In this document: positions 1 through 64,000 of the stretch, one piece after another
Numbering within the stretch: the first letter of the stretch is position 1
How the letters are laid out: every line of letters starts with the position of its first letter
Source of the DNA: Kiritimatiellia bacterium
GTDB taxonomy: Bacteria; Verrucomicrobiota; Kiritimatiellia; RFP12; JAAYLN01
Assembly: GCA_045603485.1 (NCBI GenBank)
Contig: JAZUMF010000005.1
Location: forward strand, 40,784-104,783
Direction of reading: 5' to 3'
Length of the DNA: 64,000 bases
Program-made: the position numbers and the translations under genes
Notes under the pieces: model-generated
What the model was told of the DNA's origin: nothing
Seen by the model: the letters and a program-made list of their open reading frames with translations, nothing else
Database searches by the model: none

Positions 1-108
1 ATATGATATAGGCGCTGTCGAGGTATATGCGTTAATATTTGATAGATATGTGGAGGGTAATGATTCGGCACATTACCCTCCACACTCTCTTTCTTTTTGG
101 AGGTTTCA

Positions 109-786
109 ATGTTTGGATTGATTAAGAAGATTTTTTTTGGAGAATGCGGTTCAGATAGTGAACTGCAGGAGCGGAGGCTTGCACTTGAGCGGCTTAAGGA
201 GGTCGCTCGGGCGATTGAGTGTGATGTTGCCGTCGTTCGCGCGCGCGAGGAGCGTTTGAGGCTTGAGCGTGAGGAGAAGTTGCGTAAGGAGCGCGAGGAG
301 AGAAAGCTCGTGCTTGAAGATCGGGAGAATGCCGATACTTCGGATGTCCGTTATAGTATTAGCCGTATTTCGGGCGATAGTAGTAGATTTAGTATAGTTT
401 CAAGCCTTGTTCCAGACTATGAGAAGTATCCGCCATTCGGTATTATGCTTGCTCGAATGGTGAAGGACCGGTGCGAAAATAAGGCGAGTCTTTGCTATAG
501 GAGGGCTGGGGTTTCAAAGCAAACTTATTCGAGAATTATTTCTCAGCCGCATTCGGGTGTGAATAAGACGATCGCGATGAGGCTTTGTATTGGGCTTAAG
601 CTGTCGTTTGATGAGGCTAAGGCATTTTTGGCTACGGCAGGTTATGCCTTTTCTGATGCGATTTATGAGGATAGGGTCTTTTCATATTGCCTTCAAAATG
701 CTTTTTATAACATTCTGGATGTTGAGCAGATGATTGCTGAGATTGATAGAATTCAATCGAGGGGGAGTGTAAAAAGTCAATTGTGA
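109..786 (+). CDS. Coiled-coil protein with C-terminal XRE-type helix-turn-helix
   Basis: ORF track 97..786 begins at TTG. An in-frame ATG at 109 follows GGAGG at 99-103. The N-terminal third is a charged E/R/K-rich heptad-like coil. The C-terminal segment GVSKQTYSRI..NKTIAMRLCIGLKLSFDE matches the Cro/C1 (XRE) HTH pattern. Confidence 0.5.
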   Translation: MFGLIKKIFFGECGSDSELQERRLALERLKEVARAIECDVAVVRAREERLRLEREEKLRKEREERKLVLEDRENADTSDVRYSISRISGDSSRFSIVSSLVPDYEKYPPFGIMLARMVKDRCENKASLCYRRAGVSKQTYSRIISQPHSGVNKTIAMRLCIGLKLSFDEAKAFLATAGYAFSDAIYEDRVFSYCLQNAFYNILDVEQMIAEIDRIQSRGSVKSQL

Positions 787-881
787 ATTGACCTTTTATA
801 GGGTAAAAGGTGGTAATATAAAAGGCCTTGCACGCTTCACTCGCTAAAAAGTTTTGTTTATCGGCGCACGGAGTGCGCCTG

Positions 882-1135
882 GCGAGACAACCGGGACAAC
901 CGAGACGACCGGGACGACCGGGACAACCGGGACGACCGAGACGACCGGGACGACCGGGACGACCGGGATGACCGAGACAACCGAGACGACCGGGACAACC
1001 GAGACAGCCGAGACAGCCGGGACAGCCGGGACAGCCGGGACGAACGGGACGACCGAGACGAGTGGGACGAACGGGACGACCGGGACGACGAGACAGCCGA
1101 GACAACCGAGCGGCGAACGGGACAGGCGGGACGAA
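882..1135. repeat. Tandem 9-bp repeat array (consensus CCGGGACGA, about 28 units, degenerating at the 3' end)
   Basis: Read directly from the sequence: ccgggacaa ccgagacga ccgggacga ... in perfect 9-nt register. It lies in the convergent intergenic region between the 109..786 (+) gene and the 1151..1894 (-) gene. Confidence 0.9.
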
Positions 1136-1150
1136 TATTTTGTGGGCGGT

Positions 1151-1894
1151 TTAGATTCCTCGTATTGAGACATTTTTTACATAGTTTTCCATTATTTTAG
1201 CATAGTTTTGGAGTTCCTGCTTTGTGGGGGCGTGGAGGTTGTGGTTTGGTACGGTGTCTCTGTCTACGAAGGGTTGGAGGTAGTAGTTTTTTGCTCCTTT
1301 TATCAATTTTCCTATTGCGTGGAAGGCGTTTTCATCGTGGAATTCTTTAATGACTGTTGTGCGAAATTCGCATTCTATGATTCCGCTATTTAGTATTGAT
1401 ACGCTTTTTTCTATGGTTGATGGGTCGAGGTTTGGTTGGCCTGTTGTTTCTTTGTAGCGGTCGGGGCTGTTTTTTATGTCCATTGCCACATAGTCGAGGA
1501 GATTTTGGTCTATGAGATTTTGGAGTTTTTCTGGGTGTGTGCCGTTTGTGTCTAGCTTGACGGCGTAGCCTAGCTCTTTTATCGATTGTATGAGGGTTTC
1601 CAGATTGGGTCTTAGGAGCGGTTCGCCTCCTGTCAGGCATACTCCTTCAAGGAGTTTTTTTCGCGAGGAGAGGAAATCCAGGAGTTCACGGTCGTCCATT
1701 ATTGCCGGTGCCGTGCCGTCTATCAGCTGTGAGTTGTGGCAGAATGGGCAGCGTAAATCGCAGCCGCCTAGAAAAATTGTTGCGGCTACTTTGCCCGGGA
1801 AGTCGAGCAGGGTCATTTTTTGGAGTCCGTGTATCTGTATCACTTGATTTCTCCTGCGGGATGGTTGTCTTCTTTTTTTGTCTTTTGTCTTCAA
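1151..1894 (-). CDS. Radical SAM activating enzyme, anaerobic ribonucleotide reductase activase (NrdG)-like
   Basis: N-terminal [25 protein letters not shown] resembles the NrdG/PflA-type CxxxCxxC cluster with its preceding DxPG motif. Divergent from mreB. Confidence 0.6.
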
Positions 1895-2011
1895 TAAATT
1901 TTATCTTAATTTTGAATGCTTGACAAATTTTGTAAAATTAGGCAATCTATATATGACACAATTTTGTACCTAGTGTTTAGGTTAAATAACAATCAGAAGT
2001 GGTTACGCATT

Positions 2012-3037
2012 ATGTGGAACAAATTTCTCAATCTTTTCAACAGCGACATCGGCATAGACCTTGGAACGGCAAATACTTTGGTTTATGTTAAGGATGTTGG
2101 TATTGTTTTGCGTGAACCTTCTGTGGTTGCCATCCGTAAGGGGGCTAAGAGCATTTTGGCTGTCGGTGACGAGGCCCGCGCAATGCTTGGCCGTACTCCT
2201 GGCGGTATTGAGGCTATTCGCCCTATGAAGGCCGGCGTCATCGCTGATTACGATATTACCAAGGCGATGCTTAAGTACTTCATTCGTCGTTCGCGTCAGC
2301 ATGTCTGGATGCGTAAGCCGCGTATTGTGATGGCTGTGCCCGGCGATATCACTGAGGTTGAGCGCCGTGCTATTCAGGAGGCCGCAAGGGATGCCGGGGC
2401 GCGTTATGTCTGTCTGATGGACGAGCCTATGGCGGCAGCGATGGGTGTCGGCTTGCCTGTTGAGGAGCCTAAGGGTAATTTAATTGTGGATATCGGCGGC
2501 GGCACTTGTGACGTCGCAATGATCTCGCTTTCGGGTATTGTCTATGCCCGTAGCGTCCGCGTGGGTGGAGATGCGATGGACGAATGCATCTCTCAGTATA
2601 TGCGCCGTGTCTATAACCTTACAATCGGCGAGCGGATGGCGGAAGAGATCAAGGTGAAAATCGGTTCGGCATATAAGCTGCCTGAGGAAAAGACGATGGA
2701 GGTGCGTGGCCGCGATTTGGTCGCCGGCCGCCCCAAGGTTCTTAAGGTGACGAGCGAGGAGATTCGCGGTGCACTTCAGGATCCTATCTCGCAGATTGTT
2801 GCCACTATCGATGATACATTGCGTGAATGCCCACCTGAACTTTCAGCGGACCTTATTGACCAGGGGCTTTTCCTTGCCGGTGGCGGTTCGTTGCTTACTG
2901 GCTTGGATATCCTTATCGGTGAGCGTACCAAGCTTCCTGTTCATATGGCTGATGACCCTCTTAGTGCTGTCGCTCTTGGTACGGGGCGCGCGTTGCGCGG
3001 TCTTGATGACGATAGGCACAATCCTTTCACGACATAA
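2012..3037 (+). CDS. mreB: Rod shape-determining actin homologue MreB
   Basis: IGIDLGTANTLVYV phosphate-1 motif, DIGGGT phosphate-2, and 341 aa from the in-frame ATG at 2012. The ORF track starts earlier at 1916. Confidence 0.95.
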   Translation: MWNKFLNLFNSDIGIDLGTANTLVYVKDVGIVLREPSVVAIRKGAKSILAVGDEARAMLGRTPGGIEAIRPMKAGVIADYDITKAMLKYFIRRSRQHVWMRKPRIVMAVPGDITEVERRAIQEAARDAGARYVCLMDEPMAAAMGVGLPVEEPKGNLIVDIGGGTCDVAMISLSGIVYARSVRVGGDAMDECISQYMRRVYNLTIGERMAEEIKVKIGSAYKLPEEKTMEVRGRDLVAGRPKVLKVTSEEIRGALQDPISQIVATIDDTLRECPPELSADLIDQGLFLAGGGSLLTGLDILIGERTKLPVHMADDPLSAVALGTGRALRGLDDDRHNPFTT

Positions 3038-3105
3038 CCTTGAGGCTTCCGTCGCCGATTGAGTCTCTTGAGGCTGTGCCTGCAGGGGAAGATTGACGAC
3101 TGAAT

Positions 3106-3972
3106 TTGCAGAAGACTTCAAAAATTTGGATATGGGTTTTCGTGATTACGCTGGTGGTTATTTCCATCGGCGCTTTGAGCCGTCGTTTTCATTTGCTTGC
3201 GGCTGAGGCTGTATATCCTTTTGAGAATGGCATTTCTTGGGTTTACAGGGGTGTTGCGCGTAGGGTGGCCCCTTTCTTTAGGGCTCAGAGTATTCTTTCT
3301 GAGATGCGCGCTCTGGAGGACGAGGTTGAGCGTCTCCGTCTTGATGCCGTTATGCTTGAGGGGGTGGCGGCTGAGAATCAGGAGCTTCGCCGCAGGCTTG
3401 GCTTGCCTGTCCTGAATATGTATCACTATGAGCTTTGCACTCCTTTGTCTTGGGGTGGCTCGCTTGGCTGGTGGCAGTCTCTTCGTATCAATAAGGGTAA
3501 GAATTCGGGGATTGCCGTCGGTGATGCGGTTTTGTGTGCGGACGGTCTTGTCGGCCGTATTAAGAGGGTTTATGCCGACACTTCGGATGTTGAGCTTTTG
3601 ACCGATCCGAACAGTCGCATCGCCTGTTCTCTTTTGCTTGCCGATGATATGCCTTCTGTGCGCGGTATTTTGCAGGGCGCGGGGTGGCACTCCGGTGCTG
3701 ATGGCGTTCCCAGCTTTTTATATGTCGCGGATCCGCTTCGTCTTGAATATATGGAGCGTGATTTGCCTAACGGCGGGGTGATTTCCCCGCGGACGAAGGT
3801 TGTTACATCCGGTCTTAGCGGTACTATTCCTGGCGGCATTCTTGTCGGCTGGCTGATTGATTCCGCTGTTGAGCCTAATGGGCTTTATCGGACCGGTAAG
3901 GTGCTTCCCGCAGTTGACTTTGCCAATATTAAGACGCTTTTTGTCTTGACCGGTGTGGGGAGGTTGCGGTGA
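3106..3972 (+). CDS. mreC: Rod shape-determining protein MreC
   Basis: N-terminal TM helix, a coiled-coil (LEDEVERLRLD), and a C-terminal beta domain (GIAVGDAVL..GLVGRI). It lies directly after mreB. The start is an apparent TTG. Confidence 0.8.
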   Translation: MQKTSKIWIWVFVITLVVISIGALSRRFHLLAAEAVYPFENGISWVYRGVARRVAPFFRAQSILSEMRALEDEVERLRLDAVMLEGVAAENQELRRRLGLPVLNMYHYELCTPLSWGGSLGWWQSLRINKGKNSGIAVGDAVLCADGLVGRIKRVYADTSDVELLTDPNSRIACSLLLADDMPSVRGILQGAGWHSGADGVPSFLYVADPLRLEYMERDLPNGGVISPRTKVVTSGLSGTIPGGILVGWLIDSAVEPNGLYRTGKVLPAVDFANIKTLFVLTGVGRLR

Positions 3973-4499
3973 AGCTTGACTATCCTATAATGGTCGCTGC
4001 TTTGGGTGTCGCTGCAGCCGTTCAGGAGGTTCTTCCTGCGATTCCTGTCGGCGAGCCTGCTTTGAAGGCTCAATTTGTCCCTGCCGTGGCTCTCTATTAT
4101 CTTCGTCATAGGCAGTGGCAGCTTTCTCTGACTGCCGCCATGTGGGCAGGGGTGCTTTTGGACGCTCTTGGCTCTTTGCCTTTCGGGACTTCGTCTTTCG
4201 CTTTGCTTTTTATTGGTATCGTTACGATTATTTTCCGCCGCCATGTTGTGAATTCGTCTCCTGTTTCCGCTTTGGTGCCCGGTATGGCGCTTTCGTTGGC
4301 TTTGGGGACGGTTCAGATTTTTGGATATAATCTGTCGGGCGATGTTTTTTGCCGTATCTCTTTTTTTGCGGCTTTTTGGAGTTTTGTCAAGCTGCTTCCT
4401 GTCGCTGCTGTTCTGGCTGTCGTTGCCGATGCAATTCTTGCGCGCGCTGACCGTGATGCCGGGAATATCGAGCTTTCTCATGAGGAGGTTGAGTCATGA
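3969..4499 (+). CDS. mreD: Rod shape-determining protein MreD
   Basis: Small polytopic membrane protein. A GTG start overlaps the mreC stop. It sits between mreC and PBP2. Confidence 0.7.
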   Translation: MKLDYPIMVAALGVAAAVQEVLPAIPVGEPALKAQFVPAVALYYLRHRQWQLSLTAAMWAGVLLDALGSLPFGTSSFALLFIGIVTIIFRRHVVNSSPVSALVPGMALSLALGTVQIFGYNLSGDVFCRISFFAAFWSFVKLLPVAAVLAVVADAILARADRDAGNIELSHEEVES

Positions 4500-6382
4500 G
4501 TGAGGAGCGCGATAGATCGGCTTTTGTGTGGAGAATGGTCTTTTTGGCTTTTCTTTTTGTCTTTTCGCTTTTTGCGCTTGGCAAGAAACTTTACCGTATT
4601 CAGGTTGTCGAGTCGCGAGCCTATTCGTCTTCGCAGCAGCGTCAGAGTGTGAGGCGTGTTCTTTTGCCTGCGCCGCGTGGCCGTATTTTTGACCGCGAGG
4701 GTGTTTGCATGGCCGATAATCGGCCGTCATACTGTATCGCCTTTTTTATCGAGGAGATGCGTAGGCCTGGCAAGTGGAAGAATACTATCGATGCCGTTGA
4801 TGCTAGAATTGACGAGCTTTCGGTCAAGCTGGGTATTCCCCGTCAGATTTCGAGGGAGGATATTGAGAGGCATGTCTACCGTCAATTGCCGCTTCCCCTT
4901 TTGGTGTGGCAGAATGTCGACGATGGGATTCTTGCTCGGTTTTCGGAGTTGATTACGCCTGAGTCGGGAATGGATGTTTATGTGCAGCCAGAGCGTTATT
5001 ATCCATTGGGGCGGGCCGGTGCTCATTTGCTTGGGTATGTGGGCCGCGATAAGCCGGTGTCTCCGACGAATGAGGTGACCCACTATAATATTATGGGTAT
5101 GAAGGGGCGTTCGGGTGTAGAGCTTGCCCGTAACGATGTTTTGTCGGGAATCCCCGGAGGAAAGCTGATTACCGTTGATGTTTCGGGCTATCGCCATAGT
5201 GAGACTAATCGACCTCCTGTTGCCGGCAAGGATGTGCGGCTTACGGTTATTGCGAGGCTGCAGGAGCTTTGTGAGCGTGTCGTTGGCGACCGTAAGGCTT
5301 CGGTTGTTGCGATTGATCCCAGGAATGGTGATGTTTTGGCACTTGTAAGTACGCCGTCTTTTGATCCTAACGAGATGAGTCCTGCCGTTCCGACGGCGCT
5401 TTGGAGGAGGCTTCAGGATGATCCTCTGCGTCCTTTGCTGAATAGGGCGGTGACGGGTATTTATCCTCCAGGGAGTACTTTTAAGCCTGTTGTCGCTTTG
5501 GCTGCGCTTTCTTCCGGGGTTTCTCCGAGTATTACATTTGATTGCTCGGGTGTTTATTCGCTCGGTTCGATGAAGCTTCGTTGTGCAGCCCGTAACGGCC
5601 ATGGCCCAGCTATCGGGATGCGTAAGGCGATTGAGGTTTCGTGCAATCCATATTTTTGCTCGCTTGGCGTTCATGCCGGTATGGATAATATGGCTGCGTT
5701 TATCCGTGAGTTTGGATTTGGCCGCCGCTCCGGTGTCGGCTTGGGCGGTGAGGCTGCCGCACTTCTTCCTGATGACGCTTGGAAGCGCCGCCGTTTTAAG
5801 GGCGAGGGGTGGAGACCTGGCGATACTGCGAATCTTTCCATCGGGCAGGGATATATGCTTGCGACTCCGATTCAGATGGCGATGTATGCCGGCGCATTGG
5901 CTAATTGCGGTACGCTTTTTAAGCCGAGGCTTTATTCCGATGAGGCTGTCGTCGTCGCAAACAAGATTGATGTCCCTAAGAGCCATTGGGAGATTGTCCG
6001 CGGCGGGATGTATGATGTGGTTAATGCTCATCGTGGCGGTGGCCGTAGGGCGCGTGTGCCTGGCATTGCTGTCGCGGCTAAGACCGGTACTGCCGAATAC
6101 GGCCCGCGTTCTAAGAGGAAGAAGCATACTTGGATGATTGCCTTTGCTCCATTTGATAAGCCTACGATTGCCCTTGCTGTTCTGGTTGAGGACGGTGAGA
6201 GTGGCGGTCTGACGGCGGCTCCTGTCGTCGCGGCCGTTTTGCGCGAGTATTTCGGCGTTGATGATGTCGCGCATATCGAGGACGCGAATCTTTCGGAATA
6301 TGACCAGCCTCATGAGGTTGAGGCTGTTGATGGTGATGCGACAGCGCCTGCAGTGGGAGAGGGGGCCGCTAATGAAGATTAA
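4496..6382 (+). CDS. mrdA: Penicillin-binding protein 2 (elongasome transpeptidase)
   Basis: N-terminal anchor, SxxK (GSTFKP), SxN (SCN) and KTG (KTGTA) motifs. Its ATG overlaps the mreD stop. Confidence 0.9.
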   Translation: MSEERDRSAFVWRMVFLAFLFVFSLFALGKKLYRIQVVESRAYSSSQQRQSVRRVLLPAPRGRIFDREGVCMADNRPSYCIAFFIEEMRRPGKWKNTIDAVDARIDELSVKLGIPRQISREDIERHVYRQLPLPLLVWQNVDDGILARFSELITPESGMDVYVQPERYYPLGRAGAHLLGYVGRDKPVSPTNEVTHYNIMGMKGRSGVELARNDVLSGIPGGKLITVDVSGYRHSETNRPPVAGKDVRLTVIARLQELCERVVGDRKASVVAIDPRNGDVLALVSTPSFDPNEMSPAVPTALWRRLQDDPLRPLLNRAVTGIYPPGSTFKPVVALAALSSGVSPSITFDCSGVYSLGSMKLRCAARNGHGPAIGMRKAIEVSCNPYFCSLGVHAGMDNMAAFIREFGFGRRSGVGLGGEAAALLPDDAWKRRRFKGEGWRPGDTANLSIGQGYMLATPIQMAMYAGALANCGTLFKPRLYSDEAVVVANKIDVPKSHWEIVRGGMYDVVNAHRGGGRRARVPGIAVAAKTGTAEYGPRSKRKKHTWMIAFAPFDKPTIALAVLVEDGESGGLTAAPVVAAVLREYFGVDDVAHIEDANLSEYDQPHEVEAVDGDATAPAVGEGAANED

Positions 6383-7574
6383 GCTTCCTTTTGGAATTGG
6401 CAATCTGCGCTATATCAACTGGTTCGCCTTTGCCGCGATGGCTGTTTTGATGATTATCGGCGTTTGCTATGTCTACAGCGCTAACGCCTTTAGGGAGAGC
6501 CCGAGGCTTCAGTCGCTTTATATCGCTCAGGCCCACTTGGCGATTTTGTGTATGGCGATTGGCTTTGTCATGCCGCTTTTTGATTACAATAAGATTCTTA
6601 AATTCAGCTGGCTTTACTATCTTGGCACGATTGCCCTTTTGGTCGCCGTTTTGCTTTTGGGTACTTCTCAGGGAATGGGCGCCAAGCGTTGGGTCTTTGG
6701 AATTCAGCCTTCTGAATTTGCCAAGCTTGCGACCATTATGCTTATCGCTAAGATATTGGGGCGCCGCGACGCTTCGCGCGATTTGTGGGATTTCGCCTTT
6801 GTCGCTTTGGTTGCAATTTTCCCTGTGGCATTGATTTTTATGCAGCCTGATCTTGGCACTTCAATTATTTTTGCTCCGCTTACGGCTGTTCTTCTTTTTG
6901 CATCCGGAACTGCGCCTAAGACGCTTCTTTCACTTGTGCTTGCAGGTGTTTTATCTATTACCGTTGTCCTTGGTTCAATTGCTCTTGAGGCGAGTCCTAA
7001 AACGCCTGAGCCTGTCCGTAAGGCGTGCTCGGTCGCGACTTCTTTTTTGGGTAATTACCAGAAGGGGCGACTTCTTGACTTTGTCTTCCCTGACAGGGAT
7101 CCTCTCGGCGGCGGCTGGAATCGCCGTCAGTCTCAAATTGCCGTCGGCTCAGGCGGACTTTGGGGTAAGGGATTTCTTAAGGGGGATCAAAATATTTTGG
7201 GGTATCTTCCCCAGCAAGTTTCGGCAAATGACTTTATATTCTCTGTCTTTGCAGAGGAAAAGGGATTTGTTGGAGCCGTTTCATTGCTCGTATGCTACGG
7301 AATACTGCTTTTATCCGTTCTCGCAACGGGCGTTGCCGCACCTGATGTATCCGGGCGGCTATTGTGCGTCGGAGTAGCGACGCTGGTATTCTGCCATGTT
7401 TTTGTGAACATTGGCATGACTGTTGGTATGTTGCCGGTTACGGGTTTGCCGCTGCCGTTCGTGAGTTACGGGCGGACTTTTATGGCGACTCTCGGCCTCG
7501 CAATGGGACTTGTGCAGTGTGTTGCAGTGCGCGCTCGCACCCAAAGGAAAGTACAGGACAAAAATGGATTGTGA
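6372..7574 (+). CDS. mrdB: SEDS-family peptidoglycan glycosyltransferase RodA
   Basis: FtsW/RodA-like polytopic membrane protein, 400 aa from ATG 6372. It overlaps the PBP2 stop by 11 nt. Confidence 0.88.
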   Translation: MKIKLPFGIGNLRYINWFAFAAMAVLMIIGVCYVYSANAFRESPRLQSLYIAQAHLAILCMAIGFVMPLFDYNKILKFSWLYYLGTIALLVAVLLLGTSQGMGAKRWVFGIQPSEFAKLATIMLIAKILGRRDASRDLWDFAFVALVAIFPVALIFMQPDLGTSIIFAPLTAVLLFASGTAPKTLLSLVLAGVLSITVVLGSIALEASPKTPEPVRKACSVATSFLGNYQKGRLLDFVFPDRDPLGGGWNRRQSQIAVGSGGLWGKGFLKGDQNILGYLPQQVSANDFIFSVFAEEKGFVGAVSLLVCYGILLLSVLATGVAAPDVSGRLLCVGVATLVFCHVFVNIGMTVGMLPVTGLPLPFVSYGRTFMATLGLAMGLVQCVAVRARTQRKVQDKNGL

Positions 7575-9186
7575 AAGTGTAAGGAAGGGATTGTCTGCGG
7601 CATTTAACTGGTTGCTCGGCAGGCGTTCCGTGAAGCGCGAGCTTCTTATCAGCGCAGAGCGTCTTGAGACGCGGGCCGCTGTTGTGGAGAATGGAAGGGT
7701 TGAAGAGTTTCTCGTAGAGCAAACCTCTAGCGAGAGGCTTGTCGGCTCTATCTTCAAGGGGCGTATACAAAATCTTGAGCATGATTTGCAGGCGGCCTTT
7801 GTTGATATCGGCCTCAAGAAAAACGCCTTTTTGCATTATTGGGATATGTTCCCAGATGATGACTCCCGTCTCGATATTGAGGATATGGAAAGCTCGGGAC
7901 AGCGTCCGCCACGCAAGAAGCGTTATACGAACGAGCAGATTGCAAAGCGTTTCCCCATAGGTTCTGAGATTATCGTTCAGGTTTCGAAGGGGCCTATCGG
8001 CACGAAGGGGCCTCGTGTTACGGCGTCGTTGAGCATTCCAGGAAGATATCTCGTTATGATGCCAGGTTGCCGCCTCCGCGGAGTTTCACGCAAGATTGGC
8101 GATGCGAAGGAGCGTCAGCGTCTTAAAAAGATTCTCGATCGTCTGCCTCTCCCGCAGGAGATTGGTCTTATAGTCCGCACGATTGGCGCTGGCGCTTCAA
8201 AGCGGGCTTTTGTCCGTGATGTAAGGGGGCTCCTCTCAATCTGGCAGGAACTCCACAAGAATATCAAGGAGAAGCCGGCCGCAAGTTGCGTCTATCAGGA
8301 GCCTGATTTGATTGAGCGTGTCGTCCGCGATTATATTACCGAGGATATCGACCGCGTCATGATTGACGACGAAGAGGCTTACAACCGTATCCGTACGGTC
8401 GCTTCGCGCATTTCTCGCCGTTCCTGCGGTCTTATCAATCGCTATTCCGGGCAGCTCCCGATTTTTGACGCCAAGGGTGTCGAGAGTCAGCTTGACGAGG
8501 CCTTCCGCCGTAAGGTTAATCTCAAGAGCGGCGGATACCTTGTCATCGATGAGACGGAGGCTTTGATTGCAATCGATGTGAATACCGGCCGCCATAAGGG
8601 CACAGGCTCGCAGGAGGATGCGATTTTGGAGGTCAACCTTGAGGCGGTGGAGGAGGTTGCCCGCCAGTTGAGGCTCCGTAATGTCGGTGGTTTGGTGGTT
8701 ATCGACCTTATCGATATGAAGTCGCGTAAGCATCAGAATATCGTCTATAAGGCTATGAAGAATGCCGTTAAGCGTGACCGCGCGCGTACTAATGTGCTGC
8801 CGCTCTCTGAGCTTGGTCTTATGGAGATGACCCGTCAGCGTCAGGAGGAGAGTCTTCTTTCGCAGATGTATGAGACTTGCCCATACTGCCATGGTCATGG
8901 CGTTATCCAGTCGGCGCTTTCCGTAAGTGTAAAGATTCAACGCCAGATTGCAAGTGTAATGCGTAAGTGCAAGGCTCAGGGTGATGAGGTCGATTTGCAG
9001 GTTCTGGTGGCTCCGGTTGTCCTTGACCGTATGCGCCGTGAGGACGAGAAGCTTATGGTCGAGCTGCAGCACAGCTACGGCGGGCACCTGAGCTTTAGAT
9101 CTGAGCCTTTGCGTCATCCGGAGACCTTTGAGATTCGCACTTCGGCCGGCAAGACGCTTTATGCAACCGGCGAGTCTACCAGGTAG
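7564..9186 (+). CDS. rng: RNase E/G family ribonuclease (RNase G-like)
   Basis: S1-like N-terminal region, an RNase E/G catalytic-core pattern (DVNTG..., VVIDLIDM), and a zinc-link CPxCxGxG. It overlaps the rodA stop. Confidence 0.85.
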   Translation: MDCESVRKGLSAAFNWLLGRRSVKRELLISAERLETRAAVVENGRVEEFLVEQTSSERLVGSIFKGRIQNLEHDLQAAFVDIGLKKNAFLHYWDMFPDDDSRLDIEDMESSGQRPPRKKRYTNEQIAKRFPIGSEIIVQVSKGPIGTKGPRVTASLSIPGRYLVMMPGCRLRGVSRKIGDAKERQRLKKILDRLPLPQEIGLIVRTIGAGASKRAFVRDVRGLLSIWQELHKNIKEKPAASCVYQEPDLIERVVRDYITEDIDRVMIDDEEAYNRIRTVASRISRRSCGLINRYSGQLPIFDAKGVESQLDEAFRRKVNLKSGGYLVIDETEALIAIDVNTGRHKGTGSQEDAILEVNLEAVEEVARQLRLRNVGGLVVIDLIDMKSRKHQNIVYKAMKNAVKRDRARTNVLPLSELGLMEMTRQRQEESLLSQMYETCPYCHGHGVIQSALSVSVKIQRQIASVMRKCKAQGDEVDLQVLVAPVVLDRMRREDEKLMVELQHSYGGHLSFRSEPLRHPETFEIRTSAGKTLYATGESTR

Positions 9187-9310
9187 GCTTGTGCGCTGGT
9201 GCCGTCAATGCCCAAGGCTGCCAATTCCACTCGGCGGCTTTGGGTGTGGTTAGGTGTGAAGGCGGAGCCGGGACTTATGCCGTTGCGGATTTGTCATACT
9301 ATTTTTTTCC

Positions 9311-9340
9311 TTGACAAAAAGTTGAATGTCTTTTACGATT
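9311..9340 (+). promoter_or_regulatory. Putative sigma70 promoter (TTGACA, 18-nt spacer, TACGAT) upstream of the TPR gene
   Basis: TTGACA at 9311-9316 and TACGAT at 9335-9340. Confidence 0.35.
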
Positions 9341-9413
9341 GAGGAAGAGTGCATAAGGTGTGACAGACTTGTGTGCCGGTTTTGTCTTCCCATTGTTTGT
9401 TTTGATTAATGCC

Positions 9414-12400
9414 ATGCAAAAAAGAAGCCAATGTAATAAATCGCATATCGGGACGCTCGCGGCAATTTGCCTTTGTGCGGCGTCATGTGCGTTTGGGCAG
9501 GCTCAGTTGCCGCCTGAATTGGAACAAGGCCTTCGTTATGTTGAGGGGCTTCAGCAGTTGTTTTTGCTCGATATTGCCGATCAGGTTTTGAAGGATTTGA
9601 CGGCAAAATATCCTGAGGCCGCTGCTAGGGCTGCCACATTGGAGCTTAAGGCGGATTTAGTCCGCGGTAATTTTGATGCCGTCAAGGCTCGCATCGGCAA
9701 GGCACAATCGTCGGGTGAGAAGCCTGAGATTCTTTGGGCTATGAAGCTCGCTTTGGCGGACTCTTACTACACTTATGGTAAGAATGACGAGTGCCGCAGC
9801 CTTTACGAGCTTTTCTTCAAGGAGTATGCCGGCAAGAAGGATGCCAAGGGCAAGTCTGTTCCTATCCCTCCGGCTCTTGAGGGGCTCTTTACCGAGGCTG
9901 CCTATAAGTATGCCCATATGCTTGTGAGCATGAAGAAGCTTGATGCGGCTTTTACAATGTACGAGGTGATGATCGACTCGGGTAAGCTTCCTGACTACTT
10001 TGCCCGTCAATGTATGGCTAATATGGCAGAAATCGGCATCACTTTGGCTGAGGAAGCCGTTTCCGGCGAGAAGAAAAATGTCAAGAAGCGTGACGAGTAT
10101 CTCGCCAAGGTCAACAAGGTTGCCGATAAGCTTCTTTGGGTACAGGATCTTTGGTTCGGCAAGGCTATCGTTTTGAAGGCGCATGCACTTGTCCTGCAGG
10201 ACAAGCCCGAGGAAGCCCAGAAGCTTGTAGATCGCTATATGGGTACATTGACGGCGATTCATCAGGCGCTTGTTGCTCAGGAGGAGGAGACCGGCGATCC
10301 TTTGACGCGCGAAAGTCCTATGGCCGAATGCCGTTATCTTCTTGCCGTTATGTTGAAGGATAAGGCCGAGGAGATTATGAATGGCGAGGGCTTCAACCCA
10401 AGCGACGCAAAGCAGCGCGAGGAAGTTTTGAAGCTTCTTCTTGGCGCCAGGGAGAATGGCCGCAGACGCGGTGATGGCGCTTATAACCACTTTGTCAATG
10501 TTTACCTGCGTTATCCGGAGTCCAACTGGGCTGCCGATGCCGGCGAACAGTCGGAGATTGTCCGTGAGTGGCTTGTCAATACTTTCGGCGGTAATGTCAA
10601 GACTGTTGTGACTGCCGAGCAGACGGCACGCGTTCGCGCAATTCAATATCGTGACGCCCGTACGCTCTTCGCGCAGGGACAGATTGCCTCTGCCAAGGAT
10701 AGGCTTATCAAGGTTCTGAATAGCTTCCCGGATGTGCCGGAATCCATTCCCGCACTCGGCGATTTGGCAAGATGCTATATGCAGACTCTGGTTGAGGATG
10801 CCGACGCTTTGATGTATGCCGAGATGGTGATAGGCCATTTGGCAGAGCGCTTCTGCGCCCGTAAGGATATGATGAACGCTGCCGGCGATGAGCTTATCCG
10901 TATTGCCGAGTATTGGACGGAATGCGGTCGCCCAGATCTTCGTCTTGATACTTATGGTAAATTCTTCAGGCTTTATCCTTCGCATCCGTCATGCGTTTCA
11001 TATCTCTCTTCTTTTGCCGAGAAGGCTTTTCAGGATAAGGACTACCCCCATGCGATCGAGTATTACTCTGTCGTGGCGGAGTCATACACCAACTCTCCTC
11101 GCGCCTTTGACGCGCTTTCGCGTTTGGCGACAATTTTTGAGGAAGAGAAGAATCACGATAAGCTCGTTGCCGTCTTGGACGATTTGATTGCCCGCCTGTC
11201 GGCACAGCCTCGTCCTACACAGCAGCTCTTCTCATCCCGTTATCGCAAGGCTTCCGCTGTCCGCAACCATGCTTTGGAAATTATGCGCAGCGGAACAACC
11301 AATGAGGCGGATATCGCCAAGGCAACCCGTGAGTTGACCTATTCGGTGAAGTACTTTGACGACCTTGCAAACGATCTCAAGAATCCTCCGCCATCGGCTC
11401 AGGTTGATGATAAGGAGCGTGCCCAGAATGCCAAGATTCGCGAGATTGCCATATTTAATAAGGCATTGACCTTGACGCAGCTTCCTGTTGCAGATGAGGT
11501 TCGCCGTGAGAAGATGCGCGATTTGGCAATTGTTACATACGAGGAGTTAATCAAGGACTACCCGAAGGGTGATGCGGCTCCTACGGCTCTTATTCAGGTC
11601 GGTTCTATCTATGCGATGCGTAAGGATGCGGAGAAGGCTGATGCTGCGCTTTCCCGCCTGCGTAAGGATTATCCCGAGTCGGAGCAGGCTAAGAGCGCAT
11701 TGCCTCTGATGGCCGAGAACCTGATGAAGCTCGGTATGCGTGAGCAGGCTGTCGCCCGTTACCGTGAGATGTTTGCATCGTCAGGTGCCGAATATTCCGA
11801 CCGCGATATGCTTAATGCTGCAAATGCTCTTCTTGAGGCTAAGGAATATGACCTGTGCCGTACGGCAATCGATAAGGTGCTTGCAAGGGCTGAGGCCAAG
11901 TCTTCGTCTGCAATTCAGGCGAGATTTGCCGAGTGCCGCCTTCTTGTCGCAACGAAGGACTACACCGGCGCAATCGATAAGCTCAAGGCGTTTGTAAACG
12001 ACTTCTCAAATATGGCGCTCGTCGTCGACGCATATATGCTTTTGAGTCAGGCCGCCTCCGAGGCCGGCCTTGTTGAGAAGGATGAGAATCGCCGCTTTGA
12101 TCTCTTCAACGACTCAATCTCTTCTATGAAGGAGGTTAAGAAGCGTCGCACTAACGATGTCGAGGTTGCCCAGTGCGATATTGAGACCGGTCGTATTATG
12201 GCCCGCAAGGCTAAGGCCGAGGCTGAGTTCGGTAATGCCACCAAGGCTCGCGACTATCGCGGCAAGGCTCTTATTTCGTATCAGAGCTTTATCGACAATA
12301 CGCCCAAGGGCAATGCCAAAATGCTTCCGCTCGTCGAGACCGCCTTCTATGAGTCGATTCCGCTTTTGATCGACCATGGTCAGTGGGAGGTTGTCTCTGA

Positions 12401-12551
12401 CAACTGCTCCGAGTATCTGAAGCGTTTCCCCTCCGGTCGTTATGCAAGCCAGTTTAACGCCTGGAAGAATCAGGCCAGAATTGAGCTTGGAGAGGGCGGT
12501 GAGAAGCCCGCCGCCGAGCCAACAGCCGAGCCCGCCGCGGCGGCTCAATAA
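9414..12551 (+). CDS. Large secreted tetratricopeptide-repeat (TPR) protein
   Basis: Signal peptide (LAAICLCAASCAFGQ) followed by many TPR-like helical repeats. 1045 aa from ATG 9414. Confidence 0.6.
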   Translation: MQKRSQCNKSHIGTLAAICLCAASCAFGQAQLPPELEQGLRYVEGLQQLFLLDIADQVLKDLTAKYPEAAARAATLELKADLVRGNFDAVKARIGKAQSSGEKPEILWAMKLALADSYYTYGKNDECRSLYELFFKEYAGKKDAKGKSVPIPPALEGLFTEAAYKYAHMLVSMKKLDAAFTMYEVMIDSGKLPDYFARQCMANMAEIGITLAEEAVSGEKKNVKKRDEYLAKVNKVADKLLWVQDLWFGKAIVLKAHALVLQDKPEEAQKLVDRYMGTLTAIHQALVAQEEETGDPLTRESPMAECRYLLAVMLKDKAEEIMNGEGFNPSDAKQREEVLKLLLGARENGRRRGDGAYNHFVNVYLRYPESNWAADAGEQSEIVREWLVNTFGGNVKTVVTAEQTARVRAIQYRDARTLFAQGQIASAKDRLIKVLNSFPDVPESIPALGDLARCYMQTLVEDADALMYAEMVIGHLAERFCARKDMMNAAGDELIRIAEYWTECGRPDLRLDTYGKFFRLYPSHPSCVSYLSSFAEKAFQDKDYPHAIEYYSVVAESYTNSPRAFDALSRLATIFEEEKNHDKLVAVLDDLIARLSAQPRPTQQLFSSRYRKASAVRNHALEIMRSGTTNEADIAKATRELTYSVKYFDDLANDLKNPPPSAQVDDKERAQNAKIREIAIFNKALTLTQLPVADEVRREKMRDLAIVTYEELIKDYPKGDAAPTALIQVGSIYAMRKDAEKADAALSRLRKDYPESEQAKSALPLMAENLMKLGMREQAVARYREMFASSGAEYSDRDMLNAANALLEAKEYDLCRTAIDKVLARAEAKSSSAIQARFAECRLLVATKDYTGAIDKLKAFVNDFSNMALVVDAYMLLSQAASEAGLVEKDENRRFDLFNDSISSMKEVKKRRTNDVEVAQCDIETGRIMARKAKAEAEFGNATKARDYRGKALISYQSFIDNTPKGNAKMLPLVETAFYESIPLLIDHGQWEVVSDNCSEYLKRFPSGRYASQFNAWKNQARIELGEGGEKPAAEPTAEPAAAAQ

Positions 12552-12602
12552 TCTGAATTCGTCAATGGATAATTTTTTTGAATTAGCTTGAGAGGTAAAA
12601 AC

Positions 12603-13439
12603 ATGAACATTCGCAAGTCAAAACTCTTCAACTGCATTGCCGTAGCCACATTGGCATTCGGTTTCGCTTTTACCGCCGTTGCCGCTGAGCCGGCAGCTGT
12701 CGCTAAGCCGATGCCAGGTCAAATCACGCGCAAGGATGGAACCAAGATCAGCGGTAATATCCGTTGGATGTCGCAGGGCAGAAAATATATCGTTTCGCAG
12801 AGCAATAAGGACGGCCGTTCTATTTCAACCGATGTCCCGCTTTCGGATGTGGCTCGTGTTGAGACCAGAAAGCCTGAAAAGCTTGATGCTGCGATTCGTG
12901 CGGTTGAAACAGGAAAGGGAGCTGCCGCAATTCCTGTCTTGGCACAGATTGTCAAGCAGTATGAGATGCTTGGCTGGGATGAGCCGGCAACGCGTTATCT
13001 CGCACAGGCGACGCTCGATTCCGGCAAGGCCGATGTGGCTGTCGCAATCTGCGAGAAGATAATCAAGGTCAAGCCCGAGGCCGCTTATCTTGGCGATGTA
13101 GCTCCTATTTACTGGCAGGCTCTTTTGGCTACCAATAAGAAGGCTAAGCTTACAGAGCTTATCGGCAAGGCTATAGCCACTGGCGATCGTTACGCGTCAG
13201 CTTCGGCATTGATTATGCGCGGTGATATGTTTATGGAGCAGAAGGAGCCGATGAATGCGCTCAAGGATGGCTACCTCCGCGTTGTTGTCCTTTACGAGAA
13301 TGTTCGCGCCGTTCAGCCAGAGGCTCTCTTTAAGGCAGCAAAGGCTTTTGAGGCGCTTTCTCAAAATAACAACGCAGAGAAATTCCGCTCTACTCTCCGT
13401 TCAAAATTCCCCAAGAGTTCTTACGCTAAGCAGCTCTAA
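12603..13439 (+). CDS. Secreted TPR-like protein
   Basis: Signal peptide (AVATLAFGFAFTAVAA) and TPR-like helical repeats. Immediately upstream of exbB. Confidence 0.5.
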   Translation: MNIRKSKLFNCIAVATLAFGFAFTAVAAEPAAVAKPMPGQITRKDGTKISGNIRWMSQGRKYIVSQSNKDGRSISTDVPLSDVARVETRKPEKLDAAIRAVETGKGAAAIPVLAQIVKQYEMLGWDEPATRYLAQATLDSGKADVAVAICEKIIKVKPEAAYLGDVAPIYWQALLATNKKAKLTELIGKAIATGDRYASASALIMRGDMFMEQKEPMNALKDGYLRVVVLYENVRAVQPEALFKAAKAFEALSQNNNAEKFRSTLRSKFPKSSYAKQL

Positions 13440-13612
13440 TCTGATTTTACATCATCTTGATTATTTTAGGTTGCTATTTTGCGATAACTTTGCTATTATT
13501 TCGTAAGTCAGTGGAGATTGCATTAGACACCCTAAAGGTTCTTGATGATGATTTCAACAGTTCTTTTTCACCATTAACTTAAACAACTACCCCATACAGG
13601 AAACAAACTAAC

Positions 13613-14443
13613 ATGAACAAGATGCTTAAGATTGCTTTGATGTCTGCCGGTGTTCTCGCTTCCGGTTTTGTATATGCTCAGGAGGATGCTCCTGCAGTGC
13701 CTGATTTTGCAGCACCTGCCGCTCAAGCCGCAGCACCTGCCGCCGACAGCGATGTGTCGATTGAAGAGTCTGCCGATGCGAAGAAGTCCGGCGCCGCAAA
13801 GAGCAAGGATTCAACATCGCTTATAGCTGTTATCTTTGGTTCCGGCTGGCTCGGCGTTATTCTCTGGCTTGCCCTCTTCGGTTCGGGTGTCGCTGCTATC
13901 TACTTTGTCGTTGACTGCGCGATCCTTATGAAGGAGGATAAGATGATTCCCGCTGCCCTTATCGAGAAGGTTTCAGCCGCTATGGGTGAGGGTGATGTCC
14001 TTAAGGCACTCAAGGTTTGCGAGAACGATCCTTGTCCTTTGGCCAATGTTCTTTCGGCAGGCTTCCAGCATGTCGAAGAGGGCTTTGAGGTAATTCAAGA
14101 GGCTGTCAATACCGCTGCCGATATTGAGAACGAGCGTCTCACTCAGCGTATCAACTGGATTTCTGTCTGCGGCAACATCTCGCCTTCACTCGGTCTTCTC
14201 GGTACCGTTCAAGGTATGATTATGGCATTCGCCGGTCTTGCCACCGGCGCACCTGATGTCGGCGCGCTCGCACTTTCAATTTCGCAGGCTCTATGGACGA
14301 CTGCCGGCGGTCTTGTCGTATCTATCCCATCTGTCTGCGCTTACTATGTCATCCGCAACAACGCAGCCCGTTTGGTTCTCCGTATGTCTGCTCTTACCTT
14401 TGAGCTCATCAAGGACCTTCGCCACGTTGAAGTCGTCGAATAG
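13613..14443 (+). CDS. exbB: MotA/TolQ/ExbB proton-channel family protein
   Basis: Signature SPSLGLLGTVQGMIMAF, three C-terminal TM helices, and an N-terminal signal/extension. Confidence 0.8.
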   Translation: MNKMLKIALMSAGVLASGFVYAQEDAPAVPDFAAPAAQAAAPAADSDVSIEESADAKKSGAAKSKDSTSLIAVIFGSGWLGVILWLALFGSGVAAIYFVVDCAILMKEDKMIPAALIEKVSAAMGEGDVLKALKVCENDPCPLANVLSAGFQHVEEGFEVIQEAVNTAADIENERLTQRINWISVCGNISPSLGLLGTVQGMIMAFAGLATGAPDVGALALSISQALWTTAGGLVVSIPSVCAYYVIRNNAARLVLRMSALTFELIKDLRHVEVVE

Positions 14444-14479
14444 TTCTTTACGGTCATCCCCTGAAAAAGGAGAACTTAA

Positions 14480-14929
14480 ATGGCCCGAAAGAGAATAACC
14501 AGCGGCGATGGAGGAGAGATGAATATGACGCCGATGATCGACGTCGTATTCCAGCTCATCATCTTCTTTGTCGTTACGCTTAAGATGACCAAGGAAATCA
14601 ACAAGGAGATTGTCCTTGAAGATGGTCGCCACGGCGAAACGATTACGCAGGAGAATATGCCAATCCAGACGGTTGTCATTGAAGTAGACCGCCGTCGCTT
14701 CGGCCGTAGTCGTGGAAGGGTGTCGATTAACAACGCAACCTTGAATGATACGCAGCTTCGCAATATCATTCAGGCGCGTATCGGCAAGTTCGGTTCTTTC
14801 CCCGTTTTGATTCGTGCAGATAAAAAGGCAAAGCATGACGATGTGAAGCGCGTTATGGATATCTGCACGGCATGCGGATGCTGGAAGATCGGTTTTGTGG
14901 CTATTCAAGAGCATAAGGCTAAGGATTAA
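14480..14929 (+). CDS. exbD: Biopolymer transport protein ExbD/TolR
   Basis: TPMIDVVFQLIIFFVV TM signature plus a periplasmic domain. Confidence 0.8.
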   Translation: MARKRITSGDGGEMNMTPMIDVVFQLIIFFVVTLKMTKEINKEIVLEDGRHGETITQENMPIQTVVIEVDRRRFGRSRGRVSINNATLNDTQLRNIIQARIGKFGSFPVLIRADKKAKHDDVKRVMDICTACGCWKIGFVAIQEHKAKD

Positions 14930-14941
14930 GTGAGGTTTTGA

Positions 14942-15337
14942 ATGGCTAAGCGACTTAAAAGTGATGAAGCCAAGGTCGAGATGACACCGATGATTGATGT
15001 CGTCTTTCAGCTCCTTATTTTCTTCGTCGTAACATTGAAGCAGGAAGATATTCTTTCAAAGCTTATGGCATCTCGCCCGGCTCCCGATCCTAATGCCAAA
15101 AAGGAAGAGCAGCCTGATCTTATCAATATCGAAATCAACAAGTATGGTTTCGTTGTAAAGGGCAATGCCGTATCTTTGGAGGGACTTGATAGGCAGATGC
15201 GCCGTTATGCGGCAATGTCTACATCTGCCAATGTCCTTCTGCGCTGTACTTCTGACTCTCCTCATCAGTTCCTTGTGCAGGCACTTGATATCTGCTCAAA
15301 GTATAAGATGAAGAATTTGTCAATTTTCAGTATGTAG
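14942..15337 (+). CDS. exbD: Biopolymer transport protein ExbD/TolR (second copy)
   Basis: TPMIDVVFQLLIFFVV. Paralogue of the previous gene. Confidence 0.8.
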   Translation: MAKRLKSDEAKVEMTPMIDVVFQLLIFFVVTLKQEDILSKLMASRPAPDPNAKKEEQPDLINIEINKYGFVVKGNAVSLEGLDRQMRRYAAMSTSANVLLRCTSDSPHQFLVQALDICSKYKMKNLSIFSM

Positions 15338-15425
15338 CGTTCTTATATTGAAGCGCGGCCCGTGGTCACGGCTGGCTCCGGGTCAGCTTTGACCATGGGT
15401 CTTTTGTTTATAATGGAGTTTTAAT

Positions 15426-16688
15426 ATGCCCAAGTTTAATTTTATCGCAACAGATGCCACCGGTAAGGAAGTGCGTTCTACCATTGAGGCGACAACGCAG
15501 GCTCAAGCTATTGCACTTATCCGCGCCAAGAATCTCTTCCCGACTGCAATCGGACAAGCCGACGGCAGTAAATCCGCCGCCAAGGTAGAGGCCAAAAAGA
15601 CCGGGATGAATGCCGAGATTAAACTTCCGTCATTCTTAAAACCCCGTGTCAAGCAAAAGGACTTGACGACTACAACGCGCCAGCTTGCAACTCTTATGGC
15701 GGCCGGTTTGCCGTTGCTTCGCAGCCTTCGCGTTCTTGAGCGTCAGTGTGCAAATCAGACGATGAAAGAGACGCTTCATGCGATGGGCGAGTCGGTTGAA
15801 TCCGGTAACTCATTCTCCGAAGCTCTTTCATCGCATCCCAAGATATTCGACAACCTCTATGTAAACATGGTCAAGGCCGGTGAAGCCGGTGGTGTTATCG
15901 AGCTTGTCTTGAACCGTCTGGCAGAGTTTATGGAGAAGTCGCAAAAGATTACCAACAAGGTCAAGAGTGCAATGACCTACCCGATGGTTATTCTTATTGC
16001 GGCTATCGGTATTACCAGTGTCTTGATGCTTACCGTTATTCCAAAGTTCGAGGAAATCTTTACCGACCTTTTGGAGGGTAAGCAGCTACCCGCAATTACC
16101 CGCATGGTTATCGGCATTTCCAATGCCTTGCAGCATTACTTCATCTTTATCGCCATGGGCATTGCGGCTATCGTAATGATCGTTTCTTTGGCTCTCAAGA
16201 CTAAAGCGGGCCGTGATTTGCGCGATCGCCTAAAGGCTAATCTGCCAGGTCTCGGCTCATTGACGAGGCGTACTTGCATTGCCCGTTTGACCCGCACATT
16301 GGGCACTCTTCTTTCGTCAGGCGTTCCTCTTTTGCAGGCTCTTGCGATTGTCCGCGATACGGCAGACAATGTAATTTACTACAACGCTCTGCAGACCGTT
16401 CACGACGGTGTCAAGGAGGGTGAAAATCTCTCTAACCTTATTGAGCAGACAAAGGTCTTTCCTCCGATGGTTGTCGGTATGATTGATGTCGGCGAAGAAA
16501 CTGGTGCTATTGCTGATATGCTTACGCGTATCGCAGATACATACGATGACGAAGTTGATAATGCCGTGTCGGGCTTGACTTCACTCCTTGAGCCTATGGT
16601 TATTATTCTCTTGGCAGGTATTGTCGGTACTATCGTTATCGCTATGTTCTTGCCCCTTATCTCCGTTATCTCCTCACTCAACGGTTAA
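15426..16688 (+). CDS. gspF: Type II secretion / type IV pilus platform protein (GspF/PilC family)
   Basis: Two T2SSF repeats, each with a TM helix. 420 aa, typical of GspF. Confidence 0.85.
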   Translation: MPKFNFIATDATGKEVRSTIEATTQAQAIALIRAKNLFPTAIGQADGSKSAAKVEAKKTGMNAEIKLPSFLKPRVKQKDLTTTTRQLATLMAAGLPLLRSLRVLERQCANQTMKETLHAMGESVESGNSFSEALSSHPKIFDNLYVNMVKAGEAGGVIELVLNRLAEFMEKSQKITNKVKSAMTYPMVILIAAIGITSVLMLTVIPKFEEIFTDLLEGKQLPAITRMVIGISNALQHYFIFIAMGIAAIVMIVSLALKTKAGRDLRDRLKANLPGLGSLTRRTCIARLTRTLGTLLSSGVPLLQALAIVRDTADNVIYYNALQTVHDGVKEGENLSNLIEQTKVFPPMVVGMIDVGEETGAIADMLTRIADTYDDEVDNAVSGLTSLLEPMVIILLAGIVGTIVIAMFLPLISVISSLNG

Positions 16689-16726
16689 TGCCCGTTTTCC
16701 CGGGCAAAAGAGAAAGGTAATAAGCA

Positions 16727-17545
16727 ATGAAGGCTAAAAATAAAGAAGGCTTTACCCTTTTGGAAATTCTCGTTGTTCTCGTCATTATGGCACTTTTGAT
16801 GGGGATAACCTTTCGTCTGACTAATTCGGTTAAGTCTGCACGAGAGGTCAGCGATACGATGAAGAAGCTGCAGAATCTCAATGCCGCGATTTCTGAGTAT
16901 CATGCCGAATACGGAATTTATCCTCCAGTAAAGATGGCTGTCGATAATGACGGTCGCACTTCAGAATGCGACAAATATCCGGGTTCAGAGATTGCGTATT
17001 CTCTCCCTGATGTCACGACAATAAATGGCTTTGATCACAAACTGGGTCTCGTCTCGTATCTTGTCGATAGGACAGATATTTGGGGGAATGGACAGCTTAC
17101 TTTGGGTAGTATCTACAAAAACGCAAGTGAAGCCTTTCTAAAGGATGTTTTCGGTCCAGATAGCGAATGGAGCGAACACGGAAAGGGCCTCTCTGACGAG
17201 GGCGGCATGGCGACTGATTTAAATGATCTCTTAGCTCCATCAAGGCGCGATAGAAACTTTATCAGGAAGATCAGGCCATTTGTCAGGGCTGCAGTGACGG
17301 ATTATGGTTGCCATGATCCAACCAAGAAAGATAAGCTTCATTACAAGTTTTCAGCAGTTGATGCATGGGAGAGGGATCTTGTCTATATTTGCCCGCCTCC
17401 ATATTCTTCCTTCTCGCTCTTTTCACTTGGCAGAGACGGCAGGTGTGTCGCCTCAGATCCTTTGAATCGCGATGCCGAATGTCCCAAATGCGGAGAGCTC
17501 CACAACAAGGATAATATCTATGCAGGAGTTGATGACAATGATTAA
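16727..17545 (+). CDS. Prepilin-type N-terminal cleavage/methylation domain protein (pseudopilin 1)
   Basis: N-terminal KEGFTLLEILVVLVIMALLMGI class-III signal, where G-F is the cleavage site and E sits at +5. Confidence 0.8.
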   Translation: MKAKNKEGFTLLEILVVLVIMALLMGITFRLTNSVKSAREVSDTMKKLQNLNAAISEYHAEYGIYPPVKMAVDNDGRTSECDKYPGSEIAYSLPDVTTINGFDHKLGLVSYLVDRTDIWGNGQLTLGSIYKNASEAFLKDVFGPDSEWSEHGKGLSDEGGMATDLNDLLAPSRRDRNFIRKIRPFVRAAVTDYGCHDPTKKDKLHYKFSAVDAWERDLVYICPPPYSSFSLFSLGRDGRCVASDPLNRDAECPKCGELHNKDNIYAGVDDND

Positions 17546-18080
17546 AAACCAATCTAAAAAGGCGGGCTTTACCCTTGTTGAGATGATTACCGTTATGATA
17601 ATCATCACCCTTTTGATGTCCGTCTCTACAGCTGCAATTATCGGTGCCAAGCGCAATGCCTCGATGACTCGCGCCCGTGATTTAGGCCGTCAGCTTTGTA
17701 TTGCCTGGGGAGCCTACTTGATGGATCAGCGCTCCTTCCCTGCAGAGTCTGAATTTCCCGACAAACCCAATGGCGACAACTATTTTGAAGCTTCTGCCAG
17801 AAATCTCGGTAAAAAACTCAACAGGGTTTACAATAAAAAAGGTAAAATTATCGGTAAAAAGGTCTACTTTGAGCTTTCAGAGGAAGAGTGCGAGCCAAGT
17901 GGCAAGGACGACTTTACCGGAACCGGCCTTTTGAATGATTGGAAGTGGCCGATTTGCTTTACATTGGATTTTGACCTTGACGGCAAGGTCAAAACTATAG
18001 AAAATCAAGATGTCAATGCAAGCGCATGTGCCTATTCGCGGGTTTTGAAGAGCGGTAAGAAGAAGGTTATTTCCTGGTAG
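17532..18080 (+). CDS. Prepilin-type pseudopilin 2
   Basis: KAGFTLVEMITVMIIITLLM. In-frame ATG 17532/17538 follows AGGAG. The ORF track start at 17472 overlaps the previous gene. Confidence 0.75.
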   Translation: MTMIKNQSKKAGFTLVEMITVMIIITLLMSVSTAAIIGAKRNASMTRARDLGRQLCIAWGAYLMDQRSFPAESEFPDKPNGDNYFEASARNLGKKLNRVYNKKGKIIGKKVYFELSEEECEPSGKDDFTGTGLLNDWKWPICFTLDFDLDGKVKTIENQDVNASACAYSRVLKSGKKKVISW

Positions 18081-18090
18081 GGGTTTTAAT

Positions 18091-18639
18091 ATGAAAAAGC
18101 ACGGTGGTTTTACTTTGATTGAACTGTTGGTTGTCATAGCAGTCTTGGCAATTTTATGCACTATCGTTATCGGTGCGTCATCTATGATTACGCAAACATC
18201 AAGGGAACGCCGCTTTACCATTACAAAGGAAGTGCTGAAGGTGGCGATTATGCGCTACCGTACCGAATATGGGGTATGGCCTGTCAGCAAAGAAGATGAT
18301 TTTGACAGGGAAAAAGACGGTGTTTACTATCTGAGCACCAATAATGACAAGGTCCTTAATGCGCTCCGTACTTGCAATCAAGAGAAGAATATGAATCCCG
18401 ACGGAATCCGTTTTATTGACGAAACGACTATCTATACATCGGATGGGGATGATATGATTCCTCTTCACAAGGCAAGCGGAAACAAGGGGCATAAGATTGT
18501 ATACAGGGTGAAGAACGGCCGCATAGAAGGGACATCAAAGAAATGGGCGCTCTATGAGATAGGCTTTAATTTCCGCGATGATACGGTCACTGTTGGACCT
18601 GACACGATGGTTGATGGGAGTGAAGATGATGAGTACTAG
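18091..18639 (+). CDS. Prepilin-type pseudopilin 3
   Basis: HGGFTLIELLVVIAVLAIL. Confidence 0.8.
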   Translation: MKKHGGFTLIELLVVIAVLAILCTIVIGASSMITQTSRERRFTITKEVLKVAIMRYRTEYGVWPVSKEDDFDREKDGVYYLSTNNDKVLNALRTCNQEKNMNPDGIRFIDETTIYTSDGDDMIPLHKASGNKGHKIVYRVKNGRIEGTSKKWALYEIGFNFRDDTVTVGPDTMVDGSEDDEY

Positions 18640-19384
18640 CGGCTCAAAGGGCTTTACACTGATTGAGCTTTTGACTGTGCTTGCTGTGATGATTATCGTC
18701 ACATCAATTGTGGTCACAAGTTCCTTTGGTCTTACTAAGGGCTCGGCTTACACTACGGCTCAGGATGTGCCCTTTAATGTCTTGGCATACGCCCGCCAAA
18801 GAGCATGTATGGATGGCAAGACTACGATTGCCAGGTTCTTTGATGACGGTGGTGAGAAGACTCTTAGCATCTTCCAAGCTTCCGGCGTCGTGACGAGCGC
18901 AAGCGGCAGTGGTATCACCGACAAGTATTCAGGCGTCAATTCTGTCAGCGGAGCGCAATCCGGCGGGATGTTGACAGCCTTAAACTTTGAGTCGGGCGAA
19001 ACTTTTGTCGTTGAGAGTATAAAAAAAGAGGAGAATGCCGGCTTTGTAACGATTGACTCTGATGATGCGGCTGACGGTAAAAAAAATAAATACAGCTTTC
19101 CGGTCCGCTCAATCAAGGCAAAGGGGAGTATCAACAAGGAAAAGTGGAAGACCGGTTCCTCGTATGGATTTGAGATTTCCGAGCGCGTCAGGCTGCCAAA
19201 GGATTTTGATTATTCGATATCGGGAGGTAAGACAAGCGGTGACGCTTTTTGGGTCACATTCTTGCCGGACGGCACCTCTGACAATGCGACGATTACCATT
19301 GCAGACGCTGCCGGTGGTAAGAACTCCCGTAAGATTAAGATTGAAATTGCCGGTGGTCAGGTTACCGTTGACAAGGGCTTCTAG
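18626..19384 (+). CDS. Prepilin-type pseudopilin 4
   Basis: SKGFTLIELLTVLAVMIIV. ATG 18626 overlaps the previous stop. Confidence 0.75.
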   Translation: MMSTSGSKGFTLIELLTVLAVMIIVTSIVVTSSFGLTKGSAYTTAQDVPFNVLAYARQRACMDGKTTIARFFDDGGEKTLSIFQASGVVTSASGSGITDKYSGVNSVSGAQSGGMLTALNFESGETFVVESIKKEENAGFVTIDSDDAADGKKNKYSFPVRSIKAKGSINKEKWKTGSSYGFEISERVRLPKDFDYSISGGKTSGDAFWVTFLPDGTSDNATITIADAAGGKNSRKIKIEIAGGQVTVDKGF

Positions 19385-19396
19385 CTTGGTGATATC

Positions 19397-19987
19397 ATGA
19401 AATTTTTCCTAAATAATAAATCGGCAGGCTTCACCTTAATTGAGATAAGTCTTGTTCTTTTACTCTTTGGCTCGGCTGTCGGCGGGCTTTTAAGCTTTTT
19501 CAGCGTAGGGTTGCGTCAGGAGAACAGCGCGATGTCTGATACGGTTCAGTCCATGTTCGCCTTTGATGTGTTGGGGCAAATAGAGGCCAAGGCCGCAGAG
19601 ATTAACGATCTGTCAATCTGGAACAGTGATATAAAGTCTAAATTGCAAAATAATCTTACCGTAGGTATAGGTACAAATTCAAAGAAGATCAAGTTTACAG
19701 GGATTTATAAGGGAATTGGTAACGATGATAAATTTGCCGATAAGTCCTTTGATATGAGCGTGCTTTTGGAGGACTACCCGAAAGAGCGTTCATATATCCG
19801 CTATAATTTGGATATTGTCAAGGTCCGTAATCCTGTTGATTTTGGAAAGGATGGAGGCCCGTGTCTTTGGCGCGTTTCTATTTGGGTAACAGACAGGCGC
19901 GATGCCATCCCGACTGACAATACGCCTTTTATCGTTGATTTAGCCTATCAGGGCGGCCTTGATGATGTTTTGAATGTTGAGGAGTAG
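19397..19987 (+). CDS. Prepilin-type pseudopilin 5
   Basis: SAGFTLIEISLVLLLFG. Confidence 0.75.
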   Translation: MKFFLNNKSAGFTLIEISLVLLLFGSAVGGLLSFFSVGLRQENSAMSDTVQSMFAFDVLGQIEAKAAEINDLSIWNSDIKSKLQNNLTVGIGTNSKKIKFTGIYKGIGNDDKFADKSFDMSVLLEDYPKERSYIRYNLDIVKVRNPVDFGKDGGPCLWRVSIWVTDRRDAIPTDNTPFIVDLAYQGGLDDVLNVEE

Positions 19988-19991
19988 ATTG

Positions 19992-20633
19992 ATGCAAGTG
20001 AAGCAAATAAAGGGTTCCTCAGGCTTTTCGCTGGTTGAAATTCTCGTTGCGACGACGATTTTGCTCGTTATTGTCGTTTTGGTCTCAATGGTCTTTCAGC
20101 AGCAGAGCGCTGCTTTCCAAGCGGGCGTCGACCGCACTCAGGGGCAATCAGCCCTTCGGAGCGTTATGGGTATGGTTTCCAGGGATTTGTCACTGGCTGT
20201 TGATTCAGAGGATTATTTGGATTTGCCCAAAAATAAGTTTTCATCGACAAGCTTGTCGTTTCTTGCCTTGACTGGAGTGGACGGCAAGGATAATGTTGGC
20301 GCCGACAGCGAAGGAACTTTGTCTCTTCAATTGATTAAATACAGTTATTCAAGCAAGGTTGTCAGTCGTGAAGTTTCCAATATTTCTTTTTCAAAGGGTG
20401 GATGGAAAACAAGCGGCGCAAAGAAGAGTGCCTTAAACAGCAAGAGTAATCCGATTAACGACTTGGAGTTTATTGTTGAGGGTGGAACACTTACGATGCC
20501 GAATAATATCCGCATCTTAGCGTCCACCAAGGCAAATACGACGGCTTCGCCTGTTAGCGGCCATAGTGCCGGGCCAAACAGCTTATGGAACGACGATGAC
20601 GATATTTTTGTCGGCGGTAGGATGAATGAATAG
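19992..20633 (+). CDS. Prepilin-type pseudopilin 6
   Basis: SSGFSLVEILVATTILLV. The ATG at 19992 follows the previous stop. Confidence 0.75.
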   Translation: MQVKQIKGSSGFSLVEILVATTILLVIVVLVSMVFQQQSAAFQAGVDRTQGQSALRSVMGMVSRDLSLAVDSEDYLDLPKNKFSSTSLSFLALTGVDGKDNVGADSEGTLSLQLIKYSYSSKVVSREVSNISFSKGGWKTSGAKKSALNSKSNPINDLEFIVEGGTLTMPNNIRILASTKANTTASPVSGHSAGPNSLWNDDDDIFVGGRMNE

Positions 20634-20646
20634 GAAAGGGAGTAAG

Positions 20647-21120
20647 ATGAAGTTGTTTTCTCATATTACATCCCGTAGAAGTGCGGGTTTTACATTGCCG
20701 GAGCTTTTGGCGGTCGTTTGTATTATTTCTCTTTTGATGACAGCCTCCTTTGGTGCTCTTGCGAGAGCTAGAAAGATGGCGAGAATCACTAAGGCAGAGG
20801 TACAACTGCGTGAGCTTATCAATGCCTGGACTCAGTATTACACGACATACGAGGAGTGGCCATCCAATATGGAGGGCGCGCGTGATGTTGATGCAACGGG
20901 TGTTCTTCTCGCTCCGCTAACCGACGCTAATCATGCTGACAACCCGTACGGTATTGTATTTTTGAATTTTTCGGGCTCTGGCGCATATCGTGATCCATGG
21001 GGGCAGATGTATCGGCTTTCAACGAGCTCAGGTGGTAACTCGTCATCAGGTAGAGAGAAGGGCCTTACAATTCTCGAAACGACTGTTGCTCTGCCTAAGC
21101 GTATTGTCCCAATTCCCTAA
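20647..21120 (+). CDS. Prepilin-type pseudopilin 7
   Basis: SAGFTLPELLAVVCIISLLM. Confidence 0.75.
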   Translation: MKLFSHITSRRSAGFTLPELLAVVCIISLLMTASFGALARARKMARITKAEVQLRELINAWTQYYTTYEEWPSNMEGARDVDATGVLLAPLTDANHADNPYGIVFLNFSGSGAYRDPWGQMYRLSTSSGGNSSSGREKGLTILETTVALPKRIVPIP

Positions 21121-21134
21121 TGGAAGGAATAACG

Positions 21135-24100
21135 ATGAAAAGACTTCCACAATTAGATTCTTCGCGTTCCGGCATGGCTTTGGTTATCGTGCTGGGTTTG
21201 ATTTCTCTTTTGATTATCAGTAGCGTTACCTTTGCAATTTTGATGCGCGTTGAGCGTGCGAGCTCTGCCAATGCGCGCAATACGATGATGGCGCGTCAAA
21301 TAGTCAAAGCCGCATTGTATAATTCAATTGCGACGATTAGTGCCAATATCGGAGACGCTGCTTATCCCGAATGGTATGATTTGGATAAACCTGAAAAGCC
21401 CTACTGGAAAATGTATTCGACAAGAACAGATAAGGCTTTGGGCAAGAAAGAAGGGCGCGAGATACATTTCTGGAAGGATACCTTCGGTTCTATCGATCAT
21501 AACATTGGAACAAGCCCCGAAGGTGCTCGCGCTCCAGCCTTGATAATGACATATTCCGCCGAGCGTTATTTGCCTTATGCAATTCGTCATCGTGCATACG
21601 CAAGGGCTATGTCAGAGGGCGGAAAGTCGACTGGTGGCGTTAGCGGTATCGCACCGGAGTGGATTCCCGTTGCAACAGATGCAGATGATGTCAGCAAGGA
21701 AGGCGACAGCGATCTTAATACTAATGCCAGCAAAAATCAGAATATCGTCGGCCGTTATGCCTTTATGGCATTTAACACGACGGGATATCTTGACCTTTCA
21801 GCTATGATTTCAGAATATGCAAAGGCAAAGGAAAAACCTGTGCGTTTTATGGGTACGAGCGTATCTGAGCTCTCTTTGAGCTCAGCCTTTTTCAGCAAAG
21901 AGACAACTCATCAGAAATTCATTGAGGATAATGAAAATGCCGGTCGCTATGATACGGTCGCTGAGATTCTTGACCATAATCGAAAGAATGCCGACAAAGA
22001 TGGCGAGAATGACTCCGTCTTTGCCGACGGTGCGACATTTTCGGCCTTTTCATATATGCCAAAGGAATATGCACCACACAAGTCCGATGATGTTAATGAT
22101 AAAAAAGAGAATGGCGTAGCCTTCCGTGAAAAGATTTATATAGGTAAATACGATCCGGCAACTCCGGGCGAGGAGTTTAAGGAAAAAGAAGGTCAGGTCG
22201 AGCACATTAAGAAGCACAAGGCTCGCATAATGAAGGCCTTTTATGATAGCGGACTTCGCGCTTCATCGGGAGAGTACAGGAAGAATAAGACTATTTCAGA
22301 AGCAAAGTGCGATATTTGCGGCACTGCGGCATATACTTTGCCGACCAAGTATAATTCAGAGCAGGCACTTTGGGGATATCTTGGTTTGATTGATTATATC
22401 GATGAAGACGGCGAGCCTGCCGGTGATAATGATATGGAGCGCTACGGTCGCCCCGTAACCGAGGCGTCTCCTTTATTCAACGGCTTTATGACAGTTATTC
22501 GCTTGACGCGGGGCGAAGTAGTTGAAGAAAAGGATTATGAGTTGCCCAGCGGCGCAACCGAAAAGCGCAAGGTACTCAAAAGCGGCAAGGTCGGTGTCAC
22601 TGCCGAGGTAGTTGCAAAGATGGCCTTTACCGATCGTTTCGGCGAGAATTCAGGCTCTGATTTATTTGGCGATGCTATCTACGAGGGAAAGATTGCCTTG
22701 AGGTTTGATGGGGGTAAGAAAGAAGTATGGAAGGAGGGAATTGCCGAAGCCGCCAAAACGCTCAACGGCGTAGACAAAGACTTGCTTGATGAAGGTGCAA
22801 TTGTTTGCGTCGGCGAGCTTGATGGGGAGTATCCTGATGTTCCGTTGCTTTTGATTGAAGACTTTAAGTATGAAAGTGAAGTTAATGCTGCAAGCCTTGA
22901 TGAGGTAGAATTCCCAGATATGGTTTATGCCAGTGCCGCAGCCCAGATTGAGATGATTGATGGCATCACTCAGCGTATTCCTGCCGATGAGGCTATCTAT
23001 ATAAATGAAGGGTACGAGGATTGGCTTACTGCGAGTGTCGAGCCTAAACCTTTTGAGATTCAGGGTGAGGAGAAGGTCAGGGTAAATGTCAGCGATGGGG
23101 TCGCAACCTATACTGTTACTACGAATGTCGTTCATTTGGTTATGTGGGGTGAGATGCTTGATCCTCGTTTTTATCACGCAGGAGCCTACTCCGAGACAAT
23201 GCCTAATGCCTTGCCGAAGGTTGCACTTGTAAGTCATGACGAAGATTTTGACGGCGCCGGATTTTTGGATGACTATGAAAAGCTTCCTGTCCTTCCAATC
23301 TTTAACGACATGAAGAGCTTGATGGAAAAAGGCGGGTATCAAGAGTTCATCACGGAGTTTAAAGAATTCAAAAATCCGAAAAAAGAGTATTTCGTCAAAG
23401 ACTATTTTGCAACTGCCGACCTTGATGTGGGCTACTATACAAAATTCCAAAAGGCTTTTCTTGAGAATGCATCCGATATTCTCAAGGATAAGAAATATTT
23501 TGGCGGTCACATTGACGGCTCGCATCTCGGTGTTGAGGTCGGCAAAGACAATAAGGAAACCGATACTCTCGCGAATCAGTGGTTTACGATGCATGTCAAA
23601 AATAAGCCGCTAGATACGGTGGGCGAGCTTGGTCATTTGCCGATTGGCCCATGGGCGACGATTCGTTTGACGGGTTTTGATAGTGAGGTCGCAGAGGGTA
23701 AAAAGTTTGAGAAAGACGATTTCTGGAATAACTTCAACCAGCTCCCCGAAGTGTATAGCCCTGAAGACGGCGAGGATGTGACAATGCCGTTCCATACGGT
23801 ATTAGACCATTTTACCACCCGCGGTGCCACGCGCGGTTTGATCAATTTGAATTCGCCAGATCCTGCAACCTTGGCGATGGCATTTTATGATATGCCTCTT
23901 GATACAGAGACTTTGCCTGCCGTGGACGATAAAGACTGTGATGTTATAGTGACTGATACCGATGCTGAGGATTTCGCCAGTGTGCTTCTTGATTCATGGA
24001 GTCAGCATAATGAAGACGAGGACGAGCCAGTCCCATTTTCGCGTCTCTCTCAATTAGGGTATGCCTTTGAGGCAGGTCCAGAGGTCTTAGGTGGGGTTGC

Positions 24101-24356
24101 CGAGCCTTCCAATTATTATCGCGAGGCGGCAATCCGTAATTCCTGCGGGCTCTTTACGACCCGCGGTATGACCTTTACGATTATTATGCGCGGTGAGGCA
24201 TTTACACCTACATTCGGTCGAATCGCCGTTAGCGATGAGGCCGGTACAACGCATGCAACCCGTACTGCAATAGCACAGGTTTGGCGCGATACTGAAAAGA
24301 ACGAGGACGGTATTTATCCTTTCTTTATTCAGTACTTCAAGATTCTTGACGACTAG
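21135..24356 (+). CDS. Giant GspK-like minor pseudopilin (1073 aa)
   Basis: The N-terminus GMALVIVLGLISLLIISSVTFAILMRVERASSANARN resembles the non-cleaved hydrophobic helix of GspK. It lies immediately after the seven pseudopilin genes. The rest of the protein is acidic and of unknown fold. Confidence 0.55.
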   Translation: MKRLPQLDSSRSGMALVIVLGLISLLIISSVTFAILMRVERASSANARNTMMARQIVKAALYNSIATISANIGDAAYPEWYDLDKPEKPYWKMYSTRTDKALGKKEGREIHFWKDTFGSIDHNIGTSPEGARAPALIMTYSAERYLPYAIRHRAYARAMSEGGKSTGGVSGIAPEWIPVATDADDVSKEGDSDLNTNASKNQNIVGRYAFMAFNTTGYLDLSAMISEYAKAKEKPVRFMGTSVSELSLSSAFFSKETTHQKFIEDNENAGRYDTVAEILDHNRKNADKDGENDSVFADGATFSAFSYMPKEYAPHKSDDVNDKKENGVAFREKIYIGKYDPATPGEEFKEKEGQVEHIKKHKARIMKAFYDSGLRASSGEYRKNKTISEAKCDICGTAAYTLPTKYNSEQALWGYLGLIDYIDEDGEPAGDNDMERYGRPVTEASPLFNGFMTVIRLTRGEVVEEKDYELPSGATEKRKVLKSGKVGVTAEVVAKMAFTDRFGENSGSDLFGDAIYEGKIALRFDGGKKEVWKEGIAEAAKTLNGVDKDLLDEGAIVCVGELDGEYPDVPLLLIEDFKYESEVNAASLDEVEFPDMVYASAAAQIEMIDGITQRIPADEAIYINEGYEDWLTASVEPKPFEIQGEEKVRVNVSDGVATYTVTTNVVHLVMWGEMLDPRFYHAGAYSETMPNALPKVALVSHDEDFDGAGFLDDYEKLPVLPIFNDMKSLMEKGGYQEFITEFKEFKNPKKEYFVKDYFATADLDVGYYTKFQKAFLENASDILKDKKYFGGHIDGSHLGVEVGKDNKETDTLANQWFTMHVKNKPLDTVGELGHLPIGPWATIRLTGFDSEVAEGKKFEKDDFWNNFNQLPEVYSPEDGEDVTMPFHTVLDHFTTRGATRGLINLNSPDPATLAMAFYDMPLDTETLPAVDDKDCDVIVTDTDAEDFASVLLDSWSQHNEDEDEPVPFSRLSQLGYAFEAGPEVLGGVAEPSNYYREAAIRNSCGLFTTRGMTFTIIMRGEAFTPTFGRIAVSDEAGTTHATRTAIAQVWRDTEKNEDGIYPFFIQYFKILDD

Positions 24357-24365
24357 GTTTTGACA

Positions 24366-26153
24366 ATGCCTTCACTTCTTTCTATGCAGGGAGTTTCGCT
24401 TGCCTTTGGCGGAGATCCCCTTCTTGACGGCGTATCCCTTGATATTTCAAAGGGCGATCGCATTGGCCTTGTGGGGCGCAACGGCTCCGGTAAATCTTCA
24501 CTGCTAAAGGTTATTGCCGGGGAGTTGGAGCCCGACAGCGGGACGATTGTCCGTCAGCCATCGTTGCGTATTGCAACCCTGCCTCAGGATGTCCCCGATG
24601 GGCTTAAAGGCTCAGTCCTTGATGTAGTCTTGTCTATCGGAGGTGAGGGCGTCGGGCGCGCGACCGCCGCCTCAGCCATCTCAAGGCTTGGGCTTGATCC
24701 CGATGCCGAGTTTGATACGCTCTCCGGCGGACAGCGCCGCCGTTGTCTTCTTGCTCGGGCTCTTGCCTCCGAACCCGATATTCTAATTCTTGATGAGCCG
24801 ACAAATCATCTTGATATTCCAACTATCGAATGGCTTGAGGATTACCTTTTGAGCCGCATTCCTACATATATTTTTGTCACGCACGACCGTTCGTTTTTGC
24901 AGCATCTTGCCAAGCGTATCGTCGACTTGGATAGGGGCGAGTTGAATGGATGGGATTGCGACTACAATACTTTTCTTCGCCGTAAGCAGCAGGTGCTTGA
25001 GGATGAGGACGCTGTCTTTGAGCGCATGGGTAAGAAGCTGAAGAAGGAGGAGGCTTGGCTTCGCCGCGGCGTAAAGGCCCGAACGACGAGAAATGAGGGG
25101 CGCGTAAGGGCATTGCTTGAGCTTCGTGCGCAATACGCAACAAGGCGTACTGAAATCGGCACCGGCAAGATGGAGATTTTGTCATCAGAACAATCAGGCG
25201 CGCGGGTAATGCGAATTAAGGATGTTTCCTTTGCCTATCCCGATGGCGAGCCTTTGATTGAGAATTTTTCTTTGGATATTCTGCGAGGCGAGCGTATTGG
25301 AATCATCGGGCCGAACGGTGCCGGCAAGTCGACCTTTGTAAAGCTACTCCTTGGTGAGTTGACTCCAAGCAAAGGCGAGGTGATTCCCGGTACAAATCTT
25401 TCTGTCGTCTATTTCGATCAGCTTCGCCGCCAGTTGAATCCGGAACTGTCTGTTGCCGAAAATGTTGCCGACGGTCACGACACGGTTTCTGTCGGAGGTA
25501 CATCAAGGCATGTCCTTTCATACTTGGGCGATTTTCTTTTTAGCCCGGAGAGGGCAAGGTCTCCGGTAAAGGCTTTGTCTGGCGGCGAACGGAGCCGTTT
25601 GCTGCTAGCGCGTCTTTTTTTGAATCGCTGCAATATGCTGATTCTGGACGAGCCTACCAATGACTTGGATGTGGAAACGCTTGATCTCTTGGAAGAACAG
25701 GTGGCGACCTTTGACGGTACTGTTATCGTTATCAGCCACGACAGAGCCTTTCTCGATAATGTGGTTACCAGTACGCTTGTCTTTGAGGATGGCGGTATCC
25801 GTACATACCCAGGGGGATATACCGATTGGAAGCGTGCCGCCGCTGCCAAGGAGGCAAAGGTAAAGGAAGCCAATGCCGCAATCAAGGCGCAAACAGAGCA
25901 GGGTAAAAAGCGCCCTGCCGATGATAAGCCGAAAAAACTCAGCTATAATGAGCGGCGCGAGTATGATTCAATCCCCTCTAAAATAGAGGAGCTTGAAAAG
26001 GAAGAGGCAGAGCTTAACGAGCGGATGCTTGATCCTGAGGTTTACAAGAAGCCGGCGACGGATATTCGTGCATGGCAGGCAAGGCTTGATGCGATTCCCT
26101 CTGAAATCGATGCTCTTATGACCCGCTGGTCGGAATTGGACGAGCGCGCCTAA
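24366..26153 (+). CDS. ABC-F family ATPase (Uup/EttA-like) with two ABC domains and a C-terminal coiled coil
   Basis: Two Walker A motifs (GRNGSGKSS, GPNGAGKST) and two LSGG signatures. No TM domain. Confidence 0.9.
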   Translation: MPSLLSMQGVSLAFGGDPLLDGVSLDISKGDRIGLVGRNGSGKSSLLKVIAGELEPDSGTIVRQPSLRIATLPQDVPDGLKGSVLDVVLSIGGEGVGRATAASAISRLGLDPDAEFDTLSGGQRRRCLLARALASEPDILILDEPTNHLDIPTIEWLEDYLLSRIPTYIFVTHDRSFLQHLAKRIVDLDRGELNGWDCDYNTFLRRKQQVLEDEDAVFERMGKKLKKEEAWLRRGVKARTTRNEGRVRALLELRAQYATRRTEIGTGKMEILSSEQSGARVMRIKDVSFAYPDGEPLIENFSLDILRGERIGIIGPNGAGKSTFVKLLLGELTPSKGEVIPGTNLSVVYFDQLRRQLNPELSVAENVADGHDTVSVGGTSRHVLSYLGDFLFSPERARSPVKALSGGERSRLLLARLFLNRCNMLILDEPTNDLDVETLDLLEEQVATFDGTVIVISHDRAFLDNVVTSTLVFEDGGIRTYPGGYTDWKRAAAAKEAKVKEANAAIKAQTEQGKKRPADDKPKKLSYNERREYDSIPSKIEELEKEEAELNERMLDPEVYKKPATDIRAWQARLDAIPSEIDALMTRWSELDERA

Positions 26154-26563
26154 TTTGCCGGTTGTGTCGAGGCATTCAGATTAAAGGACTTTGGAAGTAA
26201 TTCTTCCAATGTGAATGTTTCACGCTTTTTTCCGTCAAGTGTTAAGCAGCAGACAGTTGTATCTGCATTGCCGAATTCTGAAAGGACCTGTCGGCAGGCA
26301 CCGCAAGGGTAGGCGGGTGTCTTCTCCCCACCAGCTATTGCTATGGCTTTGATTTTGCGCGCTCCTCCGCTGATGGCTTTGTATATGGCGGTGCGTTCAG
26401 CGCACATAGTAAGACCATACGAGCCATTTTCGATATTGCAACCTGTGTAGATGCTTCCGTCTTCTGTAATGACCGCGGCACCAACCTTGAAGTTTGAGTA
26501 CGGTACATACGCATTTCGGGAGGCTTCTATCGCCATTTGAGGGAGAGTATCGTCTATTTCCAT
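26150..26563 (-). CDS. cdd: Cytidine deaminase
   Basis: CAE and PCGxCRQ zinc-binding motifs. 137 aa. Confidence 0.85.
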   Translation of the reverse strand: MEIDDTLPQMAIEASRNAYVPYSNFKVGAAVITEDGSIYTGCNIENGSYGLTMCAERTAIYKAISGGARKIKAIAIAGGEKTPAYPCGACRQVLSEFGNADTTVCCLTLDGKKRETFTLEELLPKSFNLNASTQPAN

Positions 26564-26566
26564 TTG

Positions 26567-27136
26567 TTATCTTCCTTTTAGCATTTCGGAGACTGTTTCC
26601 ATAGGCAGCCCCACTACATTGGTGTAGGAGCCGATAACAGATTCGATGACCATGTCTCCATAGTCAGCCGCATCGTAGGCTCCTGCCCGGTCATATGGCT
26701 CAACGAGTCTTATGTAGGAGTCGATATCTTCGTCCGTCAAATTTTTGAATTTAACTATTGTCGCCTCTACGCGAACTTGCTCTTGCGGCTCATTCGGCGA
26801 TGAGAGAACAACGCCGGTGAATACTGTCTGCTCGTTGCCTGAAAAGGCACGCAAAAATGCCTTTGCTTCGGCTTCGCCTGTGGGCTTGCCGACGAGTTGG
26901 CCTTGAAACCAGACGAGTGTATCGGCGGTCAAAATGATGCCGTCGGGATGTGCAATGCGACATGCGCGGTTTTTCTCCAGTGCATTATGGATGACTGTCC
27001 CGACGGGATTTGCGCTGTCGGAAATTTCGTCGGCGTCGGTGGGTGCCACAGTAAAGTCAAATCCGGCTTCTCGCAGAAGGCGCTGACGCCTCGGAGAGGC
27101 CGAGCCTAATATCAGGTTTTCTATCTTTGCAGCCAT
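26567..27136 (-). CDS. maf: Maf-like nucleoside triphosphate pyrophosphatase
   Basis: N-terminal LILGSASPRRQRLL. 189 aa. Confidence 0.85.
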   Translation of the reverse strand: MAAKIENLILGSASPRRQRLLREAGFDFTVAPTDADEISDSANPVGTVIHNALEKNRACRIAHPDGIILTADTLVWFQGQLVGKPTGEAEAKAFLRAFSGNEQTVFTGVVLSSPNEPQEQVRVEATIVKFKNLTDEDIDSYIRLVEPYDRAGAYDAADYGDMVIESVIGSYTNVVGLPMETVSEMLKGR

Positions 27137-27146
27137 ATCGGTAAGA

Positions 27147-28952
27147 TCAAAAGGTCAAGCGTATGTAGCCTGAGGGTGGAATCGTTATATCAACGGGACC
27201 GGCATGAAGAGACGAGAGGTCGCAAGGCGCTTCAACGCCAAATGTATCAAACGCCGCGGCGCTCTTCGGTGTCGCCATGAGGCGTGCGCAGACCTTGTCG
27301 GTGCCGGTTCCGTTTACTATGTAGACCGTTTTATCGGGTGAGCCTGCATCAATGACAATGGTGTCGCTGTATACGCCAATCACGCGTTCGGTCGCGGACT
27401 CGCCCTCAAGCCATGGGTATTTGAGCTCTGGATGATGTGCTTTGAACGAGCCTTTAAGTAAGGCCTCTTTATGCTCTTTTGTAAAGGCAATCCAATGACG
27501 CATCATTTTGAGGTGCTCTTCGGGAAGGTTACGCAGCATCATTGAATATTGAATGACAGAGAAGATGACATTGATAACTGAGCGTGCGGCGCAAATGGCA
27601 CTTTCCGACGGATGCCATTCAAGCATGTCCGCATGAACTGCCGATTGACCTGATGTCATTCTCAAGGAGGCTGTTCTTTTTCGGTTTTCCGTAAAGTCTC
27701 CTGGGCAATCGGAGGCCCGCATCATATTGCCGTATTTACGGATTGAAGTGCCGATGTAGGCTTGGCGGAATTCAATAAGCATGTCGGGTTTGATTGCCTT
27801 TAAGCGCTTTGCGACATCAAGCATTAAGACATCGACAGCTTCTTGGATTGTCTTAATGTCCCGTCCTGCCCAATTATCCTTTACGGCAGGATCCTCTTTG
27901 CCGTATGGAAGGGTAAAGTTATCGATAAAATCGAGCTTAAATCCATCAAGTCCCCATTCAAGTGCCGCTTTTTCATAGGTCGAGGCTATGAATTCGCGCA
28001 CTTCGGGGAATCGCGGGTCTAGAATAGATGCGGAAAGTCCATCTCGCGTAAAGAGAAATTTTCCCTTGAAGCGTTCATAATTTTCGCTCTTTTCGCCAAC
28101 AAAAGGAACTGAGTACCAAAGCATATACTTAAAGCCCATCTTTTGAATGCGGCGCACATGGGATGCCATATCAGGGAAGCGGCGAGGGGAAATCTTCCAG
28201 TCGCCGCAAAAGGCATATCCGCGAGATGTGTCGTCAGTCTGCCAGCCATCATCGACAATAAGAGTTTTCATTCCAATGGAAGCCGCTATAGCGCACTCTT
28301 CTTCAATTTCCTTATCAAAGACATTTTGATGGAAGCAGTACCATGTGGAATAGAGGGGATTAAAGGCGGCATCGGGTGCCTCGCAGGGAATCGCTCCTGA
28401 TGTGGCGGCTATCCAAGCCACGGCTTCACTTACGGCGTCGCCGTAAAAGATTTCCCTGCGGTCCAAGCGAAACTTCAAGGAATATTCCGTTAATGGCGCT
28501 TCGGCATCGTCAAAAAAGATGAAGCGGCAAGAGGCAGTGCAAGTTTCTTCGTGGATTCCGACTCTAAAGTAGACGGGGCGAAGTGCTTCATTGCAGGCAA
28601 TTGCGAGACGATTTTTTTCGTTTGCGTTTATAAGAAGATGCAGCGGCAAATATTGCGCGATTGCCGATTGCTGTGAGGCTCCCCACATTGGCGGTAGTGA
28701 TGTGTCGGTGCGTGATGGAGCCCAATAATGATTGATGTCGTTCTGCGCAATCGAAAAACTGAACTCAAAGCGGGGTGGCTGCAGAGGAGTCGCTGCATAG
28801 GCTGAAACTGTAAGTATTTCTACATCATCGGATTCTTTATAGGCAGATAAAACAAACGACCAGCCATTAGGCTCGTTACATGAAAGCGTCGCCTCTCCGA
28901 CCAGAGTGCTATTGATTGAAGTTGTAAGCGTCTTTATTACATCGTTGTCCAT
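27147..28952 (-). CDS. Glycoside hydrolase, GH36 (alpha-galactosidase-like)
   Basis: LIVDDGWQ (DDGW melibiase motif) and GFKLDF. About 600 aa. Confidence 0.55.
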   Translation of the reverse strand: MDNDVIKTLTTSINSTLVGEATLSCNEPNGWSFVLSAYKESDDVEILTVSAYAATPLQPPRFEFSFSIAQNDINHYWAPSRTDTSLPPMWGASQQSAIAQYLPLHLLINANEKNRLAIACNEALRPVYFRVGIHEETCTASCRFIFFDDAEAPLTEYSLKFRLDRREIFYGDAVSEAVAWIAATSGAIPCEAPDAAFNPLYSTWYCFHQNVFDKEIEEECAIAASIGMKTLIVDDGWQTDDTSRGYAFCGDWKISPRRFPDMASHVRRIQKMGFKYMLWYSVPFVGEKSENYERFKGKFLFTRDGLSASILDPRFPEVREFIASTYEKAALEWGLDGFKLDFIDNFTLPYGKEDPAVKDNWAGRDIKTIQEAVDVLMLDVAKRLKAIKPDMLIEFRQAYIGTSIRKYGNMMRASDCPGDFTENRKRTASLRMTSGQSAVHADMLEWHPSESAICAARSVINVIFSVIQYSMMLRNLPEEHLKMMRHWIAFTKEHKEALLKGSFKAHHPELKYPWLEGESATERVIGVYSDTIVIDAGSPDKTVYIVNGTGTDKVCARLMATPKSAAAFDTFGVEAPCDLSSLHAGPVDITIPPSGYIRLTF

Positions 28953-29090
28953 GGTGACTCCAAATATGTTTAGGATGTAAGATATTTTACCAAAGAATCA
29001 AATTTTTATCTTGAAAAAGTTGTCGATAAGTAGTAGGATAATAATTTGCTTATTATCATGATGATTTTAGCATTACCTTTAAGGAGAATA

Positions 29091-30230
29091 ATGAAAATGA
29101 AAAATAGTACTTTATTGACCGTTGTCGCTATGGCATCAGCTCTTGCTGCAGTTGGTTGCGGAGCTCAGGAGAACTCTTCAAATCAGAAGGCGCCTGCAGC
29201 AGCTACCGCCGCAGAAGAAATGGCAGGCGAAGTCCTTGCCGCGGCACCTGCACCCTCGTTTGCCGATGATGAGGTGCTCGTCGAGGCTTACGGCGATAAG
29301 TTGACATACGGCAAGGCCATTGAAATGATGAAGCGTATGCTTATGATGCAGGGAGCTCCCGCCGAGCAGATTGATCAGATTGTCAAGCAGATGGCTGGTC
29401 AGGCCATTCCTGAGATTTCTGAGCAGTTTGTTCAGATGGCGGCATTGAAGGATGCGGCGGCAAAGGCAGGCTTCAAGGCAGAGCAGGCCGATGTTGATGA
29501 GATTGTCAGCAATATGGTCTCACGCCTTCCTCCCGGCGCTACTCTTGAGGATATGATGGCAAAGAGCGGAATGACGCTCGATGAGGTTAAGAAAGAGATT
29601 CGCGACTCACTTCCTATCCAGAAGATGTTTGAGAGCCTTACTAAGGATGTTAAGGTTGACGAAGCAAAGGCCAAGGCCTTTTACGACGAAAATAACGCAT
29701 TCTTTGAAGTGCCCGAGCAGATTCGCGCAAGTCACATCCTCATTAAGACTGATGATGCGACGAATGATGTCTTGAAGGCTGCCGCAAGGGCAAAGATCGA
29801 AGGCATCCTAAAGCAAGTCAAGGATGGCGGTGATTTTGCAGCTCTCGCTGCCGCCAACTCCGATTGCCCAAGCAAGAGCAACGGTGGTGATTTAGGTCTC
29901 TTCGGTAAAGGTCAGATGGTTCCTCCATTTGAAGAGGCCGCCTTCGCCCTTTCAACAAACGAAGTAAGCGGTGTCGTCGAGACAAGCTTCGGCTATCATA
30001 TCATTAAGCTCACAGACCGCGTTCCCGCATCAAAGAGGGCCTTTGATGAGGTCAAGGAGCAGATTGTCAGCCGTCTAACCTCTGAAGAGCAGGGTAAGAT
30101 TGTTTCAGAATATGTTGAAAAGATTTCAGCCGACCTCAAGTACAAGGCTAATGACAAGCTCAAGCTCTTTGTTAAGGATGAGATTGCTCCAGAGGCCGAT
30201 GCCGTTGAACCAGCTGCCGATGCTAAATAA
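29091..30230 (+). CDS. PpiC-type peptidyl-prolyl isomerase lipoprotein (PrsA/SurA-like)
   Basis: Lipobox LAAVGC after the signal peptide. The parvulin domain reads ASHILIK...GGDLG...GYHIIK. The AAGGAG RBS sits 5 nt upstream of ATG 29091. Confidence 0.7.
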   Translation: MKMKNSTLLTVVAMASALAAVGCGAQENSSNQKAPAAATAAEEMAGEVLAAAPAPSFADDEVLVEAYGDKLTYGKAIEMMKRMLMMQGAPAEQIDQIVKQMAGQAIPEISEQFVQMAALKDAAAKAGFKAEQADVDEIVSNMVSRLPPGATLEDMMAKSGMTLDEVKKEIRDSLPIQKMFESLTKDVKVDEAKAKAFYDENNAFFEVPEQIRASHILIKTDDATNDVLKAAARAKIEGILKQVKDGGDFAALAAANSDCPSKSNGGDLGLFGKGQMVPPFEEAAFALSTNEVSGVVETSFGYHIIKLTDRVPASKRAFDEVKEQIVSRLTSEEQGKIVSEYVEKISADLKYKANDKLKLFVKDEIAPEADAVEPAADAK

Positions 30231-30290
30231 GCGGCTTGGCGGTAGCTTCATGCATAGCGATTGCATGGAATCCGCTCTAGGCTATGAGTG

Positions 30291-30322
30291 GGGCGGTACT
30301 TAGGTGCCGCCCTTTTGCTTTT
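30291..30322 (+). terminator. Rho-independent terminator after the PpiC gene
   Basis: A 9-bp GC-rich stem (gggcggtac / gtgccgccc) with a 4-nt loop, followed by ttttgcttttg. Confidence 0.75.
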
Positions 30323-30357
30323 GAATTCTGTGTTGTTTCTTATTAGGAGATTTTGTT

Positions 30358-32352
30358 GTGAGTAAGCGTAGAATTGTTGTTACATCAGCACTTCCTTATG
30401 CCAATGGCGCAATCCATATCGGTCATCTTGTTGAGTATCTGCAGACCGACTTCTGGGTACGCTTCCAGAAAATGCGCGGTCATGATTGCGTCTATATTTG
30501 CGCCGACGACACCCATGGCACACCGATTATGGTTCGTGCCCGCAAGGAGGGAATTACTCCAGAAGAGCTTATAGCGCGTAGCCATGAAATGCACTCAAAG
30601 GACTTTGCCGACTTCGGTGTAGCGTTTGACAACTATTACACGACAAACAGTCCTGAGAATAAAGAGTTCTGCCTTTCAATTTATAAGAAGATGGTTGAGG
30701 CAAATGCGCTTTCATCAAAGATGATGCCGCAGATGTACTGTGAGCATGATTCGATGTTTTTGCCAGACCGCTTTATAAAGGGTATTTGCCCCAAGTGCGG
30801 AGCTGAAGACCAATACGGCGACAGCTGCGACAAGTGCGGAACGACCTACGAGCCAACCGATCTCATTAAGCCAAAATGTGCCGTATGCGGAGCAACGCCC
30901 GTAATTCGCGATAGCGAGCATCTTTATTTTGAGCTTGAACCGCAGCGTGATTTTCTCGCAAAGTGGCTGCCGGAGCATACATCGTCCGATGTCGCCAACA
31001 AGCTTATGGAGTGGTTTGGCGAGCCTCTTCGCGGCTGGGATATTTCTCGTGATGCGCCTTACTTCGGTTTTGAAATTCCGGACCACCCCGGCAAGTTCTT
31101 CTATGTCTGGCTTGATGCCCCTGTCGGATACATGGCATCTCTCAAAAATTGGTGCGACAAAAACGGCCATTCATTTGAAGAGTATTGGGGTGATGATTCG
31201 GAAATTTACCATTTTATCGGCAAAGATATCGTCAGATTCCATTGTCTCTTCTGGCCGACTATGCTGAAGGTCGGCGGCTTCCGCGGTCCCTCAAAGGTCT
31301 TCGTACATGGCTTCCTCACCGTAAACGGCGAAAAGATGTCGAAGTCTAAGGGCACTTTCATCAGCGCAAGGACATATCTTGACAATCTAGACCCCATGTA
31401 CTTGCGTTTCTACTACGCCTGCAAGCTTGGTGGCACCACAGATGATATCGACCTTAACCTTGAAGACTTTGTCTTTCGCGTCAATTCCGACCTCGTCGGT
31501 AAGATTACCAACCTAGCTTCCCGTGGAGCGCAAATGCTTCACAAGAACTTTGACGGTATGGCTGGCGAGATGGATGATGAAGGTCATGTGATTTGGCGCG
31601 AGGCCTGCGAAAAGGCCGATGATATAGCTGACTTCTATGAGCGCAGAGAATTTGGTCAAGTCTTGACGACCGTTCGCGAGATCGCTGAAGAGACGAACAA
31701 ATACTTTGACATGAAGAGCCCGTGGAAGCTCGTCAAAACCGATCCAGATGCTGCCCGTCGCGTCCTTACAAGCATTGTAAATATCTTTCGCGTTATGGCG
31801 ATCTACCTAAAGCCGATTCTGCCGGATTATGCAGATAAGGTGGCAAAGCTTTTAGGAGAAGAACCCTATACATGGGATGATATATCAAAGGAATTTGAGA
31901 ATCGTTCTGTCGGCAAGTACGAGTACCTTGCTGTCCGTGTAGACCCTGAAAAGGTCAAGGCCATGGTAGAGGCAAGCAAAGTTGCCGCTGCACCTCAGGC
32001 TCCATCTATTGAACCCATAGCTCCGGAGATAGCCTTTGACGATTTTGCAAAGGTTGATTTGCGAGTGGCAAAAGTTCTCTCAGCCGAATCTGTAGAAGGC
32101 TCTGATAAGCTTTTACGCCTTCAGCTTGATTTAGGTGAAGGCAAGCCTCGCCAAATATTCTCAGGCATCAAGAAGTCAATCGCTCCGGAAACACTAGTTG
32201 GCAAATCGGTTGTCGTAGTAGCCAATTTAGCTCCAAGGAAAATGCGTTTTGGCATTTCCGAAGGTATGGTCGTCTGTGCACAAAATGCAGATGGCTCTCT
32301 AAAGATGATTTTCGCCGACGAAGGTGCACAGCCTGGCGGCCGCATCAGCTAA
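30358..32352 (+). CDS. metG: Methionyl-tRNA synthetase with C-terminal tRNA-binding (EMAP-like) domain
   Basis: HIGH motif (IHIGH), KMSKS, and zinc knuckles (CPKCG...CDKCG). GTG start after AGGAG. Confidence 0.95.
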   Translation: MSKRRIVVTSALPYANGAIHIGHLVEYLQTDFWVRFQKMRGHDCVYICADDTHGTPIMVRARKEGITPEELIARSHEMHSKDFADFGVAFDNYYTTNSPENKEFCLSIYKKMVEANALSSKMMPQMYCEHDSMFLPDRFIKGICPKCGAEDQYGDSCDKCGTTYEPTDLIKPKCAVCGATPVIRDSEHLYFELEPQRDFLAKWLPEHTSSDVANKLMEWFGEPLRGWDISRDAPYFGFEIPDHPGKFFYVWLDAPVGYMASLKNWCDKNGHSFEEYWGDDSEIYHFIGKDIVRFHCLFWPTMLKVGGFRGPSKVFVHGFLTVNGEKMSKSKGTFISARTYLDNLDPMYLRFYYACKLGGTTDDIDLNLEDFVFRVNSDLVGKITNLASRGAQMLHKNFDGMAGEMDDEGHVIWREACEKADDIADFYERREFGQVLTTVREIAEETNKYFDMKSPWKLVKTDPDAARRVLTSIVNIFRVMAIYLKPILPDYADKVAKLLGEEPYTWDDISKEFENRSVGKYEYLAVRVDPEKVKAMVEASKVAAAPQAPSIEPIAPEIAFDDFAKVDLRVAKVLSAESVEGSDKLLRLQLDLGEGKPRQIFSGIKKSIAPETLVGKSVVVVANLAPRKMRFGISEGMVVCAQNADGSLKMIFADEGAQPGGRIS

Positions 32353-32365
32353 TCAAGATATACCA

Positions 32366-33568
32366 ATGGCAATGAATGAGACACCGCAAGGCGAGCGCGT
32401 TAGAATCGTCCTCCTAGGGCGATGCAATGTCGGCAAGTCCAGTTTAATCAATGCCATAGCCGGTCAACCTGTTGCGATAGTTTCTGATGTGCGTGGCACA
32501 ACTACCGACCCCGTCCGCAAGGCAATGGAGATACTTCCCTTGGGGCCGGTCTTGCTATGCGACACTCCAGGACTTGATGATACAGGTGAGCTTGGCGCAC
32601 AGCGAATGGAGCGAACAAGGGCTGAATTGCGTCAAGCGGACCTCGCTCTGCTTGTCGTAGACGCAGAGCGTGGCTTTGACGAACTCGAAAAAAATATCGC
32701 AAGCGAGATTCGAGCCCTTTCCATTCCCGCCATCATCGTATTGAATCGCATAGATACCGTATCGCCCTTATTGCTCAATGAGTTAAAGGCTCAAGTCGAA
32801 GCGGCGAAGCTTCCCTTTTTTGCGACTTCGGCACTTAATGGAGATGGTATTTCGGAATTACGCCTGGCAATGGCAAAGGCCTTGCCCGATGACAAAATGG
32901 GCGTTCATATCGCATCTGATTTTGTCAAGGCGGGAGAAATAGCCATTCTAGTAACCCCGATTGATAAAGCGGCTCCCAAGGGTCGTTTAATTCTTCCGCA
33001 ACAACAGACGATTCGCGATTTGCTCGATGCGGGTGCAATTCCGCTTGTCGTCCGCGATAGCGAGCTAGAGAAGGCCCTTCAGTCGCTCAAAGAGCCGCCT
33101 GCCTTAGTGATTACAGATTCGCAGGCCTTTGCGACGGTTTCAAAAATCGTCCCACCAAATGTGCCGCTAACATCCTTTTCAATCCTCTTTGCGCGCTACA
33201 AGGGAGACCTCAAAGCCCTTATTGAAGGAGCAAAGGCGGTTGCCAACCTCAAGGACGGAGACCGCATTTTAATGGCTGAAGGCTGCACACATCATAGACA
33301 AGACGATGATATAGGAACCATAAAGATTCCAAACCTCCTGCGTAAGAAGACAGGCAAGGAGCTTATCTTTTCGCACGCAGCAGGAATGGGATATCCAGCC
33401 GACCTAAGCGAATATGCCCTCGTCGTCCATTGCGGTGGCTGCATGCTCAATCGTAGAGAGATGCTTCATCGCATCAATGCCGCAAACAATGCGGGCGTCC
33501 CGATTGTAAATTACGGTGTTCTTATTGCCTATCTCAATGGCATTTTAGACCGTACCTTGCCAAATTGA
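32366..33568 (+). CDS. hydF: [FeFe]-hydrogenase maturation GTPase HydF-like
   Basis: G1 GRCNVGKSS, G3 DTPG, G4 NRID. The C-terminal CxH...(about 45 aa)...HCxxC cluster motif reads EGCTHH...VVHCGGC. Confidence 0.7.
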   Translation: MAMNETPQGERVRIVLLGRCNVGKSSLINAIAGQPVAIVSDVRGTTTDPVRKAMEILPLGPVLLCDTPGLDDTGELGAQRMERTRAELRQADLALLVVDAERGFDELEKNIASEIRALSIPAIIVLNRIDTVSPLLLNELKAQVEAAKLPFFATSALNGDGISELRLAMAKALPDDKMGVHIASDFVKAGEIAILVTPIDKAAPKGRLILPQQQTIRDLLDAGAIPLVVRDSELEKALQSLKEPPALVITDSQAFATVSKIVPPNVPLTSFSILFARYKGDLKALIEGAKAVANLKDGDRILMAEGCTHHRQDDDIGTIKIPNLLRKKTGKELIFSHAAGMGYPADLSEYALVVHCGGCMLNRREMLHRINAANNAGVPIVNYGVLIAYLNGILDRTLPN

Positions 33569-33673
33569 GCAACAAACAAGTTTATTTAATCTAAAATCCA
33601 AAAGAGGATGATAGGTTAAAGAATCAAAAGGCCTGTCCCTTAAAAGGAATAATGAATCGTAAAGAACCTAGGG

Positions 33674-36600
33674 TCAGTTGTTAAGTGCTCTAAAAATTGA
33701 GGCGATTTGATTATCAATGGTTTTGCCTTTAAGGCGTGGGAATTTGCCATCGGGTCCTGGCTTTGGCACGCCTGAATGATTATATGGACGAATGACTCCA
33801 TCCTTTACTTCAATCTTTGCGAAGCCTTTGTTTGATGCTGTTATGCGTAGCTCGGCAAGTCGTAAGAGCCTTTTGGTTACGGCGGGCATTTTGCCGAAGC
33901 GTTCATCTAGCTCTACGCCAAGGTTGCGAATTTCGGAAATTTCAGAGGCTTCCGCAATTCGGCGATGAATGTTCATTCGAAGTGTTTCTTCATCGATGTA
34001 GTCTTGCGGTATATATGCGGCAGCATCATTGTCGCTGTCGGGATTTGGACCAATTTCAATAAAATCGAGAAGGAGGTCGACATCAACCATTTTTGGCGGT
34101 TTTTCGCCTTTGAGTCTTGCTACGGTCCGTTTGAGCAGCTGACAGTATAGTCCAAATCCAATTGCCGCAATGTGGCCGCTTTGTTCGGCTCCTAGCATAT
34201 TGCCGGCACCGCGAATCTCTAGGTCTCGCAATGCGAGGTTAAGACCGCCTGAAAGTCCGCCATGGCGTTGTATCGCTTTGATTCGTTCCCGCGCGTCTCC
34301 ATCTATTATGCCTTGCTCTGGGAGAAGCAGGAGCGCATAGCCGCGCCGCGATGAACGACCGACGCGTCCGCGTAGTTGATAAAGCTCGGCAAGGCCAAAG
34401 CGATCTGCGCGATGAATTATGATTGTGTTTGCGCGAGGGATGTCGAGGCCGCTCTCAATGATTGATGTTGAGAGTAGCATGTCGTATTGGCCCGACTCAA
34501 ATTGCTTCATCGTTTCTGAGAGTTCTTTGGGCTTCATCTGCCCGTGTGCAACCGCTATGCGTACCTCCGGGAGAAGGCGCTTTAATCTGTTGTACATGAC
34601 ATTTATCGTAAGAACTCGATTGTGTAAAAAGAAGATTTGCCCTTGCCTGTTGATTTCGCGCATTACGGCTGTACGAATCACAGTATCGTTATCACGCTCA
34701 ACCTTGGTGTTGATTTCCAGACGCTCTTGTGGCGGTGTCTGAAGTAGCGACATATCTCTTGCACCTGTCATGCTCATATAGAGTGTGCGCGGGATCGGGG
34801 TTGCGCTTAGGGTTAGAAGATCGACGGTTTCTCTTACCCGTTTGAGTCTTTCCTTGTGTTCGACACCAAAGCGTTGCTCTTCGTCGATAATGACTAACCC
34901 TAGCTCTTTGAAGCCGATATGTGGCTGTACTATCGCATGTGTGCCAATGAGAATATCAACAGAGCCTTTTGCGGTTTGTGAAAGAATCTTTTCACGGACG
35001 GATGGGGGGCGAAGCCGATTGACTACTTCAATGCGGATAGGATAGGCTCCCATTCGCTCTTTGAATGTCGTGAAATGCTGCTCCGCAAGGACTGTCGTTG
35101 GCGCAAGGACTGCGACCTGCTTGCCATTCATTACGGCAATGAATGCGGCTCGCATTGCGATTTCGGTCTTGCCATAGCCAGCATCTCCGCAAATCAGTCT
35201 GTCCATGGGCCGCTCTGATGCCATGTCTTTTTTTACAGCCTCAATGCATGAGACTTGGTCTTTTGTCTCTTTGTATGGGAATGAGGCTTCGAAGGCTTCC
35301 ATCCATGGGGGATTTACATCAAATGCAGTTCCAGGGATTGAGCTTCTCTTTGCCTGAAGGTCTAAAAGCTGCGAGGCGTAGTCAACAACGGCACGCTCAG
35401 CCTTTACACATTCGGTTTTCCATCGCTTTCCACCGAGCTTGTGAAGCGTGGCGTTTTTGCCGGCAACGCCGATGTAGCGGCTTAGGAGGTGGGTCTGTGA
35501 GACGGGGATATGGAGTGTGACGCCTTCGGCATAGATTACACTTAAAACTTCATGCTCTTTGCCGTCGCGGACGATTTTCTTGACACCCATAAAGCGTCCT
35601 ATGCCATGCTCAATATGGACTACTAGGTCGCCTGGCCGCAAATCGTCAGGGCGTTGTACGCGTTCGCCTTTTGTGGCGATTGATGTTGGGGTGAAGTGGC
35701 GTCCTGTACGCTTGCGAGTCCCGTTGATGTCGGGTTGAGCGAGGACGGTTAGGTTGATTTCTTTCCATGAGAAGCCTCCTGACAGGACAGCTTGATGGAG
35801 AGCTATTTTTGAACCTTCGAGGCATTCGTGTTGAAGCCATTCAATGCCGCCGGCAGTGTCAATGCAGATAACAACAGTCTCGCCGTCAGATGCTTTCTCT
35901 TCTAGCTCCTTGAAGAGTTTTTGCCGCATATCGGAGCGCAATGTAGGGTCGTTGGAGAGACCGCCTATATCGGCGAGGCTTGGAGGATATGTGGGATTAA
36001 GATTGACGGTTGGTGTTGACGGTGGCGCAGGATCACCGGTGAAGAGCTGTAGGCTCGGATTGATGGCATTTAATTTTGAAAGGAGCTCTTCGAAGGCTTC
36101 GGGTGTTGGAATCTCATCGTTAGGGTATCTTGCACTTTGCGATACAAGGTCATGCTCAAGGTAGATTATCTGCGTATGTTGGCGAAGCTTTTCGGTGGGC
36201 TTTACCGTTGGAAGAATTTCGCTTGAGCTTGGAGGAAGCCAAACCTGCGAGATTCGGTCCTGCGAGCGTTGCGTCAGGGGATCAAACTCTCGAATAGTAT
36301 CAACATCATCGCCGAAGAAATCGATTCTTACTGGAAGTGGCGAGGTCGGTGGCCATATGTCAATAAGACCGCCACGGACGGCAAAGGTGGACTTCTCTGT
36401 GACCTCAGGGCGTCTCTGATAGCCGGAGGCTGCTAACTTTTCGGCATAGTCAGAAAATGGAAGAGGGGATTCGCCGATTTTGACGAGAAGACCAGCGGTG
36501 GTGACAGCATCGGGATCGGGCAACGGAGCAAGAAGGGCGGTCGGTGTTGTTATGAAGAGCTGCCCAAGCTGAGTGTCTCCGTTAGAGCCAAAGAGGGCTT

Positions 36601-36922
36601 TGGCTGCGGCAAGGCGCATTCCGTCATAATCAGCCGTTTTGTTGTCGCCAGTTTCGGGCGGCAGAAGAACCAGCGGCTCGCGTGAAGGGTCGGGATCAAA
36701 GGCGTGGATATCGGAATAAAGGGACTCACATTCATGTGCTGACGGTGTAATAATTAAAAGGTCATCCTCAGGATGGAGTCGCCGCAATGCTAATGCGATT
36801 AGTGCTGCGGATGCTCCTGGTAGTGAAGGCGAGGCAACGCTAATACCCTTGGGTAATTCTCCAAGGATATTCTTGGTTGCCTCCTCAATCTTTGAAATTA
36901 TTGTTTCAGGAATGCTCTTCAT
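33674..36922 (-). CDS. mfd: Transcription-repair coupling factor Mfd
   Basis: 1082 aa. Has a UvrB-like N-terminus, an RNAP-interaction domain and an SF2 helicase (GDAGYGKTE, DEEQRFG). Confidence 0.95.
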   Translation of the reverse strand: MKSIPETIISKIEEATKNILGELPKGISVASPSLPGASAALIALALRRLHPEDDLLIITPSAHECESLYSDIHAFDPDPSREPLVLLPPETGDNKTADYDGMRLAAAKALFGSNGDTQLGQLFITTPTALLAPLPDPDAVTTAGLLVKIGESPLPFSDYAEKLAASGYQRRPEVTEKSTFAVRGGLIDIWPPTSPLPVRIDFFGDDVDTIREFDPLTQRSQDRISQVWLPPSSSEILPTVKPTEKLRQHTQIIYLEHDLVSQSARYPNDEIPTPEAFEELLSKLNAINPSLQLFTGDPAPPSTPTVNLNPTYPPSLADIGGLSNDPTLRSDMRQKLFKELEEKASDGETVVICIDTAGGIEWLQHECLEGSKIALHQAVLSGGFSWKEINLTVLAQPDINGTRKRTGRHFTPTSIATKGERVQRPDDLRPGDLVVHIEHGIGRFMGVKKIVRDGKEHEVLSVIYAEGVTLHIPVSQTHLLSRYIGVAGKNATLHKLGGKRWKTECVKAERAVVDYASQLLDLQAKRSSIPGTAFDVNPPWMEAFEASFPYKETKDQVSCIEAVKKDMASERPMDRLICGDAGYGKTEIAMRAAFIAVMNGKQVAVLAPTTVLAEQHFTTFKERMGAYPIRIEVVNRLRPPSVREKILSQTAKGSVDILIGTHAIVQPHIGFKELGLVIIDEEQRFGVEHKERLKRVRETVDLLTLSATPIPRTLYMSMTGARDMSLLQTPPQERLEINTKVERDNDTVIRTAVMREINRQGQIFFLHNRVLTINVMYNRLKRLLPEVRIAVAHGQMKPKELSETMKQFESGQYDMLLSTSIIESGLDIPRANTIIIHRADRFGLAELYQLRGRVGRSSRRGYALLLLPEQGIIDGDARERIKAIQRHGGLSGGLNLALRDLEIRGAGNMLGAEQSGHIAAIGFGLYCQLLKRTVARLKGEKPPKMVDVDLLLDFIEIGPNPDSDNDAAAYIPQDYIDEETLRMNIHRRIAEASEISEIRNLGVELDERFGKMPAVTKRLLRLAELRITASNKGFAKIEVKDGVIRPYNHSGVPKPGPDGKFPRLKGKTIDNQIASIFRALNN

Positions 36923-39375
36923 GAGCGGAAAAGATTGCGTAAGTCGCGTATTGCTATGGTAGAGAATAGTGCAAGCGAAAGGACAAGAATAAGGGCCGAA
37001 GAAACGGCAATTGGAATATTGCGCTTGGCACTCATAATTTCGACTGTATGTTCACCAGCGGGAACTAATACTGCCGTGCCTGCATATCCGCCAATAAAGG
37101 ACTCGGCCTCGACACCGTCAATTAGAACGGTATTCACCTTGTTGTATCCCTGAGTAAACCCAAGGATTTGCTCGGTATCTGCAGTTGTCTTGAAGACCGA
37201 TTTAGAGGCGTTGTGGTTTTGTATGGCAATGACCTCGACATTGCCTGGCACTCCTTTGCCGCTGCAAGGGATATCCTTGCCGATTGTAATTGTGTCGTTG
37301 TCGTGAGCCATTATCTTTGCCGTATTGAGAAGTATCTCATCGCTTTTTACAGAAACCCATTTTGTATATAGCTTGGCTCTAGGCTTTGGAGCGATGACCT
37401 TTGCCAATACATATCCGTTTTGGACAGGACGAGAAATCTTGGTAAAGAGCGCTGGAGGAGGAGCCGGCTTGAAGAAAGATAATGGCGTTATTCGATTGGC
37501 TGGCAGGTGTTGTGCCATTGCAACGGGAGCGAGGATATAGTGCGCCCCGGAAAGTTCTGACATTCTAACAATCGCTTCAATTTCAGGTAGCTGATTGAAA
37601 AATTGCGTATTGTCAATGTCATTTCGAGGAAGCACACCGTATCCTTTGCAATGCAAAGCCTGTGCAAAGGCCTTGTTAAGATTTTGATCTTGAATAAAGT
37701 TCATTATCCGAGGTGCTTCAGTTTGCGAGATTATATTGACAATGGGATTTTTATCCTTGGTATATTCGTATTCACGGTCTTGACCAACGACGAATGGGCG
37801 AGAGACGATTGCAATATCGATTGCCAAGGCTAAAGAAAGAATTGTAATTGCAATCTGGCTGGATACTTTATGCTTTACCGCATAGAATGAGATCGCAGCA
37901 ACGAGGGCGAAACCGATGATAGCATGAGTGAGTGCGTTGCAGGTGTTGGTTGCCATTGTGGGAATGAGCCGAGAAGCACCTAGCTCATTCAATCTGGAGA
38001 GGAAGGCATTTGGCGCGGCATTTACTGCCAATACTCCGATTATCAAAATGGCGGCTATTGCTGCTGTTGTAACGGCAAATCTTTTACGCAACCTGTCTTG
38101 CGTCTCTATTGCAAGAAGCTGCGTTATTCCGATTGCTGCCATTGCGGCAGTTCCAAATTCAACTATGCGTATGAATTTTACAGGTGCTCGCAAGTATGAC
38201 ATATACGGAATAGTGTAGAAAAGCTTGTAAAATGGAGTATATCTGCCAAAGGCAAGGAGTAATGCTAAAAAAGAGACGCAAAGCCAAAAGATAGTTTCGC
38301 GACGAAGTTTTTGATTTTGCTTGGATTCTGCGAAAAATAGCCAGAAGACGGCAAAGAGAGCGAGTGCTACCGGTATCGAGCCAAGATAAACGAGGTGCTG
38401 CCTAAAATTAATGAAGCCTTGATGAGTGACCTCCCACTTCCAGGCTTGACCAAGACGACCCCAGTATGGAATCGTTGGATCACCCGATTGACGGCCAAAA
38501 ACCGCGGGAGCTATAAACTCAAGAATTTCATTGGGAGGAAGAGACCAATTTGTCGCAAAAATCCATTTAGAGTCCTCAGTCTCAGACTCTTTATCGCCGT
38601 TATTTACCTGATTGTCAGCGGCAACAGGTTGGGAGCTTTCAATTTGAGCCTTGCGGTGTGCAAGCGTTGATGTAAGGGTGTTATGGATAGAAGGGAGTGC
38701 CGTTACCAGAAAAACGATTGAGGCAAGGCAAATGCCAATAATGGTATGCTTAATTGAAGGCGCGGCGTTAACCTCGCTTGATGGCTGCCTTCGCTTGTCA
38801 ATTACTTGCCATACAATGTGTGTTATTGTATAGACAGCCGCAAGACCAAAGTATATTACCGCAAAGTCTGGCTGCACACGCAATGCCCATGCACCGCAAA
38901 TAGCAGCCAAAGCATAGTAGGCAATTCCTCTGCCAGCAAGAGCCCGAGCTAGAAAAGCAAAGAGAAATACGGTATAAAGCGTCATAAAGAAAAAGCCGCG
39001 ATGTCCTGCCGAAAACAGCGTAAAGGAATAGCCCATAAAGGCAAAGACGCCACCGCCAAAGAGCGCAGAAAGAGTAGGGATGCCTAAGGCTGTTAGAAAA
39101 TAAGAAAAGCCAATTGCAATAAGCACAGTATCAAGCTGGTAAGTAAAATCTGAATAAACGCACTGCGGAAGCAAGTAAAAAAGGATGTCATGGGGTGCCC
39201 AACTCATCGCTCCTGTAAGAAGATTGGAAGTATAGACAAAGTGATAATAGTCAGGAAGAGGAGGGCTGTCAGGTGATGGCATCATAACAAAAGTGCCCAA
39301 AACGGGGGCAAAAATATATACAACCAATGCCGTCCACAGAAAAACGGGCCAGATATTCATCAAAAACTTTTTCAT
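36919..39375 (-). CDS. Large polytopic membrane protein (YfhO-like; function unknown)
   Basis: 818 aa with many TM helices across its length. Its 3' end overlaps the mfd start codon. Confidence 0.4.
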   Translation of the reverse strand: MKKFLMNIWPVFLWTALVVYIFAPVLGTFVMMPSPDSPPLPDYYHFVYTSNLLTGAMSWAPHDILFYLLPQCVYSDFTYQLDTVLIAIGFSYFLTALGIPTLSALFGGGVFAFMGYSFTLFSAGHRGFFFMTLYTVFLFAFLARALAGRGIAYYALAAICGAWALRVQPDFAVIYFGLAAVYTITHIVWQVIDKRRQPSSEVNAAPSIKHTIIGICLASIVFLVTALPSIHNTLTSTLAHRKAQIESSQPVAADNQVNNGDKESETEDSKWIFATNWSLPPNEILEFIAPAVFGRQSGDPTIPYWGRLGQAWKWEVTHQGFINFRQHLVYLGSIPVALALFAVFWLFFAESKQNQKLRRETIFWLCVSFLALLLAFGRYTPFYKLFYTIPYMSYLRAPVKFIRIVEFGTAAMAAIGITQLLAIETQDRLRKRFAVTTAAIAAILIIGVLAVNAAPNAFLSRLNELGASRLIPTMATNTCNALTHAIIGFALVAAISFYAVKHKVSSQIAITILSLALAIDIAIVSRPFVVGQDREYEYTKDKNPIVNIISQTEAPRIMNFIQDQNLNKAFAQALHCKGYGVLPRNDIDNTQFFNQLPEIEAIVRMSELSGAHYILAPVAMAQHLPANRITPLSFFKPAPPPALFTKISRPVQNGYVLAKVIAPKPRAKLYTKWVSVKSDEILLNTAKIMAHDNDTITIGKDIPCSGKGVPGNVEVIAIQNHNASKSVFKTTADTEQILGFTQGYNKVNTVLIDGVEAESFIGGYAGTAVLVPAGEHTVEIMSAKRNIPIAVSSALILVLSLALFSTIAIRDLRNLFRS

Positions 39376-39604
39376 AACATAGTAAGTATATCATAAATTA
39401 CAGACTTTTAGTTTTTTTAATTGTTGCTGCTCTGCCTGTAGCAGTGTTATGAAAGAATGACATTTATCAGATTCAAATCCGATAGGCGATTATAGGTGAC
39501 TTTGAGTAAAAAGTAGTGTGAAAAGGCGATAAGATGAATGTAATCACGGATGCAGGAGAAAGTGATTTGAATTTGTCAGGATAACGATAAAAATGGAAAA
39601 GTAC

Positions 39605-39633
39605 TTGCCAAAAGCTTTTTTTTAAGGTATAAT
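39605..39633 (+). promoter_or_regulatory. Consensus sigma70 promoter for the tRNA operon (TTGCCA, 17-nt spacer, TATAAT)
   Basis: TTGCCA at 39605-39610 and TATAAT at 39628-39633. tRNA-Lys starts 16 nt downstream. Confidence 0.7.
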
Positions 39634-39649
39634 AATTGACAATGAGTTT

Positions 39650-39725
39650 AGGCTGTTAGCTCAGTTGGTAGAGCATGTGACTTTTAATCACAGGGTCGCG
39701 GGTCCGAATCCCGCACGGCCTACCA
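39650..39725 (+). tRNA. tRNA-Lys (anticodon TTT)
   Basis: Hand-folded cloverleaf: acceptor AGGCTGT/ACGGCCT, D-arm GCTC..GAGC, anticodon loop CTTTTAA, T-arm GCGGG-TCCGAAT-CCCGC, and an encoded CCA. Confidence 0.9.
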
Positions 39726-39735
39726 AATTTTTAAT

Positions 39736-39812
39736 CGGGGTGTAGCGCAGTCTGGTAGCGCGTCTGCCTTGGGCGCAGAAGGTCGTGGGTTCGAATCCCG
39801 CCGCCCCGACCA
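39736..39812 (+). tRNA. tRNA-Pro (anticodon TGG)
   Basis: Acceptor CGGGGTG/CGCCCCG, anticodon loop CTTGGGC, T-arm GTGGG-TTCGAAT-CCCGC, and an encoded CCA. Confidence 0.9.
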
Positions 39813-40379
39813 TTTAAAATCCCGCTGAAACGGAGAATGGTTCATTCTGCGTGTATGCGGAAACAAGAAAATTCCCAGTAATTTGGGGATTTTTCGTTTT
39901 TCTCCCCTTTCGTTTTTCTCTCCTCTCCTCTTTTCAGGGAGCGATTTCTTCCATCTCCCGGCAAAACAGCCCCGACTTTCTCTGCGTGGATTGTCATAGG
40001 TTCATTCTACGCTTCGCCCAATGTTTACAGGGGTGAAATGCGTGTCACGCTCGTTCTCGGCGCGTTTTTCGGCGCGGGTTGTCATGTTTATCATAGAGAA
40101 CGGTGTGCTTCTTTGCGCACTTTTACGTCGTCTGGCGATAAAACTCCGAACGCATCTTGAACGGGCAGCGCATCGGAAGTCGAGCGACCCCGGAATGCCG
40201 CTTATGAAAAAGTCCGTTAATTCATGTAACGCTGCATCGTATAAGCGTCTGGAGAGGAATAAAATCGTCGCGTCGAGGCGGGTCTAGAAAAGATGAAAAT
40301 AGTCGTCTATTCCCGCTTGACTGTATGCGACATACTACGGCATCATATGCCCGGAAAATCGTAATGGTGACAATAGGAG

Positions 40380-40808
40380 ATGGAAACGCTGCCAAAGGCA
40401 TTGGCCGACGAAATCGAGTGCCTCGAAGAGCTGGATGCGAGGGCTCTCAAGAGAAAGTATCCGGCATTGCTTTCCGATGCTGGTGATTGCTCGGCGAGCG
40501 GGATTCTGCGCTCCATTGTCGCATACAGGCTTCAGGAGAAGCACTACGGACGCCCGCTCGCGGAGGATGCCAAGTCATGGCTTGATGCCGACGACGGAGG
40601 CGACGGCCCGCGTCTGCGCACGGCGGTGTCCGGATCGGGCGCGAGGGCGCGTCTGGTGCGCGTATGGAAAGGCGTGAGACATGAGGCGGTCGTCAGGAAT
40701 GACAGCCGCTTCGAGTACAACGGGGAGATATTCAATTCGCTTTCCGCGATAGCCAAGGTCATCACGGGAACCCACTGGAACGGGAGACTGTTCTTCGGAA
40801 TCAAGTAG
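40380..40808 (+). CDS. DUF2924 family protein (accessory gene of serine-recombinase integrative elements)
   Basis: The C-terminal region VWKGVRHEAVV..FEYNGEIFNSLSAIAKVITGTHWNGRLFFG matches the DUF2924 signature. An RBS (TAGGAG) precedes it. Confidence 0.75.
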   Translation: METLPKALADEIECLEELDARALKRKYPALLSDAGDCSASGILRSIVAYRLQEKHYGRPLAEDAKSWLDADDGGDGPRLRTAVSGSGARARLVRVWKGVRHEAVVRNDSRFEYNGEIFNSLSAIAKVITGTHWNGRLFFGIK

Positions 40809-40820
40809 GAGACGGACGCC

Positions 40821-41214
40821 ATGACGAGAATAGACGCTAAGACGATGGAAAGCCTTGTCGCGCTCCTTTCGAGCGTGGTGGAGAGGCTGCGGCCTGACGC
40901 TGTGCGCCGAGCCAGGGACGGAGGTGCGGGATGAGGCAGATGCAGGAGATGAAGCGGTGCGCGCCCTGCAAAAGTGCCACAAATTGGCAGACCTGCTCAC
41001 GACTGGCACATACCACGAAAAGAAGGCGCTCGCGGACGCCCTTGGCCTCAGCAACTCCTACCTCGGCAAGATGCTGCGCCTCGCATACCTCTCGCCGAGG
41101 ATCGTGGAGACGATCATGCCCGGCGAACTTCCGTCAATATCCGTGACGAAGCTGCAGGAACTCGACACTCCGATATGGGAGGAGCAGGAGCGGATGCTGG
41201 GGATGCGGAGATAG
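40821..41214 (+). pseudogene. Frameshifted ParB-like HTH protein remnant
   Basis: ATG 40821 opens a 37-codon frame. The ParB-type HTH (ALGLSNSYLGKMLRLAYLSPRIVETI) lies in the +1 frame 40855..41214, which has no ATG ahead of the HTH. Confidence 0.45.
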
Positions 41215-41419
41215 GTGGCCTTGGGACAAGGGCTGTCAGACGATGGAGTGGTTGAGACAGCTACTCCCTCGCCACTTCAGAGGCAGTATGCAATAAAGCC
41301 ATGCCGATTCCGCGAAAGCAAAGTTCAAATCGCAAAGTTTTGAAGTTTACCATTGACATTGTAATCAGAATTATAATACAATATCCAGCCATAGGGCTAA
41401 CTATGCCCTTGAACAGGGA

Positions 41420-42002
41420 TTGGAAATGATAGAAGCGAAAAAGCCGACGGCACAGAGGAGCATCTTTGCGCAATGGCGTGAAGGTGTAGTTGGGCGTTGT
41501 CATTTTCCGTGGCTGACGTTACGGCGGATGGTCTTTGTTCTTGCATCTGCTGTGGCTGTCTGGGTGCATGTCGCCGAAGCCAGTATTCCGCTGACGGTAA
41601 AATGTCGATGTGAACGGGCTGATGCCGATCGTGACATTGGGAGCAAGACGGAAACGCTTTGGATATTTGTGCTTGATCACTCTGGTTCAATGGGTAATCA
41701 TCGAGATGCCTACAGTATCAAGCGAGGGACGGGATCTGGTTTGCGTTGGACGGCTCTTAAAGATAGTTTTGAGGAAACTGTGCAATCAATCCCGATTGGA
41801 GCGAGCGTTCAAGTTCCTCCTGTTCCTCGGTATCGTTGGCGCGATTGGATATGTTTGCGTAACGGCCAATGTCGATTGGAGCAACTACAAGGAGCGCTTT
41901 GCCAACATCAAGGAGACTGCGCAGGAGGCCAAGGAGTGGGTCCAGCAGCACGGCGAGAAGCTGCATGTCATCCTTGAAACAGCACTGGAGTCCGACGATT
42001 AA
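41420..42002 (+). pseudogene. Possible frameshifted gene: vWA-like N-terminal fragment joined to a small TM/coiled C-terminus
   Basis: Frame 1 carries FVLDHSGSM, a MIDAS-like DxSxS motif, and then degenerates. Frame 2 (41610..42002) carries a clean TM helix and a helical tail. The two frames overlap near 41800. Confidence 0.3.
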
Positions 42003-42004
42003 AG

Positions 42005-42889
42005 ATGAACCTGTTCTTGCAGCTACTTGGGAATGGCCTTGTACAAGGCGCGGTCGCGATGCTCTACGCGGCCGGTTTTGGCATTGTCTACAGGTCATTT
42101 CGCGTGTTTCACATAGCGATGGGAGCGCAGTTTGTCTTTTCGTGCTATGCGTTCTACACGTGCGCAGCGGTGTGTAAACTTCCGCTGACGGTTTCGGTGC
42201 CGGCGGTGCTGGCGCTGTCGGCTATTTTCGCCGTGCTGATTGAACGTGCCGTCTATCATCCGTTTGCCCGGAAGCGCTGCTCGTCCGGCGTTATGATGAT
42301 CGCTTCGCTCGGTATCATGATTGTTATTGAAAATGTCATCGCGCTCATTTACGGGAATGAGGTGAAAACGATTTCAAATCAATTGGAGCCGTCCGTCGTG
42401 TTTGCAGGACTTCGCTTTACCCGCATTCAGGTTCTTCAGTTCCTTGTCGGGTTTGGTGTGTTCACCTTCGTCGGTATGGCGGTGCGCTACGGCAAATGGT
42501 TCAAGGCGTTGTGGGCAATGGGCGACCAGCCCGAACTCTTGGCCGTTCTTGGGCTGCCTGTGCGTCGGTTGCGTCTTGGTGTGATGATGCTTGGCGGTGT
42601 GCTGGTGGCGATTCCGGCGATGTTGATTTCATGGGATATCGGAATGGATCCGCATGTCGGTATGCACTATCTTCTGCTCGGTTCGGTAGCGGTGTTTTTC
42701 GGAGGCGCCGACAGATATTGGGCCTGGGGCGCGGGTGCGTTGCTCCTCTCTGCGTTGCAAAGCCTTGCCGTTTGGCAGCTTTCGGCACGGTGGACCGATC
42801 TTGTGACGTTCGGCGTCTTGATTTTCGTTCTGATGTTCCGTCCGCAGGGGCTTTTCGGCGTGAGCAAACGACTGGAGGAGTCCAAATGA
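42005..42889 (+). CDS. livH: Branched-chain amino acid ABC transporter permease LivH
   Basis: LivH-like N-terminus LLGNGLVQGAVAMLYAAGFGIVY. Polytopic. Confidence 0.85.
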   Translation: MNLFLQLLGNGLVQGAVAMLYAAGFGIVYRSFRVFHIAMGAQFVFSCYAFYTCAAVCKLPLTVSVPAVLALSAIFAVLIERAVYHPFARKRCSSGVMMIASLGIMIVIENVIALIYGNEVKTISNQLEPSVVFAGLRFTRIQVLQFLVGFGVFTFVGMAVRYGKWFKALWAMGDQPELLAVLGLPVRRLRLGVMMLGGVLVAIPAMLISWDIGMDPHVGMHYLLLGSVAVFFGGADRYWAWGAGALLLSALQSLAVWQLSARWTDLVTFGVLIFVLMFRPQGLFGVSKRLEESK

Positions 42890-43755
42890 ATTATCTTCTC
42901 CATATCGGCGTGATGCTGGGCATCTACGGGATGTTGGCTCTTTCGACCAATCTGCTGATCGGGTTCGGCGGGCTTCTTACGATGGCGCAGGCCGCCTTTT
43001 ACGGACTTGGTGCTTACACATACGCGCTTTTGTCGCTTAAATTGGGGCTTCCGTTCTATGTGACGCTTCCCGCTGCTGTCGCGCTTTGCGCGCTCGTCGG
43101 CTGGCTGTTCGGACACGCCGCGCTCAGATTCCGCAATGAAGCATTCGTTCTGGCGACGATAGGATTTCAGATGATCGTCTATGTCGTTCTTTACAACTGG
43201 ACCGATCTGACGCGCGGACCGTATGGAATCTCGGGGATCCCACGTCCGTCGCTTTTCGGCATGAGTATAGAATCCGTGCCTGCATATTTCGTGTTCACTC
43301 TCGTTCTCTTCGCCCTCGTTCTCGCTTTTGTGCATCTTGTCGTCCAAAGTCCGTTCGCGCTTTCGCTCAAAGCCCTGCGCGACGACGAGGCCGCGGCGCA
43401 GACCTTGGGCATCTGTCCCAAGGGGCAGTATATCAAGGCCATGGTTTTTTCGTCTGCGGTCGCCGCGGTGCCGGGCGTATGTTTCGCAAGTTACATTACC
43501 TACATCGATCCGACAAGTTTCACGCTTTCAGAGTCGATTTTCATAGCCTGCATTCTGCTTGTCGGCGGATCGGGCAATATCGCAGGCCCTATGTCCGGCG
43601 TTGTGTTCATGATTGTTCTTCCTGAACTTTTGAGGTTTGTCGGCCTTCCGGATGCGGTCGCGGCGAATCTGCGCGAGATAATCTACGGCGTGTTGCTGAT
43701 CGTTCTTGTGTACATGAAACCTAAAGGATTGGCAGGTGCATATGCAGTCAAGTAA
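42886..43755 (+). CDS. livM: Branched-chain amino acid ABC transporter permease LivM
   Basis: The N-terminus MNYLLHIGVMLGIYGMLALSTNLLIGFGGLL is LivM-like. The upstream extension in the ORF track (from 42496) is rejected. Confidence 0.85.
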   Translation: MNYLLHIGVMLGIYGMLALSTNLLIGFGGLLTMAQAAFYGLGAYTYALLSLKLGLPFYVTLPAAVALCALVGWLFGHAALRFRNEAFVLATIGFQMIVYVVLYNWTDLTRGPYGISGIPRPSLFGMSIESVPAYFVFTLVLFALVLAFVHLVVQSPFALSLKALRDDEAAAQTLGICPKGQYIKAMVFSSAVAAVPGVCFASYITYIDPTSFTLSESIFIACILLVGGSGNIAGPMSGVVFMIVLPELLRFVGLPDAVAANLREIIYGVLLIVLVYMKPKGLAGAYAVK

Positions 43756-44551
43756 GAGCGATCCGCGCATAATAGAGCCTGTCGAGCTGCGGGTTGAAAA
43801 CGTCGGGAAGCGCTTCGGCGACTTCGTGGCGTTGCACGATGTGAACATCACCTGCGCACTTGGGAAAGTGACAGCGCTCGTCGGTCCGAACGGCGCTGGT
43901 AAGACAACGTTTTTTCACGTCATCGCCGGGAGCCTCAAGCCCGACGGCGGTAAAGTCTATCTCGGCGATAAGGAGATAACCGGAATGCCACCGTATAAGA
44001 TCGCGCGTCGGCATGTCGGTCGTCTTTTTCAGGATATTCGCATATTCCCTGATTTGACCGTCTTGGAGAATGTGCAGGTTTCGCTCCTGCACGCGTCGGA
44101 TTATTCGTTTGCGTCCACATTTGCGTTTTGGCGGTTTGCCGCGCGTGATGCCGACCGCTACGAACGCTCGATGAAGTGGCTTGATTTTGTAGGGTTGTCG
44201 GATGACGCCGCCAAGCCGGCGCTCGAGCTCTCGTATGGTCAGCAGAAACTTCTCGCTTTTGCGCGTCTTGCGGCACTTCGCCCGGCCGTACTTTTATTGG
44301 ACGAGCCTACGGCGGCATTATCGCCCGCAATGGCGAGTAAGATGGTAGGTCTAATAAAGCGCCTTGTCTCTGAGCAAGGTTTGACGGTTGCGTTGATCGA
44401 GCATAATATGGGTGTAGTAAGGGAGCTCGCGGATTATATCTATTTTCTTCATGAAGGATCCGTTTATATGCAGGGTACACAGAAAGAGGTTCTTGAAAAT
44501 CCTTTAGTCCGTAAACTCTATATGGGGCTGGGAGGTGCTGCATGCTGCTGA
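43736..44551 (+). CDS. livG: Branched-chain amino acid ABC transporter ATPase LivG
   Basis: Walker A GPNGAGKTT, LSYGQQK signature, and Walker B LLLDEP. Confidence 0.85.
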   Translation: MHMQSSKSDPRIIEPVELRVENVGKRFGDFVALHDVNITCALGKVTALVGPNGAGKTTFFHVIAGSLKPDGGKVYLGDKEITGMPPYKIARRHVGRLFQDIRIFPDLTVLENVQVSLLHASDYSFASTFAFWRFAARDADRYERSMKWLDFVGLSDDAAKPALELSYGQQKLLAFARLAALRPAVLLLDEPTAALSPAMASKMVGLIKRLVSEQGLTVALIEHNMGVVRELADYIYFLHEGSVYMQGTQKEVLENPLVRKLYMGLGGAACC

Positions 44552-45249
44552 CGATGGAGCATATCTTTTGCGGCTACGGCGATAGACCTGTACTCAATGA
44601 TGTCAGCCTTTCCGTTAATGAAGGTGAGGCTGTGCTGATCGCCGGGCCGAATGGCTGCGGAAAGTCTACGCTTTTGAAAGCTGTTTCAGGGGTGCTTAAG
44701 TTGTCTGCTGGCAATATCAAACTATCCGGAGAATCGCTCGCGGGACTTTCGGTCGAGCGGCGTATTCGATCGGGTATCGGTTATTTGCGCCAAAGCGATA
44801 ACATCTTTCCCGGTCAGACGGTCGAGGAGAATCTTGGGCTCGCCGGGATGATGCTTTCAAGAGCGATATATTTGTCCGCGAGAGATGAGATGTTGGAACT
44901 TTTCCCTTTTCTTAAAGCGAAACTTAACGATCGGGCAGGCTCATTATCTGGTGGGCAGCGTCAGGCACTCGCATTAGCGATGGTATTCCTAAGCCCTAAA
45001 AAGCTCTATCTTCTTGATGAGCCGACGGCAGGGCTTTCGCCTGCAGCCGCACAGGATATTATGGGTCGGGTACGTCAATTCGTGAAGGACGATGCGATGC
45101 GCTCGGTTCTTATGGTGGAGCATCGGCTTGATCTTTTGTCGTGGGTCGATCGTGCGGTCTTTCTTTCGCAGGGCAAGGTCAAATCCGAAATCGAGAATAT
45201 CGCGCTTCTTCAGGATGCCGAATGGCTCGCGAAGAATTATTTTGAGTAA
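44542..45249 (+). CDS. livF: Branched-chain amino acid ABC transporter ATPase LivF
   Basis: GPNGCGKST, LSGGQRQ, and LYLLDEP. Confidence 0.85.
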   Translation: MLLTMEHIFCGYGDRPVLNDVSLSVNEGEAVLIAGPNGCGKSTLLKAVSGVLKLSAGNIKLSGESLAGLSVERRIRSGIGYLRQSDNIFPGQTVEENLGLAGMMLSRAIYLSARDEMLELFPFLKAKLNDRAGSLSGGQRQALALAMVFLSPKKLYLLDEPTAGLSPAAAQDIMGRVRQFVKDDAMRSVLMVEHRLDLLSWVDRAVFLSQGKVKSEIENIALLQDAEWLAKNYFE

Positions 45250-45265
45250 AGTGGGAGAAGGCTGT

Positions 45266-46702
45266 ATGACGATGACACGGTTAGATGAATTACTGAGAAA
45301 CGGCGAAGGACTCGCCACAGAGTTCAAGCGGTGCTCGGGTAGAGTTGAGCACGATGTGTTTGAGTCTATCTGCGCATTCCTTAACAGGTTTGGCGGCGAT
45401 GTGTTACTTGGGGTCGAGGATGACGGGACTGTTGTCGGGATAAAAGGCGATCCGGTCGCATTGCGCAATAATATTATGAATATTGCGAATGACGGGAATG
45501 TTTTTGATCCGGTTGCATATATCGCGCCTGAGATTGTCGAGTATGATGGTAAGACGATTATCAGTGTTCATGTTCCTGCAAGCGGCGAGATTCATGCTTA
45601 TAAGGGCGTTGTTTATGATCGCAACGGCGATGCGGATGTGCGTGTGCGCTCGACGGCGGCCAAGGGTATGATGTTGCTGCGCAAACAGGGTGTTTTCACT
45701 GAACAGCGGATATATCCGTATGTTACAAAGGCCGATTTGAATCTTGCCGATCTAAAGCGGCTTCGCATTCGTGCGCAGAATAACAGCCGTGATGAAAGCC
45801 GCCATCCGTGGATGGATATGGATGATGATCAGCTTCTGCGTAGTGCCAAGCTGGTTGGCACAGATCGTGAATCTGGTAAGAGTGGTTTTAACCTTGCGGC
45901 CGTTATGCTGCTTGGAACGGAAGATGTTATAAAAGATATTTGCCCCGCATATGTTACGGATGCCATTTTGCGTGTTAAAGACATTGATCGTTATGACGAT
46001 CGCGATGTGGTCGGTGTTAATTTGATTGCGGCATACGACAGATTGATGGATTTTGCGAGAAAGCATCTTCCGGATCCGTTTTTTCTTGAAGGGGATATCC
46101 GTAAAAGTCTTCGTGAAATTATCGTCCGTGAAATGGTGGCAAATACGCTCATTCATCGCGAATTTACGAGTTCGCGCCCGGCGCGGTTTGTCATTGAACG
46201 CAGCCGAATGTATGTTGAGAATGCATGTCGAGCATCCTGCGGTGATGCATTGACGCCCGAGAATTTTGTCCCCGACCCAAGAAATCCCATAATAGCCAAC
46301 TTCTTCAGGGTGATTGGCTACGCTGACCAACTCGGCTCTGGTGTTAGGAATCTTTTCAAGTACGCCAAGGCATACGGCGGTTCTGATCCTAAGTTGAAGG
46401 ACGGAGACATATTTCGGATTGAGGTGTCGCTTCAGTCTGTAAAGGTGGGGGCGACTATGGAGAAAATGTCTGCTACTAGGGAGAAAACTAGGGAGGAAAC
46501 GACAGCTACTAGGGAGAAAACTAGGGAGAAAATCATTGCCTTCCTTTCAGATCATCCAAGTGCTACACAGGATGTCATAGCGAATTCGGTAGGGTTGTCA
46601 GTGAAAGGTGTGGAGTGGAACATAAAGGCGTTGAAGGATTCAGGACGCATCCGCCGTGTTGGCCCAGACAAAGGTGGACATTGGGAGGTTGTCTCGCAAT
46701 GA
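45266..46702 (+). CDS. AlbA_2 (Schlafen-like divergent AAA) / HATPase_c_4 / winged-helix ATP-binding regulator
   Basis: The N-terminus RLDELLRNGEGLATEFKRC...GGDVLLGVEDDGTVVGI matches the AlbA_2 (AAA_4) fold pattern. A C-terminal wHTH is present. An internal tandem duplication reads ATREKTREETT/ATREKTREK. Confidence 0.55.
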   Translation: MTMTRLDELLRNGEGLATEFKRCSGRVEHDVFESICAFLNRFGGDVLLGVEDDGTVVGIKGDPVALRNNIMNIANDGNVFDPVAYIAPEIVEYDGKTIISVHVPASGEIHAYKGVVYDRNGDADVRVRSTAAKGMMLLRKQGVFTEQRIYPYVTKADLNLADLKRLRIRAQNNSRDESRHPWMDMDDDQLLRSAKLVGTDRESGKSGFNLAAVMLLGTEDVIKDICPAYVTDAILRVKDIDRYDDRDVVGVNLIAAYDRLMDFARKHLPDPFFLEGDIRKSLREIIVREMVANTLIHREFTSSRPARFVIERSRMYVENACRASCGDALTPENFVPDPRNPIIANFFRVIGYADQLGSGVRNLFKYAKAYGGSDPKLKDGDIFRIEVSLQSVKVGATMEKMSATREKTREETTATREKTREKIIAFLSDHPSATQDVIANSVGLSVKGVEWNIKALKDSGRIRRVGPDKGGHWEVVSQ

Positions 46703-46934
46703 AAAAGCAGAAAGACATAGCTTTGCCGATGGATGGTGCGAAAGACTATCGCAAGTGGTGGTTTTGCGTTCTATAAGTATCGTTACGTTCTTTGCGTTAA
46801 AAAATCGAAGGCGGTGGAATGTGCGACATTATGAAGATTTTTGATATAATGTGCAACCGTAGACCGTCCTTTACGAGGCCCGCGAGTGGCGGGCAAAGGC
46901 GCTGGGAATCATTTAAGAATAAGGAGAAAGAAAG

Positions 46935-47333
46935 ATGAAAAATGGCATTAATCGTTCGACTGAGAAATTGCAGCATTATCCGTCGCCATTCTCAAAGCTT
47001 TTGCTCGTTCCGCAGGACAGTACGCTTTCGGTTGAGTCGGATCTTACTGGTGCAGTGGGCGTTTGCAAGAACGCGACTCTGGTCTGTGGCGGCTCTTGTT
47101 TCATTAACGTGGAGATTGGCGAGAAGGCTAAATTTATTTGCCGAGGAGCGTGTCTTGGAAATGTTGTGATTAAAGAGGGAGGCTTCTTTAAGTGTGATGG
47201 AGAAATGAGCGGCGACATCACAAACAACGGCGGTCGGTACGATATTCACGGATCCTTCTCCGGCGAGGTGTACGGTGAATTGGAAGAGGACGAAGAAGAT
47301 GATGATGATTACGACATAGATGAAGACAATTAA
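46935..47333 (+). CDS. Cys-rich beta-helix (bactofilin-like) protein with polyacidic tail
   Basis: Repeating G-x-V/C motifs (VCGGSCFINVEIGEKAKFICRGACLGNVVIKEGG). C-terminal EEDEEDDDDYDIDEDN. Confidence 0.35.
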   Translation: MKNGINRSTEKLQHYPSPFSKLLLVPQDSTLSVESDLTGAVGVCKNATLVCGGSCFINVEIGEKAKFICRGACLGNVVIKEGGFFKCDGEMSGDITNNGGRYDIHGSFSGEVYGELEEDEEDDDDYDIDEDN

Positions 47334-47352
47334 CGGGTACAAGAAAAGAACT

Positions 47353-47381
47353 TATTTTGATCCTCAACCGGCATGAGATTT
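47353..47381 (+). promoter_or_regulatory. Putative promoter with extended -10 (TGgTATAAT) upstream of ybjN
   Basis: tgg-tataat at 47373-47381. The -35 (tcaacc) is weak. Confidence 0.35.
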
Positions 47382-47551
47382 TTGGTATAATATTAGCCAA
47401 ACGATGAAACGCGGATTGACAGATTCTCGTACTTGGCATCATGCCGGCCTTGGCAAGGGCGGGCATTGGGAGACCGTGGTGCCATGAGACGAGATTGTCA
47501 AATGAACTCATTCTCTAAAACTAAAACCACAAACAAAAAGGATAAACAAAA

Positions 47552-48040
47552 ATGGATAAAATGGGTCAGGAACAGATAGTTGACGCAGTGCGCAACTGGC
47601 TTAAAGCTAACGACTGGTATTACGATTACAATGCCGAGAAGCATATGTTCAATATGAGCATCAGCCTCAAGAGCAAATTACAGTCAGGCAGGATATTCGT
47701 AGATGTCAAGGAAGACTGTTACGCGGTGTACATTTACGCGCCAATTAGGGGCAAGGACAATCTCGCCGAACTCACCAAGTACCTGACGATGGCCAACTAC
47801 GGCCTGCTCAACGGGAACTTCGAGCTGGACGTAGACGACGGCGAAATCCGCTACAAGACCTACGTGAATTGCGATGGGTTGCAGGAGCTCTCTTCAGCGG
47901 TTATCGAGGACAGCATTTACGTCGGCTGTGTTATGATGGATCGCTATGGCGACGGCATCGCCGCGCTTGCGCTTGGGTTCTCCGATGCCGACACGGAAAT
48001 CAAGAAGGCAGAAAAAAAGGACGAGTCTTCTGCTTCGTGA
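47552..48040 (+). CDS. YbjN-family protein (T3SS-chaperone-like putative sensory transduction regulator)
   Basis: A 162-aa acidic protein with the YbjN-like pattern: the DWYYDY region, then YAVYIYAP...LNGNFELD. Confidence 0.55.
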   Translation: MDKMGQEQIVDAVRNWLKANDWYYDYNAEKHMFNMSISLKSKLQSGRIFVDVKEDCYAVYIYAPIRGKDNLAELTKYLTMANYGLLNGNFELDVDDGEIRYKTYVNCDGLQELSSAVIEDSIYVGCVMMDRYGDGIAALALGFSDADTEIKKAEKKDESSAS

Positions 48041-48077
48041 AAGAATCTATTTTCTTTAGAAAGAAAGGTATGCAACG

Positions 48078-49199
48078 ATGAAGATTAAGAAGAACCTGTT
48101 ACTGGTCGTTATCCCAACGGTCACTGTTTTGGCATTTGTCATATTTTTTGCATGCCGAAACAGACAACCAGCTTCTGCCGATAATGCTGTCCAAGTTGGT
48201 GTGATTCTGCCTTTGACGGGCTCGCTTGGATATGAAGGAACTCGTATGAAAGATGCGATGGACTTGGCATTGTCCCAATTAGATGGTGAAAAACAACAAT
48301 GTTTAAAACTCAATTACGAAGACGGGAAGTTTTTGGTTCGCGATTCCATATCGGCGTTCAACAAATTAAACGAGAAGGGGATGGATGCATGGGTCATTTT
48401 TGGTGATACGCCGTTGTTAGGCATGAAAACTTTACTTGAGAAGACTGGAAAACCAGTTTTGTGCCTCATTGGAGCTCAGGATCTAGTCAAAGATTCGCAA
48501 ACGTTCTTCCATTTTTCGGGATCTATAACGTTGCCGGCTATTGAGAATGCTAAGTTTGCCAAGCGCAAGGGCGTGAAGACGGTCTCTTTAATTTATTTAA
48601 ATGAACAGATTGGTTTGGAGGTGAAGGGTGCTTTTGAACGGGAGTTTATAGACGAAGCACATAAGGTAGTCGCGTCAGAGGGATTTGACATGGGGCAACG
48701 AGCAATGAAGAGTTTGGTTGCGAAAGCTATTGCGCCTAATCCTGACGCAGTATTTGTTTATGGATATGCGACTCCATATATTGAAATCTTAAACGAAATA
48801 AAAAATGTTGGCTACCGTGGAATTGTTTTGACAGATGGAAATCTTGCCGCTGTAAAACCCGATCTTATCGATGGTGGGGAGGGCGTTTGGTATGCAGATT
48901 TTGATTTTGGCGATGGATGTGAGAACCCAGAGACTAAAAAGTTTCTGCATGACATGCATGACATCTATGGGGAGACTGCGAGTTCCTTTTCCGCATTTGC
49001 CTATGAAACGGTACGTGTGCTGTCGACAATTATCCATGATAAGGGTAAAACCCCTGCCGATATTCATAGCGGATTGTTGGCAATTAAGGACTACCACTCT
49101 ATTTTTGGTGTGATATCGTATCGTGACAATAGGGAACTTGAAATCCCAGTAGTGATTAAAAAGGCAACACGGGATAGCGCACAAGTTGTTAATGATTAA
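48078..49199 (+). CDS. Leu/Ile/Val-binding-protein-like periplasmic binding protein (ABC substrate-binding or sensor PBP)
   Basis: N-terminal TM/signal anchor, then a type-I PBP fold pattern (VQVGVILPLTGSLGYEG...). It lies immediately upstream of the giant gene and is coupled to it. Confidence 0.75.
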   Translation: MKIKKNLLLVVIPTVTVLAFVIFFACRNRQPASADNAVQVGVILPLTGSLGYEGTRMKDAMDLALSQLDGEKQQCLKLNYEDGKFLVRDSISAFNKLNEKGMDAWVIFGDTPLLGMKTLLEKTGKPVLCLIGAQDLVKDSQTFFHFSGSITLPAIENAKFAKRKGVKTVSLIYLNEQIGLEVKGAFEREFIDEAHKVVASEGFDMGQRAMKSLVAKAIAPNPDAVFVYGYATPYIEILNEIKNVGYRGIVLTDGNLAAVKPDLIDGGEGVWYADFDFGDGCENPETKKFLHDMHDIYGETASSFSAFAYETVRVLSTIIHDKGKTPADIHSGLLAIKDYHSIFGVISYRDNRELEIPVVIKKATRDSAQVVND

Positions 49200-49212
49200 G
49201 GAGGCTCCGCTC

Positions 49213-52200
49213 ATGGATGCAGGACCGGATGCACAGCATGGTGTAAATACAGGCGTTGTGGAATCCAAATACTATGTGGATGTATGGTTGCCGGACGCTA
49301 AAGACTATCCGGGGTTGAGAGGAGCAAGTCCCAAAGTCCAAGAGGCATTGGGTCTAGGCCTTGGACTTCCAGATAAACCTACAGTTGTTCCACTTGGTGA
49401 AATAGAAATTAATCTTAAGCCTCGGTTCTATAAGCGAAACGAAAAGAATCTTGATATTGATAGTGAATCGGTCGCGGCCATTTCGTTTTCGGAAGATTTC
49501 GCGAAGCAGTGTAATTCCAATGATGTGGCCGTTCTTGCAATGATGGGTGGGGTTCTTCCTGCAGGGAAGAATTTCTTTAGAATGGGTTTTTCCGTTGAAA
49601 CTATTGCGGCCATCATTGGAGATCAGATTATTAATGATAATGACGGACGGGTGTCTCATGTTTTTTTGATTCGTGTGGATAATGATCTTGGAAATGAATT
49701 TGAACGAGCATTCTCAAGGGCGGTGAATGCCCCAAACCAAGGGCGTTCTTTGGATATACTCAAGATTGATGAGAACGGTACCCCCATTACTAAGAAGATA
49801 CAAATTACGCCGACGGACGAACAGGTGGCACGGAATACCTCAACGAATGAGGGTGTTATTAGTAAATGGTTGACTAGTTGTATTAAAAATCCGGAACACC
49901 CAAGAAATCAAGGCCTGAGATCTGTTGTCATATATGGATATTGGGAGCAATATTGGAATTTCGTAATAGAAGTATTAAGATGCAAAGCCTTTTGTAACGA
50001 CGAAGATTGGTTATATGTTGAGTCAAATTACCCGCTACATTATCCCTTTATTCTTTATGAAGCACGACATGTAGATGATTTAGATCAAGATGATTTGCAA
50101 AATTTTACTAAAGAACGCACTGATGATATTATTCCGAGATCGGTGGAAATTACGAGTTCGGGAAAAAATAATAAAAGGATAATGGGAGATAAAAAACAAG
50201 AGAAAACAGGAGGTGAAAGTCCAGAGAAACCGCCGGAGAGTGTGTTTCACCCTCAGAAGGGGAATTTGCAAAACAACAATGAAGACGAAAGGGATTTCAA
50301 TATATTTAATGAAAAGAAAATGGCTCATGCGAGTACGATAGCTCATGCGATCAAGAATAGGGATGAACCTGAAGAAGAGCATCAAAAAGAATCTAAGGAA
50401 CTCAGTCAAGAAAAGCTTATGCCGAGGGAACTTAAGCGAATTCGTTGTATAACGGGTAGACTCGTTAATGATGGTGAAAGTAGTTTCATTACATTTGCGA
50501 AGGAAACGGTTCGCCTGCTTCGTGCTGCTATTAGGGACGCTCATGAAAAAAAGGGAAAAGCGCAAGATCGGACCATCAAATCTATACGAGAATGCATATG
50601 CAAGTTTTTGGCAAATAGTAAGTTCTATGCAGCGGAACATCTAGGGTCTTTCTTTTTTCGAAAAGATGGTGAATTGTTTTTCCCTCTCTACCTCTATAAC
50701 GGAAAGCTTGAGCGACAAAGAATCGTCAGAGAGTCTTGTTGTAAGGGTGATGAATTCACAAAGGAGGCTATAGCCGATCAATTACTACAACTATCTAATT
50801 CTCTGAACAAGATAACGCGGGCTGAAATCCCCCGCAACCTTAAGGTAGGCAATTCGGATGGTGCTAAGAAGGTATTTGAGGAATTCAGTAAAATAATTGC
50901 TGACATCTCAAAGGGAATTGAGATTAAGTTTGTAAGCTATTATCCTAATACAGAGCACCTGTTCTATACATGGACAGATACGCAGGAGGGAAATGTTGAT
51001 AAGACGGAGCGATTTATCAATGTTAGCATTTTTGATGATGTTTGTAAAAAAATACAAGGTGTAATCCAGATTAACTTAAAAGATTTTGATTTGGAAGATA
51101 ACGATGCATATAGAGTATATTTGGTCTACGAGAGGACTGAAAAAGTTTTTGATGCATTAACTCTGGCGGAGTGGTGGAATACACAAAGCAATGATTGCCA
51201 GGCGACGATTATAGCTGGGAATAAAGGTTGGGAGAGATGTCTATTGCCTGTTAAGGCGGTTGTGTTTGCCAAATCAAGGATTGGGAAACAAGACGGTCAG
51301 ACGGATGAGGGTATGTCTGAAAACGAGTATAAAGATATTATAGACAATGCCAATTATGCACACTACTACCGCGACTGCGACGGCCATGAAAGCAAGTTCA
51401 AGTTTGATGAGATTTTAAGTGGTCTTTGTAAACTTCTTGGGTGTAGTGGAGACAACGGCAATTCAGAATCAGATGCCCGTTTTTTATATTATATTCCTGA
51501 ATATATTCCGGAAGACAACAAACCTGAAGGCAATAATAGTTACAAGATAGGTGGGCAAGGCGGAATCGTTATGGCGACTTGTTGCAAGTTGTCTTTGTTT
51601 GATTTGCAAATTGTTGAGAATATGGTCTCCCACATTTTTTCTAAGCTAAAAACATGTTTGGCAGAACATGATGTCCTCCTTTCAAATATAAAATCTGCCA
51701 TTGGCTCCATAATGTCTCGCAATGGTTCTCATAACATTGGTAGCCATGTATTGGCGGCACTGTCGCACAATGTGGGAACATTGCCGGATGATAGGGTGTT
51801 ATATCAGTATATTCAGCAGCGGATGGATTATATTGCAACGGTGACGACGGACTTTCCGACATGGACGCAACCGACAATGTTTGTAGCCGATATGATGAAA
51901 ACTTTTTTATCGCAGAGGCATTTATTAGATCATATTGTGGAGAGCGAAGGGTTGCATGCATTTCAGTTTCAAAATCCTAATATGACGGATGAGGAGTGGG
52001 CGGCTCAAGAAAACTGTGTAAAGATTTATGTTAGGAAGTTAGATGGTGATGGAAGTGTAAAGGACTTCATTGAATATGAAAAGGGTAAACGAGAACTTCC
52101 CATTGATTTGACTAATGATGTTGATTTAGCAATTCCCGGGGGAATAATTGGTGAACATGCGTTCTATACGATTCTTGAAAATATAATTCGGAATGCCGCG

Positions 52201-54687
52201 AAACATTCTTGGGCGAAGATTAAACAATGGCAAATAAGGCAAAACGAAATTGAGTTGCAGTATAATAATTTGGAGCTTTTCATTGATTTTGAAGAAAAGG
52301 ATGATGAGGTTAAGTATAACGTTTATGCAAAGTTGCCGATGGCTCAGGTAGTTGTGGAAAAATCTAAAGCTGACAATAAATTATGTCAGAAGGTGATTGC
52401 TTCAGAACAACTGATTAAATGGAAGGAAAAGTTTGATGATATGGGTGTAGTGAAAGCAAAGGAGGAAAATGCTTTTAAGGAGCTGCCAGATTATGAACAG
52501 GAACAGGTCAAACTACATTTGGCTAATCTCAAAGACGATCCACTTAAAAAATGGGTAGATAGATATGACAAACAAGGCGGATTGACATCTGATGAGCAGA
52601 AGGAGTTTGATTCATTGGCGATTCATCATAAGCAACAAGTTATGTTGGCGAGGCCTTTTATTGATTCGCAGGGAGCACTTCGTCGTGAGAATTGGGGTAT
52701 GGCAGAAATGAAGATATCGGCAGGATATCTCGCTGGCGAATCTATTGAGGCGATAGGGGGTATTGGAGACAAAAAAGGAAGTAATGAAATTATAACGCCA
52801 CGCATCAAATCAGAAAAGGTCAAGAGGAAATGTATAGAATCAGGGGAAAAAGTAACAGAAATTGAGGTCGAAGAACTATATTTAGGCTATGAATTTTCTA
52901 TTGCCAAACCCAAGGAAATATTGATTATAGTTGCGGAGGAGCTGAATAGGGAAGGAAAAGACGATGAATGGGGTAGTGAAAATATTCGTAATGAATTAAA
53001 AAAGCATGGGATTTTTGTTAAGACAGTTAGCGAGATAAAACAGGAGAACCGTCTTAATTACAGGTATGTAGTTCATTATAATGCACGTGAGTTGTTTGAT
53101 AAAAATTATCATGTTAAAGATGATGTTTTATTGCCGTTTAGAGTGTTAAGTGTGGCGGATATTGAGGATGAAAGGCTTAAAGATTTTATTCCGACAATAG
53201 ATATAAGTAAACTAAAAGAGTGTTTCGAGAAGGGCACTGAAGATCCGAAAAACGGAATTCAAAAACTTGTCTACGATACTTATCTTAAACATTTTTTGTC
53301 ACAACGGAGTGTAGATAATATTGGTCTTTTGGTTGCGATAAATGAAAATGAGAAATCTGGCGGAAATAGTTTGATTTCGGATGCGGATATTCTTGAATTG
53401 ATGCTTGAGCAGAATTTTGCTGTGTGCGTAGCTCAATACAAGGAATTTGCAGCTAACGAAGATAAGATTATTAAGTGTTTAGAATCGATTCGTCATAAAA
53501 GTAGTGCTAAAGATACAGTAATAAAGTTTAAGCACTTCTCAAATAAGACGATAAGGGAATTGATTGCACAACGTATGTGCGATTGGGCTGGAAAGTCTAA
53601 TGATTCATGGATTCCAATAGTTGAACATTTGCGTAAAAAGTATTTCGTATCAGATGCTGAGAGCGAAACTTCCAATGAGCTTAAGCCAAGTAATAATGAA
53701 ATATCAGTTGATTTTGCAGCAAGTGTAAATTCTCTGTCGCAAAAACATCCGATTGATGATTTTATCCGTTATGTGGAATCGATTTTTGAAAATACAAAGA
53801 AACTGTTTAAACAGTATGAAGAGCAGATTGTGACGTTGCCGGCAGGGTATAAGGTTCAATCTTCTGATGTTGGAGAAGGGGCGTCGCTTATAGACGGGAT
53901 TAAGATTATTACATCAGCAGAGAAAGAAGAACTTGAAAAAGAAAAAGATCGCCACTGGATTGGGTATCGCCGTCATGCTCATACGCTACCTGTTGATGAT
54001 TCCAAGAGACTTTATGTTGAGCCGTTAAGCGGAACTCAGACATACTTGTCACAATTGGCGAGAGTAAAAACCGATCTTGGATTGCAAATGCGTCTTATAG
54101 AAAATGGCCTTATGCGTATTCTTGTTCTTGATGAACGAGTTGCGAAGTTCCTTCGTGAGCATCAAAAGGAAGTTGGCCCGCATTATAAGTCGATGAATAT
54201 CCATGTCATTGATCACGAATGGGTTGTTGCTGGTGGAGAAACTCCTCCTGAGGGTTTTTACGGAAAGTTTACTTCTGTGCACAAAGAAGCGTTGAAATCA
54301 TTTGTAAAACCGAAAGATTCTAATGATGGTGAGAATAACCAAAATGGGAATGCCGATGTGAGCTCGAATTCGAACCTTACTATGTTTGATGATGTTGACA
54401 TCTTAATCGTTCATCAGGGGATTCTGGATAAATGGTACCCTGAATTCAAAAATCGTAAGGATATGTGGAAGTTATTGGAAGGGTTCAAGAAATTAGTGAA
54501 ATATGTTGTCGTGACTACTGGTCGAGGGACTCCGGAGAACATACCTGAAGAGACTCATCTGTTGCCGTTCGCCGTCGTTGAATCTACACTCTTTAAGAAA
54601 TATCCAGAGAAGTTGATCTTAACAGATACTATCATGAATGTCCTTCCTGTTGGGAAGAAGAACGACAACTCTGGAGGCCAAAAATGA
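49213..54687 (+). CDS. Giant (1824 aa) cytoplasmic protein with a histidine-kinase-type GHKL ATPase N-box and a degenerate receiver-like C-terminus; AT-rich
   Basis: ATG 49213 lies 10 nt after AAGGAGG, which overlaps the PBP stop. N-box-like LENIIRNAAKHS at about 52176-52210. An upstream H-rich motif SRNGSHNIGSHVLAALSH at about 51712-51765. C-terminus RILVLDERV...DILIVHQGILD...YVVVTTGRG. No Walker A and no TM helices found. The nucleotide composition is visibly AT-rich compared with the flanks. Confidence 0.6.
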   Translation: MDAGPDAQHGVNTGVVESKYYVDVWLPDAKDYPGLRGASPKVQEALGLGLGLPDKPTVVPLGEIEINLKPRFYKRNEKNLDIDSESVAAISFSEDFAKQCNSNDVAVLAMMGGVLPAGKNFFRMGFSVETIAAIIGDQIINDNDGRVSHVFLIRVDNDLGNEFERAFSRAVNAPNQGRSLDILKIDENGTPITKKIQITPTDEQVARNTSTNEGVISKWLTSCIKNPEHPRNQGLRSVVIYGYWEQYWNFVIEVLRCKAFCNDEDWLYVESNYPLHYPFILYEARHVDDLDQDDLQNFTKERTDDIIPRSVEITSSGKNNKRIMGDKKQEKTGGESPEKPPESVFHPQKGNLQNNNEDERDFNIFNEKKMAHASTIAHAIKNRDEPEEEHQKESKELSQEKLMPRELKRIRCITGRLVNDGESSFITFAKETVRLLRAAIRDAHEKKGKAQDRTIKSIRECICKFLANSKFYAAEHLGSFFFRKDGELFFPLYLYNGKLERQRIVRESCCKGDEFTKEAIADQLLQLSNSLNKITRAEIPRNLKVGNSDGAKKVFEEFSKIIADISKGIEIKFVSYYPNTEHLFYTWTDTQEGNVDKTERFINVSIFDDVCKKIQGVIQINLKDFDLEDNDAYRVYLVYERTEKVFDALTLAEWWNTQSNDCQATIIAGNKGWERCLLPVKAVVFAKSRIGKQDGQTDEGMSENEYKDIIDNANYAHYYRDCDGHESKFKFDEILSGLCKLLGCSGDNGNSESDARFLYYIPEYIPEDNKPEGNNSYKIGGQGGIVMATCCKLSLFDLQIVENMVSHIFSKLKTCLAEHDVLLSNIKSAIGSIMSRNGSHNIGSHVLAALSHNVGTLPDDRVLYQYIQQRMDYIATVTTDFPTWTQPTMFVADMMKTFLSQRHLLDHIVESEGLHAFQFQNPNMTDEEWAAQENCVKIYVRKLDGDGSVKDFIEYEKGKRELPIDLTNDVDLAIPGGIIGEHAFYTILENIIRNAAKHSWAKIKQWQIRQNEIELQYNNLELFIDFEEKDDEVKYNVYAKLPMAQVVVEKSKADNKLCQKVIASEQLIKWKEKFDDMGVVKAKEENAFKELPDYEQEQVKLHLANLKDDPLKKWVDRYDKQGGLTSDEQKEFDSLAIHHKQQVMLARPFIDSQGALRRENWGMAEMKISAGYLAGESIEAIGGIGDKKGSNEIITPRIKSEKVKRKCIESGEKVTEIEVEELYLGYEFSIAKPKEILIIVAEELNREGKDDEWGSENIRNELKKHGIFVKTVSEIKQENRLNYRYVVHYNARELFDKNYHVKDDVLLPFRVLSVADIEDERLKDFIPTIDISKLKECFEKGTEDPKNGIQKLVYDTYLKHFLSQRSVDNIGLLVAINENEKSGGNSLISDADILELMLEQNFAVCVAQYKEFAANEDKIIKCLESIRHKSSAKDTVIKFKHFSNKTIRELIAQRMCDWAGKSNDSWIPIVEHLRKKYFVSDAESETSNELKPSNNEISVDFAASVNSLSQKHPIDDFIRYVESIFENTKKLFKQYEEQIVTLPAGYKVQSSDVGEGASLIDGIKIITSAEKEELEKEKDRHWIGYRRHAHTLPVDDSKRLYVEPLSGTQTYLSQLARVKTDLGLQMRLIENGLMRILVLDERVAKFLREHQKEVGPHYKSMNIHVIDHEWVVAGGETPPEGFYGKFTSVHKEALKSFVKPKDSNDGENNQNGNADVSSNSNLTMFDDVDILIVHQGILDKWYPEFKNRKDMWKLLEGFKKLVKYVVVTTGRGTPENIPEETHLLPFAVVESTLFKKYPEKLILTDTIMNVLPVGKKNDNSGGQK

Positions 54688-55280
54688 AATATTATGTCTT
54701 TATCGCAAGAGACGAGGAAGAGTTTTCGCGCTATCCTCAAAGTGGGTTTCAGGAGCTGAAGAGGGATTTTGCAAAAACGATTCGCCATAAGGAGATGGGA
54801 GACTCATATTTATTGATTATATCAAGCGATGTGAAGCCTAAGAATGCAGAATCGGATGAAGATGTTAAGATGATGTGTTTTAAGGTTGCAGCTGCGATAA
54901 AGTTAGTAAATACAAATTACGATTATGCAGCAGGTAATGATTGTGTGCATATTTTTGTTCATGTGGGTGGAGAAGGTAGTTGTGGCTTAGGGAAAATGGA
55001 GGAAAGTCTAAAAAAGAAGGTTGGAGAAATAAAGGAAAATTGGAAAGTTTTTCTTTTAAGTTCAAGCTGGCGCTGGAGAATTGATGTCAAGCAGTCTATG
55101 ATTAGATTGCCTAATAGAGAAGGGGAACTTGATGTTCTTGTAAAGCGGTGCGAGATGGACATTGCCGCTGAGATTTTAAAAGGATTTAAGGCTCGTTATA
55201 GTACTACTGAGAAAAAAGATTGCTATGATAAAATCTGTGAAAAGCTTTCCATTGTTAAGATTGAGGAGAAGAGAAAATGA
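54684..55280 (+). CDS. Small hypothetical protein (198 aa), possibly a degenerate receiver/flavodoxin-like fold
   Basis: ATGA overlap with the upstream and downstream genes. Alternating beta-alpha pattern: YYVFIARDEE, YLLIISSD, VHIFVHVGG. No recognisable catalytic motif. Confidence 0.45.
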   Translation: MKYYVFIARDEEEFSRYPQSGFQELKRDFAKTIRHKEMGDSYLLIISSDVKPKNAESDEDVKMMCFKVAAAIKLVNTNYDYAAGNDCVHIFVHVGGEGSCGLGKMEESLKKKVGEIKENWKVFLLSSSWRWRIDVKQSMIRLPNREGELDVLVKRCEMDIAAEILKGFKARYSTTEKKDCYDKICEKLSIVKIEEKRK

Positions 55281-58200
55281 GCAATGGCAGAAAATTAAAT
55301 CTTTTTATTTTTGACTTGGCACAGCATGGAGAACTGACAAACCTAGTACTGTGGCAAGTAGCTAAGATGTTTGAGATGAGGTGTGGTATCTGTGTTGCTT
55401 CTTATTCATGGTGTGCGCCTTTAAAGAAAGAGAAATTTATTCCTCTATTTCTTTGCAATTCGTATGATGAGATTAGGGCGCATGGTTTTAATGTGCCAAG
55501 AGAATTTGTCTTTGAGGTTGGATTGAATCCTAATCCTAATTATATTGATGATCCAGATAATCAACCAGAGATGTTGTGTGAGATCTTAGGGGATAAGATA
55601 GAAGATCGGTTAAGTCTGTATAAGGAGTTAGAAATAGGTGTAAGTTTTGAGGATGTTAAAGACTGGTGTGTCGGTGCGTTTCGTAGATATTTGTTTATGG
55701 ATGATGATGTTCACGGAACATCGGGGACTTTTTCTATTTCGGAATTAATGAAATGCAACAAAGAAACAGGCTTGAATGTTGATGATAAATATTGGCAAAA
55801 ATGGTTTGGGGAATTCGGTGATGACAAAAATAAATTTAACAGAGAGATGTTGCGGGCTAGATTCGGAGTTGGCGTGAAAAATTCAAGTGACAGTACAACG
55901 CAAAATCCAAAGGAAGATGATCCGCTCAGAAATTATAAGGATGTATTGTCGGTTGTGTTTGAGGAAGAATTTAGGTGCATAAAAGCAGACGTTATTGAGA
56001 ATCCGGGCGAAAGCTATCAAAGAGTAAAAGATTTTTTTGAGAAGAAGTTTCCAAGTCAGCAAGGTCTTGCATTAAAATTTATTTCTCCATGCGGAAAGAT
56101 ACGTGTACTTGTTGTAGATGATAATGCTACAGCCGAAGTTGAAAGTCTTAAAAGTAAAGAATCGTTGTCTAATATTTTTGATTTTGCTCCGTTGGATTTG
56201 AAGAAGCGAGATGATGAATCTTCGAATCAGTTTATAAAAAGATCCATAGGCGAGATAAAAAATAAATCTAAGGAATGTGTTGATGTAATTTTATTAGATC
56301 TAAGCTTAGGCGAGGCGACAGGTTCTGATTTGACTGGCTATCATCTGATTAAGAGATTTAAGCAATGGATGCCGACGGCCTATATCATTATTTATTCTGA
56401 ACATGAGGATATGGGGCATATTGTTCGTGCGTTCAGAGAGGGTGCCGATTGGTTTTTGAAAAAGAGCGAAGCTCAAGAAAAACTTGCGCGTCATTTTATT
56501 TCGTTGATGGCGAATCGCAAATGGAGAAAAGAATTCGGCGTCATCAGACCGAAATATGTTCTTGATATAAAAGGCAAGGATGAAAATTTTATCGCCAAAT
56601 TCAATGTAAAAGAGGTATGGCAATATTTGACAATAAAAAGTCTGGAATTATTGCCGGGACATTATATCAAGATAAATAAGATGGGGGGCGGTATCAGTTC
56701 GGCTGTCACATTCCGAGCGCAGAAAGGCATTACAAGAGATACTGAAGATAATCAGGCGCCCGTAATCATCAAGATAGATTCTGTTTTTAATACGAGGATG
56801 GAATATGAGCGTTATTTCCGCTTCATTCGACCGTATATTGCCAATGAGTCGGGGCGGATAGAGAAGCGTGAAATAGTTCTCAATAGGGATAGCGCCGCGA
56901 TTGTTTATACATTTACAGGGCGGCGAGATGCTGCACATGAACTTAACACCTTGGACGAACTGCTGCGCCGCGATATGTTATCGCGTGAAACTTGCGATTA
57001 TGAAAAATATCGCAAGATGTTTAATGCGCTGTTTGATGAGATCACAGCGCGTCTGCACAGGGTGACTCCAGTCGCAGAATTCAGGGATTTAAAGACAGAT
57101 CCGGAAGAGTTGTCGGAGTTTTCTGATTATCCCAATCGCACATTTGGAGAATTGGAGAGTGATTCTATATCATCCTCCGATCAAGGTCATAAATCTTGGT
57201 TTTTCTCGAATTTTACATATAGAATGCCGATAGAGAGTGTTGCTGAAAAGTTTATAATAAGTGAAGGCTCAAGCAATCCGAATGAGGTATATGAAGTTTA
57301 TGGTATCCAGAAGGATGACTTAGGTAAGAATTCCGCTAAATACCCTTATACTTATGTTATTGAATGTCAGCGATATAAGATTAAAACTGAAAATGATAAT
57401 AAAGAGTTGCATCAAAAGGTGTTGCTGAAAGGCGATTTAGCGTCATATTACGCCCGTTTTAGGACACATCTTTGGCCGGGAATGTTGCTGTCGATAAAAC
57501 TGGGGGAAGGTCAAACATTAAATGAGAACGAACTTATGTCTTGGTGCTTTTGTTTCTGCGCCAATAAGAATTTATATCAAATCCGCGCTGAAAAGACAGA
57601 AGATGGCTCTAAACAAGAGGGATGTTTCCGGATATCTAAAAAGCTTTATAATAAGATGGCCGGATGGTTTAAGGATAAAGAAAACCGATACTTAATAACA
57701 GTTCGTGACGCGCTGAAAAAACTTGTCGATGAGGAGCCGCACAGATTTGTGTGTCCGGTTGGTATTGTGCACGGCGATTTAAATCTTAAGAACATTATGA
57801 TTGAATCCCGGGTCAATCCACCGAAAGAAATTCAAGCAGACATAACGAAGGTTTTGTCTGATGTGTGGCTTATAGACTTTGCTCGGACGCGGCGAGATGT
57901 CGTAGCACATGATTTCAATGTCGCTTTTACATCAGTACTTCCGTTGCTCTTTCAGCCGGATCTCGTTGGGACGCATGAGAAGGGTAAACCGTTTGAGCAG
58001 AATGATGAGCAGAAGAAATACGTCGAAGAATTAGATGAAAAACTTGAACCGTATTTGCGCCATGTTCTCTTTGACAAGTATGATACTTTGTCGGATTTGT
58101 TTGCGGAAGATCAGCGACTTGTTTTCATGTACAAGATATTAAGAAGAATCCGTAAAGCGGCACTTGCGACGGGGATGTCGGAGGATATGTATCTACTGAC

Positions 58201-58354
58201 GACAGCACTGACATGTTTGTATTCGTTTAAACTGTATTTAAAACAAGGAATGCCGGAAGCCGCAACAGCACTTGTAATGGCGGGATTGCTTTGCGTGGAG
58301 AAGTTGAATCCGCCAGATGACTGTTTCGAAGCATCTAATCAGAAAACATTATGA
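55277..58354 (+). CDS. Receiver (REC) domain fused to a eukaryotic-like Ser/Thr protein-kinase-like domain (1025 aa)
   Basis: REC: VLVVDDN (56101-56127), VILLDLSL, IIIYSEHED, DWFLKKS. Kinase: G-loop KMGGGISSAV, beta3 VIIKI, catalytic loop HGDLNLKNIMI (57769-57803), and DFG-like LIDFARTR. Confidence 0.7.
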   Translation: MSNGRKLNLFIFDLAQHGELTNLVLWQVAKMFEMRCGICVASYSWCAPLKKEKFIPLFLCNSYDEIRAHGFNVPREFVFEVGLNPNPNYIDDPDNQPEMLCEILGDKIEDRLSLYKELEIGVSFEDVKDWCVGAFRRYLFMDDDVHGTSGTFSISELMKCNKETGLNVDDKYWQKWFGEFGDDKNKFNREMLRARFGVGVKNSSDSTTQNPKEDDPLRNYKDVLSVVFEEEFRCIKADVIENPGESYQRVKDFFEKKFPSQQGLALKFISPCGKIRVLVVDDNATAEVESLKSKESLSNIFDFAPLDLKKRDDESSNQFIKRSIGEIKNKSKECVDVILLDLSLGEATGSDLTGYHLIKRFKQWMPTAYIIIYSEHEDMGHIVRAFREGADWFLKKSEAQEKLARHFISLMANRKWRKEFGVIRPKYVLDIKGKDENFIAKFNVKEVWQYLTIKSLELLPGHYIKINKMGGGISSAVTFRAQKGITRDTEDNQAPVIIKIDSVFNTRMEYERYFRFIRPYIANESGRIEKREIVLNRDSAAIVYTFTGRRDAAHELNTLDELLRRDMLSRETCDYEKYRKMFNALFDEITARLHRVTPVAEFRDLKTDPEELSEFSDYPNRTFGELESDSISSSDQGHKSWFFSNFTYRMPIESVAEKFIISEGSSNPNEVYEVYGIQKDDLGKNSAKYPYTYVIECQRYKIKTENDNKELHQKVLLKGDLASYYARFRTHLWPGMLLSIKLGEGQTLNENELMSWCFCFCANKNLYQIRAEKTEDGSKQEGCFRISKKLYNKMAGWFKDKENRYLITVRDALKKLVDEEPHRFVCPVGIVHGDLNLKNIMIESRVNPPKEIQADITKVLSDVWLIDFARTRRDVVAHDFNVAFTSVLPLLFQPDLVGTHEKGKPFEQNDEQKKYVEELDEKLEPYLRHVLFDKYDTLSDLFAEDQRLVFMYKILRRIRKAALATGMSEDMYLLTTALTCLYSFKLYLKQGMPEAATALVMAGLLCVEKLNPPDDCFEASNQKTL

Positions 58355-59031
58355 CACCTAAACGCATAATCCTTGTTCGCCACGGTGAATCGGAGGCGAA
58401 TGTCGATCCGACGGTGTATGCCCGCGTGCCGGATTGGCGGATTGCACTTACAGCAACTGGTGTTGAGCAGGCTCGGGATGCTGGGCGGAAGATTGCGGGA
58501 TTGATTGGCGGCGAGTCGTTCGGGGTGTTCAGCTCGCCGTATGTGCGAACGGAACAGACCAAGGACGCGATGCTGGAGGGAATGGGGCGCGAGCCGGTGT
58601 TTGACTACCAAGATCCAACTTTGCGCGAACAGGAATACGGCAACATGCCGCCGACAGATGAGAACAATGCGAACCGTGAGTTCCGCAAGAAGTTCGGCTA
58701 CTTTTTCTACCGTTTCCCGAACGGTGAATCGTGCGCCGATGTCTCGGATCGTATCACGCTCTTCCTTGACTCCCTCTATCGCCGGTTTGAGCGCGACACG
58801 TGTCCCGAGAACATCATCATCGTTTCCCACGGCACGGCTATCAAGTGCTTCCTTGCTAGATGGTATCATTGGTCGATTGCAAAGTTTGATACCATTCCCC
58901 AGTTGCCAAACTGCCATGTTAGTGTGATGAGACGAATTGATGGGGATGTGCAACGCGCTTCTTCGCAGTTTGAATTGCATGAACCATTTGAAACAGTATG
59001 CTGTTTCTCAATGAAAGGTAAAGAACAATGA
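58351..59031 (+). CDS. Histidine phosphatase superfamily (PGM/SixA branch) protein
   Basis: N-terminal RIILVRHGESEANV (RHG catalytic motif) and a downstream SHG. ATGA overlap with the kinase gene. GC-rich, like the host. Confidence 0.75.
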   Translation: MTPKRIILVRHGESEANVDPTVYARVPDWRIALTATGVEQARDAGRKIAGLIGGESFGVFSSPYVRTEQTKDAMLEGMGREPVFDYQDPTLREQEYGNMPPTDENNANREFRKKFGYFFYRFPNGESCADVSDRITLFLDSLYRRFERDTCPENIIIVSHGTAIKCFLARWYHWSIAKFDTIPQLPNCHVSVMRRIDGDVQRASSQFELHEPFETVCCFSMKGKEQ

Positions 59032-60935
59032 CAATTGTTCAAGATCAGTTTGACGCATCGTCCTTCCAAGTTCCGCCGAAAGTCGGGAAGTCTGGAATGT
59101 TGGGCGACCTGTCGGGTGCCCTGCAGGTGTTAAACCGTGTTGCGTTTAGCATTGGATGGATACTGTTGGCCATAGCGGCTCCGCTTGCATGGGGCTTCTT
59201 GCCGTTTGGTTATGAGAAACTTAAGGAGAGCGCCGAAATCAGCGCGGTGCCATCGCTGACAGTGTGTATGCGAATGACTTTCGCTGCTTTATTCTCGCTT
59301 GCTGTGCTTGCCGTCTGGGTGGCTATAGGCAAGGCTGTGTATCGTGGGTGTGACGGAGACGTGCCTTGGTTTAAGAAGATGTTACGAGAAACGCGGGAAG
59401 CCTTAAAGCGTCATTGGCGGCCACTCCTTGCGTTGCCGGTTCTTTATGTTGTCGCGCGCATATTGGAAATGGAATTGTTGTTGAACGCATCGCGGATTGG
59501 GGTGGAAGGACCATTCGGCGGCGCATTGGAGCAATACGGATATTTTCTGGGATTGCTTTTGATAATACTTTTGCCTACGGCCAGATTGCGTAATTTTTCC
59601 ATCGTGGATATGCTTGTGTGGACAGTTACTGTGGTTATGGTTTTCGCTAGCGCAGTTCTGAATCTGACTGCTCGCGTCCATGTTGCCCACTGGAATTCTG
59701 TTTACATAATGACCGTCATGGCGTTTGCCGTGGCTGTGATAGGGCTTTTCTCTGCACTTGTAAAGACGGCAAGTGGCTTTGCGGCGGAGTTCTCGGAAGA
59801 TGTCAGCAAACATCGTTTTGCTCCAGCCATATTTGCCAGCATGGTCGTGAACATGGTAATGGCTGCAGGGGCGGCTGTGTTGTCTATTCTGTATCTGATT
59901 GTCTATTTTGCTGCAAAGGGCTGGAAGTGGATGTCGTATGGCGATAAGATCAAATATTCGATGAGCGATGCATTGCCCGCATATTTCTCAGATGGAAAAT
60001 GGTTCTGGTTTTTGATTGTAATTGTTGTTGTGGGATCGTTGGTTGCGCCGATTTGCCAGTTGGCGGGTGTAGCGCTACACGATGCGGCAATAAGGAATCG
60101 CAAATTATCGAAATATGGCATATCTGGCAGGGACTGGCTGATAGTGTGTGGCGGATTTGAGCCTATGTTTGTGGTCCTGATCGGCATTTGTTCTGGTGCA
60201 ACATTCATAAGCAATTTCTCGATAGCGCTCTCGTTTGGCCTTGTGCTTGCGATTGGCTTGCTCAGGGTCGTGAAGGTGTGGAGTGCGAAGAATACAGTCC
60301 TCAGGAATGGTATCTTTACCCATATTCGTGGCAGTTCAAGAGGCCCTGATTCGACCATGTCTGAGGATGATTTGCTTCTGCGCGCGGAAAAACTAGCTCT
60401 CCTGAAATTCTATGACAAGCGCCGCGAATTTAGGGGAACAAGGTTGGGTGTGTGGCCCAAACCCGCTTTGCTGCGTGATCTTATCGACAGGCATGATGCG
60501 GTTAAGGATTTCTTATCTGCTGCTACAACGCAGGAAGTTCTATGTGGGAGAGAGCCTTTTTATACGCCGCTTATAGGCGGTGAAGTCTTCTTCACGCAGG
60601 ACGATCCTTTCACTCATGATGTTCTCTCTGCCCAATTCGCTTGGCTCAAACGGCGGCATCCGGATGTTGATGTGACGTCCTTCAGCTATTTGCTAAAGCG
60701 TTTTTGCAGTGAATCCGCTGGATGGAATGGCAAGTTGGGGTTGAAGAGCCTGGCTTGTGCTGGCGAACCGAATGCAACGCCATATATAATCATCCCGAGA
60801 AACCTGAAGGCGGCGACGGGCTTTTGTAGTGACTGGAACAAACTCCTTGCAGTCCTTCATGGAATCGTTGACAGAGAGGAAATACCTCAATATGTCAACG
60901 CCTTGATGTTGGATGCAAAGAACATTGATGACTGA
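59028..60935 (+). CDS. Polytopic membrane protein (about 8 TM) with a 300-aa C-terminal cytoplasmic domain of unknown function
   Basis: Hydrophobic helices throughout the first 330 aa. ATGA overlap with the phosphatase gene. Confidence 0.5.
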   Translation: MTIVQDQFDASSFQVPPKVGKSGMLGDLSGALQVLNRVAFSIGWILLAIAAPLAWGFLPFGYEKLKESAEISAVPSLTVCMRMTFAALFSLAVLAVWVAIGKAVYRGCDGDVPWFKKMLRETREALKRHWRPLLALPVLYVVARILEMELLLNASRIGVEGPFGGALEQYGYFLGLLLIILLPTARLRNFSIVDMLVWTVTVVMVFASAVLNLTARVHVAHWNSVYIMTVMAFAVAVIGLFSALVKTASGFAAEFSEDVSKHRFAPAIFASMVVNMVMAAGAAVLSILYLIVYFAAKGWKWMSYGDKIKYSMSDALPAYFSDGKWFWFLIVIVVVGSLVAPICQLAGVALHDAAIRNRKLSKYGISGRDWLIVCGGFEPMFVVLIGICSGATFISNFSIALSFGLVLAIGLLRVVKVWSAKNTVLRNGIFTHIRGSSRGPDSTMSEDDLLLRAEKLALLKFYDKRREFRGTRLGVWPKPALLRDLIDRHDAVKDFLSAATTQEVLCGREPFYTPLIGGEVFFTQDDPFTHDVLSAQFAWLKRRHPDVDVTSFSYLLKRFCSESAGWNGKLGLKSLACAGEPNATPYIIIPRNLKAATGFCSDWNKLLAVLHGIVDREEIPQYVNALMLDAKNIDD

Positions 60936-60954
60936 CGGCGCAAGGAGTGTTATC

Positions 60955-62436
60955 ATGCGATTCTCATGGATTAAGATTTTTTTCACGCCGTTGAGGGGGA
61001 TTAAGAACCTCTTTGGGCTGCTTACGACGTGCCTGTTTTGTCAGCAGACGCTTACGCTGCTTTTTCTGATGTTTTCCATCTGGACTCTAGGTGCTGCATA
61101 TGCCTTCTTTTATCTTCACGATCCGAATTGGGGTCAATGGAGTTTTGTGCATCTTTTTGATTTGACAGAGACACGTCGAACGCTTAATGAGTCATCTGGA
61201 GTCGGGAAAGCGGTCGCCGTTCTGCTATATGGCGTGACATGGCTTATTGGTGGCGGCATCCTGTTGGGCGTTATTGTGGACAGAAGTGCGCGTTTCATGT
61301 CAACGGTAAGAGATGGCCATGTCCGTTATCGTCGTGCATTGCGCGATCATTTTGTGATATTGGGATGGGAGCCAAATGTAGTATCCCTTTTGCGCAACCT
61401 TTCTGGAGGTGGTCGACTGCTATCTTTTTTTTCGTTGCGCGCTTTGTTCCGGCCGAGGATTGTCATCTTGTCAGAATGCCCTGCGGTGGAAATTCACCAG
61501 CAGATAGCAGAGGCATTTGGCCGCAGTTTCTTTAAGGTACTTCCTTTTGGGCTGATTGTGTACAATGGGGCTTATGATGCGAAAGACGAGTTCAAGATGC
61601 TGGTTTTGCGCTATGCGCGCAAGATATATGTGACAGGAGAGGAACCAGAGGCCTCGCATGATTCAAGAGTGTTGCTGTTCCTTGCAAGCCTTGAGGCTTT
61701 TTTGGGGAAATATAAACCGAGACAGCGTATTAACTGCCATGTTCGCATTGCTTCTTATTCGCTTTTCAGGCTTTTGGTGTTGTCGATAAACAAGGGATCG
61801 CCCGTTGGCAATCATAAGTACGAGTATCTGACCGTCCGCTTTTTCAACTTCTACGAGAATTGGGCCAAACGACTATTCTCGGAAAACCCTGCGAATGGTC
61901 GTGCATATCCATCAGTGGTGTTTAGACCTGACGATGGTCAGAGCCGTGTTCGTGTTGTTGTCGTAGGGTTTGGCAAAATGGGGCAGGCGTTGATTGTGGA
62001 GATCCTTCGTTCCCATCCGCAAAGGAAAGGACGAATGATTGACATTGTGGTTGTTGATCCCGATGTAAATGTTCTCCGAAAGCAGTTCATGATGTCGCAT
62101 AGTGACATAGCGACGGGCGAGTACATGAAGCACGCGACTCTTAGATTTGCCAAGGCGATGCGAGTGGAGGATGCCGCATTTCGCAACATGATCAAGCGTT
62201 TCGAGGCGGAAGGAGACCAAATTACTGTCATGTTGACATACAACAGCCCTGACGATGTAGTCGTGAGGGCGGTTGCGCTTGCCTCCAAATATAAATCTGC
62301 CAATATCTTTGCTCGGCTAAACATCGCCGTACCAGATGTGGACAAGTGCAGAGATGTTGTTGCAGAAAGCTACAATTTGAACCGGCTTTACCTGTATGGA
62401 TTTAAGGATGGTGCTGGGTTTGGGAAGGAGATTTAG
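60955..62436 (+). CDS. Membrane-anchored protein with two TrkA-N/RCK-like Rossmann domains
   Basis: Two N-terminal TM helices, then HFVILGWEPNVV and later VRVVVVGFGKMGQALIVEIL...IDIVVVDPD, both glycine-rich beta-alpha-beta NAD(P)-binding-like motifs. The ATG at 60955 follows AGGAG; the ORF track start at 60913 overlaps the previous gene. Confidence 0.5.
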   Translation: MRFSWIKIFFTPLRGIKNLFGLLTTCLFCQQTLTLLFLMFSIWTLGAAYAFFYLHDPNWGQWSFVHLFDLTETRRTLNESSGVGKAVAVLLYGVTWLIGGGILLGVIVDRSARFMSTVRDGHVRYRRALRDHFVILGWEPNVVSLLRNLSGGGRLLSFFSLRALFRPRIVILSECPAVEIHQQIAEAFGRSFFKVLPFGLIVYNGAYDAKDEFKMLVLRYARKIYVTGEEPEASHDSRVLLFLASLEAFLGKYKPRQRINCHVRIASYSLFRLLVLSINKGSPVGNHKYEYLTVRFFNFYENWAKRLFSENPANGRAYPSVVFRPDDGQSRVRVVVVGFGKMGQALIVEILRSHPQRKGRMIDIVVVDPDVNVLRKQFMMSHSDIATGEYMKHATLRFAKAMRVEDAAFRNMIKRFEAEGDQITVMLTYNSPDDVVVRAVALASKYKSANIFARLNIAVPDVDKCRDVVAESYNLNRLYLYGFKDGAGFGKEI

Positions 62437-62437
62437 G

Positions 62438-63094
62438 ATGCAAAAGCTTGAAGAGCGTGTTGAAAAAATACGAAATCCTATGACATCCCGACTAAGGGAG
62501 TTTGCCGATGCCATGGGGCGGGAACTTGCGGAAGCGTGTAGCATTCCTGGCGCACATTATATCCTTGGCGGGGCGTTAGGGTATAACGCGTCTTTGGTGG
62601 GAAACTATGATATTGACTTGCGATTGTTGATTCCCAACGCGGGGAAGAGCCATGAGGAAGTGCGGCGGCAGATTGACGCGGTGAAGGACTTGCTGGCGGC
62701 GCGGGCGAAGGACGATCCAACATTCAAGATAAAGTTCATCGATGAGGGCGGAACGAACTACATCTGGCACACGAAACAGATCGTGAAGGTTCCGGGCATC
62801 CCTGGCAATCCAGATGTTGAGTTGACGTGGAACATCCAAGCAGAAAGTACGTACAAGAGTATCGCCGAGATGGCGGCGCGTCTGCCGAAGAGGGTAATCG
62901 ACCGCTATGTTGTCGAGAAGTGGAACGCGCAGCAGGCAGGCAAGGAGGCTTACAAAGCCCTCAAGGGCGAATGGAAGGGGATGATCAACCGTTTGATCGA
63001 TAAAGGCGCTCGAAAGATGGATGATGAGTCCTTGCGTGAGTTGCTGGATTCAGTAGCCAGTCAATATTCAAAGTTTTTGAAAGAAAGGAAATGA
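62438..63094 (+). CDS. Minimal nucleotidyltransferase (Pol-beta superfamily) with helical C-terminal domain
   Basis: LGGALGYNASLVGNYDIDLRLLIP fits the G[GS]x(9-13)DxD nucleotidyltransferase signature (62564-62633). ATG 62438 lies 2 nt after the previous stop, with an RBS (GGAAGGAG). Confidence 0.55.
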   Translation: MQKLEERVEKIRNPMTSRLREFADAMGRELAEACSIPGAHYILGGALGYNASLVGNYDIDLRLLIPNAGKSHEEVRRQIDAVKDLLAARAKDDPTFKIKFIDEGGTNYIWHTKQIVKVPGIPGNPDVELTWNIQAESTYKSIAEMAARLPKRVIDRYVVEKWNAQQAGKEAYKALKGEWKGMINRLIDKGARKMDDESLRELLDSVASQYSKFLKERK

Positions 63095-63174
63095 CAAGAT
63101 GAAAGCAATGATGACGGCAATGGAATGTCTATCGATGGAGGTTTGCAAAAGCCACAATTAACCGGAGATCAATA

Positions 63175-63705
63175 ATGAAAAAGACAATTGACCGAATCTT
63201 GTTGTTTGTACTCGGAACGCTGGCAGGGCCCGCAGTCTCGTCGTTCTTCCCTGCCTACACCGCTTTTTTCGAGCGCCATCCATGGTGGGGGATTGGTTCT
63301 GTGCTTTTGCTTGTACTTGGTTTGTTTTGGTATTGGAGAACGGCCGAAAAGCAGGATCAGAGAGACATCAAGACTGTTGTTGAGGATGTGAAAAATATTT
63401 TACATTTGCCGGGGCGTTGTTTAACAGAAACGAATGTGTCGCGAATCGAAGGTGCCCCAAGTTTGATGACTTTATTAAATAGTAAAGTCGGAGTTACAAG
63501 TCGTGTGATGAACAAGAGACAAAGAATCGACTTGCCGGAGTCATCATGTGTATTACAGGTTTCGTTTATTCCTATTGATAAAAACGGAAATACAATCCTC
63601 TGGAAACGGATGCCAAAAAATCATGTGTTTAGAAGTGGGGGATGGTTCTATCTTGATTTCATTCTCGCCGTATGCGCGCAAGTTTGCAGATGTGTTTGTC
63701 TTTGA
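63175..63705 (+). CDS. Small membrane protein (2 TM) with soluble C-terminal domain
   Basis: Coordinates from the ORF track. Hydrophobic helices ILLFVLGTLAGPAV and WWGIGSVLLLVLGLFWYW. Confidence 0.4.
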   Translation: MKKTIDRILLFVLGTLAGPAVSSFFPAYTAFFERHPWWGIGSVLLLVLGLFWYWRTAEKQDQRDIKTVVEDVKNILHLPGRCLTETNVSRIEGAPSLMTLLNSKVGVTSRVMNKRQRIDLPESSCVLQVSFIPIDKNGNTILWKRMPKNHVFRSGGWFYLDFILAVCAQVCRCVCL

Positions 63706-63736
63706 CAGAAAGGATATTGGGGTTAGAGATAGAGGT

Positions 63737-64000
63737 ATGCTTAGTTCGTTGGGAATTACATGTGTGGGATTGCGAGATATCTACTCCAGAGAGGTTCCAA
63801 ATGTTTCTATGGGCGACATTGTCCCAGTTGGGGCTTATTGGTTACCGAGGCAAAAAGATTCTCATGGCTGTTGCAGGGCACCAGCGTACTGCTTTTGGGT
63901 TTTTGCTGTGAAATATGATGTAGATTTTAATGATAAAGATGTCGTGGACGCTATTTTTGGCCGTAAACTTGATAATGGTAAGACCGTTTATCTGAAAAAA
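63737..64000 (+). CDS. Hypothetical protein, 5' partial (runs off the window end)
   Basis: The open frame from ATG 63737 continues to the window edge. No recognisable motifs. Confidence 0.25.
   Translation, partial: MLSSLGITCVGLRDIYSREVPNVSMGDIVPVGAYWLPRQKDSHGCCRAPAYCFWVFAVKYDVDFNDKDVVDAIFGRKLDNGKTVYLKK

Follow-up and report, generated by a model that had tools for sequence, protein, structure and literature searches.

A periplasmic binding protein whose gene stands apart from permease genes and directly before a gene for a giant kinase-like protein may serve as the sensor of a signalling cassette or as the subunit of a transporter. This question is raised by a locus of a Kiritimatiellia bacterium, contained in the window (the whole stretch of 64,000 nucleotides that was analysed), in which the gene of a substrate-binding protein (PBP) lies about 2.8 kb (~3 kb) downstream of livHMGF, encoding two BPD_transp_2 permeases and two ABC ATPases (Table 1). 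In a preliminary description it had been suggested that the PBP may be the sensor of the cassette rather than a transport component. As developed below, the locus looks like a widespread, uncharacterised 'take up and sense' module, and not like a PBP split from its transporter.

Table 1. Features of the locus, with coordinates counted from the first nucleotide of the window.
Feature	Coordinates	Strand	Basis
livH-like permease, BPD_transp_2	42005..42889	+	Pfam E 7e-21
livM-like permease, BPD_transp_2	42886..43755	+	Pfam E 4e-41
livG-like ABC ATPase	43736..44551	+	ABC_tran E 2e-32; Walker A GPNGAGKT, Walker B VLLLDE, signature LSYGQQ
livF-like ABC ATPase	44542..45249	+	ABC_tran E 7e-34; Walker A GPNGCGKS, LSGGQ, LYLLDE
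Accessory gene, SLFN_AlbA_2 + HATPase_c_4 + winged HTH	45266..46702	+	Pfam
Accessory gene, 132 aa, acidic tail and weak bactofilin-like repeat	46935..47333	+	Bactofilin E 0.075 only
YbjN-family gene	47552..48040	+	Pfam YbjN E 2.6e-5
Exported, membrane-tethered type I substrate-binding protein (PBP), 373 aa	48078..49199	+	Peripla_BP_6 E 6e-26
AAGGAGG (49198-49204) overlapping the PBP stop, then spacer to giant ATG 49213	49198..49212	+	direct reading
Giant soluble histidine-kinase-like protein, 1824 aa	49213..54687	+	family alignments A1 and A2
Cytoplasmic PBP-like (type I) N-domain of giant, aa ~13-465	49249..50607	+	hhalign profile-profile
H-box/DHp-like segment, invariant core motif SAIGSIMSRNGSHNIGSHVL...; candidate phospho-His H840 at 51730-51732	51685..51983	+	alignment
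GHKL N-box AIPGGxxGxHAxxTIxENxxRNAAKH, aa 973-998	52129..52206	+	alignment
G2-box-like motif ENWGxAExxISxGxL, aa 1159-1173	52687..52731	+	alignment
Conserved C-terminal domain of giant (ILxxDER, HQGIxDK, TTGRGxPxNxP)	53965..54648	+	conserved in A1 and A2
198-aa protein, 4-nt overlap with each neighbour	54684..55280	+	no family match
Response regulator fused to protein-kinase-like domain, REC + TCAD9	55277..58354	+	TCAD9 73 bits (cut-off 40), Response_reg 36 bits (cut-off 30)
His_Phos_1 phosphatase	58351..59031	+	Pfam E 2.6e-30
Polytopic membrane protein, about 9-10 hydrophobic segments, soluble C-terminal part	59028..60935	+	hydropathy
Membrane protein, 2-3 hydrophobic segments and Rossmann-type region	60913..62436	+	hydropathy
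232-aa conserved protein, cassette end	62396..63094	+	no family match

The binding protein and its genomic neighbours

The type I PBP fold is assigned by a Peripla_BP_6 match of 92.3 bits (cut-off 31.7) covering 327 of the 343 profile positions, accompanied by a match to ANF_receptor (E 1.5e-5) and by the solved structure 3td9 as the top structural match (E 1.4e-11). A hydrophobic segment (aa 7-25) following MKIKK is the predicted export anchor according to hydropathy. Close relatives number only 14, beyond which similarity falls to generic PBPs at 23-26% identity. The earlier designation as LivJ-like is appropriate at the level of the fold but not for LivJ/K proper, the score against NCBIfam NF011933 being 19.5 bits with a cut-off of 477, and a specificity for Leu, Ile or Val is not supported by the sequence. 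The PBP gene ends in TAAGGAGG, with the stop codon TAA at 49197-49199, and the claimed coupling to the giant gene was confirmed by direct reading: AAGGAGG overlaps the stop, and 13 nt lead to the ATG at 49213, the next in-frame ATG of the 1824-aa ORF. A terminator between the two genes, along with the PBP being the only Leu/Ile/Val binding protein of the genome, had been named beforehand as what would refute the sensor reading; no terminator-like site was seen at the junction in a terminator scan (with scan counts at chance level), and on this point that reading is not refuted. The GC content of the PBP gene (0.43) is close to that of the giant gene (0.39), in contrast to 0.51-0.55 in livHMGF.

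Between livF and the PBP, three genes intervene as had been described, but to call them unrelated proved too simple, as the first has its ATG 16 nt past the livF stop and all three recur elsewhere in related loci. Homologues of this SLFN_AlbA_2-type gene, which gave weak PADLOC matches (pAgo-associated and Csa3), occur in 7 loci at differing positions in or beside the liv operon, namely between livG and livF in L012 and L034 and after livF in L015. The 132-aa accessory gene, with no Pfam family at E <= 0.01 for its product, was found again in 5 loci, and a promoter-like site precedes it at 46823-46850; the YbjN gene is 78-81% identical in L005 and L006, shares a conserved DNA block with the PBP gene, and is placed upstream of livH in L015. 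The three genes are a lineage-specific insertion into an otherwise contiguous livH-livM-livG-livF-PBP-kinase unit. Because the stretch from livHMGF to the PBP includes gaps of 232 and 218 nt as well as the promoter-like site, co-transcription of livHMGF with the PBP in the window is uncertain.

Partners of the giant gene in related loci

The family of the giant protein comprises 335 clusters at E <= 1e-30. A set of 102 related loci was compiled from Kiritimatiellia, Lentisphaerae, Bacteroidota, Ignavibacteria and Caldithrix (the taxon-labelled loci being those of Kiritimatiellia, Lentisphaerae/Victivallales, Ignavibacteriales, Caldithrix, Marinifilaceae and Bacteroidales), and livH-livM-livG-livF-PBP-giant is the commonest gene order. 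The giant gene is constantly accompanied by the PBP, as supported by their synteny in all seven loci found via the PBP or the giant protein, and by a same-strand PBP gene no more than 4 kb upstream in 67 of the 83 loci found via the kinase core (none was found upstream in the other 16) and in 49 of the 54 with a strong kinase-core match; the gap between both genes measures at most 80 nt in 39 of 70 loci. The importer is an equally constant partner. PBP and permeases are both present in 28 of the 35 loci having at least 7 kb of upstream sequence, only one of the 29 assessable loci, which span several phyla, fails to combine PBP and livHM (28 do), and livF directly abuts the PBP gene in L009, L013, L016, L018 and L020-L022. 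The livH gene is 81-98% identical among Kiritimatiellia loci and is found upstream of PBP and giant across phyla, and livM is 86-98% identical in close relatives. LivG and LivF of more distant loci share just 27-40% identity with the window proteins, in which the ATPase motifs read as intact. A receiver-domain ORF, including NtrC-type regulators and stand-alone receivers, accompanies the giant in 43 of 60 loci and was not found in 17; the response-regulator partner is the REC-TCAD9 protein in the window and an NtrC-type protein in other phyla.

These data allow the claim of a sensor in place of a transport component to be divided. The partnership with the giant, seen in the 67 loci above and in the co-inheritance described below, is supported, whereas the exclusion of transport is not, given the presence of livHMGF with the PBP in nearly every assessable locus and the intact LivG and LivF motifs. 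A signal anchor or a lipobox cysteine was recognized in 22 of 22 system PBPs examined (Cys lipobox in L016 and L019-L022), and hydropathy revealed no transmembrane or hydrophobic segment across the 1824 residues of the giant, in agreement with the earlier remark that it lacks a periplasmic part. With system PBPs that are without exception exported and tethered to the membrane, and a giant free of transmembrane segments, the PBP cannot contact the giant directly, and the only physical route is by way of the LivHM permease or an imported ligand. The conserved linkage fits a kinase that senses what is imported and one that merely regulates the transporter alike, and cannot separate the two.

Architecture of the giant protein

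The giant has no match in Pfam, PADLOC or NCBIfam, and the histidine-kinase-like character attributed to it here follows from motifs, sub-threshold Pfam matches and a fold search with a low-confidence model. Columns of the H-box/DHp-like segment are invariant in 25 sequences from several phyla, and the motif SRNGSHNIGSH (with H840 and H845) resembles the HisKA H-box, although no HisKA-type Pfam model matches; at the DNA level, blastn matched this segment in 14 of the 22 first-set loci, with 72-82% identity. The N-box contains the invariant residues E989, N990, R993, N994, A996, K997 and H998. Weak, sub-threshold matches to HATPase_c were obtained for 8 of 25 family members (best E 0.011), and in Foldseek the top 50 hits were all histidine kinases, CheA or PDHK, with a best E of 3.6e-3 and none at E 1e-3 (model pLDDT 46.6). 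The G1 and G2 ATP-lid boxes are divergent; in the G2-box-like motif, W1161, G1162 and E1165 are invariant, and we infer that it represents an ATP-lid element. A receiver-like reading of the conserved C-terminal domain was considered and found unsupported (hhalign E 0.05).

The N-terminal domain, which carries a low-complexity insert at aa ~280-410, escaped single-sequence Pfam searches and was recognized as PBP-like by profile-profile alignment. Against the system PBPs, hhalign returned probabilities of 94.6% (E 7e-8, local) and 91% (E 1.2e-6 across 293 columns), and independent and generic PBP profiles gave E 3e-7 to 4e-5, while the controls remained at E > 0.2; the AF2 model of the domain (pLDDT 38) was unusable. 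Many family members are without this domain, some having a SAM-methyltransferase module in its place, and the transporter is kept in many of them. As a consequence of this patchy occurrence, cytoplasmic sensing through the N-domain is not a general mechanism of the family.

Downstream cassette and modular inheritance

The REC-TCAD9 protein shows the canonical receiver residues (VVDD, ILLDLS, FLKK) and the kinase motifs HGDLNLKN and IDFA, TCAD9 being counted among the protein-kinase-like families; the corresponding proteins of close relatives share just ~32% identity with it. At the position of the preceding 198-aa gene, other loci have non-homologous genes of 250-350 aa. The His_Phos_1 gene is 70-83% identical in L001, L002 and L005. 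Homologues of the polytopic membrane protein, which has no family match, stand at the same position in L005 and L014; the second membrane protein, 60% identical in L005, gave a weak TrkA_N match below the cut-off (E 0.017), and the 232-aa protein is 77-78% identical in L005, L006 and L015. The membrane proteins of this cassette are missing from most other lineages that retain PBP, livHMGF and kinase.

A mosaic becomes apparent when the genes are compared one by one. In close relatives the permease genes are 81-98% identical and the PBP just 24-27%, as exemplified by L012 with 98% for livH/M and 26% for the PBP, whereas in L005 and L006 the PBP is 93-94% identical and the giant 43-58%. DNA identity to these two loci amounts to 86-88% over 47524-49251/49713 and to 82-87% over 50441-51975, and the similarity stops at ~51975, a mosaic breakpoint at the 3' end of the DHp-like segment. 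Clusters at 90% identity contain 117 members for livH, 7 each for the PBP and the giant, and 1 for the REC-TCAD9 protein. In this lineage the PBP and the sensor half of the giant have been inherited together, while livHMGF and the output half have different histories; the best explanation appears to be that PBP, YbjN and the sensor half form the variable, specificity-determining block of the locus.

Proposed mechanism and alternatives

On balance, and with modest confidence, we lean towards a reading of gene content and sequence in which the giant kinase would sense, in the cytoplasm, a ligand brought in by the PBP and LivHMGF. The PBP would be the substrate-binding subunit of the HAAT family LivHMGF-type importer encoded ~3 kb upstream, and the whole importer would be the ancestral partner of the giant soluble histidine-kinase-like family. 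In such a scheme, the PBP would capture a small ligand outside the cell, as its fold suggests, and LivHMGF, with intact permease and ATPase genes, would import it. In lineages whose kinase has the PBP-like N-domain, the giant would sense the ligand in the cytoplasm via this domain, a function suggested by the profile-level homology. The kinase core, in keeping with its motifs, would autophosphorylate on the invariant His840, and the phosphoryl group would pass to the canonical receiver of the next large protein, to which it is tied by gene linkage. In the window, this receiver may control the TCAD9 protein-kinase-like domain, with the His_Phos_1 phosphatase and the three conserved downstream genes (two for membrane proteins) in the likely roles of reset and targets; an NtrC-type sigma-54 activator is the output in other phyla.

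Among the alternatives, the one that survives best, unlikely as it is, turns the transporter itself into a co-sensor: the giant would bind no ligand and would read the transport state of LivHMGF (e.g. by docking on LivG/LivF), with PBP input through the permease only, after the model of Bce-type or Pst/PhoU/PhoR signalling. A soluble giant beside an external PBP, the linkage of livHMGF in 28 of 29 assessable loci, and the many family members that retain the transporter without the N-domain are all accommodated, and the conserved DHp segment with its invariant core motif could serve as docking surface. However, the H-box motif is invariant although LivG and LivF diverge to 27-40% identity in distant loci, and the giant in the window lineage has a ligand-binding-type domain of its own. 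Plain co-regulation, in which giant kinase and response regulator control expression of the uptake system and the PBP is an ordinary transport subunit, is quite improbable. It is favoured by the NtrC-type sigma-54 activators and stand-alone receivers that flank liv-like genes in FCB-group and some Lentisphaerae loci, a layout usual for substrate-induced uptake operons, and by the Pseudomonas aat/aau genes as a known transporter-plus-two-component locus, in which, however, the binding protein itself is needed for signalling (PMC7386598). Moreover, the output in the window lineage is a protein-kinase-like and not a DNA-binding domain, and variation in the PBP follows that of the kinase's sensor half, not that of the permeases.

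Very improbable is a PBP split from its transporter and acting as a pure extracellular sensor in the manner of LuxP, TorT, ChvE or AioX, with a relay via one of the membrane proteins of the cassette (59028-62436). The tight junction with the giant gene, the shared inheritance with its sensor half in discord with livHMGF, the matching GC content, and the conservation of two membrane proteins in the cassette would suit such a sensor, but livHMGF stays with the PBP across phyla, often abutting it, the giant has neither a periplasmic nor a membrane part, and the membrane proteins are absent from most lineages that keep PBP, livHMGF and kinase. A conflict or defence function, i.e. a module for immunity or antagonism that diversifies, has the TCAD9 kinase and the membrane proteins for effectors and uses a transporter-PBP pair to import or detect a foreign or competitor-derived molecule, can hardly be credited: TCAD9 owes its definition to vWA-MoxR-VMAP conflict systems, hypervariable alleles of PBP, giant and kinase lie between flanks that are conserved, recombination is mosaic and GC is low, and defence-island-type genes (SLFN/AlbA_2, YhcG/DUF1016 nuclease, DUF4062, radical SAM) lie in or beside the operon, but PADLOC assigned 0 families to the PBP, the giant, the 198-aa protein and the REC-TCAD9 protein, Pfam matches for vWA, MoxR or VMAP genes were not found among the ORFs of 33674-63094 (the 176-aa ORF 63175-63705 lying outside the scan), the outputs of other phyla are ordinary NtrC-type transcription activators, and the 2020 description of the ternary systems has no histidine kinases and no mention of ABC transporters or binding proteins (PMC7159879).

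Import followed by cytoplasmic sensing, the reading preferred here, admits of a bolder extension that is possible, though doubtful: a polymorphic 'import-and-sense' system, in which the external PBP and the homologous PBP-like domain inside the giant would co-diversify as a single block of specificity and be shuffled against different output halves by recombination at the conserved DHp segment. If true, such a system would suit strain-specific signals, as in the recognition of kin or quorum (with pherotype loci and Opp-dependent cytoplasmic peptide receptors as analogues), or alternatively the recognition of competitor- or phage-derived molecules, and transporter-dependent cytoplasmic kinase receptors would emerge as a new class in PVC and FCB bacteria.

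Comparison with known systems

In LuxP-LuxQ, TorT-TorS, ChvE-VirA and AioX-AioS, an exported binding protein confers ligand specificity on a kinase and the genes adjoin, as do the PBP and giant genes here. The periplasmic domains of LuxQ, TorS, VirA and AioS dock the binding protein, and a cognate permease is not required; the giant has no periplasmic domain, and permease and ATPase genes are conserved together with PBP and kinase. In Bce-type (BceAB-BceRS) and Pst/PhoU/PhoR systems, an ABC transporter is obligatory for the sensory input of a kinase blind to the signal. A transporter in the input of a kinase would be the common element. Bce transporters are exporter-like and work without a binding protein, the Bce kinases are small and intramembrane-sensing, and PhoR is membrane-bound, whereas the giant lacks transmembrane segments altogether and its associated permeases are of the BPD_transp_2 importer kind, with the PBP as a separate protein.

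The vWA-MoxR-VMAP ternary conflict systems are the source of the TCAD9 domain, and neither histidine kinases among the vWA-associated effectors nor an ABC transporter or binding protein are part of their description (Kaur et al. 2020, PMC7159879). They share with the present locus the TCAD9 protein-kinase-like domain and rapid diversification, but the window has this accessory domain only, without vWA, MoxR and VMAP genes. Closer in composition is aatJQMP-aauSR of Pseudomonas, comprising an acidic amino-acid ABC importer and the AauS/AauR two-component system, where the binding protein AatJ is required for signalling as well as uptake (PMC7386598). Either locus brings together the genes of a binding protein, an ABC importer and a two-component system. 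With AauS, the Pseudomonas locus has a membrane kinase of the ordinary type, and the aat transporter belongs to the polar-amino-acid (type II PBP) class. By contrast, the kinase here is soluble, measures 1000-1900 aa and belongs to a family without Pfam model, the transporter is of the HAAT type, and the kinase gene follows directly on the PBP gene.

Finally, AmiC (with AmiR) and NasS (with NasT) are cytoplasmic PBP-fold sensors, LivJ-type or related, which control a signalling partner, and the N-domain of the giant fits this pattern of an intracellular PBP-fold sensor at profile level. AmiC and NasS are separate proteins controlling ANTAR antiterminators, whereas the PBP-like domain here shares one polypeptide with a kinase-like core and has an external PBP and an importer as its counterparts. 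The assembly of PBP, LivHMGF and giant is thus best read, as far as its sequences suggest, as transporter-linked two-component signalling in a new form.

The binding protein gene and its junction with the giant gene

The gene of the periplasmic binding protein (PBP) and that of the very large kinase-like protein encoded directly downstream, here called the giant, are listed together with their neighbours in the following table.

Features in and around the binding protein locus (nucleotide positions in the window)
Feature	Position	Strand	Properties
ORF directly downstream of mfd	36919-39375	-	818 aa; Pfam search, no family at E <= 0.01
DUF2924 gene	40380-40808		upstream of livH
ORF with weak ParB-HTH match	40855-41214		upstream of livH
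livH, livM, livG, livF	42005-45249		upstream of PBP
SLFN_AlbA_2/HATPase_c_4/HTH gene	45266-46702		begins 16 nt past livF stop
132-aa protein	46935-47333		family search, no match beyond weak Bactofilin (E 0.075)
PBP	48078-49199	+	373 aa; Peripla_BP_6 E 6e-26, nearly full model; weaker ANF_receptor match
Giant	49213-54687	+	1824 aa; no hydrophobic segment
Low-complexity insert in giant	50050-50442		giant aa ~280-410
H-box/DHp-like segment of giant	51685-51983		giant aa 825-924; ~290 nt
REC-TCAD9 protein		+	1025 aa; TCAD9 73 bits (cut-off 40); motifs HGDLNLKN, IDFA
His_Phos_1 phosphatase	from 58351	+	Pfam
Polytopic membrane protein	downstream of His_Phos_1	+	hydropathy
Membrane protein	downstream of polytopic protein	+	weak TrkA_N-type Rossmann region
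Conserved protein	cassette end, to 63094	+	232 aa

The nearest solved structures to the PBP are HAAT-family binding proteins, e.g. 3td9 (E 1.4e-11). The term 'LivJ-like', used in the preliminary description of this locus, is apt for the fold but not for the family, the NCBIfam LivJ/K model scoring 19.5 bits where its cut-off is 477. Close relatives number 14 among 5.8 billion proteins, and beyond these identity falls to 26%. In annotation, binding proteins and permeases of this kind should not be equated with Leu/Ile/Val uptake genes, despite their 'branched-chain amino acid' label. All PBPs of giant-linked loci (system PBPs) start with a basic stretch followed by a hydrophobic one, which ends in a lipobox Cys in the FCB group and resembles an uncleaved anchor in PVC bacteria. 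The GC content is 0.37-0.43 over ~48000-58000, as compared to 0.51-0.55 in livHMGF.

The stop codon of the PBP gene (TAA, 49197-49199) is overlapped by AAGGAGG (49198-49204), with 13 nt between stop and the first in-frame ATG of the giant, exactly as the preliminary description had read it. A terminator at this point had been named there as evidence against coupling; a scan of the 13-nt junction for terminator-like hairpins found none, the promoter and terminator scans working at chance level and serving solely to show that the junction is empty. The proposed coupling was borne out in other genomes: in 7/7 contigs inspected, reached via three PBP relatives (38-48% identity) and two giant homologues, the PBP is followed by a giant of 1500-1900 aa, and on every contig of sufficient length a REC/TCAD9 gene lies further downstream, in most cases with His_Phos_1 after it. 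A scan of species-representative genomes and metagenomes for the invariant motifs of the giant yielded 96 further loci, which were annotated with profiles made from the first loci and then counted. Of the loci that extend 1.3 kb or more upstream of the kinase-core ORF, 67/83 have a PBP gene on the same strand within 4 kb upstream; among those with strong kinase-core matches the proportion is 49/54.

The importer and the inserted genes

The Walker A, signature and Walker B motifs are intact in both LivG and LivF of the window. The notion that the PBP is detached from the transporter did not survive comparison of the 35 loci in which 7 kb or more of upstream sequence is available: a PBP is present in 29 and livH/M-type permeases in 29, both occurring together in 28, and in the sole PBP locus with no permeases in view (L003) the upstream 7 kb are occupied by inserted genes. 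The order livH-livM-livG-livF-PBP-kinase extends over Kiritimatiellia, Lentisphaerae/Victivallales, Ignavibacteriales, Caldithrix, Marinifilaceae and Bacteroidales, with livF immediately adjoining the PBP gene in L009, L013, L016, L018 and L020-L022. From this gene context the PBP is best read as the subunit that varies and would confer specificity in an importer coupled as a whole to the giant, and not as an orphan that has switched partners.

In the window, ORF calls confirm that three genes separate livF from the PBP, encoding an SLFN_AlbA_2/HATPase_c_4/HTH protein, the 132-aa protein and a YbjN-family protein. Described earlier as 'unrelated', they do represent an insertion, yet one that is not random, all three recurring in related loci at other positions. 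Homologues of the SLFN-type gene occur in seven loci, between livG and livF in L012 (4034-5521) and L034, after livF in L015 (6116-7579), and elsewhere, including L038 and L023; its positions in or beside liv-like operons also include some that lie between permease genes. Translational coupling to the neighbouring gene is frequent, and the SLFN-type gene may be a mobile passenger or have an accessory regulatory role. The 132-aa protein, a Cys/Gly-rich, beta-repeat-like sequence with a poly-acidic C-terminal tail, has homologues at varying positions in five loci (L003, L006, L015, L029, L060), and YbjN likewise recurs in five, in L015 upstream of livH. Insertions into the operon in other loci comprise YhcG/DUF1016-type nuclease, radical-SAM-like and methyltransferase-like genes. 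Further upstream, the region 39650-41977 of the window carries tRNA-Lys(ttt) and tRNA-Pro(tgg), followed by the DUF2924 gene and the ParB-HTH ORF; GC jumps from 0.43 to 0.57, a recombinase was not seen in this region, and the region may be what is left of an element integrated immediately upstream of livH.

The giant protein

Searches of Pfam, NCBIfam and PADLOC gave no match for the giant, and its family profile met only chance matches among PDB sequences (BAG domain, E 0.03). Family alignments of 11 and 25 members both revealed an invariant block, SAIGSIMSRNGSHNIGSHVL..., at aa 828-847, which resembles the H-box of HisKA; in addition, the GHKL N-box ENxxRNAAKH (aa 989-998) is invariant and a G2-like motif, ENWGxAE (aa 1159-1165), is conserved. 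HATPase_c is the sole Pfam family matched by several giants (8/25), in all cases below threshold. AF2 models, built on alignments of 7-8 sequences, were too poor for domain assignment; the top 50 PDB matches of the C-half model (pLDDT 46.6) were all histidine kinases, CheA or PDH kinases (best E 3.6e-3), weak evidence from a single quick Foldseek run. A receiver protein is encoded in 43 of 60 loci with enough flank, among them NtrC-type REC-sigma54-HTH regulators and stand-alone receivers immediately before livH. On account of the conserved blocks, the HATPase_c matches, the Foldseek list and the receiver-gene context, the giant is likely histidine-kinase-like. Its C-terminal domain (ILxxDER, HQGIxDK, TTGRG) was considered as receiver-like and dropped, since hhalign against receiver domains of the same loci gave E 0.05. 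A giant-family kinase fragment also occurs in a MAG binned as Promethearchaeota (Asgard; L017, JAFGOA010000043.1); given a contig of only 2.7 kb, a genuine archaeal copy is no more likely than mis-binning.

The N-terminal part of the giant (aa ~13-465) is homologous to the system PBPs in profile-profile comparison: the local alignment had a probability of 94.6% (E 7e-8, 149 columns), and a greedy alignment one of 91% (E 1.2e-6) over 293 columns, covering PBP residues 31-336, with matching motifs such as NFFRMGFS vs TFFHFSGS and SSFITFAKETVRLL vs SSFSAFAYETVRVL. Controls with the query in reverse and with segments from elsewhere in the giant gave E > 0.2. The match was reproduced with PBP profiles lacking window-type PBPs and with a profile of generic PBPs only (E 3e-7 to 4e-5). 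Since single-sequence Pfam scans see nothing here and the AF2 model of the N-half (pLDDT 38) is unusable, we infer this domain at the profile level. It is not universal, being aligned in 15 of the 25 giants of the larger alignment; in 4 of 23 N-termini scanned, a SAM-methyltransferase module stands in its place. In the window a charged low-complexity insert of ~130 aa interrupts it, the least conserved stretch of the sensor half, L005/L006 included.

In FCB-group loci, extra genes separate PBP and kinase, one or two of them in Bacteroidota, Ignavibacteria and Caldithrix (L016:8270-8965, L020:8538-9173, L019:8074-9039, L021:6973-8145, L022:4871-6292). That they are detached PBP-like domains was rejected (E > 0.01); their motifs resemble those of SAM methyltransferases and radical-SAM enzymes, and such genes or fusions hint at chemical modification of ligand or kinase.

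Modular inheritance

The components of the locus differ sharply in their similarity to related loci, as summarized below.

Identity (%) of encoded components to those of the window
Loci	livH	livM	livG	livF	PBP	giant	REC-TCAD9
L012-L015 (Kiritimatiellia)	81-98	86-98	71-74	63-71	24-27	29-48	31-33 (L012: no match)
L005/L006	82 (L006 only)	90 (L006 only)	74 (L006 only)	72 (L006 only)	93-94	43-58	32

At the DNA level, L012 matches the window at 89% over livHMG; its PBP gives no detectable match and its giant only the short H-box segment. L005/L006 are 86-88% identical to the window over 47524-49251/49713 (YbjN, PBP and the start of the giant) and 82-87% over ~50441-51975. Past ~51975 the match is absent until His_Phos_1 (58351-58930) and the 232-aa gene, except for one 305-nt stretch (68%) within the kinase gene of L006. 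Clusters at 90% identity comprise 117 members for livH, 7 each for PBP and giant, and 1 for the REC-TCAD9 protein. These locus identities, DNA blocks and cluster sizes indicate that the PBP is inherited together with the giant's sensor half, and that permeases and output half have separate histories. The earlier idea of a sensor instead of a transport component is kept in one part, the shared inheritance of PBP and sensor half, and lost in the other, the permeases being conserved alongside.

The H-box/DHp-like segment is 72-82% identical in DNA in the 14 of 22 first-set loci with a blastn match there, and its protein core is invariant across phyla, while the remainder of the giant diverges to 25-35%. 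Because the similarity to L005/L006 ends exactly at its 3' end, this segment may be a recombination joint between sensor and output halves. The DHp region is fixed although the partner receivers differ (REC-TCAD9 vs NtrC-type).

The output genes

From the PBP gene to 63094 all genes lie on the + strand, with junctions of 13 nt or overlaps. No family was found for the 198-aa protein after the giant. The receiver domain of the REC-TCAD9 protein retains the usual acidic pair, the acceptor Asp, Ser and Lys. PADLOC and NCBIfam searches with the cassette proteins returned nothing beyond generic receiver matches. L006 shows that the output kinase may occur in two copies: its cassette ends with an additional REC/TCAD9-type gene of 561 aa (22718-24403), shorter than the first. 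In Lentisphaerae-type loci (L007, L009, L010, L011, L012, L018), REC-TCAD9, His_Phos_1 and the membrane proteins are replaced downstream of the giant by three conserved genes (~260, 260-290 and 730-770 aa) with no Pfam family, and in several of these loci a receiver gene was not seen.

Proposed mechanism and alternatives

Gene order and its conservation, export signals, the lack of membrane segments in the giant, motifs, linked receivers, the profile-level PBP-like domain and mosaic inheritance form the observed basis from which we infer all steps between ligand binding and reset. The PBP would bind a ligand outside the cell and LivHMGF would import it; the giant would detect the ligand in the cytoplasm via its PBP-like domain, or read the state of the transporter, autophosphorylate on the candidate phospho-His H840 and pass the phosphoryl group to the REC-TCAD9 receiver. 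The TCAD9 kinase domain would then act on targets, possibly including the downstream membrane proteins, and His_Phos_1 would reset the system. That the PBP works through the importer, with the whole importer as the input device of a kinase relay, has in our estimate a little better than an even chance.

The PBP is predicted to lie outside the membrane and the giant inside the cell; with an exported PBP and a giant devoid of membrane segments, the sole route between them would be the permease or the imported ligand. A transporter acting as co-sensor would use the former, and the PBP-like domain points to the latter; we regard co-sensing as unlikely, though the least so of the alternatives. Plain co-regulation, against which the shared inheritance of PBP and sensor half speaks, is rather improbable. 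The PBP as a stand-alone sensor agrees with its linkage to the giant, and the LuxP-type sensor family to which it might then belong is excluded by the giant's want of a periplasmic domain and by the conserved permease genes, which makes this reading quite improbable. Least probable is a conflict system: TCAD9, listed among protein-kinase-like families, owes its name to the vWA-MoxR-VMAP conflict systems with which it is associated, and a system of this type was rejected, TCAD9 alone being common to both and the defining paper reporting neither histidine kinases nor ABC transporters nor binding proteins (PMC7159879). The most interesting features of the locus are the hypervariable specificity block, i.e. 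PBP plus sensor half, sharply different between near-identical genomic backgrounds, and the domain within the giant that may be a duplicate of the binding protein.

Relation to known systems

Few systems of transporter-linked sensing are known, and their kinases are nearly always small membrane proteins. In the loci described here, the genes for a complete HAAT-type importer are linked to those for a family of soluble, very large proteins that resemble kinases. This family spans at least 335 clusters (50% identity, E <= 1e-30), nearly all of 600-1900 aa; its taxon-labelled loci belong to bacteria of the PVC and FCB groups, among them inhabitants of gut and rumen. A literature search did not find this transporter-kinase combination described, and the locus appears, as judged from sequence, to be a new form of transporter-linked two-component signalling whose kinase-like family is absent from current libraries. 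Provided that the mechanism holds, a two-component phosphorelay would here take its input from a ligand that is first imported and then sensed in the cytoplasm. The PBP fold serves as a cytoplasmic sensor in AmiC and NasS, a mode of sensing also proposed for the N-domain of the giant. Bce-type systems and Pst/PhoR have the logic of transporter-dependent sensing in common with the window locus but differ from it in lacking an importer-plus-PBP design and a soluble giant kinase. The closest experimentally studied layout is aatJQMP-aauSR of Pseudomonas, in which the binding protein is needed for signalling besides uptake (PMC7386598).

Follow-up and report, generated by a model that had tools for sequence, protein, structure and literature searches.

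What kind of system do three tightly coupled, AT-rich genes encode in the genome of a Kiritimatiellia bacterium, and do they form a unit of their own? The stretch of DNA analysed (the window) comprises 64,000 nucleotides of contig JAZUMF010000005.1. On its forward strand, genes A (49213-54687, 1824 aa), B (54684-55280, 198 aa) and C (55277-58354, 1025 aa) are joined by ATGA stop/start overlaps at A/B and B/C, exactly as the initial annotation had described. The same type of overlap also joins C to a His_Phos_1 phosphatase gene and the latter to a membrane protein gene, and the next genes overlap too. The ATG of gene A lies 7 nt downstream of an AAGGAGG motif; a TTG at 49186, which would give a longer ORF, is a less likely start. 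In all three genes GC is 0.375-0.403 and GC3 0.36-0.38, as against a GC3 of 0.5-0.7 in the flanks: the upstream LivHMGF genes have a GC of 0.51-0.55, and the genes downstream of C a GC of 0.48-0.53 (GC3 0.51-0.61). The reported AT-richness is real, but it is not confined to the three genes, as it begins one gene before A, in a binding-protein gene (48078-49199; GC 0.426, GC3 0.41). All 19-residue hydrophobic windows of A, B and C fall below the transmembrane threshold; all three proteins are therefore cytoplasmic, as had been proposed for A.

Sequence searches are silent on A. No match was obtained in Pfam, NCBIfam, PADLOC or the PDB sequences; no Pfam or NCBIfam kinase profile (HisKA/HATPase_c) matched at E<=1, and a profile built from the A family retrieved no PDB sequence at E<=10. 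In an AlphaFold (AF2) model of residues 775-1325 (pLDDT 82, pTM 0.78), a DHp hairpin precedes an alpha/beta ATP-binding domain of the GHKL type, and the top 50 matches of this model in a Foldseek search of the PDB are all DHp+CA sensor kinases. The best is WalK (4u7o, E 6e-5, probability 1.00), and YycG, HK853, CpxA, ZraS, ShkA, KinB, DesK, CheA and BceAB-S (8g3a) are also among the matches. By its modelled fold, A is a very divergent histidine kinase, in agreement with the initial annotation. Its relatives, collected with phmmer, fall into 2450 or more clusters when grouped at 50% identity, a number far smaller than would be expected if classical kinases were being matched.

The DHp-like hairpin (residues 795-877, 51595-51843; model helices 21-63, 66-77 and 84-103, with Foldseek support) carries an H-box, AIGSIMSRNGSHNIGSHVLAALSHNV (residues 829-854, nt 51697-51774), that is invariant in 70/70 sequences. 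Within it, H840 and H845, both in the SRNGSHNIGSH segment of the first long helix and both invariant (70/70), are candidate phospho-acceptors. The CA (GHKL ATP-binding) domain, delimited by model strands and helices, Foldseek and column counts, spans residues 885-1232 (51865-52908). Its N-box region (residues 969-1000) contains the ENIIRNAAKH noted in the initial annotation, found at residues 989-998 and invariant among 70 relatives; across the family the form is ENxxRNAAKH. D1025, 31 residues past N994, is near-invariant, and so is a G2-like motif, ENWGxAEMKISAGYL...IGG (residues 1159-1183). A large variable insert of 60-230 aa occupies the ATP-lid region. The canonical G1 motif DxGxG is absent at the expected strand (residue 1039: T32, A12, D12, N8), and ATP binding may therefore be atypical. 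The missing G1 box and the silence of the HisKA/HATPase_c profiles speak against a phosphorelay function for A. The dN/dS ratio is 0.03 in the DHp region and 0.14-0.28 elsewhere, showing purifying selection throughout and therefore functional proteins.

On either side of this core, A carries additional modules. Residues 1-775 (49213-51537) form a variable N-terminal, presumably input, module in which no domain is recognisable by Pfam or PDB searches and which has only seven close homologues. In other members of the family, this position is taken by SAM- or DNA-methyltransferase domains or by shorter N-termini, and no profile similarity was found between the N-terminal classes. The CA domain is followed by a small alpha/beta domain (residues 1234-1325, 52912-53187; model elements E462-E539), which is possibly a degenerate receiver, hhalign giving only 6.8% against REC. 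Conservation is high again at the C-terminus, where residues 1630-1824 (54100-54684) form a flavodoxin-like alpha/beta domain present in all lineages. Its strand ends (D1640-E1641, H1734, T1768-T1769, L1784-P1785) fall at CheY-hallmark positions, with an invariant His in place of the acceptor Asp. In a hybrid histidine kinase, strand 3 of the C-terminal REC domain would end in an acceptor Asp; no such receiver is demonstrable in A, and its C-terminal domain has no statistical homology to receivers. The C-terminus, initially described as receiver-like, is a generic flavodoxin-like domain whose identity as a receiver could not be established.

Gene B always follows A, in gut and in environmental loci, and the B proteins from the two settings are recognisably related (hhalign 93.6%, E 2e-7). 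In L001, L002, L004 and P0021-P0035, B is fused to the N-terminus of C. B shows the motifs VFIArD..EF.rY, hFhH93WGG, SS.R and I..P, and its sole invariant residue, H93, comes after a hydrophobic stretch that is a strand by sequence-based prediction, and is followed by Gly. A stand-alone receiver acting as a buffer, like DtcB of the Detocs anti-phage system, was considered for B and rejected: B has no match in Pfam or the PDB and scores 0.2-0.6% against REC with hhalign, where a positive control scores 98.8%. To judge from its sequence, B is a conserved partner of A and no receiver.

The invariant histidines of B and of the A C-terminus bring up a different kind of relay. A might not be a conventional autokinase: it could serve as a scaffold, work as a phosphatase or donate phosphoryl groups in an atypical way, these groups then travelling via H1734 of A and H93 of B to D341 of C in a non-canonical multi-step or PTS-like fashion. 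The loss of G1 would suit such a scheme, as would the CheY-like strand ends of the A C-terminal domain with His for Asp, the position of H93 between a predicted strand and Gly, and the conservation of both modules in all lineages. However, A keeps its N-box, D1025 and G2-like motif as active GHKL enzymes do, the H-box is invariant and under the strongest constraint (dN/dS 0.03), and neither B nor the A C-terminal domain is statistically related to receivers. We consider this relay quite improbable.

Gene C is more readily interpreted. Its N-terminal domain (residues 1-270, 55277-56086) has no Pfam match; an alignment of 29 homologues shows invariant residues that include W130, R136, D142, H146 and G147. 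A canonical REC domain follows at residues 275-405 (56099-56491), with D341 as the acceptor. It matches Pfam Response_reg (PF00072) with 36.2 bits (cut-off 30.2), scores 98.8% against a general REC profile with hhalign and matches PDB receivers; none of D281, D282, D341, S374 and K396 varies among 29 relatives. Residues 469-1010 (56681-58306) match the protein-kinase-like domain TCAD9 (PF19974; 73.3 bits, cut-off 40, E 2.9e-20), with a G-loop, K499, E509/E511, HGDLNxxN (832-839), IDFA (866-869) and a variable insert of about 290 aa. Here too, the catalytic positions K499, H832-G-D834, N839 and D867-F-A are invariant in 29 relatives. The initial annotation had called C a fusion of REC with a Ser/Thr kinase. 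The REC and the kinase-like catalytic domain both stand, but C has no Pkinase (PF00069) match, its only similarity to ePKs is to the catalytic loop of AAK1 (E about 0.8), and its weak secondary matches are to small-molecule kinases (EcKL, APH, Kdo kinase). TCAD9 groups with the APH/EcKL-type kinases, away from Pkinase, and the Ser/Thr assignment is therefore unproven. C is thus predicted to combine a REC domain with a TCAD9 domain of the APH-like kinase fold. To our knowledge, TCAD9 was earlier known solely from predicted conflict systems. A figure legend in PMC10910872 ties it to the vWA-MoxR-VMAP system, while the description of those ternary systems in PMC7159879 (Kaur et al. 2020) speaks only of an APH-like kinase, the name TCAD9 being absent. 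C shares the PF19974 domain with them, catalytic residues intact, but here the domain would be receiver-gated and partnered with a histidine kinase, and no MoxR, vWA or VMAP gene was found in the Pfam-scanned ORFs between 42 and 64 kb or in related loci.

Since A has a histidine-kinase fold and C has REC and kinase-like domains, two-component logic is the best reading of the three genes. Among known systems, A resembles the kinases of NtrB/NtrC- and AauS/AauR-type pairs, with which it shares the DHp+CA fold, the His on the DHp helix, the N-box and an adjoining receiver-bearing regulator. The likeness extends to the outputs, as the environmental relatives pair A-B with REC-Sigma54_activat-HTH_8 (NtrC-type) regulators and with a single-domain REC, as is canonical for two-component systems. 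A differs from the NtrB-type kinases in lacking HisKA/HATPase_c profile matches and a G1 box, in its 60-230 aa ATP-lid insert, in some 600 extra C-terminal residues and in the obligatory B that follows it; moreover, the output in the window is a kinase-like enzyme instead of a transcription factor. The association of the same A-B pair with NtrC-type sigma-54 regulators suggests that its ancestral role lay in ordinary signal transduction.

The genes around A-B-C tell what this system may be connected to. Upstream lie LivH, LivM, LivG and LivF-type ABC importer genes (42005-45249, forward strand; Pfam BPD_transp_2 and ABC_tran), which have a host-like GC and form a constant upstream framework of the locus, LivF being 63-72% identical across loci. 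They are followed by a YbjN-like small protein gene (47552-48040, forward; E 2.6e-05) and by the gene of an exported periplasmic binding protein (48078-49199, forward; Peripla_BP_6, E 6.2e-26), whose hydrophobic segment at residues 3-29 is an N-terminal anchor or a lipoprotein-like signal. The slot between LivF and the binding protein is variable and holds PDC-S02/YhcG (E about 1e-120) and AlbA_2/Schlafen-type genes; these resemble defence candidates, which speaks against a phosphorelay. Downstream, the His_Phos_1 (PGM-like) phosphatase gene (58351-59031, forward; E 2.6e-30) has a host-like GC, its product is 72-91% identical in relatives, and its overlap with C is retained in L004, L007, L009 and L012. 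Constant genes then extend over 59028-63094 on the same strand, recognised by hydropathy and a weak TrkA_N match. Among their products are a 635-aa multi-pass membrane protein (59028-60935) and a 507-aa protein in which a TrkA_N-like domain accompanies about three TM segments. A third product, of 232 aa, has a GG...DxD motif resembling that of nucleotidyltransferases; it is 67-78% identical in relatives and, in L004, L006 and L012, forms a single polypeptide with the 507-aa type. The scan of neighbouring ORFs brought up no further kinase or regulator.

This neighbourhood is conserved. In a survey of 52 loci (44 scored upstream, 30 downstream), the binding-protein gene preceded A in 42/44 and ABC genes in 34/44, distant loci included; in one of them (L012) the Liv genes are only 32-39% identical and the linkage is still kept. 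A REC-containing protein was encoded downstream in 19/30, and other relatives associate A-B with REC-adenosine deaminase or Fe-S proteins. The operon was found in every related locus examined, each time beside a LIV-type ABC importer. The unit is thus larger than the three-gene cassette first proposed: it comprises the LivHMGF-type importer, the binding protein, A, B, a response regulator and His_Phos_1, with the membrane protein gene coupled further downstream, and it is conserved across Kiritimatiellae. Linkage of a kinase gene to those of an ABC transporter and a binding protein is known from BceAB-BceS and PstSCAB-PhoU-PhoR, and input through a binding protein from LuxP-LuxQ and TorT-TorS. 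BceS, PhoR, LuxQ and TorS sit in the membrane and make direct contact with the transporter or binding protein, whereas A lacks any membrane segment and has an exchangeable cytoplasmic module as its input domain. As the binding protein is exported, the coupling of the input to A would be indirect, a point against the phosphorelay.

Comparison of related loci also reveals how the block has moved. From the binding-protein gene to C it is mosaic, and AT-rich in the gut-clade loci measured. Nucleotide similarity to L001, L006, L007 and L008 begins at 47524, and the YbjN-like gene (78-81% identical at the protein level in these four) belongs to the block common to the binding protein and the A N-terminus. 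Within A, similarity stops at 51963-51981 (about residues 918-923), after the DHp-coding segment: blastn matches end there for L001, L002, L003, L006 and L008, at 51864 for L004 and at 51923 for L007, and the sliding protein identity falls from 0.8-0.9 to 0.1-0.5 across this left boundary. The right boundary is the start codon of His_Phos_1, similarity resuming exactly at 58351. The invariant DHp-coding segment thus appears to act as a recombination joint, around which the input and output halves are exchanged between divergent genomes. The initial annotation had suggested horizontal transfer. Movement is indeed real, but the chromosomal site stays fixed and recombination replaces alleles or modules within it. 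No mobile-element signature or significant repeat was found in 44000-64000; the ORFs scanned against Pfam, which cover the small ORFs in part, include no integrase, and the only tRNA genes are at 39650-39812. All together, A-B-C is the fast-evolving, recombination-shuffled core of an ABC-transporter-linked signalling operon and not a stand-alone mobile defence cassette. AT-richness of a whole block, hypervariability and module swapping are odd for nutrient sensing, and count against a phosphorelay of that kind.

The input half exists as discrete classes. The binding protein is 94-95% identical to those of L006 and L008 and 23-30% identical to those of other allele classes; together, the binding protein and the A N-terminus reach 94-97% identity within a class where LivF reaches only 68-72%. 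Discrete and highly divergent allele classes at a constant site, with breakpoints inside the kinase gene and conserved flanks, are also a feature of the Bacillus quorum-sensing locus ComQXPA, which likewise includes a sensor kinase. There, however, the sensor part of ComP varies and the kinase core is conserved, whereas here the DHp is invariant, and the input and the CA-to-regulator output both vary and reassort. By analogy to ComQXP or Agr, the locus might serve polymorphic cell-cell signalling or kin discrimination, a strain-specific peptide or metabolite being bound, imported and sensed by the co-varying A N-terminus, with balancing selection maintaining the classes. Besides the classes themselves, the tight linkage of an ABC importer would fit, and so would radical SAM/SPASM genes, which can encode peptide maturases and recur within or beside the locus in L009, L012, L036 and L045. 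SPASM enzymes may, however, be mere sulfatase maturases in this sulfatase-rich clade, the usual ligands of Peripla_BP_6 proteins are amino acids or amides, not peptides, and the window yielded neither a precursor peptide nor a synthase gene. Moreover, the output half (A core, B and C) varies too, which pherotype models do not require. A pherotype-like function is, in our estimation, very unlikely.

The same variability could also be the mark of an anti-phage or conflict system. The initial annotation had likened the three genes to Detocs, and in such a system an infection cue would reach A, A would phosphorylate C, the kinase domain of C would modify host or phage targets and abort the infection, the adenosine deaminase or Fe-S enzyme would be the effectors of sister alleles, and B and the phosphatase would buffer accidental firing. 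The order of kinase, small protein and REC-effector is indeed shared, and so is the swapping of effector domains between alleles. However, DtcA couples TPRs to a canonical kinase, DtcB is a receiver domain on its own whose Asp is essential, and DtcC usually carries a PNP ATP nucleosidase (80% of systems; bioRxiv 10.1101/2023.01.24.525353), whereas here A is Pfam-silent, B is no receiver, the effector is TCAD9 and the genes are chromosomally fixed beside an ABC importer. As A, B and C match no family of PADLOC-DB v2.0.0 at E<=1, a release that may or may not carry Detocs models, membership of Detocs is not supported. A defence role in the wider sense would be in keeping with the AT-rich mosaic block, the independent recombination of input and output, the great diversity of the family, the methyltransferase domains of some A N-termini, the conflict-system association of TCAD9 and the defence-type genes in the LivF/binding-protein slot. 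It accords poorly with a single chromosomal site beside an importer in all genomes sampled, with relatives that employ NtrC-type transcription factors and with purifying selection throughout; no relatives were found on viral contigs, and the allele in the window has no classical toxic effector. We judge a defence function unlikely.

We rather favour, as the probable reading, that A-B-C is the variable core of a transporter-coupled two-component phosphorelay with swappable modules, widespread in Kiritimatiellae. The exported binding protein would capture a ligand to be handled by LivHMGF, and the cytoplasmic N-terminal module of A would report either the ligand or transport itself. The DHp-CA core of A would then autophosphorylate at an H-box His, H840 or H845, and the phosphoryl group would pass to D341 in the receiver of C. 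The phosphorylated receiver would turn on the TCAD9 (APH-like) kinase domain, which may act on a protein or a small-molecule substrate. B could be an adaptor or modulator linking A and C, and the coupled His_Phos_1 phosphatase may reset the system. The kinase fold of A with its catalytic-type residues, the two domains of C, the linkage of the genes, the NtrC-type pairing, the recombination of modules and the purifying selection are observed; which way the phosphoryl group travels, whether the transporter provides the input, what C phosphorylates and what B and the phosphatase do are inferred.

A bolder scenario, tentative and on balance rather unlikely, would have gut Kiritimatiellae convert an ancestral transporter-coupled A-B/NtrC system into a hypervariable cassette of the immune or kin-discrimination type. 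Inputs (binding protein and A N-terminus) and outputs (REC-gated PKL kinase, adenosine deaminase or Fe-S enzyme) would reassort around the invariant DHp joint, and signalling might also run through the His-bearing, receiver-like modules at H93 of B and H1734 of A.

The locus defines a large histidine-kinase family, wholly overlooked by current profile libraries, in which the H-box is invariant, the G1 box is lacking and a small partner protein is obligatory. It also suggests that a TCAD9/APH-like kinase can be gated by a receiver domain. The locus also bears on how two-component specificity survives module swapping, and on the part that nutrient sensing, cell-cell signalling or defence may play in gut Kiritimatiellae.

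The three genes were found exactly where the initial annotation had placed them, all on the forward strand: A (49213-54687, 1824 aa), encoding the histidine-kinase-like protein, B (54684-55280, 198 aa), encoding its small partner, and C (55277-58354, 1025 aa), encoding a receiver (REC) domain followed by a TCAD9 kinase-like domain. The A/B and B/C junctions are both ATGA overlaps. An AAGGAGG motif lies 7 nt upstream of the ATG of A; a longer A initiating at the TTG at 49186 is less likely. By hydropathy, no transmembrane-strength hydrophobic segment is present in A, B or C. The GC content drops to 0.36-0.41 between 50 and 58 kb, from about 0.49 on both flanks, and the GC3 of A, B and C (0.36-0.38) lies below that of the Liv genes, the phosphatase gene and the genes that follow (0.51-0.65), confirming that the trio is AT-rich relative to its surroundings. 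Its proposed limits had to be revised: the upstream gene for a Peripla_BP_6 binding protein (48078-49199) is also low (GC3 0.41), and while A, B and C are indeed coupled, ATGA or overlapping junctions run on past C through a His_Phos_1 phosphatase gene (58351-59031) and the genes for a membrane protein of 635 aa, a 507-aa protein (60913-62436) that combines TM segments with a TrkA_N-like domain, and a 232-aa protein carrying a nucleotidyltransferase-like motif, GGALGY...NYDIDLRL (62396-63094). The latter is 67-78% identical among relatives, far more conserved than A or C, and in three loci from other genomes (L004, L006 and L012) it forms the C-terminal part of a fusion with the TrkA_N-like/TM protein. 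The L006 fusion matched NTP_transf_2 weakly, and the 232-aa protein had no significant match among PDB sequences. A promoter and terminator scan of the locus gave no useful excess over shuffled expectation.

A had no match in Pfam, NCBIfam or PADLOC, and neither its family profile nor its core matched anything significantly among PDB sequences. A single-sequence word-index search recovered only 7 clusters of relatives, compared with more than 524 for a profile of the A core (residues 760-1824) and 2450 at E<=1e-3 (372 of them at E<=1e-30) for an exhaustive phmmer search of 1.84 billion representatives. All are unnamed or annotated as 'hypothetical protein [Kiritimatiellae]'. The histidine-kinase-type GHKL fold suspected from the sequence was borne out by structure prediction, if not by Pfam or NCBIfam profiles. 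An AlphaFold2 model of residues 775-1325 (70-sequence alignment, pLDDT 82, pTM 0.78) opens with a long hairpin of helices and continues into an alpha/beta sandwich, and its top 50 Foldseek matches in the PDB were all sensor histidine kinases with a DHp hairpin and a CA (ATP-binding) domain, including WalK/YycG, HK853, CpxA, ZraS, ShkA, KinB, DesK and CheA (best E 6e-5, probability 1.00). Column counts across 70 relatives showed that the H-box (residues 829-854, AIGSIMSRNGSHNIGSHVLAALSHNV), the N-box that had first drawn attention to A (D969..A.PGG..G.HAF.TI.EN..RNAAKH.W) and a G2-like box (ENWGxAEMKISAGYL...IGG) are essentially invariant. The G1 box DxGxG is missing from the expected strand in these relatives, whose residue at position 1039 is T, A, D or N. 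A near-invariant Asp, D1025, lies 31 residues beyond N994, which we take to be the N-to-G1 spacing of HK853 as well. The ATP-lid region holds a variable insert of 60-230 aa. By fold and context, A thus appears to be a histidine kinase, one that escapes sequence profiles and departs from the canonical G1 box.

The N-terminal 775 residues of A matched nothing in Pfam or among PDB sequences and are confined to a handful of close relatives. Other members of the family start with methyltransferase domains (SAM-dependent or N6/N4 DNA) or have shorter, unrelated N-termini, and profile comparison found no similarity between the A N-terminus and the methyltransferase-type N-termini. At the other end, A carries an alpha/beta domain whose successive strand ends (D1640-E1641, H1734, T1768-T1769 and L1784-P1785) fall at the CheY hallmark positions, with His replacing the acceptor Asp and Leu replacing the Lys. 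The view of this C-terminus as receiver-like did not survive profile comparison: it scored 1.6-5.9% against receivers, as opposed to 98.8% for the receiver of C, and would therefore represent, at most, a very distant or repurposed version of a receiver-like fold.

B had no relative in Pfam, NCBIfam, PADLOC or among PDB sequences. Of the 37 loci whose sequence extends far enough beyond A, 19 encode a B-type protein after it, and weaker profile matches add more environmental loci. Such proteins either stand alone, with 198-371 aa, or form the N-terminal part of a fusion with C. The B of environmental loci with NtrC-type regulators matched gut B by hhalign at 93.6% (E 2e-7). Only one residue of B is invariant, His93 of the motif hFhHWGG. 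We also considered B and the A C-terminal domain as paralogues or as receivers, and dropped the idea: hhalign among the A C-terminal domain, the A post-CA domain, B and the N-domain of C (residues 1-270), and of each against REC, gave at most 6.8%, and an HMM of the A C-terminal domain did not match B. A common descent of the two, or a receiver origin, would be speculation at the level of motifs. An environmental protein of 264-280 aa did not match the C N-domain significantly either.

C is, as annotated, a receiver fused to a protein-kinase-like domain, the two preceded by an N-domain (residues 1-270) that matched nothing in Pfam. Its receiver scores 36.2 bits in Pfam (cut-off 30.2), with D281, D282, D341, S374 and K396 invariant, and its TCAD9 domain 73.3 bits (cut-off 40), with an invariant G-loop, K499, E509/E511, H832-G-D834, N839 and D867-F-A. 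TCAD9 is one of the protein-kinase-like families. The secondary matches of C are to the small-molecule kinases EcKL, APH and Kdo kinase and not to Pkinase, so the Ser/Thr protein-kinase activity initially assigned to it is unproven.

In its mode of working the locus resembles two-component systems. Membership of Detocs, whose three-gene logic the layout recalls, can be set aside: B is not a receiver, A, B and C match no PADLOC model, and the effector is not of the Detocs type. Nor is it a vWA-MoxR-VMAP system, since none of those genes occurs among the neighbours scanned.

The window is ordinary chromosome, with genes for MetRS, Mfd, an ABC-F protein, tRNA-Lys, tRNA-Pro and the ABC importer LivHMGF. 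Two of its ORFs (1078 aa, 21120-24356, forward strand; 818 aa, 36919-39375, reverse strand) had no Pfam match at E<=0.001. Genome matches were all gut Kiritimatiellae/Kiritimatiellia MAGs. We surveyed 52 loci with local HMMs. A Peripla_BP_6 protein is encoded immediately upstream of A in 42 of the 44 loci with enough sequence, and LivHMGF-type genes precede it in 34 of the 44; L012 keeps this linkage despite an identity of just 32-39% between its Liv genes and those of the window. Environmental loci (L034, L037, L041, L045 and L047) open with a 120-130-aa single-domain receiver just before LivH (Response_reg E 3.8e-17 in L034), a gene that gut loci do not have; L022 encodes a single-domain receiver at 5430-5816, on the reverse strand.

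Downstream of A, the output varies. Among the 30 loci where 5 kb or more of downstream sequence is available, 14 encode a REC+TCAD9 protein, 5 another receiver protein, and 11 neither by local HMMs; of these 11, 4 have a 940-1180-aa 4Fe-4S protein with several ferredoxin domains (L008 9667-13197; L024 13619-16501; L027 9782-12607; L033 9537-12842) and 7 no recognisable output. An NtrC-type REC-Sigma54_activat-HTH_8 output was found in L032, L034, L037, L045 and L047, and in L036 A and B are followed by a 1201-aa REC-adenosine deaminase (11267-14872; C-terminal deaminase domain, Pfam E 2.7e-33). In several loci His_Phos_1 follows C through the same 4-nt overlap. In L036, a sediment-type relative, a His_Phos_1 gene comes after the deaminase gene, and L047 has a 1155-aa homologue of the deaminase protein (15538-19005) beside its NtrC-type regulator. 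The L008 Fe-S protein begins with a receiver-like VLIIDD...LTLVDSDL pattern in which Pfam detects no receiver; in L008 and L024 the next genes after the Fe-S gene encode BtpA, Maf and an RpoB/RpoC fusion.

Comparison of alleles revealed a mosaic. In all gut loci measured, GC3 is 0.31-0.50 (one C, 0.58) for the binding protein, A, B and C, against 0.53-0.84 for the host Liv genes. From 47524 to 51970-51977 (A residue ~920), a stretch covering the binding protein, the A N-terminus and the DHp segment, the window is 86-90% similar in nucleotides to L001, L006 and L008; with other loci, alignment breaks off somewhere from 51864 to 51981. The next stretch to align starts exactly at the phosphatase start codon (58351). 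In L006 and L008, respectively, LivF is 72% and 68% identical and the binding protein 94% and 95%; A is up to 97% identical over residues 1-500 and about 26-34% beyond residue 900, and the C counterpart of L006 is 32% identical, while L008 has the Fe-S protein in its place. L012 has C and the phosphatase 91%, B 78% and the A core 68% identical, with a binding protein only 27% identical and a different, shorter A N-terminus. It follows that input and output modules are reshuffled around an invariant DHp-coding segment. That DNA (51697-51981) retains 74-82% nucleotide identity even to loci where the remainder of A is ~30% identical in protein. The DHp region usually determines kinase-regulator specificity, and its conservation here is extreme for such a region. 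A dN/dS of 0.03 in the DHp region and 0.14-0.28 elsewhere points to functional proteins under purifying selection; simple diversifying selection is unsupported, gene-wide dN/dS being well below 1.

We found no repeats flanking the locus within 44000-64000, and the scanned ORFs include no integrase. Viral contigs yielded no relatives of A or C. The only tRNA genes near the locus are tRNA-Lys and tRNA-Pro, ~8 kb upstream. These two adjacent genes (UUU and UGG anticodons, 39650-39812) mark a step in GC, from 0.43 to 0.56, and precede the Liv operon by ~2.2 kb.

Between LivF and YbjN or the binding protein, each genome carries different accessory genes (window 45092-46702; L002 1789-3252; L004 1042-2571; L007 460-1842; L009 7585-8727; L006 5064-8072), and this slot resembles a small hotspot of variable or defence-type genes. 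The slot gene encodes an AlbA_2/Schlafen-HATPase_c_4-wHTH protein in the window, PDC-S02/YhcG nuclease-like proteins in L004 and L007 (PADLOC E ~1e-120), a radical SAM protein with a weak pVip match in L009 and tubulin-like proteins in L006 and L010. The 3' part of the window gene contains a tandem 33-nt direct repeat (46454-46519, 85% identical). Radical SAM genes, several with SPASM, recur in or beside the locus across unrelated alleles (L009 7585-8727, with a 68-aa ORF just upstream; L012 16009-19172; L036 5582-6814; L045 6850-8037) and could encode peptide or sulfatase maturases.

A locus that is hypervariable, swaps its effectors, places methyltransferase domains at some A N-termini and adjoins a slot with PDC-S02/YhcG and AlbA_2/Schlafen-type genes might serve defence, a reading with some support; against it stand the fixed chromosomal site, the transporter linkage (34 of 44 loci) and the NtrC-type relatives, from which we argue that signalling is the primary role. 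A phosphorelay involving A, C and the phosphatase is the best-supported reading. The analysis establishes the fold, the conserved residues, how the operon is coupled and that relatives pair with canonical regulators. The steps of transfer, as well as input, substrate and what B does, we can only infer: A would autophosphorylate on H840 or H845 and pass the phosphoryl group to D341 of C, switching on its TCAD9 kinase, and the translationally coupled phosphatase would reset the system. Input would enter through the exchangeable A N-terminus, which probably reports the ligand of the co-inherited binding protein and ABC importer.

We found no paper on these motifs, on this family or on Kiritimatiellae kinases like A. 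All together, the system is real and uncharacterised, and probably a two-component phosphorelay. What is new is a large kinase family that current profiles do not detect, with a seemingly obligatory partner, B, a putative receiver-gated TCAD9 kinase, and the shuffling of modules around an invariant DHp joint.

Follow-up and report, generated by a model that had tools for sequence, protein, structure and literature searches.

The giant protein encoded in the window (the whole 64,000-nucleotide stretch of Kiritimatiellia DNA analysed here) belongs to a family that, judged by sequence comparison, is large and unannotated, and its most likely function is that of an atypical phosphotransfer hub. 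Guided by a predicted structure, we assign a probability of roughly 55% to the reading in which this hub is a soluble modular signalling protein whose diverged class-I histidine-kinase core would relay phosphoryl groups to an effector.

A giant soluble protein with many relatives

The product is encoded by a lone ORF with two alternative starts, TTG 49186 and ATG 49213; the latter is the likely start, because AAGGAGG lies 7 nt 5' of the ATG and homologues share an N-terminal MDxGxD (Table 1). The single giant ORF and every motif quoted in the original prediction were recovered in place: the H-rich element SRNGSHNIGSHVLAALSH spans residues 835–852, LENIIRNAAKHS follows ~150 residues C-terminal to it at residues 988–999, WGMAEMKISAGYLAG spans residues 1161–1175, and RILVLDER and YVVVTTGRG start at residues 1635 and 1764. 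These motifs are not due to chance, since ten of their residues (H840, H845, E989, N990, R993, N994, K997, W1161, G1162, and E1165) are shared by all 156 homologues compared (100% conservation). As first described, the protein has no transmembrane segment (best 19-residue Kyte-Doolittle window 1.43, threshold 1.6) and no Walker A pattern [AG]xxxxGK[ST] anywhere along its length.

Word-indexed searches with the full protein or with a 7-member alignment gave just 7 relatives and made the giant look like an orphan. Exhaustive HMMER searching overturned this orphan status: the core and C-terminal domain define a very large family, which counts 2,107 representatives at E≤1e-3, 317 of them at E≤1e-30, and whose hub proteins are soluble and 1,100–1,900 residues long. 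Pfam, NCBIfam, PADLOC, and PDB sequence searches returned no match to any part of the giant, and literature searches found no described equivalent of the family or locus. One homologue matched the PADLOC model 'mad2', which is the MADS methyltransferase; we attribute the match to the N-terminal methyltransferase domain of that homologue and not to the core.

The N-terminal region (residues 1–780) is presumed to be a sensor or docking module. In the exhaustive search, residues 1–400 were recovered in the closest relatives only and residues ~440–780 in a few more. The identity pattern of the region is mosaic, and a variable low-complexity linker occupies residues ~290–410.

Table 1. Coordinates of the hub, its parts, and neighbouring genes in the window
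Feature	Position	Strand	Basis or remark
Liv/HAAT-type ABC importer genes, 2 permeases + 2 ATPases	42005–45249	+	Pfam
Permeases, BPD_transp_2	42005–42889 and about 42886–43755	+	Pfam E 7e-21 and 1.5e-40
ATPases, ABC_tran	43736–44551 and 44542–45249	+	Pfam E 2e-32 and 7e-34
Exported periplasmic binding protein, Peripla_BP_6	48078–49199	+	Pfam E 6e-26
Giant soluble protein, 1,824 aa	49213–54687	+	ORF calling
N-terminal region, aa 1–780, lineage-specific, no assignable domain	49213–51552	+	No family matches
DHp-like helical hairpin, aa 801–878 (helix 801–852, loop, helix 858–878)	51613–51846	+	AF2 model
H-box variant S839-H840-N-I-G-S-H845	51727–51747	+	Invariant in 156 homologues; helix 1 position
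Swappable cassette (giant 3' half with CA, linker, and C-terminal domain; small gene; effector gene)	51983–58350	+	
CA domain, predicted Bergerat fold, aa 935–1245	52015–52947	+	AF2 model
N-box, aa 985–999, YTILENIIRNAAKHS	52165–52209	+	E989, N990, R993, N994, K997 invariant
Degenerate G1 position VYAKLP, aa 1037–1042	52321–52338	+	Family consensus IWDNxS
Lid insertion, ~105 aa, aa 1043–1147	52339–52653	+	Some relatives lack it, others vary here; modelled with low confidence
G2-like element, aa 1159–1173, ENWGMAEMKISAGYL	52687–52731	+	W1161, G1162, E1165 invariant
Conserved C-terminal domain, aa 1583–1824	53959–54684	+	Alignments A4 and A6
Small partner protein, 198 aa	54684–55280	+	Overlaps each neighbouring gene by 4 nt
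Effector, REC-TCAD9, 1,025 aa	55277–58354	+	Pfam TCAD9 E 3e-20, Response_reg E 8e-9
Effector receiver domain, aa 274–412	56096–56512	+	REC HMM E 3e-34
Effector TCAD9 kinase-like domain, aa 469–881	56681–57919	+	K499, HGD834, N839, D867 kept
Histidine-phosphatase superfamily protein, His_Phos_1	58351–59031	+	Pfam E 3e-30
Polytopic membrane protein, 635 aa	59028–60935	+	Variable (33% identity); replaced in L088

A predicted, strongly diverged histidine-kinase core

The centre of the giant (residues ~800–1245) is predicted to form a strongly diverged class-I histidine-kinase core. In the AF2 model of this region (pLDDT 79.5; a model made with only the 7-sequence alignment reached pLDDT 50 and was set aside), a DHp helical hairpin precedes a Bergerat alpha/beta ATP-binding fold, as in class-I sensor kinases such as KdpD, WalK/YycG, HK853, and EnvZ, and the N-box segment falls within the Bergerat-fold CA domain, in keeping with the original assignment. 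The H-rich element, put forward earlier as a possible phospho-acceptor region, falls within the modelled hairpin's first long helix, a position that fits such a site and makes H840 a candidate phospho-acceptor. H840 follows a Ser, as the HisKA His does, and is modelled 12 residues short of the helix 1 end (local pLDDT 54–67); the S-H dipeptide would stand at the distance from the hairpin usual in class-I kinases. The earlier statement that there is no canonical H-box is right in that the motif is noncanonical but wrong if read as absence, as the variant S-H-N-I-G-S-H replaces the HisKA S-H-E-L-R-T-P, within a block of ~90 residues that is almost invariant family-wide.

Within the CA domain, the N-box Asn residues associated with Mg-ATP, N990 and N994, do not vary and are matched by hhalign with N343 and N347 of EnvZ, with which the hub shares an identical ExxxxNAxK[HY] pattern; the N-box is the sole segment that aligned to EnvZ-type kinases. 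The G1 and G2 boxes are noncanonical. At the G1 position, A1039 stands where the adenine-binding Asp is expected; family-wide this residue is D in 42%, T in 30%, and A in 8%, and the Asp always occurs in a DNxSD context, never as DxGxG. Comparing locus by locus, we found the G1 Asp missing from most TCAD9-type and Fer4-type cassettes and the DN retained in NtrC-linked alleles. In place of a GxGxGL G2 box stands an invariant N-W-G-x-A-E-M, and the G2-like element is modelled as a helix in the position that the post-G2 helix would take. Of the divergent histidine-kinase ATP lid proposed originally, the kinase fold stands in the AF2 model, but ATP binding by the window allele is not to be assumed, given A1039 in place of the G1 Asp.

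Because no sequence model recognises HisKA or HATPase_c, the case for histidine-kinase homology rests on predicted structure. Pfam and NCBIfam matched neither domain in the window protein or 6 close relatives, HATPase_c matched 1 of 30 homologues (E 0.004), hhalign gave a probability of 1.6% for the core against EnvZ-type kinases, and the PDB, queried by sequence or profile using the protein and alignments A3, A4, A6, and A8, returned noise only (haemoglobin, designed helical proteins, CHIPS, HtpG). Like class-I kinases, the hub has a receiver-domain partner encoded nearby; unlike them, it is undetectable by Pfam, NCBIfam, and hhalign, lacks the G1 DxGxG and G2 GxGxG, carries a large lid insert, has a further conserved domain at its C-terminus and a small partner that is obligatory, and in many loci has no receiver at all. 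If the core is an active kinase, a large histidine-kinase family would have been missed by Pfam-A, NCBIfam, and PADLOC, and two-component censuses of gut, rumen, and sediment bacteria would undercount kinases.

C-terminal domain, small partner, and effector

The C-terminal domain contains the motifs YxRH, EPLSGxQ, ILxxDER, IxHQGIxDK, TTGRGxPxNIP, LPF, and YPEK, which are included in the architecture common to the family; in loci L083 and L085, hub core and C-terminal domain are split into two adjacent genes. Its earlier description as a pseudo-receiver found no backing in sequence or profile comparisons: there was no Pfam Response_reg match, the REC HMM gave E>1, a PDB profile search was empty, and hhalign of alignment A6 against receiver domains (A7) gave a probability of 1.4% over 17 columns, covering the first strand only. 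The beta-strand-like motifs ILVLDER, LIVHQG, VVVTTGRG, and LLPF hint at most at a flavodoxin-like (beta-alpha)5 fold.

The ORF directly 3' of the giant gene was recovered in ~20 loci by jackhmmer with the small partner (alignment A8). Its product, marked by the motifs YVFIARDEEEF, IFVH93VGG, and LLSSS, is fused to the effector in L001/L097; it is not a receiver and matched no known domain in Pfam, PADLOC, or a PDB profile search. An hhalign pairing of its IFVHWGG...SS with LIIHQG...TSGRG of the hub C-terminal domain had a probability of 0.8% and is no evidence of relatedness. Both the C-terminal domain (HQG/TTGRG) and the small partner (HWGG) move together with the effector, and they probably link the hub to it.

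The receiver of the 1,025-residue effector is intact, retaining the acidic pair D281/D282, D341, S374, and K395. Among the 26 loci for which 5 kb or more of downstream sequence was available, 15 had receiver-bearing partners (REC-TCAD9, REC-adenosine deaminase, NtrC-type regulators, or single receivers); since ~40% have no receiver, receiver phosphorylation cannot be the universal output. The His_Phos_1 protein occurs in 8 loci, some of them distant and carrying a REC-adenosine deaminase effector, and in the window it belongs to a one-strand run of overlapping or abutting genes that extends from the hub through 62436.

Cassette exchange within the hub gene

The segment from hub residue ~920 through the end of the effector gene behaves as a cassette exchanged between near-identical genomes. 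Between L088 and the window, the flanks are 95–97% identical, identity is 91% up to nt 51983, and the sequences are unalignable from there until 58351. The left breakpoint (51970–51992) recurs in nine further relatives, the His_Phos_1 protein (78–88% identical in relatives) forms the conserved right border, and hub C-terminal halves occur with unrelated N-termini. The hub plus cassette has a GC content of 0.39, the His_Phos_1 gene one of 0.53, and the membrane-protein gene one of 0.49. At a recombination junction inside the kinase gene, between DHp and CA, the catalytic domain, partner, and effector are exchanged together, which is an unusual diversification route for a signalling protein and recalls how effectors vary in conflict systems. 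Among the effectors are a receiver-kinase, a receiver-adenosine deaminase accompanied by an ITPase, and an Fe-S protein accompanied by Maf and a fused RNA-polymerase-like protein, a repertoire that points to nucleotide pools or transcription as what is controlled.

It is tempting, if doubtful as a whole, to assign the locus to a class of modular signalling or conflict systems not described before, for which four features would have to hold jointly: a hub of the HK fold whose DHp 'junction' is almost invariant; variable N-terminal sensors freely recombining at that junction with cassettes of CA, C-terminal domain, partner, and effector; a hardwired connection with a Liv-type ABC importer; and a relay running partly, besides receivers, via two new His-bearing domains (HQG/TTGRG and HWGG). 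PTS-like His-to-His transfer would then be possible.

Linkage to a Liv-type importer

Gene order in the family is fixed, with a Liv/HAAT-type importer and binding protein followed by hub, small partner, and variable effectors. A same-strand binding-protein homologue lies upstream of the hub in 40 of 48 loci, and ABC permease or ATPase genes lie 5' of family members in 18–28 of 48. The window's binding protein has an N-terminal hydrophobic anchor, and its gene stops 13 nt 5' of the giant gene. The hub may be physically coupled to the importer; across the family, the linkage suggests transporter-linked sensing on a scale so far undescribed.

This near-universal linkage also speaks for an ordinary nutrient-sensing two-component system, in which the hub would act as a cytoplasmic co-sensor of the importer and regulate uptake or metabolism, much as BceS serves BceAB and PhoR serves Pst. 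NtrC/sigma-54 regulators and single receivers at several loci, conserved chromosomal synteny, the lack of any PADLOC match, and the lack of family copies in a scan of viral contigs all fit such a role. However, near-conspecific genomes carry unrelated cassettes, the GC of hub and cassette is low, and the effectors are of kinds typical for conflict systems, namely a TCAD9 kinase, a REC-adenosine deaminase alongside Ham1, and an Fe-S protein alongside BtpA, Maf, and a fused RNAP-like protein. We regard ordinary nutrient sensing as a minority reading that deserves serious weight, and slightly favour a role in conflict or stress responses.

Activity and identity of the core

The loss of the G1 Asp raises the alternative that the window's HK-fold core no longer binds ATP and is instead a non-catalytic platform, phosphotransferase, or phosphatase that assembles partner and effector, with any phosphorylation supplied by the TCAD9 kinase, whose sequence has the look of an active enzyme. 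Almost all REC-TCAD9-linked alleles lack the Asp that NtrC-linked alleles keep, G2 is degenerate, and 105 residues are inserted in the lid. Counting against the phosphotransfer reading, the DHp block is far more conserved than in ordinary kinases though partners vary. Nevertheless, the Mg-ATP residues N990, N994, and K997 and the W-G-x-A-E motif are invariant even in alleles lacking the Asp, a degree of conservation unusual among dead GHKL domains, and the neighbouring receiver retains its Asp; we consider a pseudokinase or scaffold rather unlikely. It is improbable that the core is an HK-fold Ser/Thr or small-molecule kinase acting on another protein rather than on its own His (compare PDK/BCKDK and anti-sigma-factor kinases), as kinases with DHp hairpins rank higher structurally and align across both domains, and receiver partners are frequent. 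An ATPase of the MORC/Hsp90/MutL/GyrB type, which shares only the generic GHKL N-box, is highly improbable: none appeared among the top 50–60 structural matches or in sequence searches, so that the MORC or Hsp90 identity named at the outset as grounds for rejecting the kinase assignment did not materialise.

Proposed mechanism and relation to known systems

In the phosphotransfer reading that we prefer, the lineage-specific N-terminal ~780 residues would take up a signal, which could plausibly be the state of the neighbouring importer, and the core would phosphorylate H840. The phosphoryl group would then move to D341 in the effector's receiver, turning on its APH/protein-kinase-like TCAD9 domain, and the His_Phos_1 phosphatase may reset the system.

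Detocs comprises a kinase (DtcA), a receiver 'buffer' (DtcB), and a receiver-effector (DtcC). The window operon similarly combines a large putative sensor kinase, a small middle protein, and a receiver fused to a variable effector directed at nucleotides or other targets. The window operon differs in that its putative kinase is not a canonical HisKA/HATPase_c protein and its middle protein is no receiver; linkage to an ABC importer and cassette swapping within the kinase gene are not known as Detocs features. PADLOC gave no Detocs match at the locus, using a 2023 library that may not include Detocs models.

BceS of BceS-BceAB (8g3a), which is among the top structural matches of the core model, resembles the hub as a kinase without its own extracytoplasmic sensor that is genetically tied to an ABC transporter; BceS, however, is a small membrane kinase paired with an exporter-type transporter, whereas the hub is a giant soluble protein paired with a Liv-type importer and binding protein. 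The TCAD9 domain was named in work on vWA-MoxR-VMAP 'ternary' conflict systems (Kaur et al., 2020; PMC7159879). No vWA, MoxR, or VMAP genes were found in the window operon, which shares with those systems a TCAD9 kinase-like domain in the effector and the theme of variable effectors but differs in its regulator, an HK-fold hub with a receiver domain.

The hub family and its shared core

The 1,824-residue hub is encoded by a single plus-strand ORF that begins at 49186 (TTG) or 49213 (ATG); the ATG is probably the start codon, judging from the AAGGAGG 7 nt upstream and the initial MDxGxD shared by relatives. No part of the hub was matched when its sequence was searched against Pfam, NCBIfam, PADLOC and PDB. 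All motifs quoted in the original prediction were located (residues 835–852, 988–999, 1161–1175, 1635 and 1764), and the hub does lack a Walker A motif and TM segments, as had been claimed (best 19-residue hydropathy, 1.43).

A word-indexed search gave only 7 relatives (39–80% identical, with a common gene order), whereas an exhaustive HMMER search with residues 1–1200 as the query matched 2,107 cluster representatives at E ≤ 1e-3, of which 317 reached E ≤ 1e-30. The word-indexed search returned matches only near the query's own length and missed >2,000 relatives; orphan status resting on such a search alone is unreliable. Nearly all HMMER matches were confined to residues ~780–1200, at 40–60% identity, in proteins of 1,100–1,900 residues. 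Alignment of 30 family members revealed two common parts: the core (SAIGSIMSRNGSHNIGSHVLAALSHNVGTMPDDRVLYQYIQHRMDYIA..., ENIIRNAAKH, ENWGxAEMxISAGYL) and a C-terminal domain (KYEERIxTLP, YxRH, EPLSGTQSYL, RILIIDER, IIHQGIIDK, YVVITTGRGxPxNIP, RVLPF, YPEK), which are separate adjacent genes in 2 loci. The N-termini vary by lineage, with a methyltransferase domain in 2 of the 30, and no Pfam, NCBIfam or PADLOC model spans the family.

The C-terminal domain had been likened to a receiver with a histidine (H1734) replacing the aspartate. This is understandable, and its motifs appear to be placed as β-strand ends would be in a flavodoxin-like fold. Profile comparison does not support the assignment: hhalign of 34 family C-termini against 14 receivers from the same loci gave a probability of 1.4% over the first strand only, a receiver HMM gave no match, and a PDB profile search was empty.

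Predicted fold and motifs of the core

AlphaFold2 gave a pLDDT of 50 with 7 sequences and, for residues 800–1245 with 35 sequences, a pLDDT of 79.5 and pTM of 0.79. The latter model shows the fold class of the core: a predicted long helix 1 (801–852), a loop, helix 2 (858–878) and small extra elements, and an α/β domain in which the N-box would form a long helix (978–1009), with two strands after it, a poorly modelled insert (~1053–1098), a helical WGMAEM element and two long terminal strands.

Across 156 aligned homologues, S839, H840 and H845 (H-box), E989, N990, R993, N994 and K997 (N-box), and W1161, G1162 and E1165 (G2-like) are 100% conserved. In the model, H840 is preceded by Ser and would lie 12 residues ahead of the end of helix 1, a placement that we presume, from EnvZ/HK853 geometry rather than by superposition, to match that of the HisKA phospho-acceptor; S-H-N-I-G-S-H-V and the HisKA S-H-E-L-R-T-P-L also look alike position by position. 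Against an EnvZ-based kinase profile, hhalign aligned the N-box alone (N990/N994 with N343/N347) at an overall probability of 1.6%, so that homology is visible only structurally.

At the G1 position, 42% of the homologues have D, 30% T and 8% A; the window allele has Ala (VYAKLP, compared to the consensus IWDNxS). DN is kept in loci with NtrC partners, and the Asp is mostly lost in REC-TCAD9- and Fe-S/RNAP-linked alleles. At G2 the family has NWGxAEM instead, and a lid insert of ~105 residues in the window allele is absent from several close relatives. Against a simple kinase reading weigh the loss of the G1 Asp in the window allele, the extreme conservation of the DHp block despite varying partners, and the lack of receivers in ~40% of loci.

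Gene neighbourhood

Our comparison took in 48 loci, of which 41 came from metagenomes and 6 from protein look-ups, the remaining one being the window; L131–L133, contexts of close relatives, are 3 extra, looked at afterwards. The family has a fixed gene context. In 40 of the 48, the hub gene has a same-strand Peripla_BP_6 binding-protein gene upstream, most of the others being truncated contigs. Ahead of the binding-protein gene come two genes for Liv-type permeases and two for ABC ATPases, all confirmed in the window. Further window genes separate the ABC ATPase and binding-protein genes (table). L099 and L105 carry homologues of the Schlafen-type protein in a comparable location; its place is taken by a 1,002-residue Tubulin_2-like gene in L132 and an AAA_14/DUF4143 gene in L086.

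A small ORF always lies directly 3′ of the hub gene. With the 198-residue window protein, which has no known domain, jackhmmer found ~20 of the downstream small ORFs; it also showed that in L001/L097 the ORF is fused to the effector. From the hub gene to 62436, consecutive genes abut or overlap on one strand.

The window hub has a receiver-effector partner. Among the 26 loci whose downstream sequence extends for 5 kb or more, 15 have receivers. Beyond the small ORF, gene content differs between loci; effector sets comprise a REC plus TCAD9 kinase-like protein (the window and 8 other loci); REC plus adenosine deaminase, then a Ham1-like ITPase and His_Phos_1 (L114, L087, L118, L119); NtrC-type regulators and single receivers (10 loci); an uncharacterised ~730-residue protein, cluster 5 (9 loci); and an Fe-S protein, BtpA, Maf and a fused RNAP β/β′-like protein (L098, L099, L108, L131). 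The window receiver retains D281, D282, D341, S374 and K395, and the TCAD9 domain K499, H832-G-D834, N839 and D867; both thus look functional from these residues.

The deaminase set of L114 and L087 couples a deaminase with an enzyme clearing the nucleotides that it would make. In L087, the permease, binding-protein, hub and deaminase genes are split into many short ORFs, probably reflecting a frameshift-rich long-read assembly and not pseudogenisation. The RNAP-like protein (~1,825 residues; Pfam Rpb2_3/6/7 and Rpb1_2/5), found in one cassette type after the Fe-S protein, BtpA and Maf, is far shorter than housekeeping rpoB plus rpoC.

Positions of features in the window and in related loci
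Feature	Position	Strand	Remark
Importer genes	42005-45249		permeases, ATPases
Schlafen AlbA_2 + HATPase_c_4 + winged-helix protein	45092-46702
132-aa protein	46935-47333		Asp/Glu tail; weak bactofilin-like match
YbjN-like protein	47552-48040		~80% conserved among close relatives
Binding protein	48078-49199		Peripla_BP_6
Hub	49213-54687	+
Small partner	54684-55280	+
REC-TCAD9 effector	55277-58354	+	1,025 aa
His_Phos_1	58351-59031	+
Polytopic membrane protein (635 aa) and 507-aa protein	59028-62436		33% and 60% identity
Large ORF	21120-24356	-	1,078 aa
Large ORF	36919-39375	-	818 aa
tRNA-Lys(TTT), tRNA-Pro(TGG) stretch	39650-41214
DUF2924 protein	40380-40808
ParB-HTH ORF (weak)	40855-41214
Deaminase set	L114:11267-14872 and genes after it		1,201-aa receiver + adenosine deaminase
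Deaminase set	L087:13373-17616
RNAP-like protein	L131:14837-18548
RNAP-like protein	L099:16420-21897
RNAP-like protein	L108:14482-18439

Exchange of the CA-to-effector segment

The segment from the CA domain to the effector behaves as a cassette. Between the window and L001/L002, flanking genes are 77–93% identical, compared to 39–43% for the hub and 31–32% for the effector, and the small ORF is hardly alignable. Window DNA matches L088 at 95–97% in the flanks and 91% up to nt 51983, is unalignable to 58351, and is 84% identical over His_Phos_1; similarity breaks at 51970–51992 in 9 further relatives. Hub identity among relatives is a mosaic: P0002 matches the window hub at 96–99% over residues 1–500 and P0004 at 98–99% over 501–600 and 701–800, and every relative drops to 10–50% beyond residue ~900. 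The P0002 contig has the 5′ half in common with the window and the Fe-S/BtpA/Maf/RNAP-like set in place of REC-TCAD9/His_Phos_1. Similar C-terminal halves are joined to unrelated N-termini in window/P0008 (81%), P0007/P0101 (97%), P0003/P0144 (76%), P0005/P0147 (75%) and P0002/L108 hub (47%, with a common effector set). The breaks and these pairings indicate that N-terminal modules and CA-to-effector cassettes are reassorted at a junction marked by the ultra-conserved DHp block. In comparisons of distant lineages, DHp-block DNA is ~71–83% identical and the protein nearly invariant, so conservation is at the protein level. GC content is 0.38–0.40 in the hub, small and effector genes compared to 0.53 in His_Phos_1.

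The RNAP-like cassette occupies the REC-TCAD9/His_Phos_1 place in a genome whose hub-gene 5′ half is ~90% identical in DNA to that of the window (96–99% over hub residues 1–500). Downstream of His_Phos_1, the membrane protein and 507-residue protein are unusually divergent compared to the flanking genes, and for 58929–62557 the near-conspecific L088 offers no nucleotide-level match.

Proposed mechanism and role

We propose that the hub, sensing by way of the importer, would autophosphorylate at H840 and pass the phosphoryl group to D341, which would activate the TCAD9 kinase; His_Phos_1 may reset the system. A conflict or stress role is favoured by the variability of the effector repertoire and by cassette turnover between strains; universal importer linkage, NtrC partners and absence from PADLOC and viral contigs (a scan of which found no family members, PADLOC likewise giving no match) point to nutrient signalling. 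The fold and kinase-receiver logic are known; our literature and library search found no account of this family, of its H-box and lid or extra domains, of its importer linkage or of the intragenic cassette junction.

Elsewhere in the window, the two large minus-strand ORFs have no Pfam match. The tRNA/DUF2924 stretch has a higher GC content (0.54) and appears to be a relic of an integrated mobile element, or the border of one.
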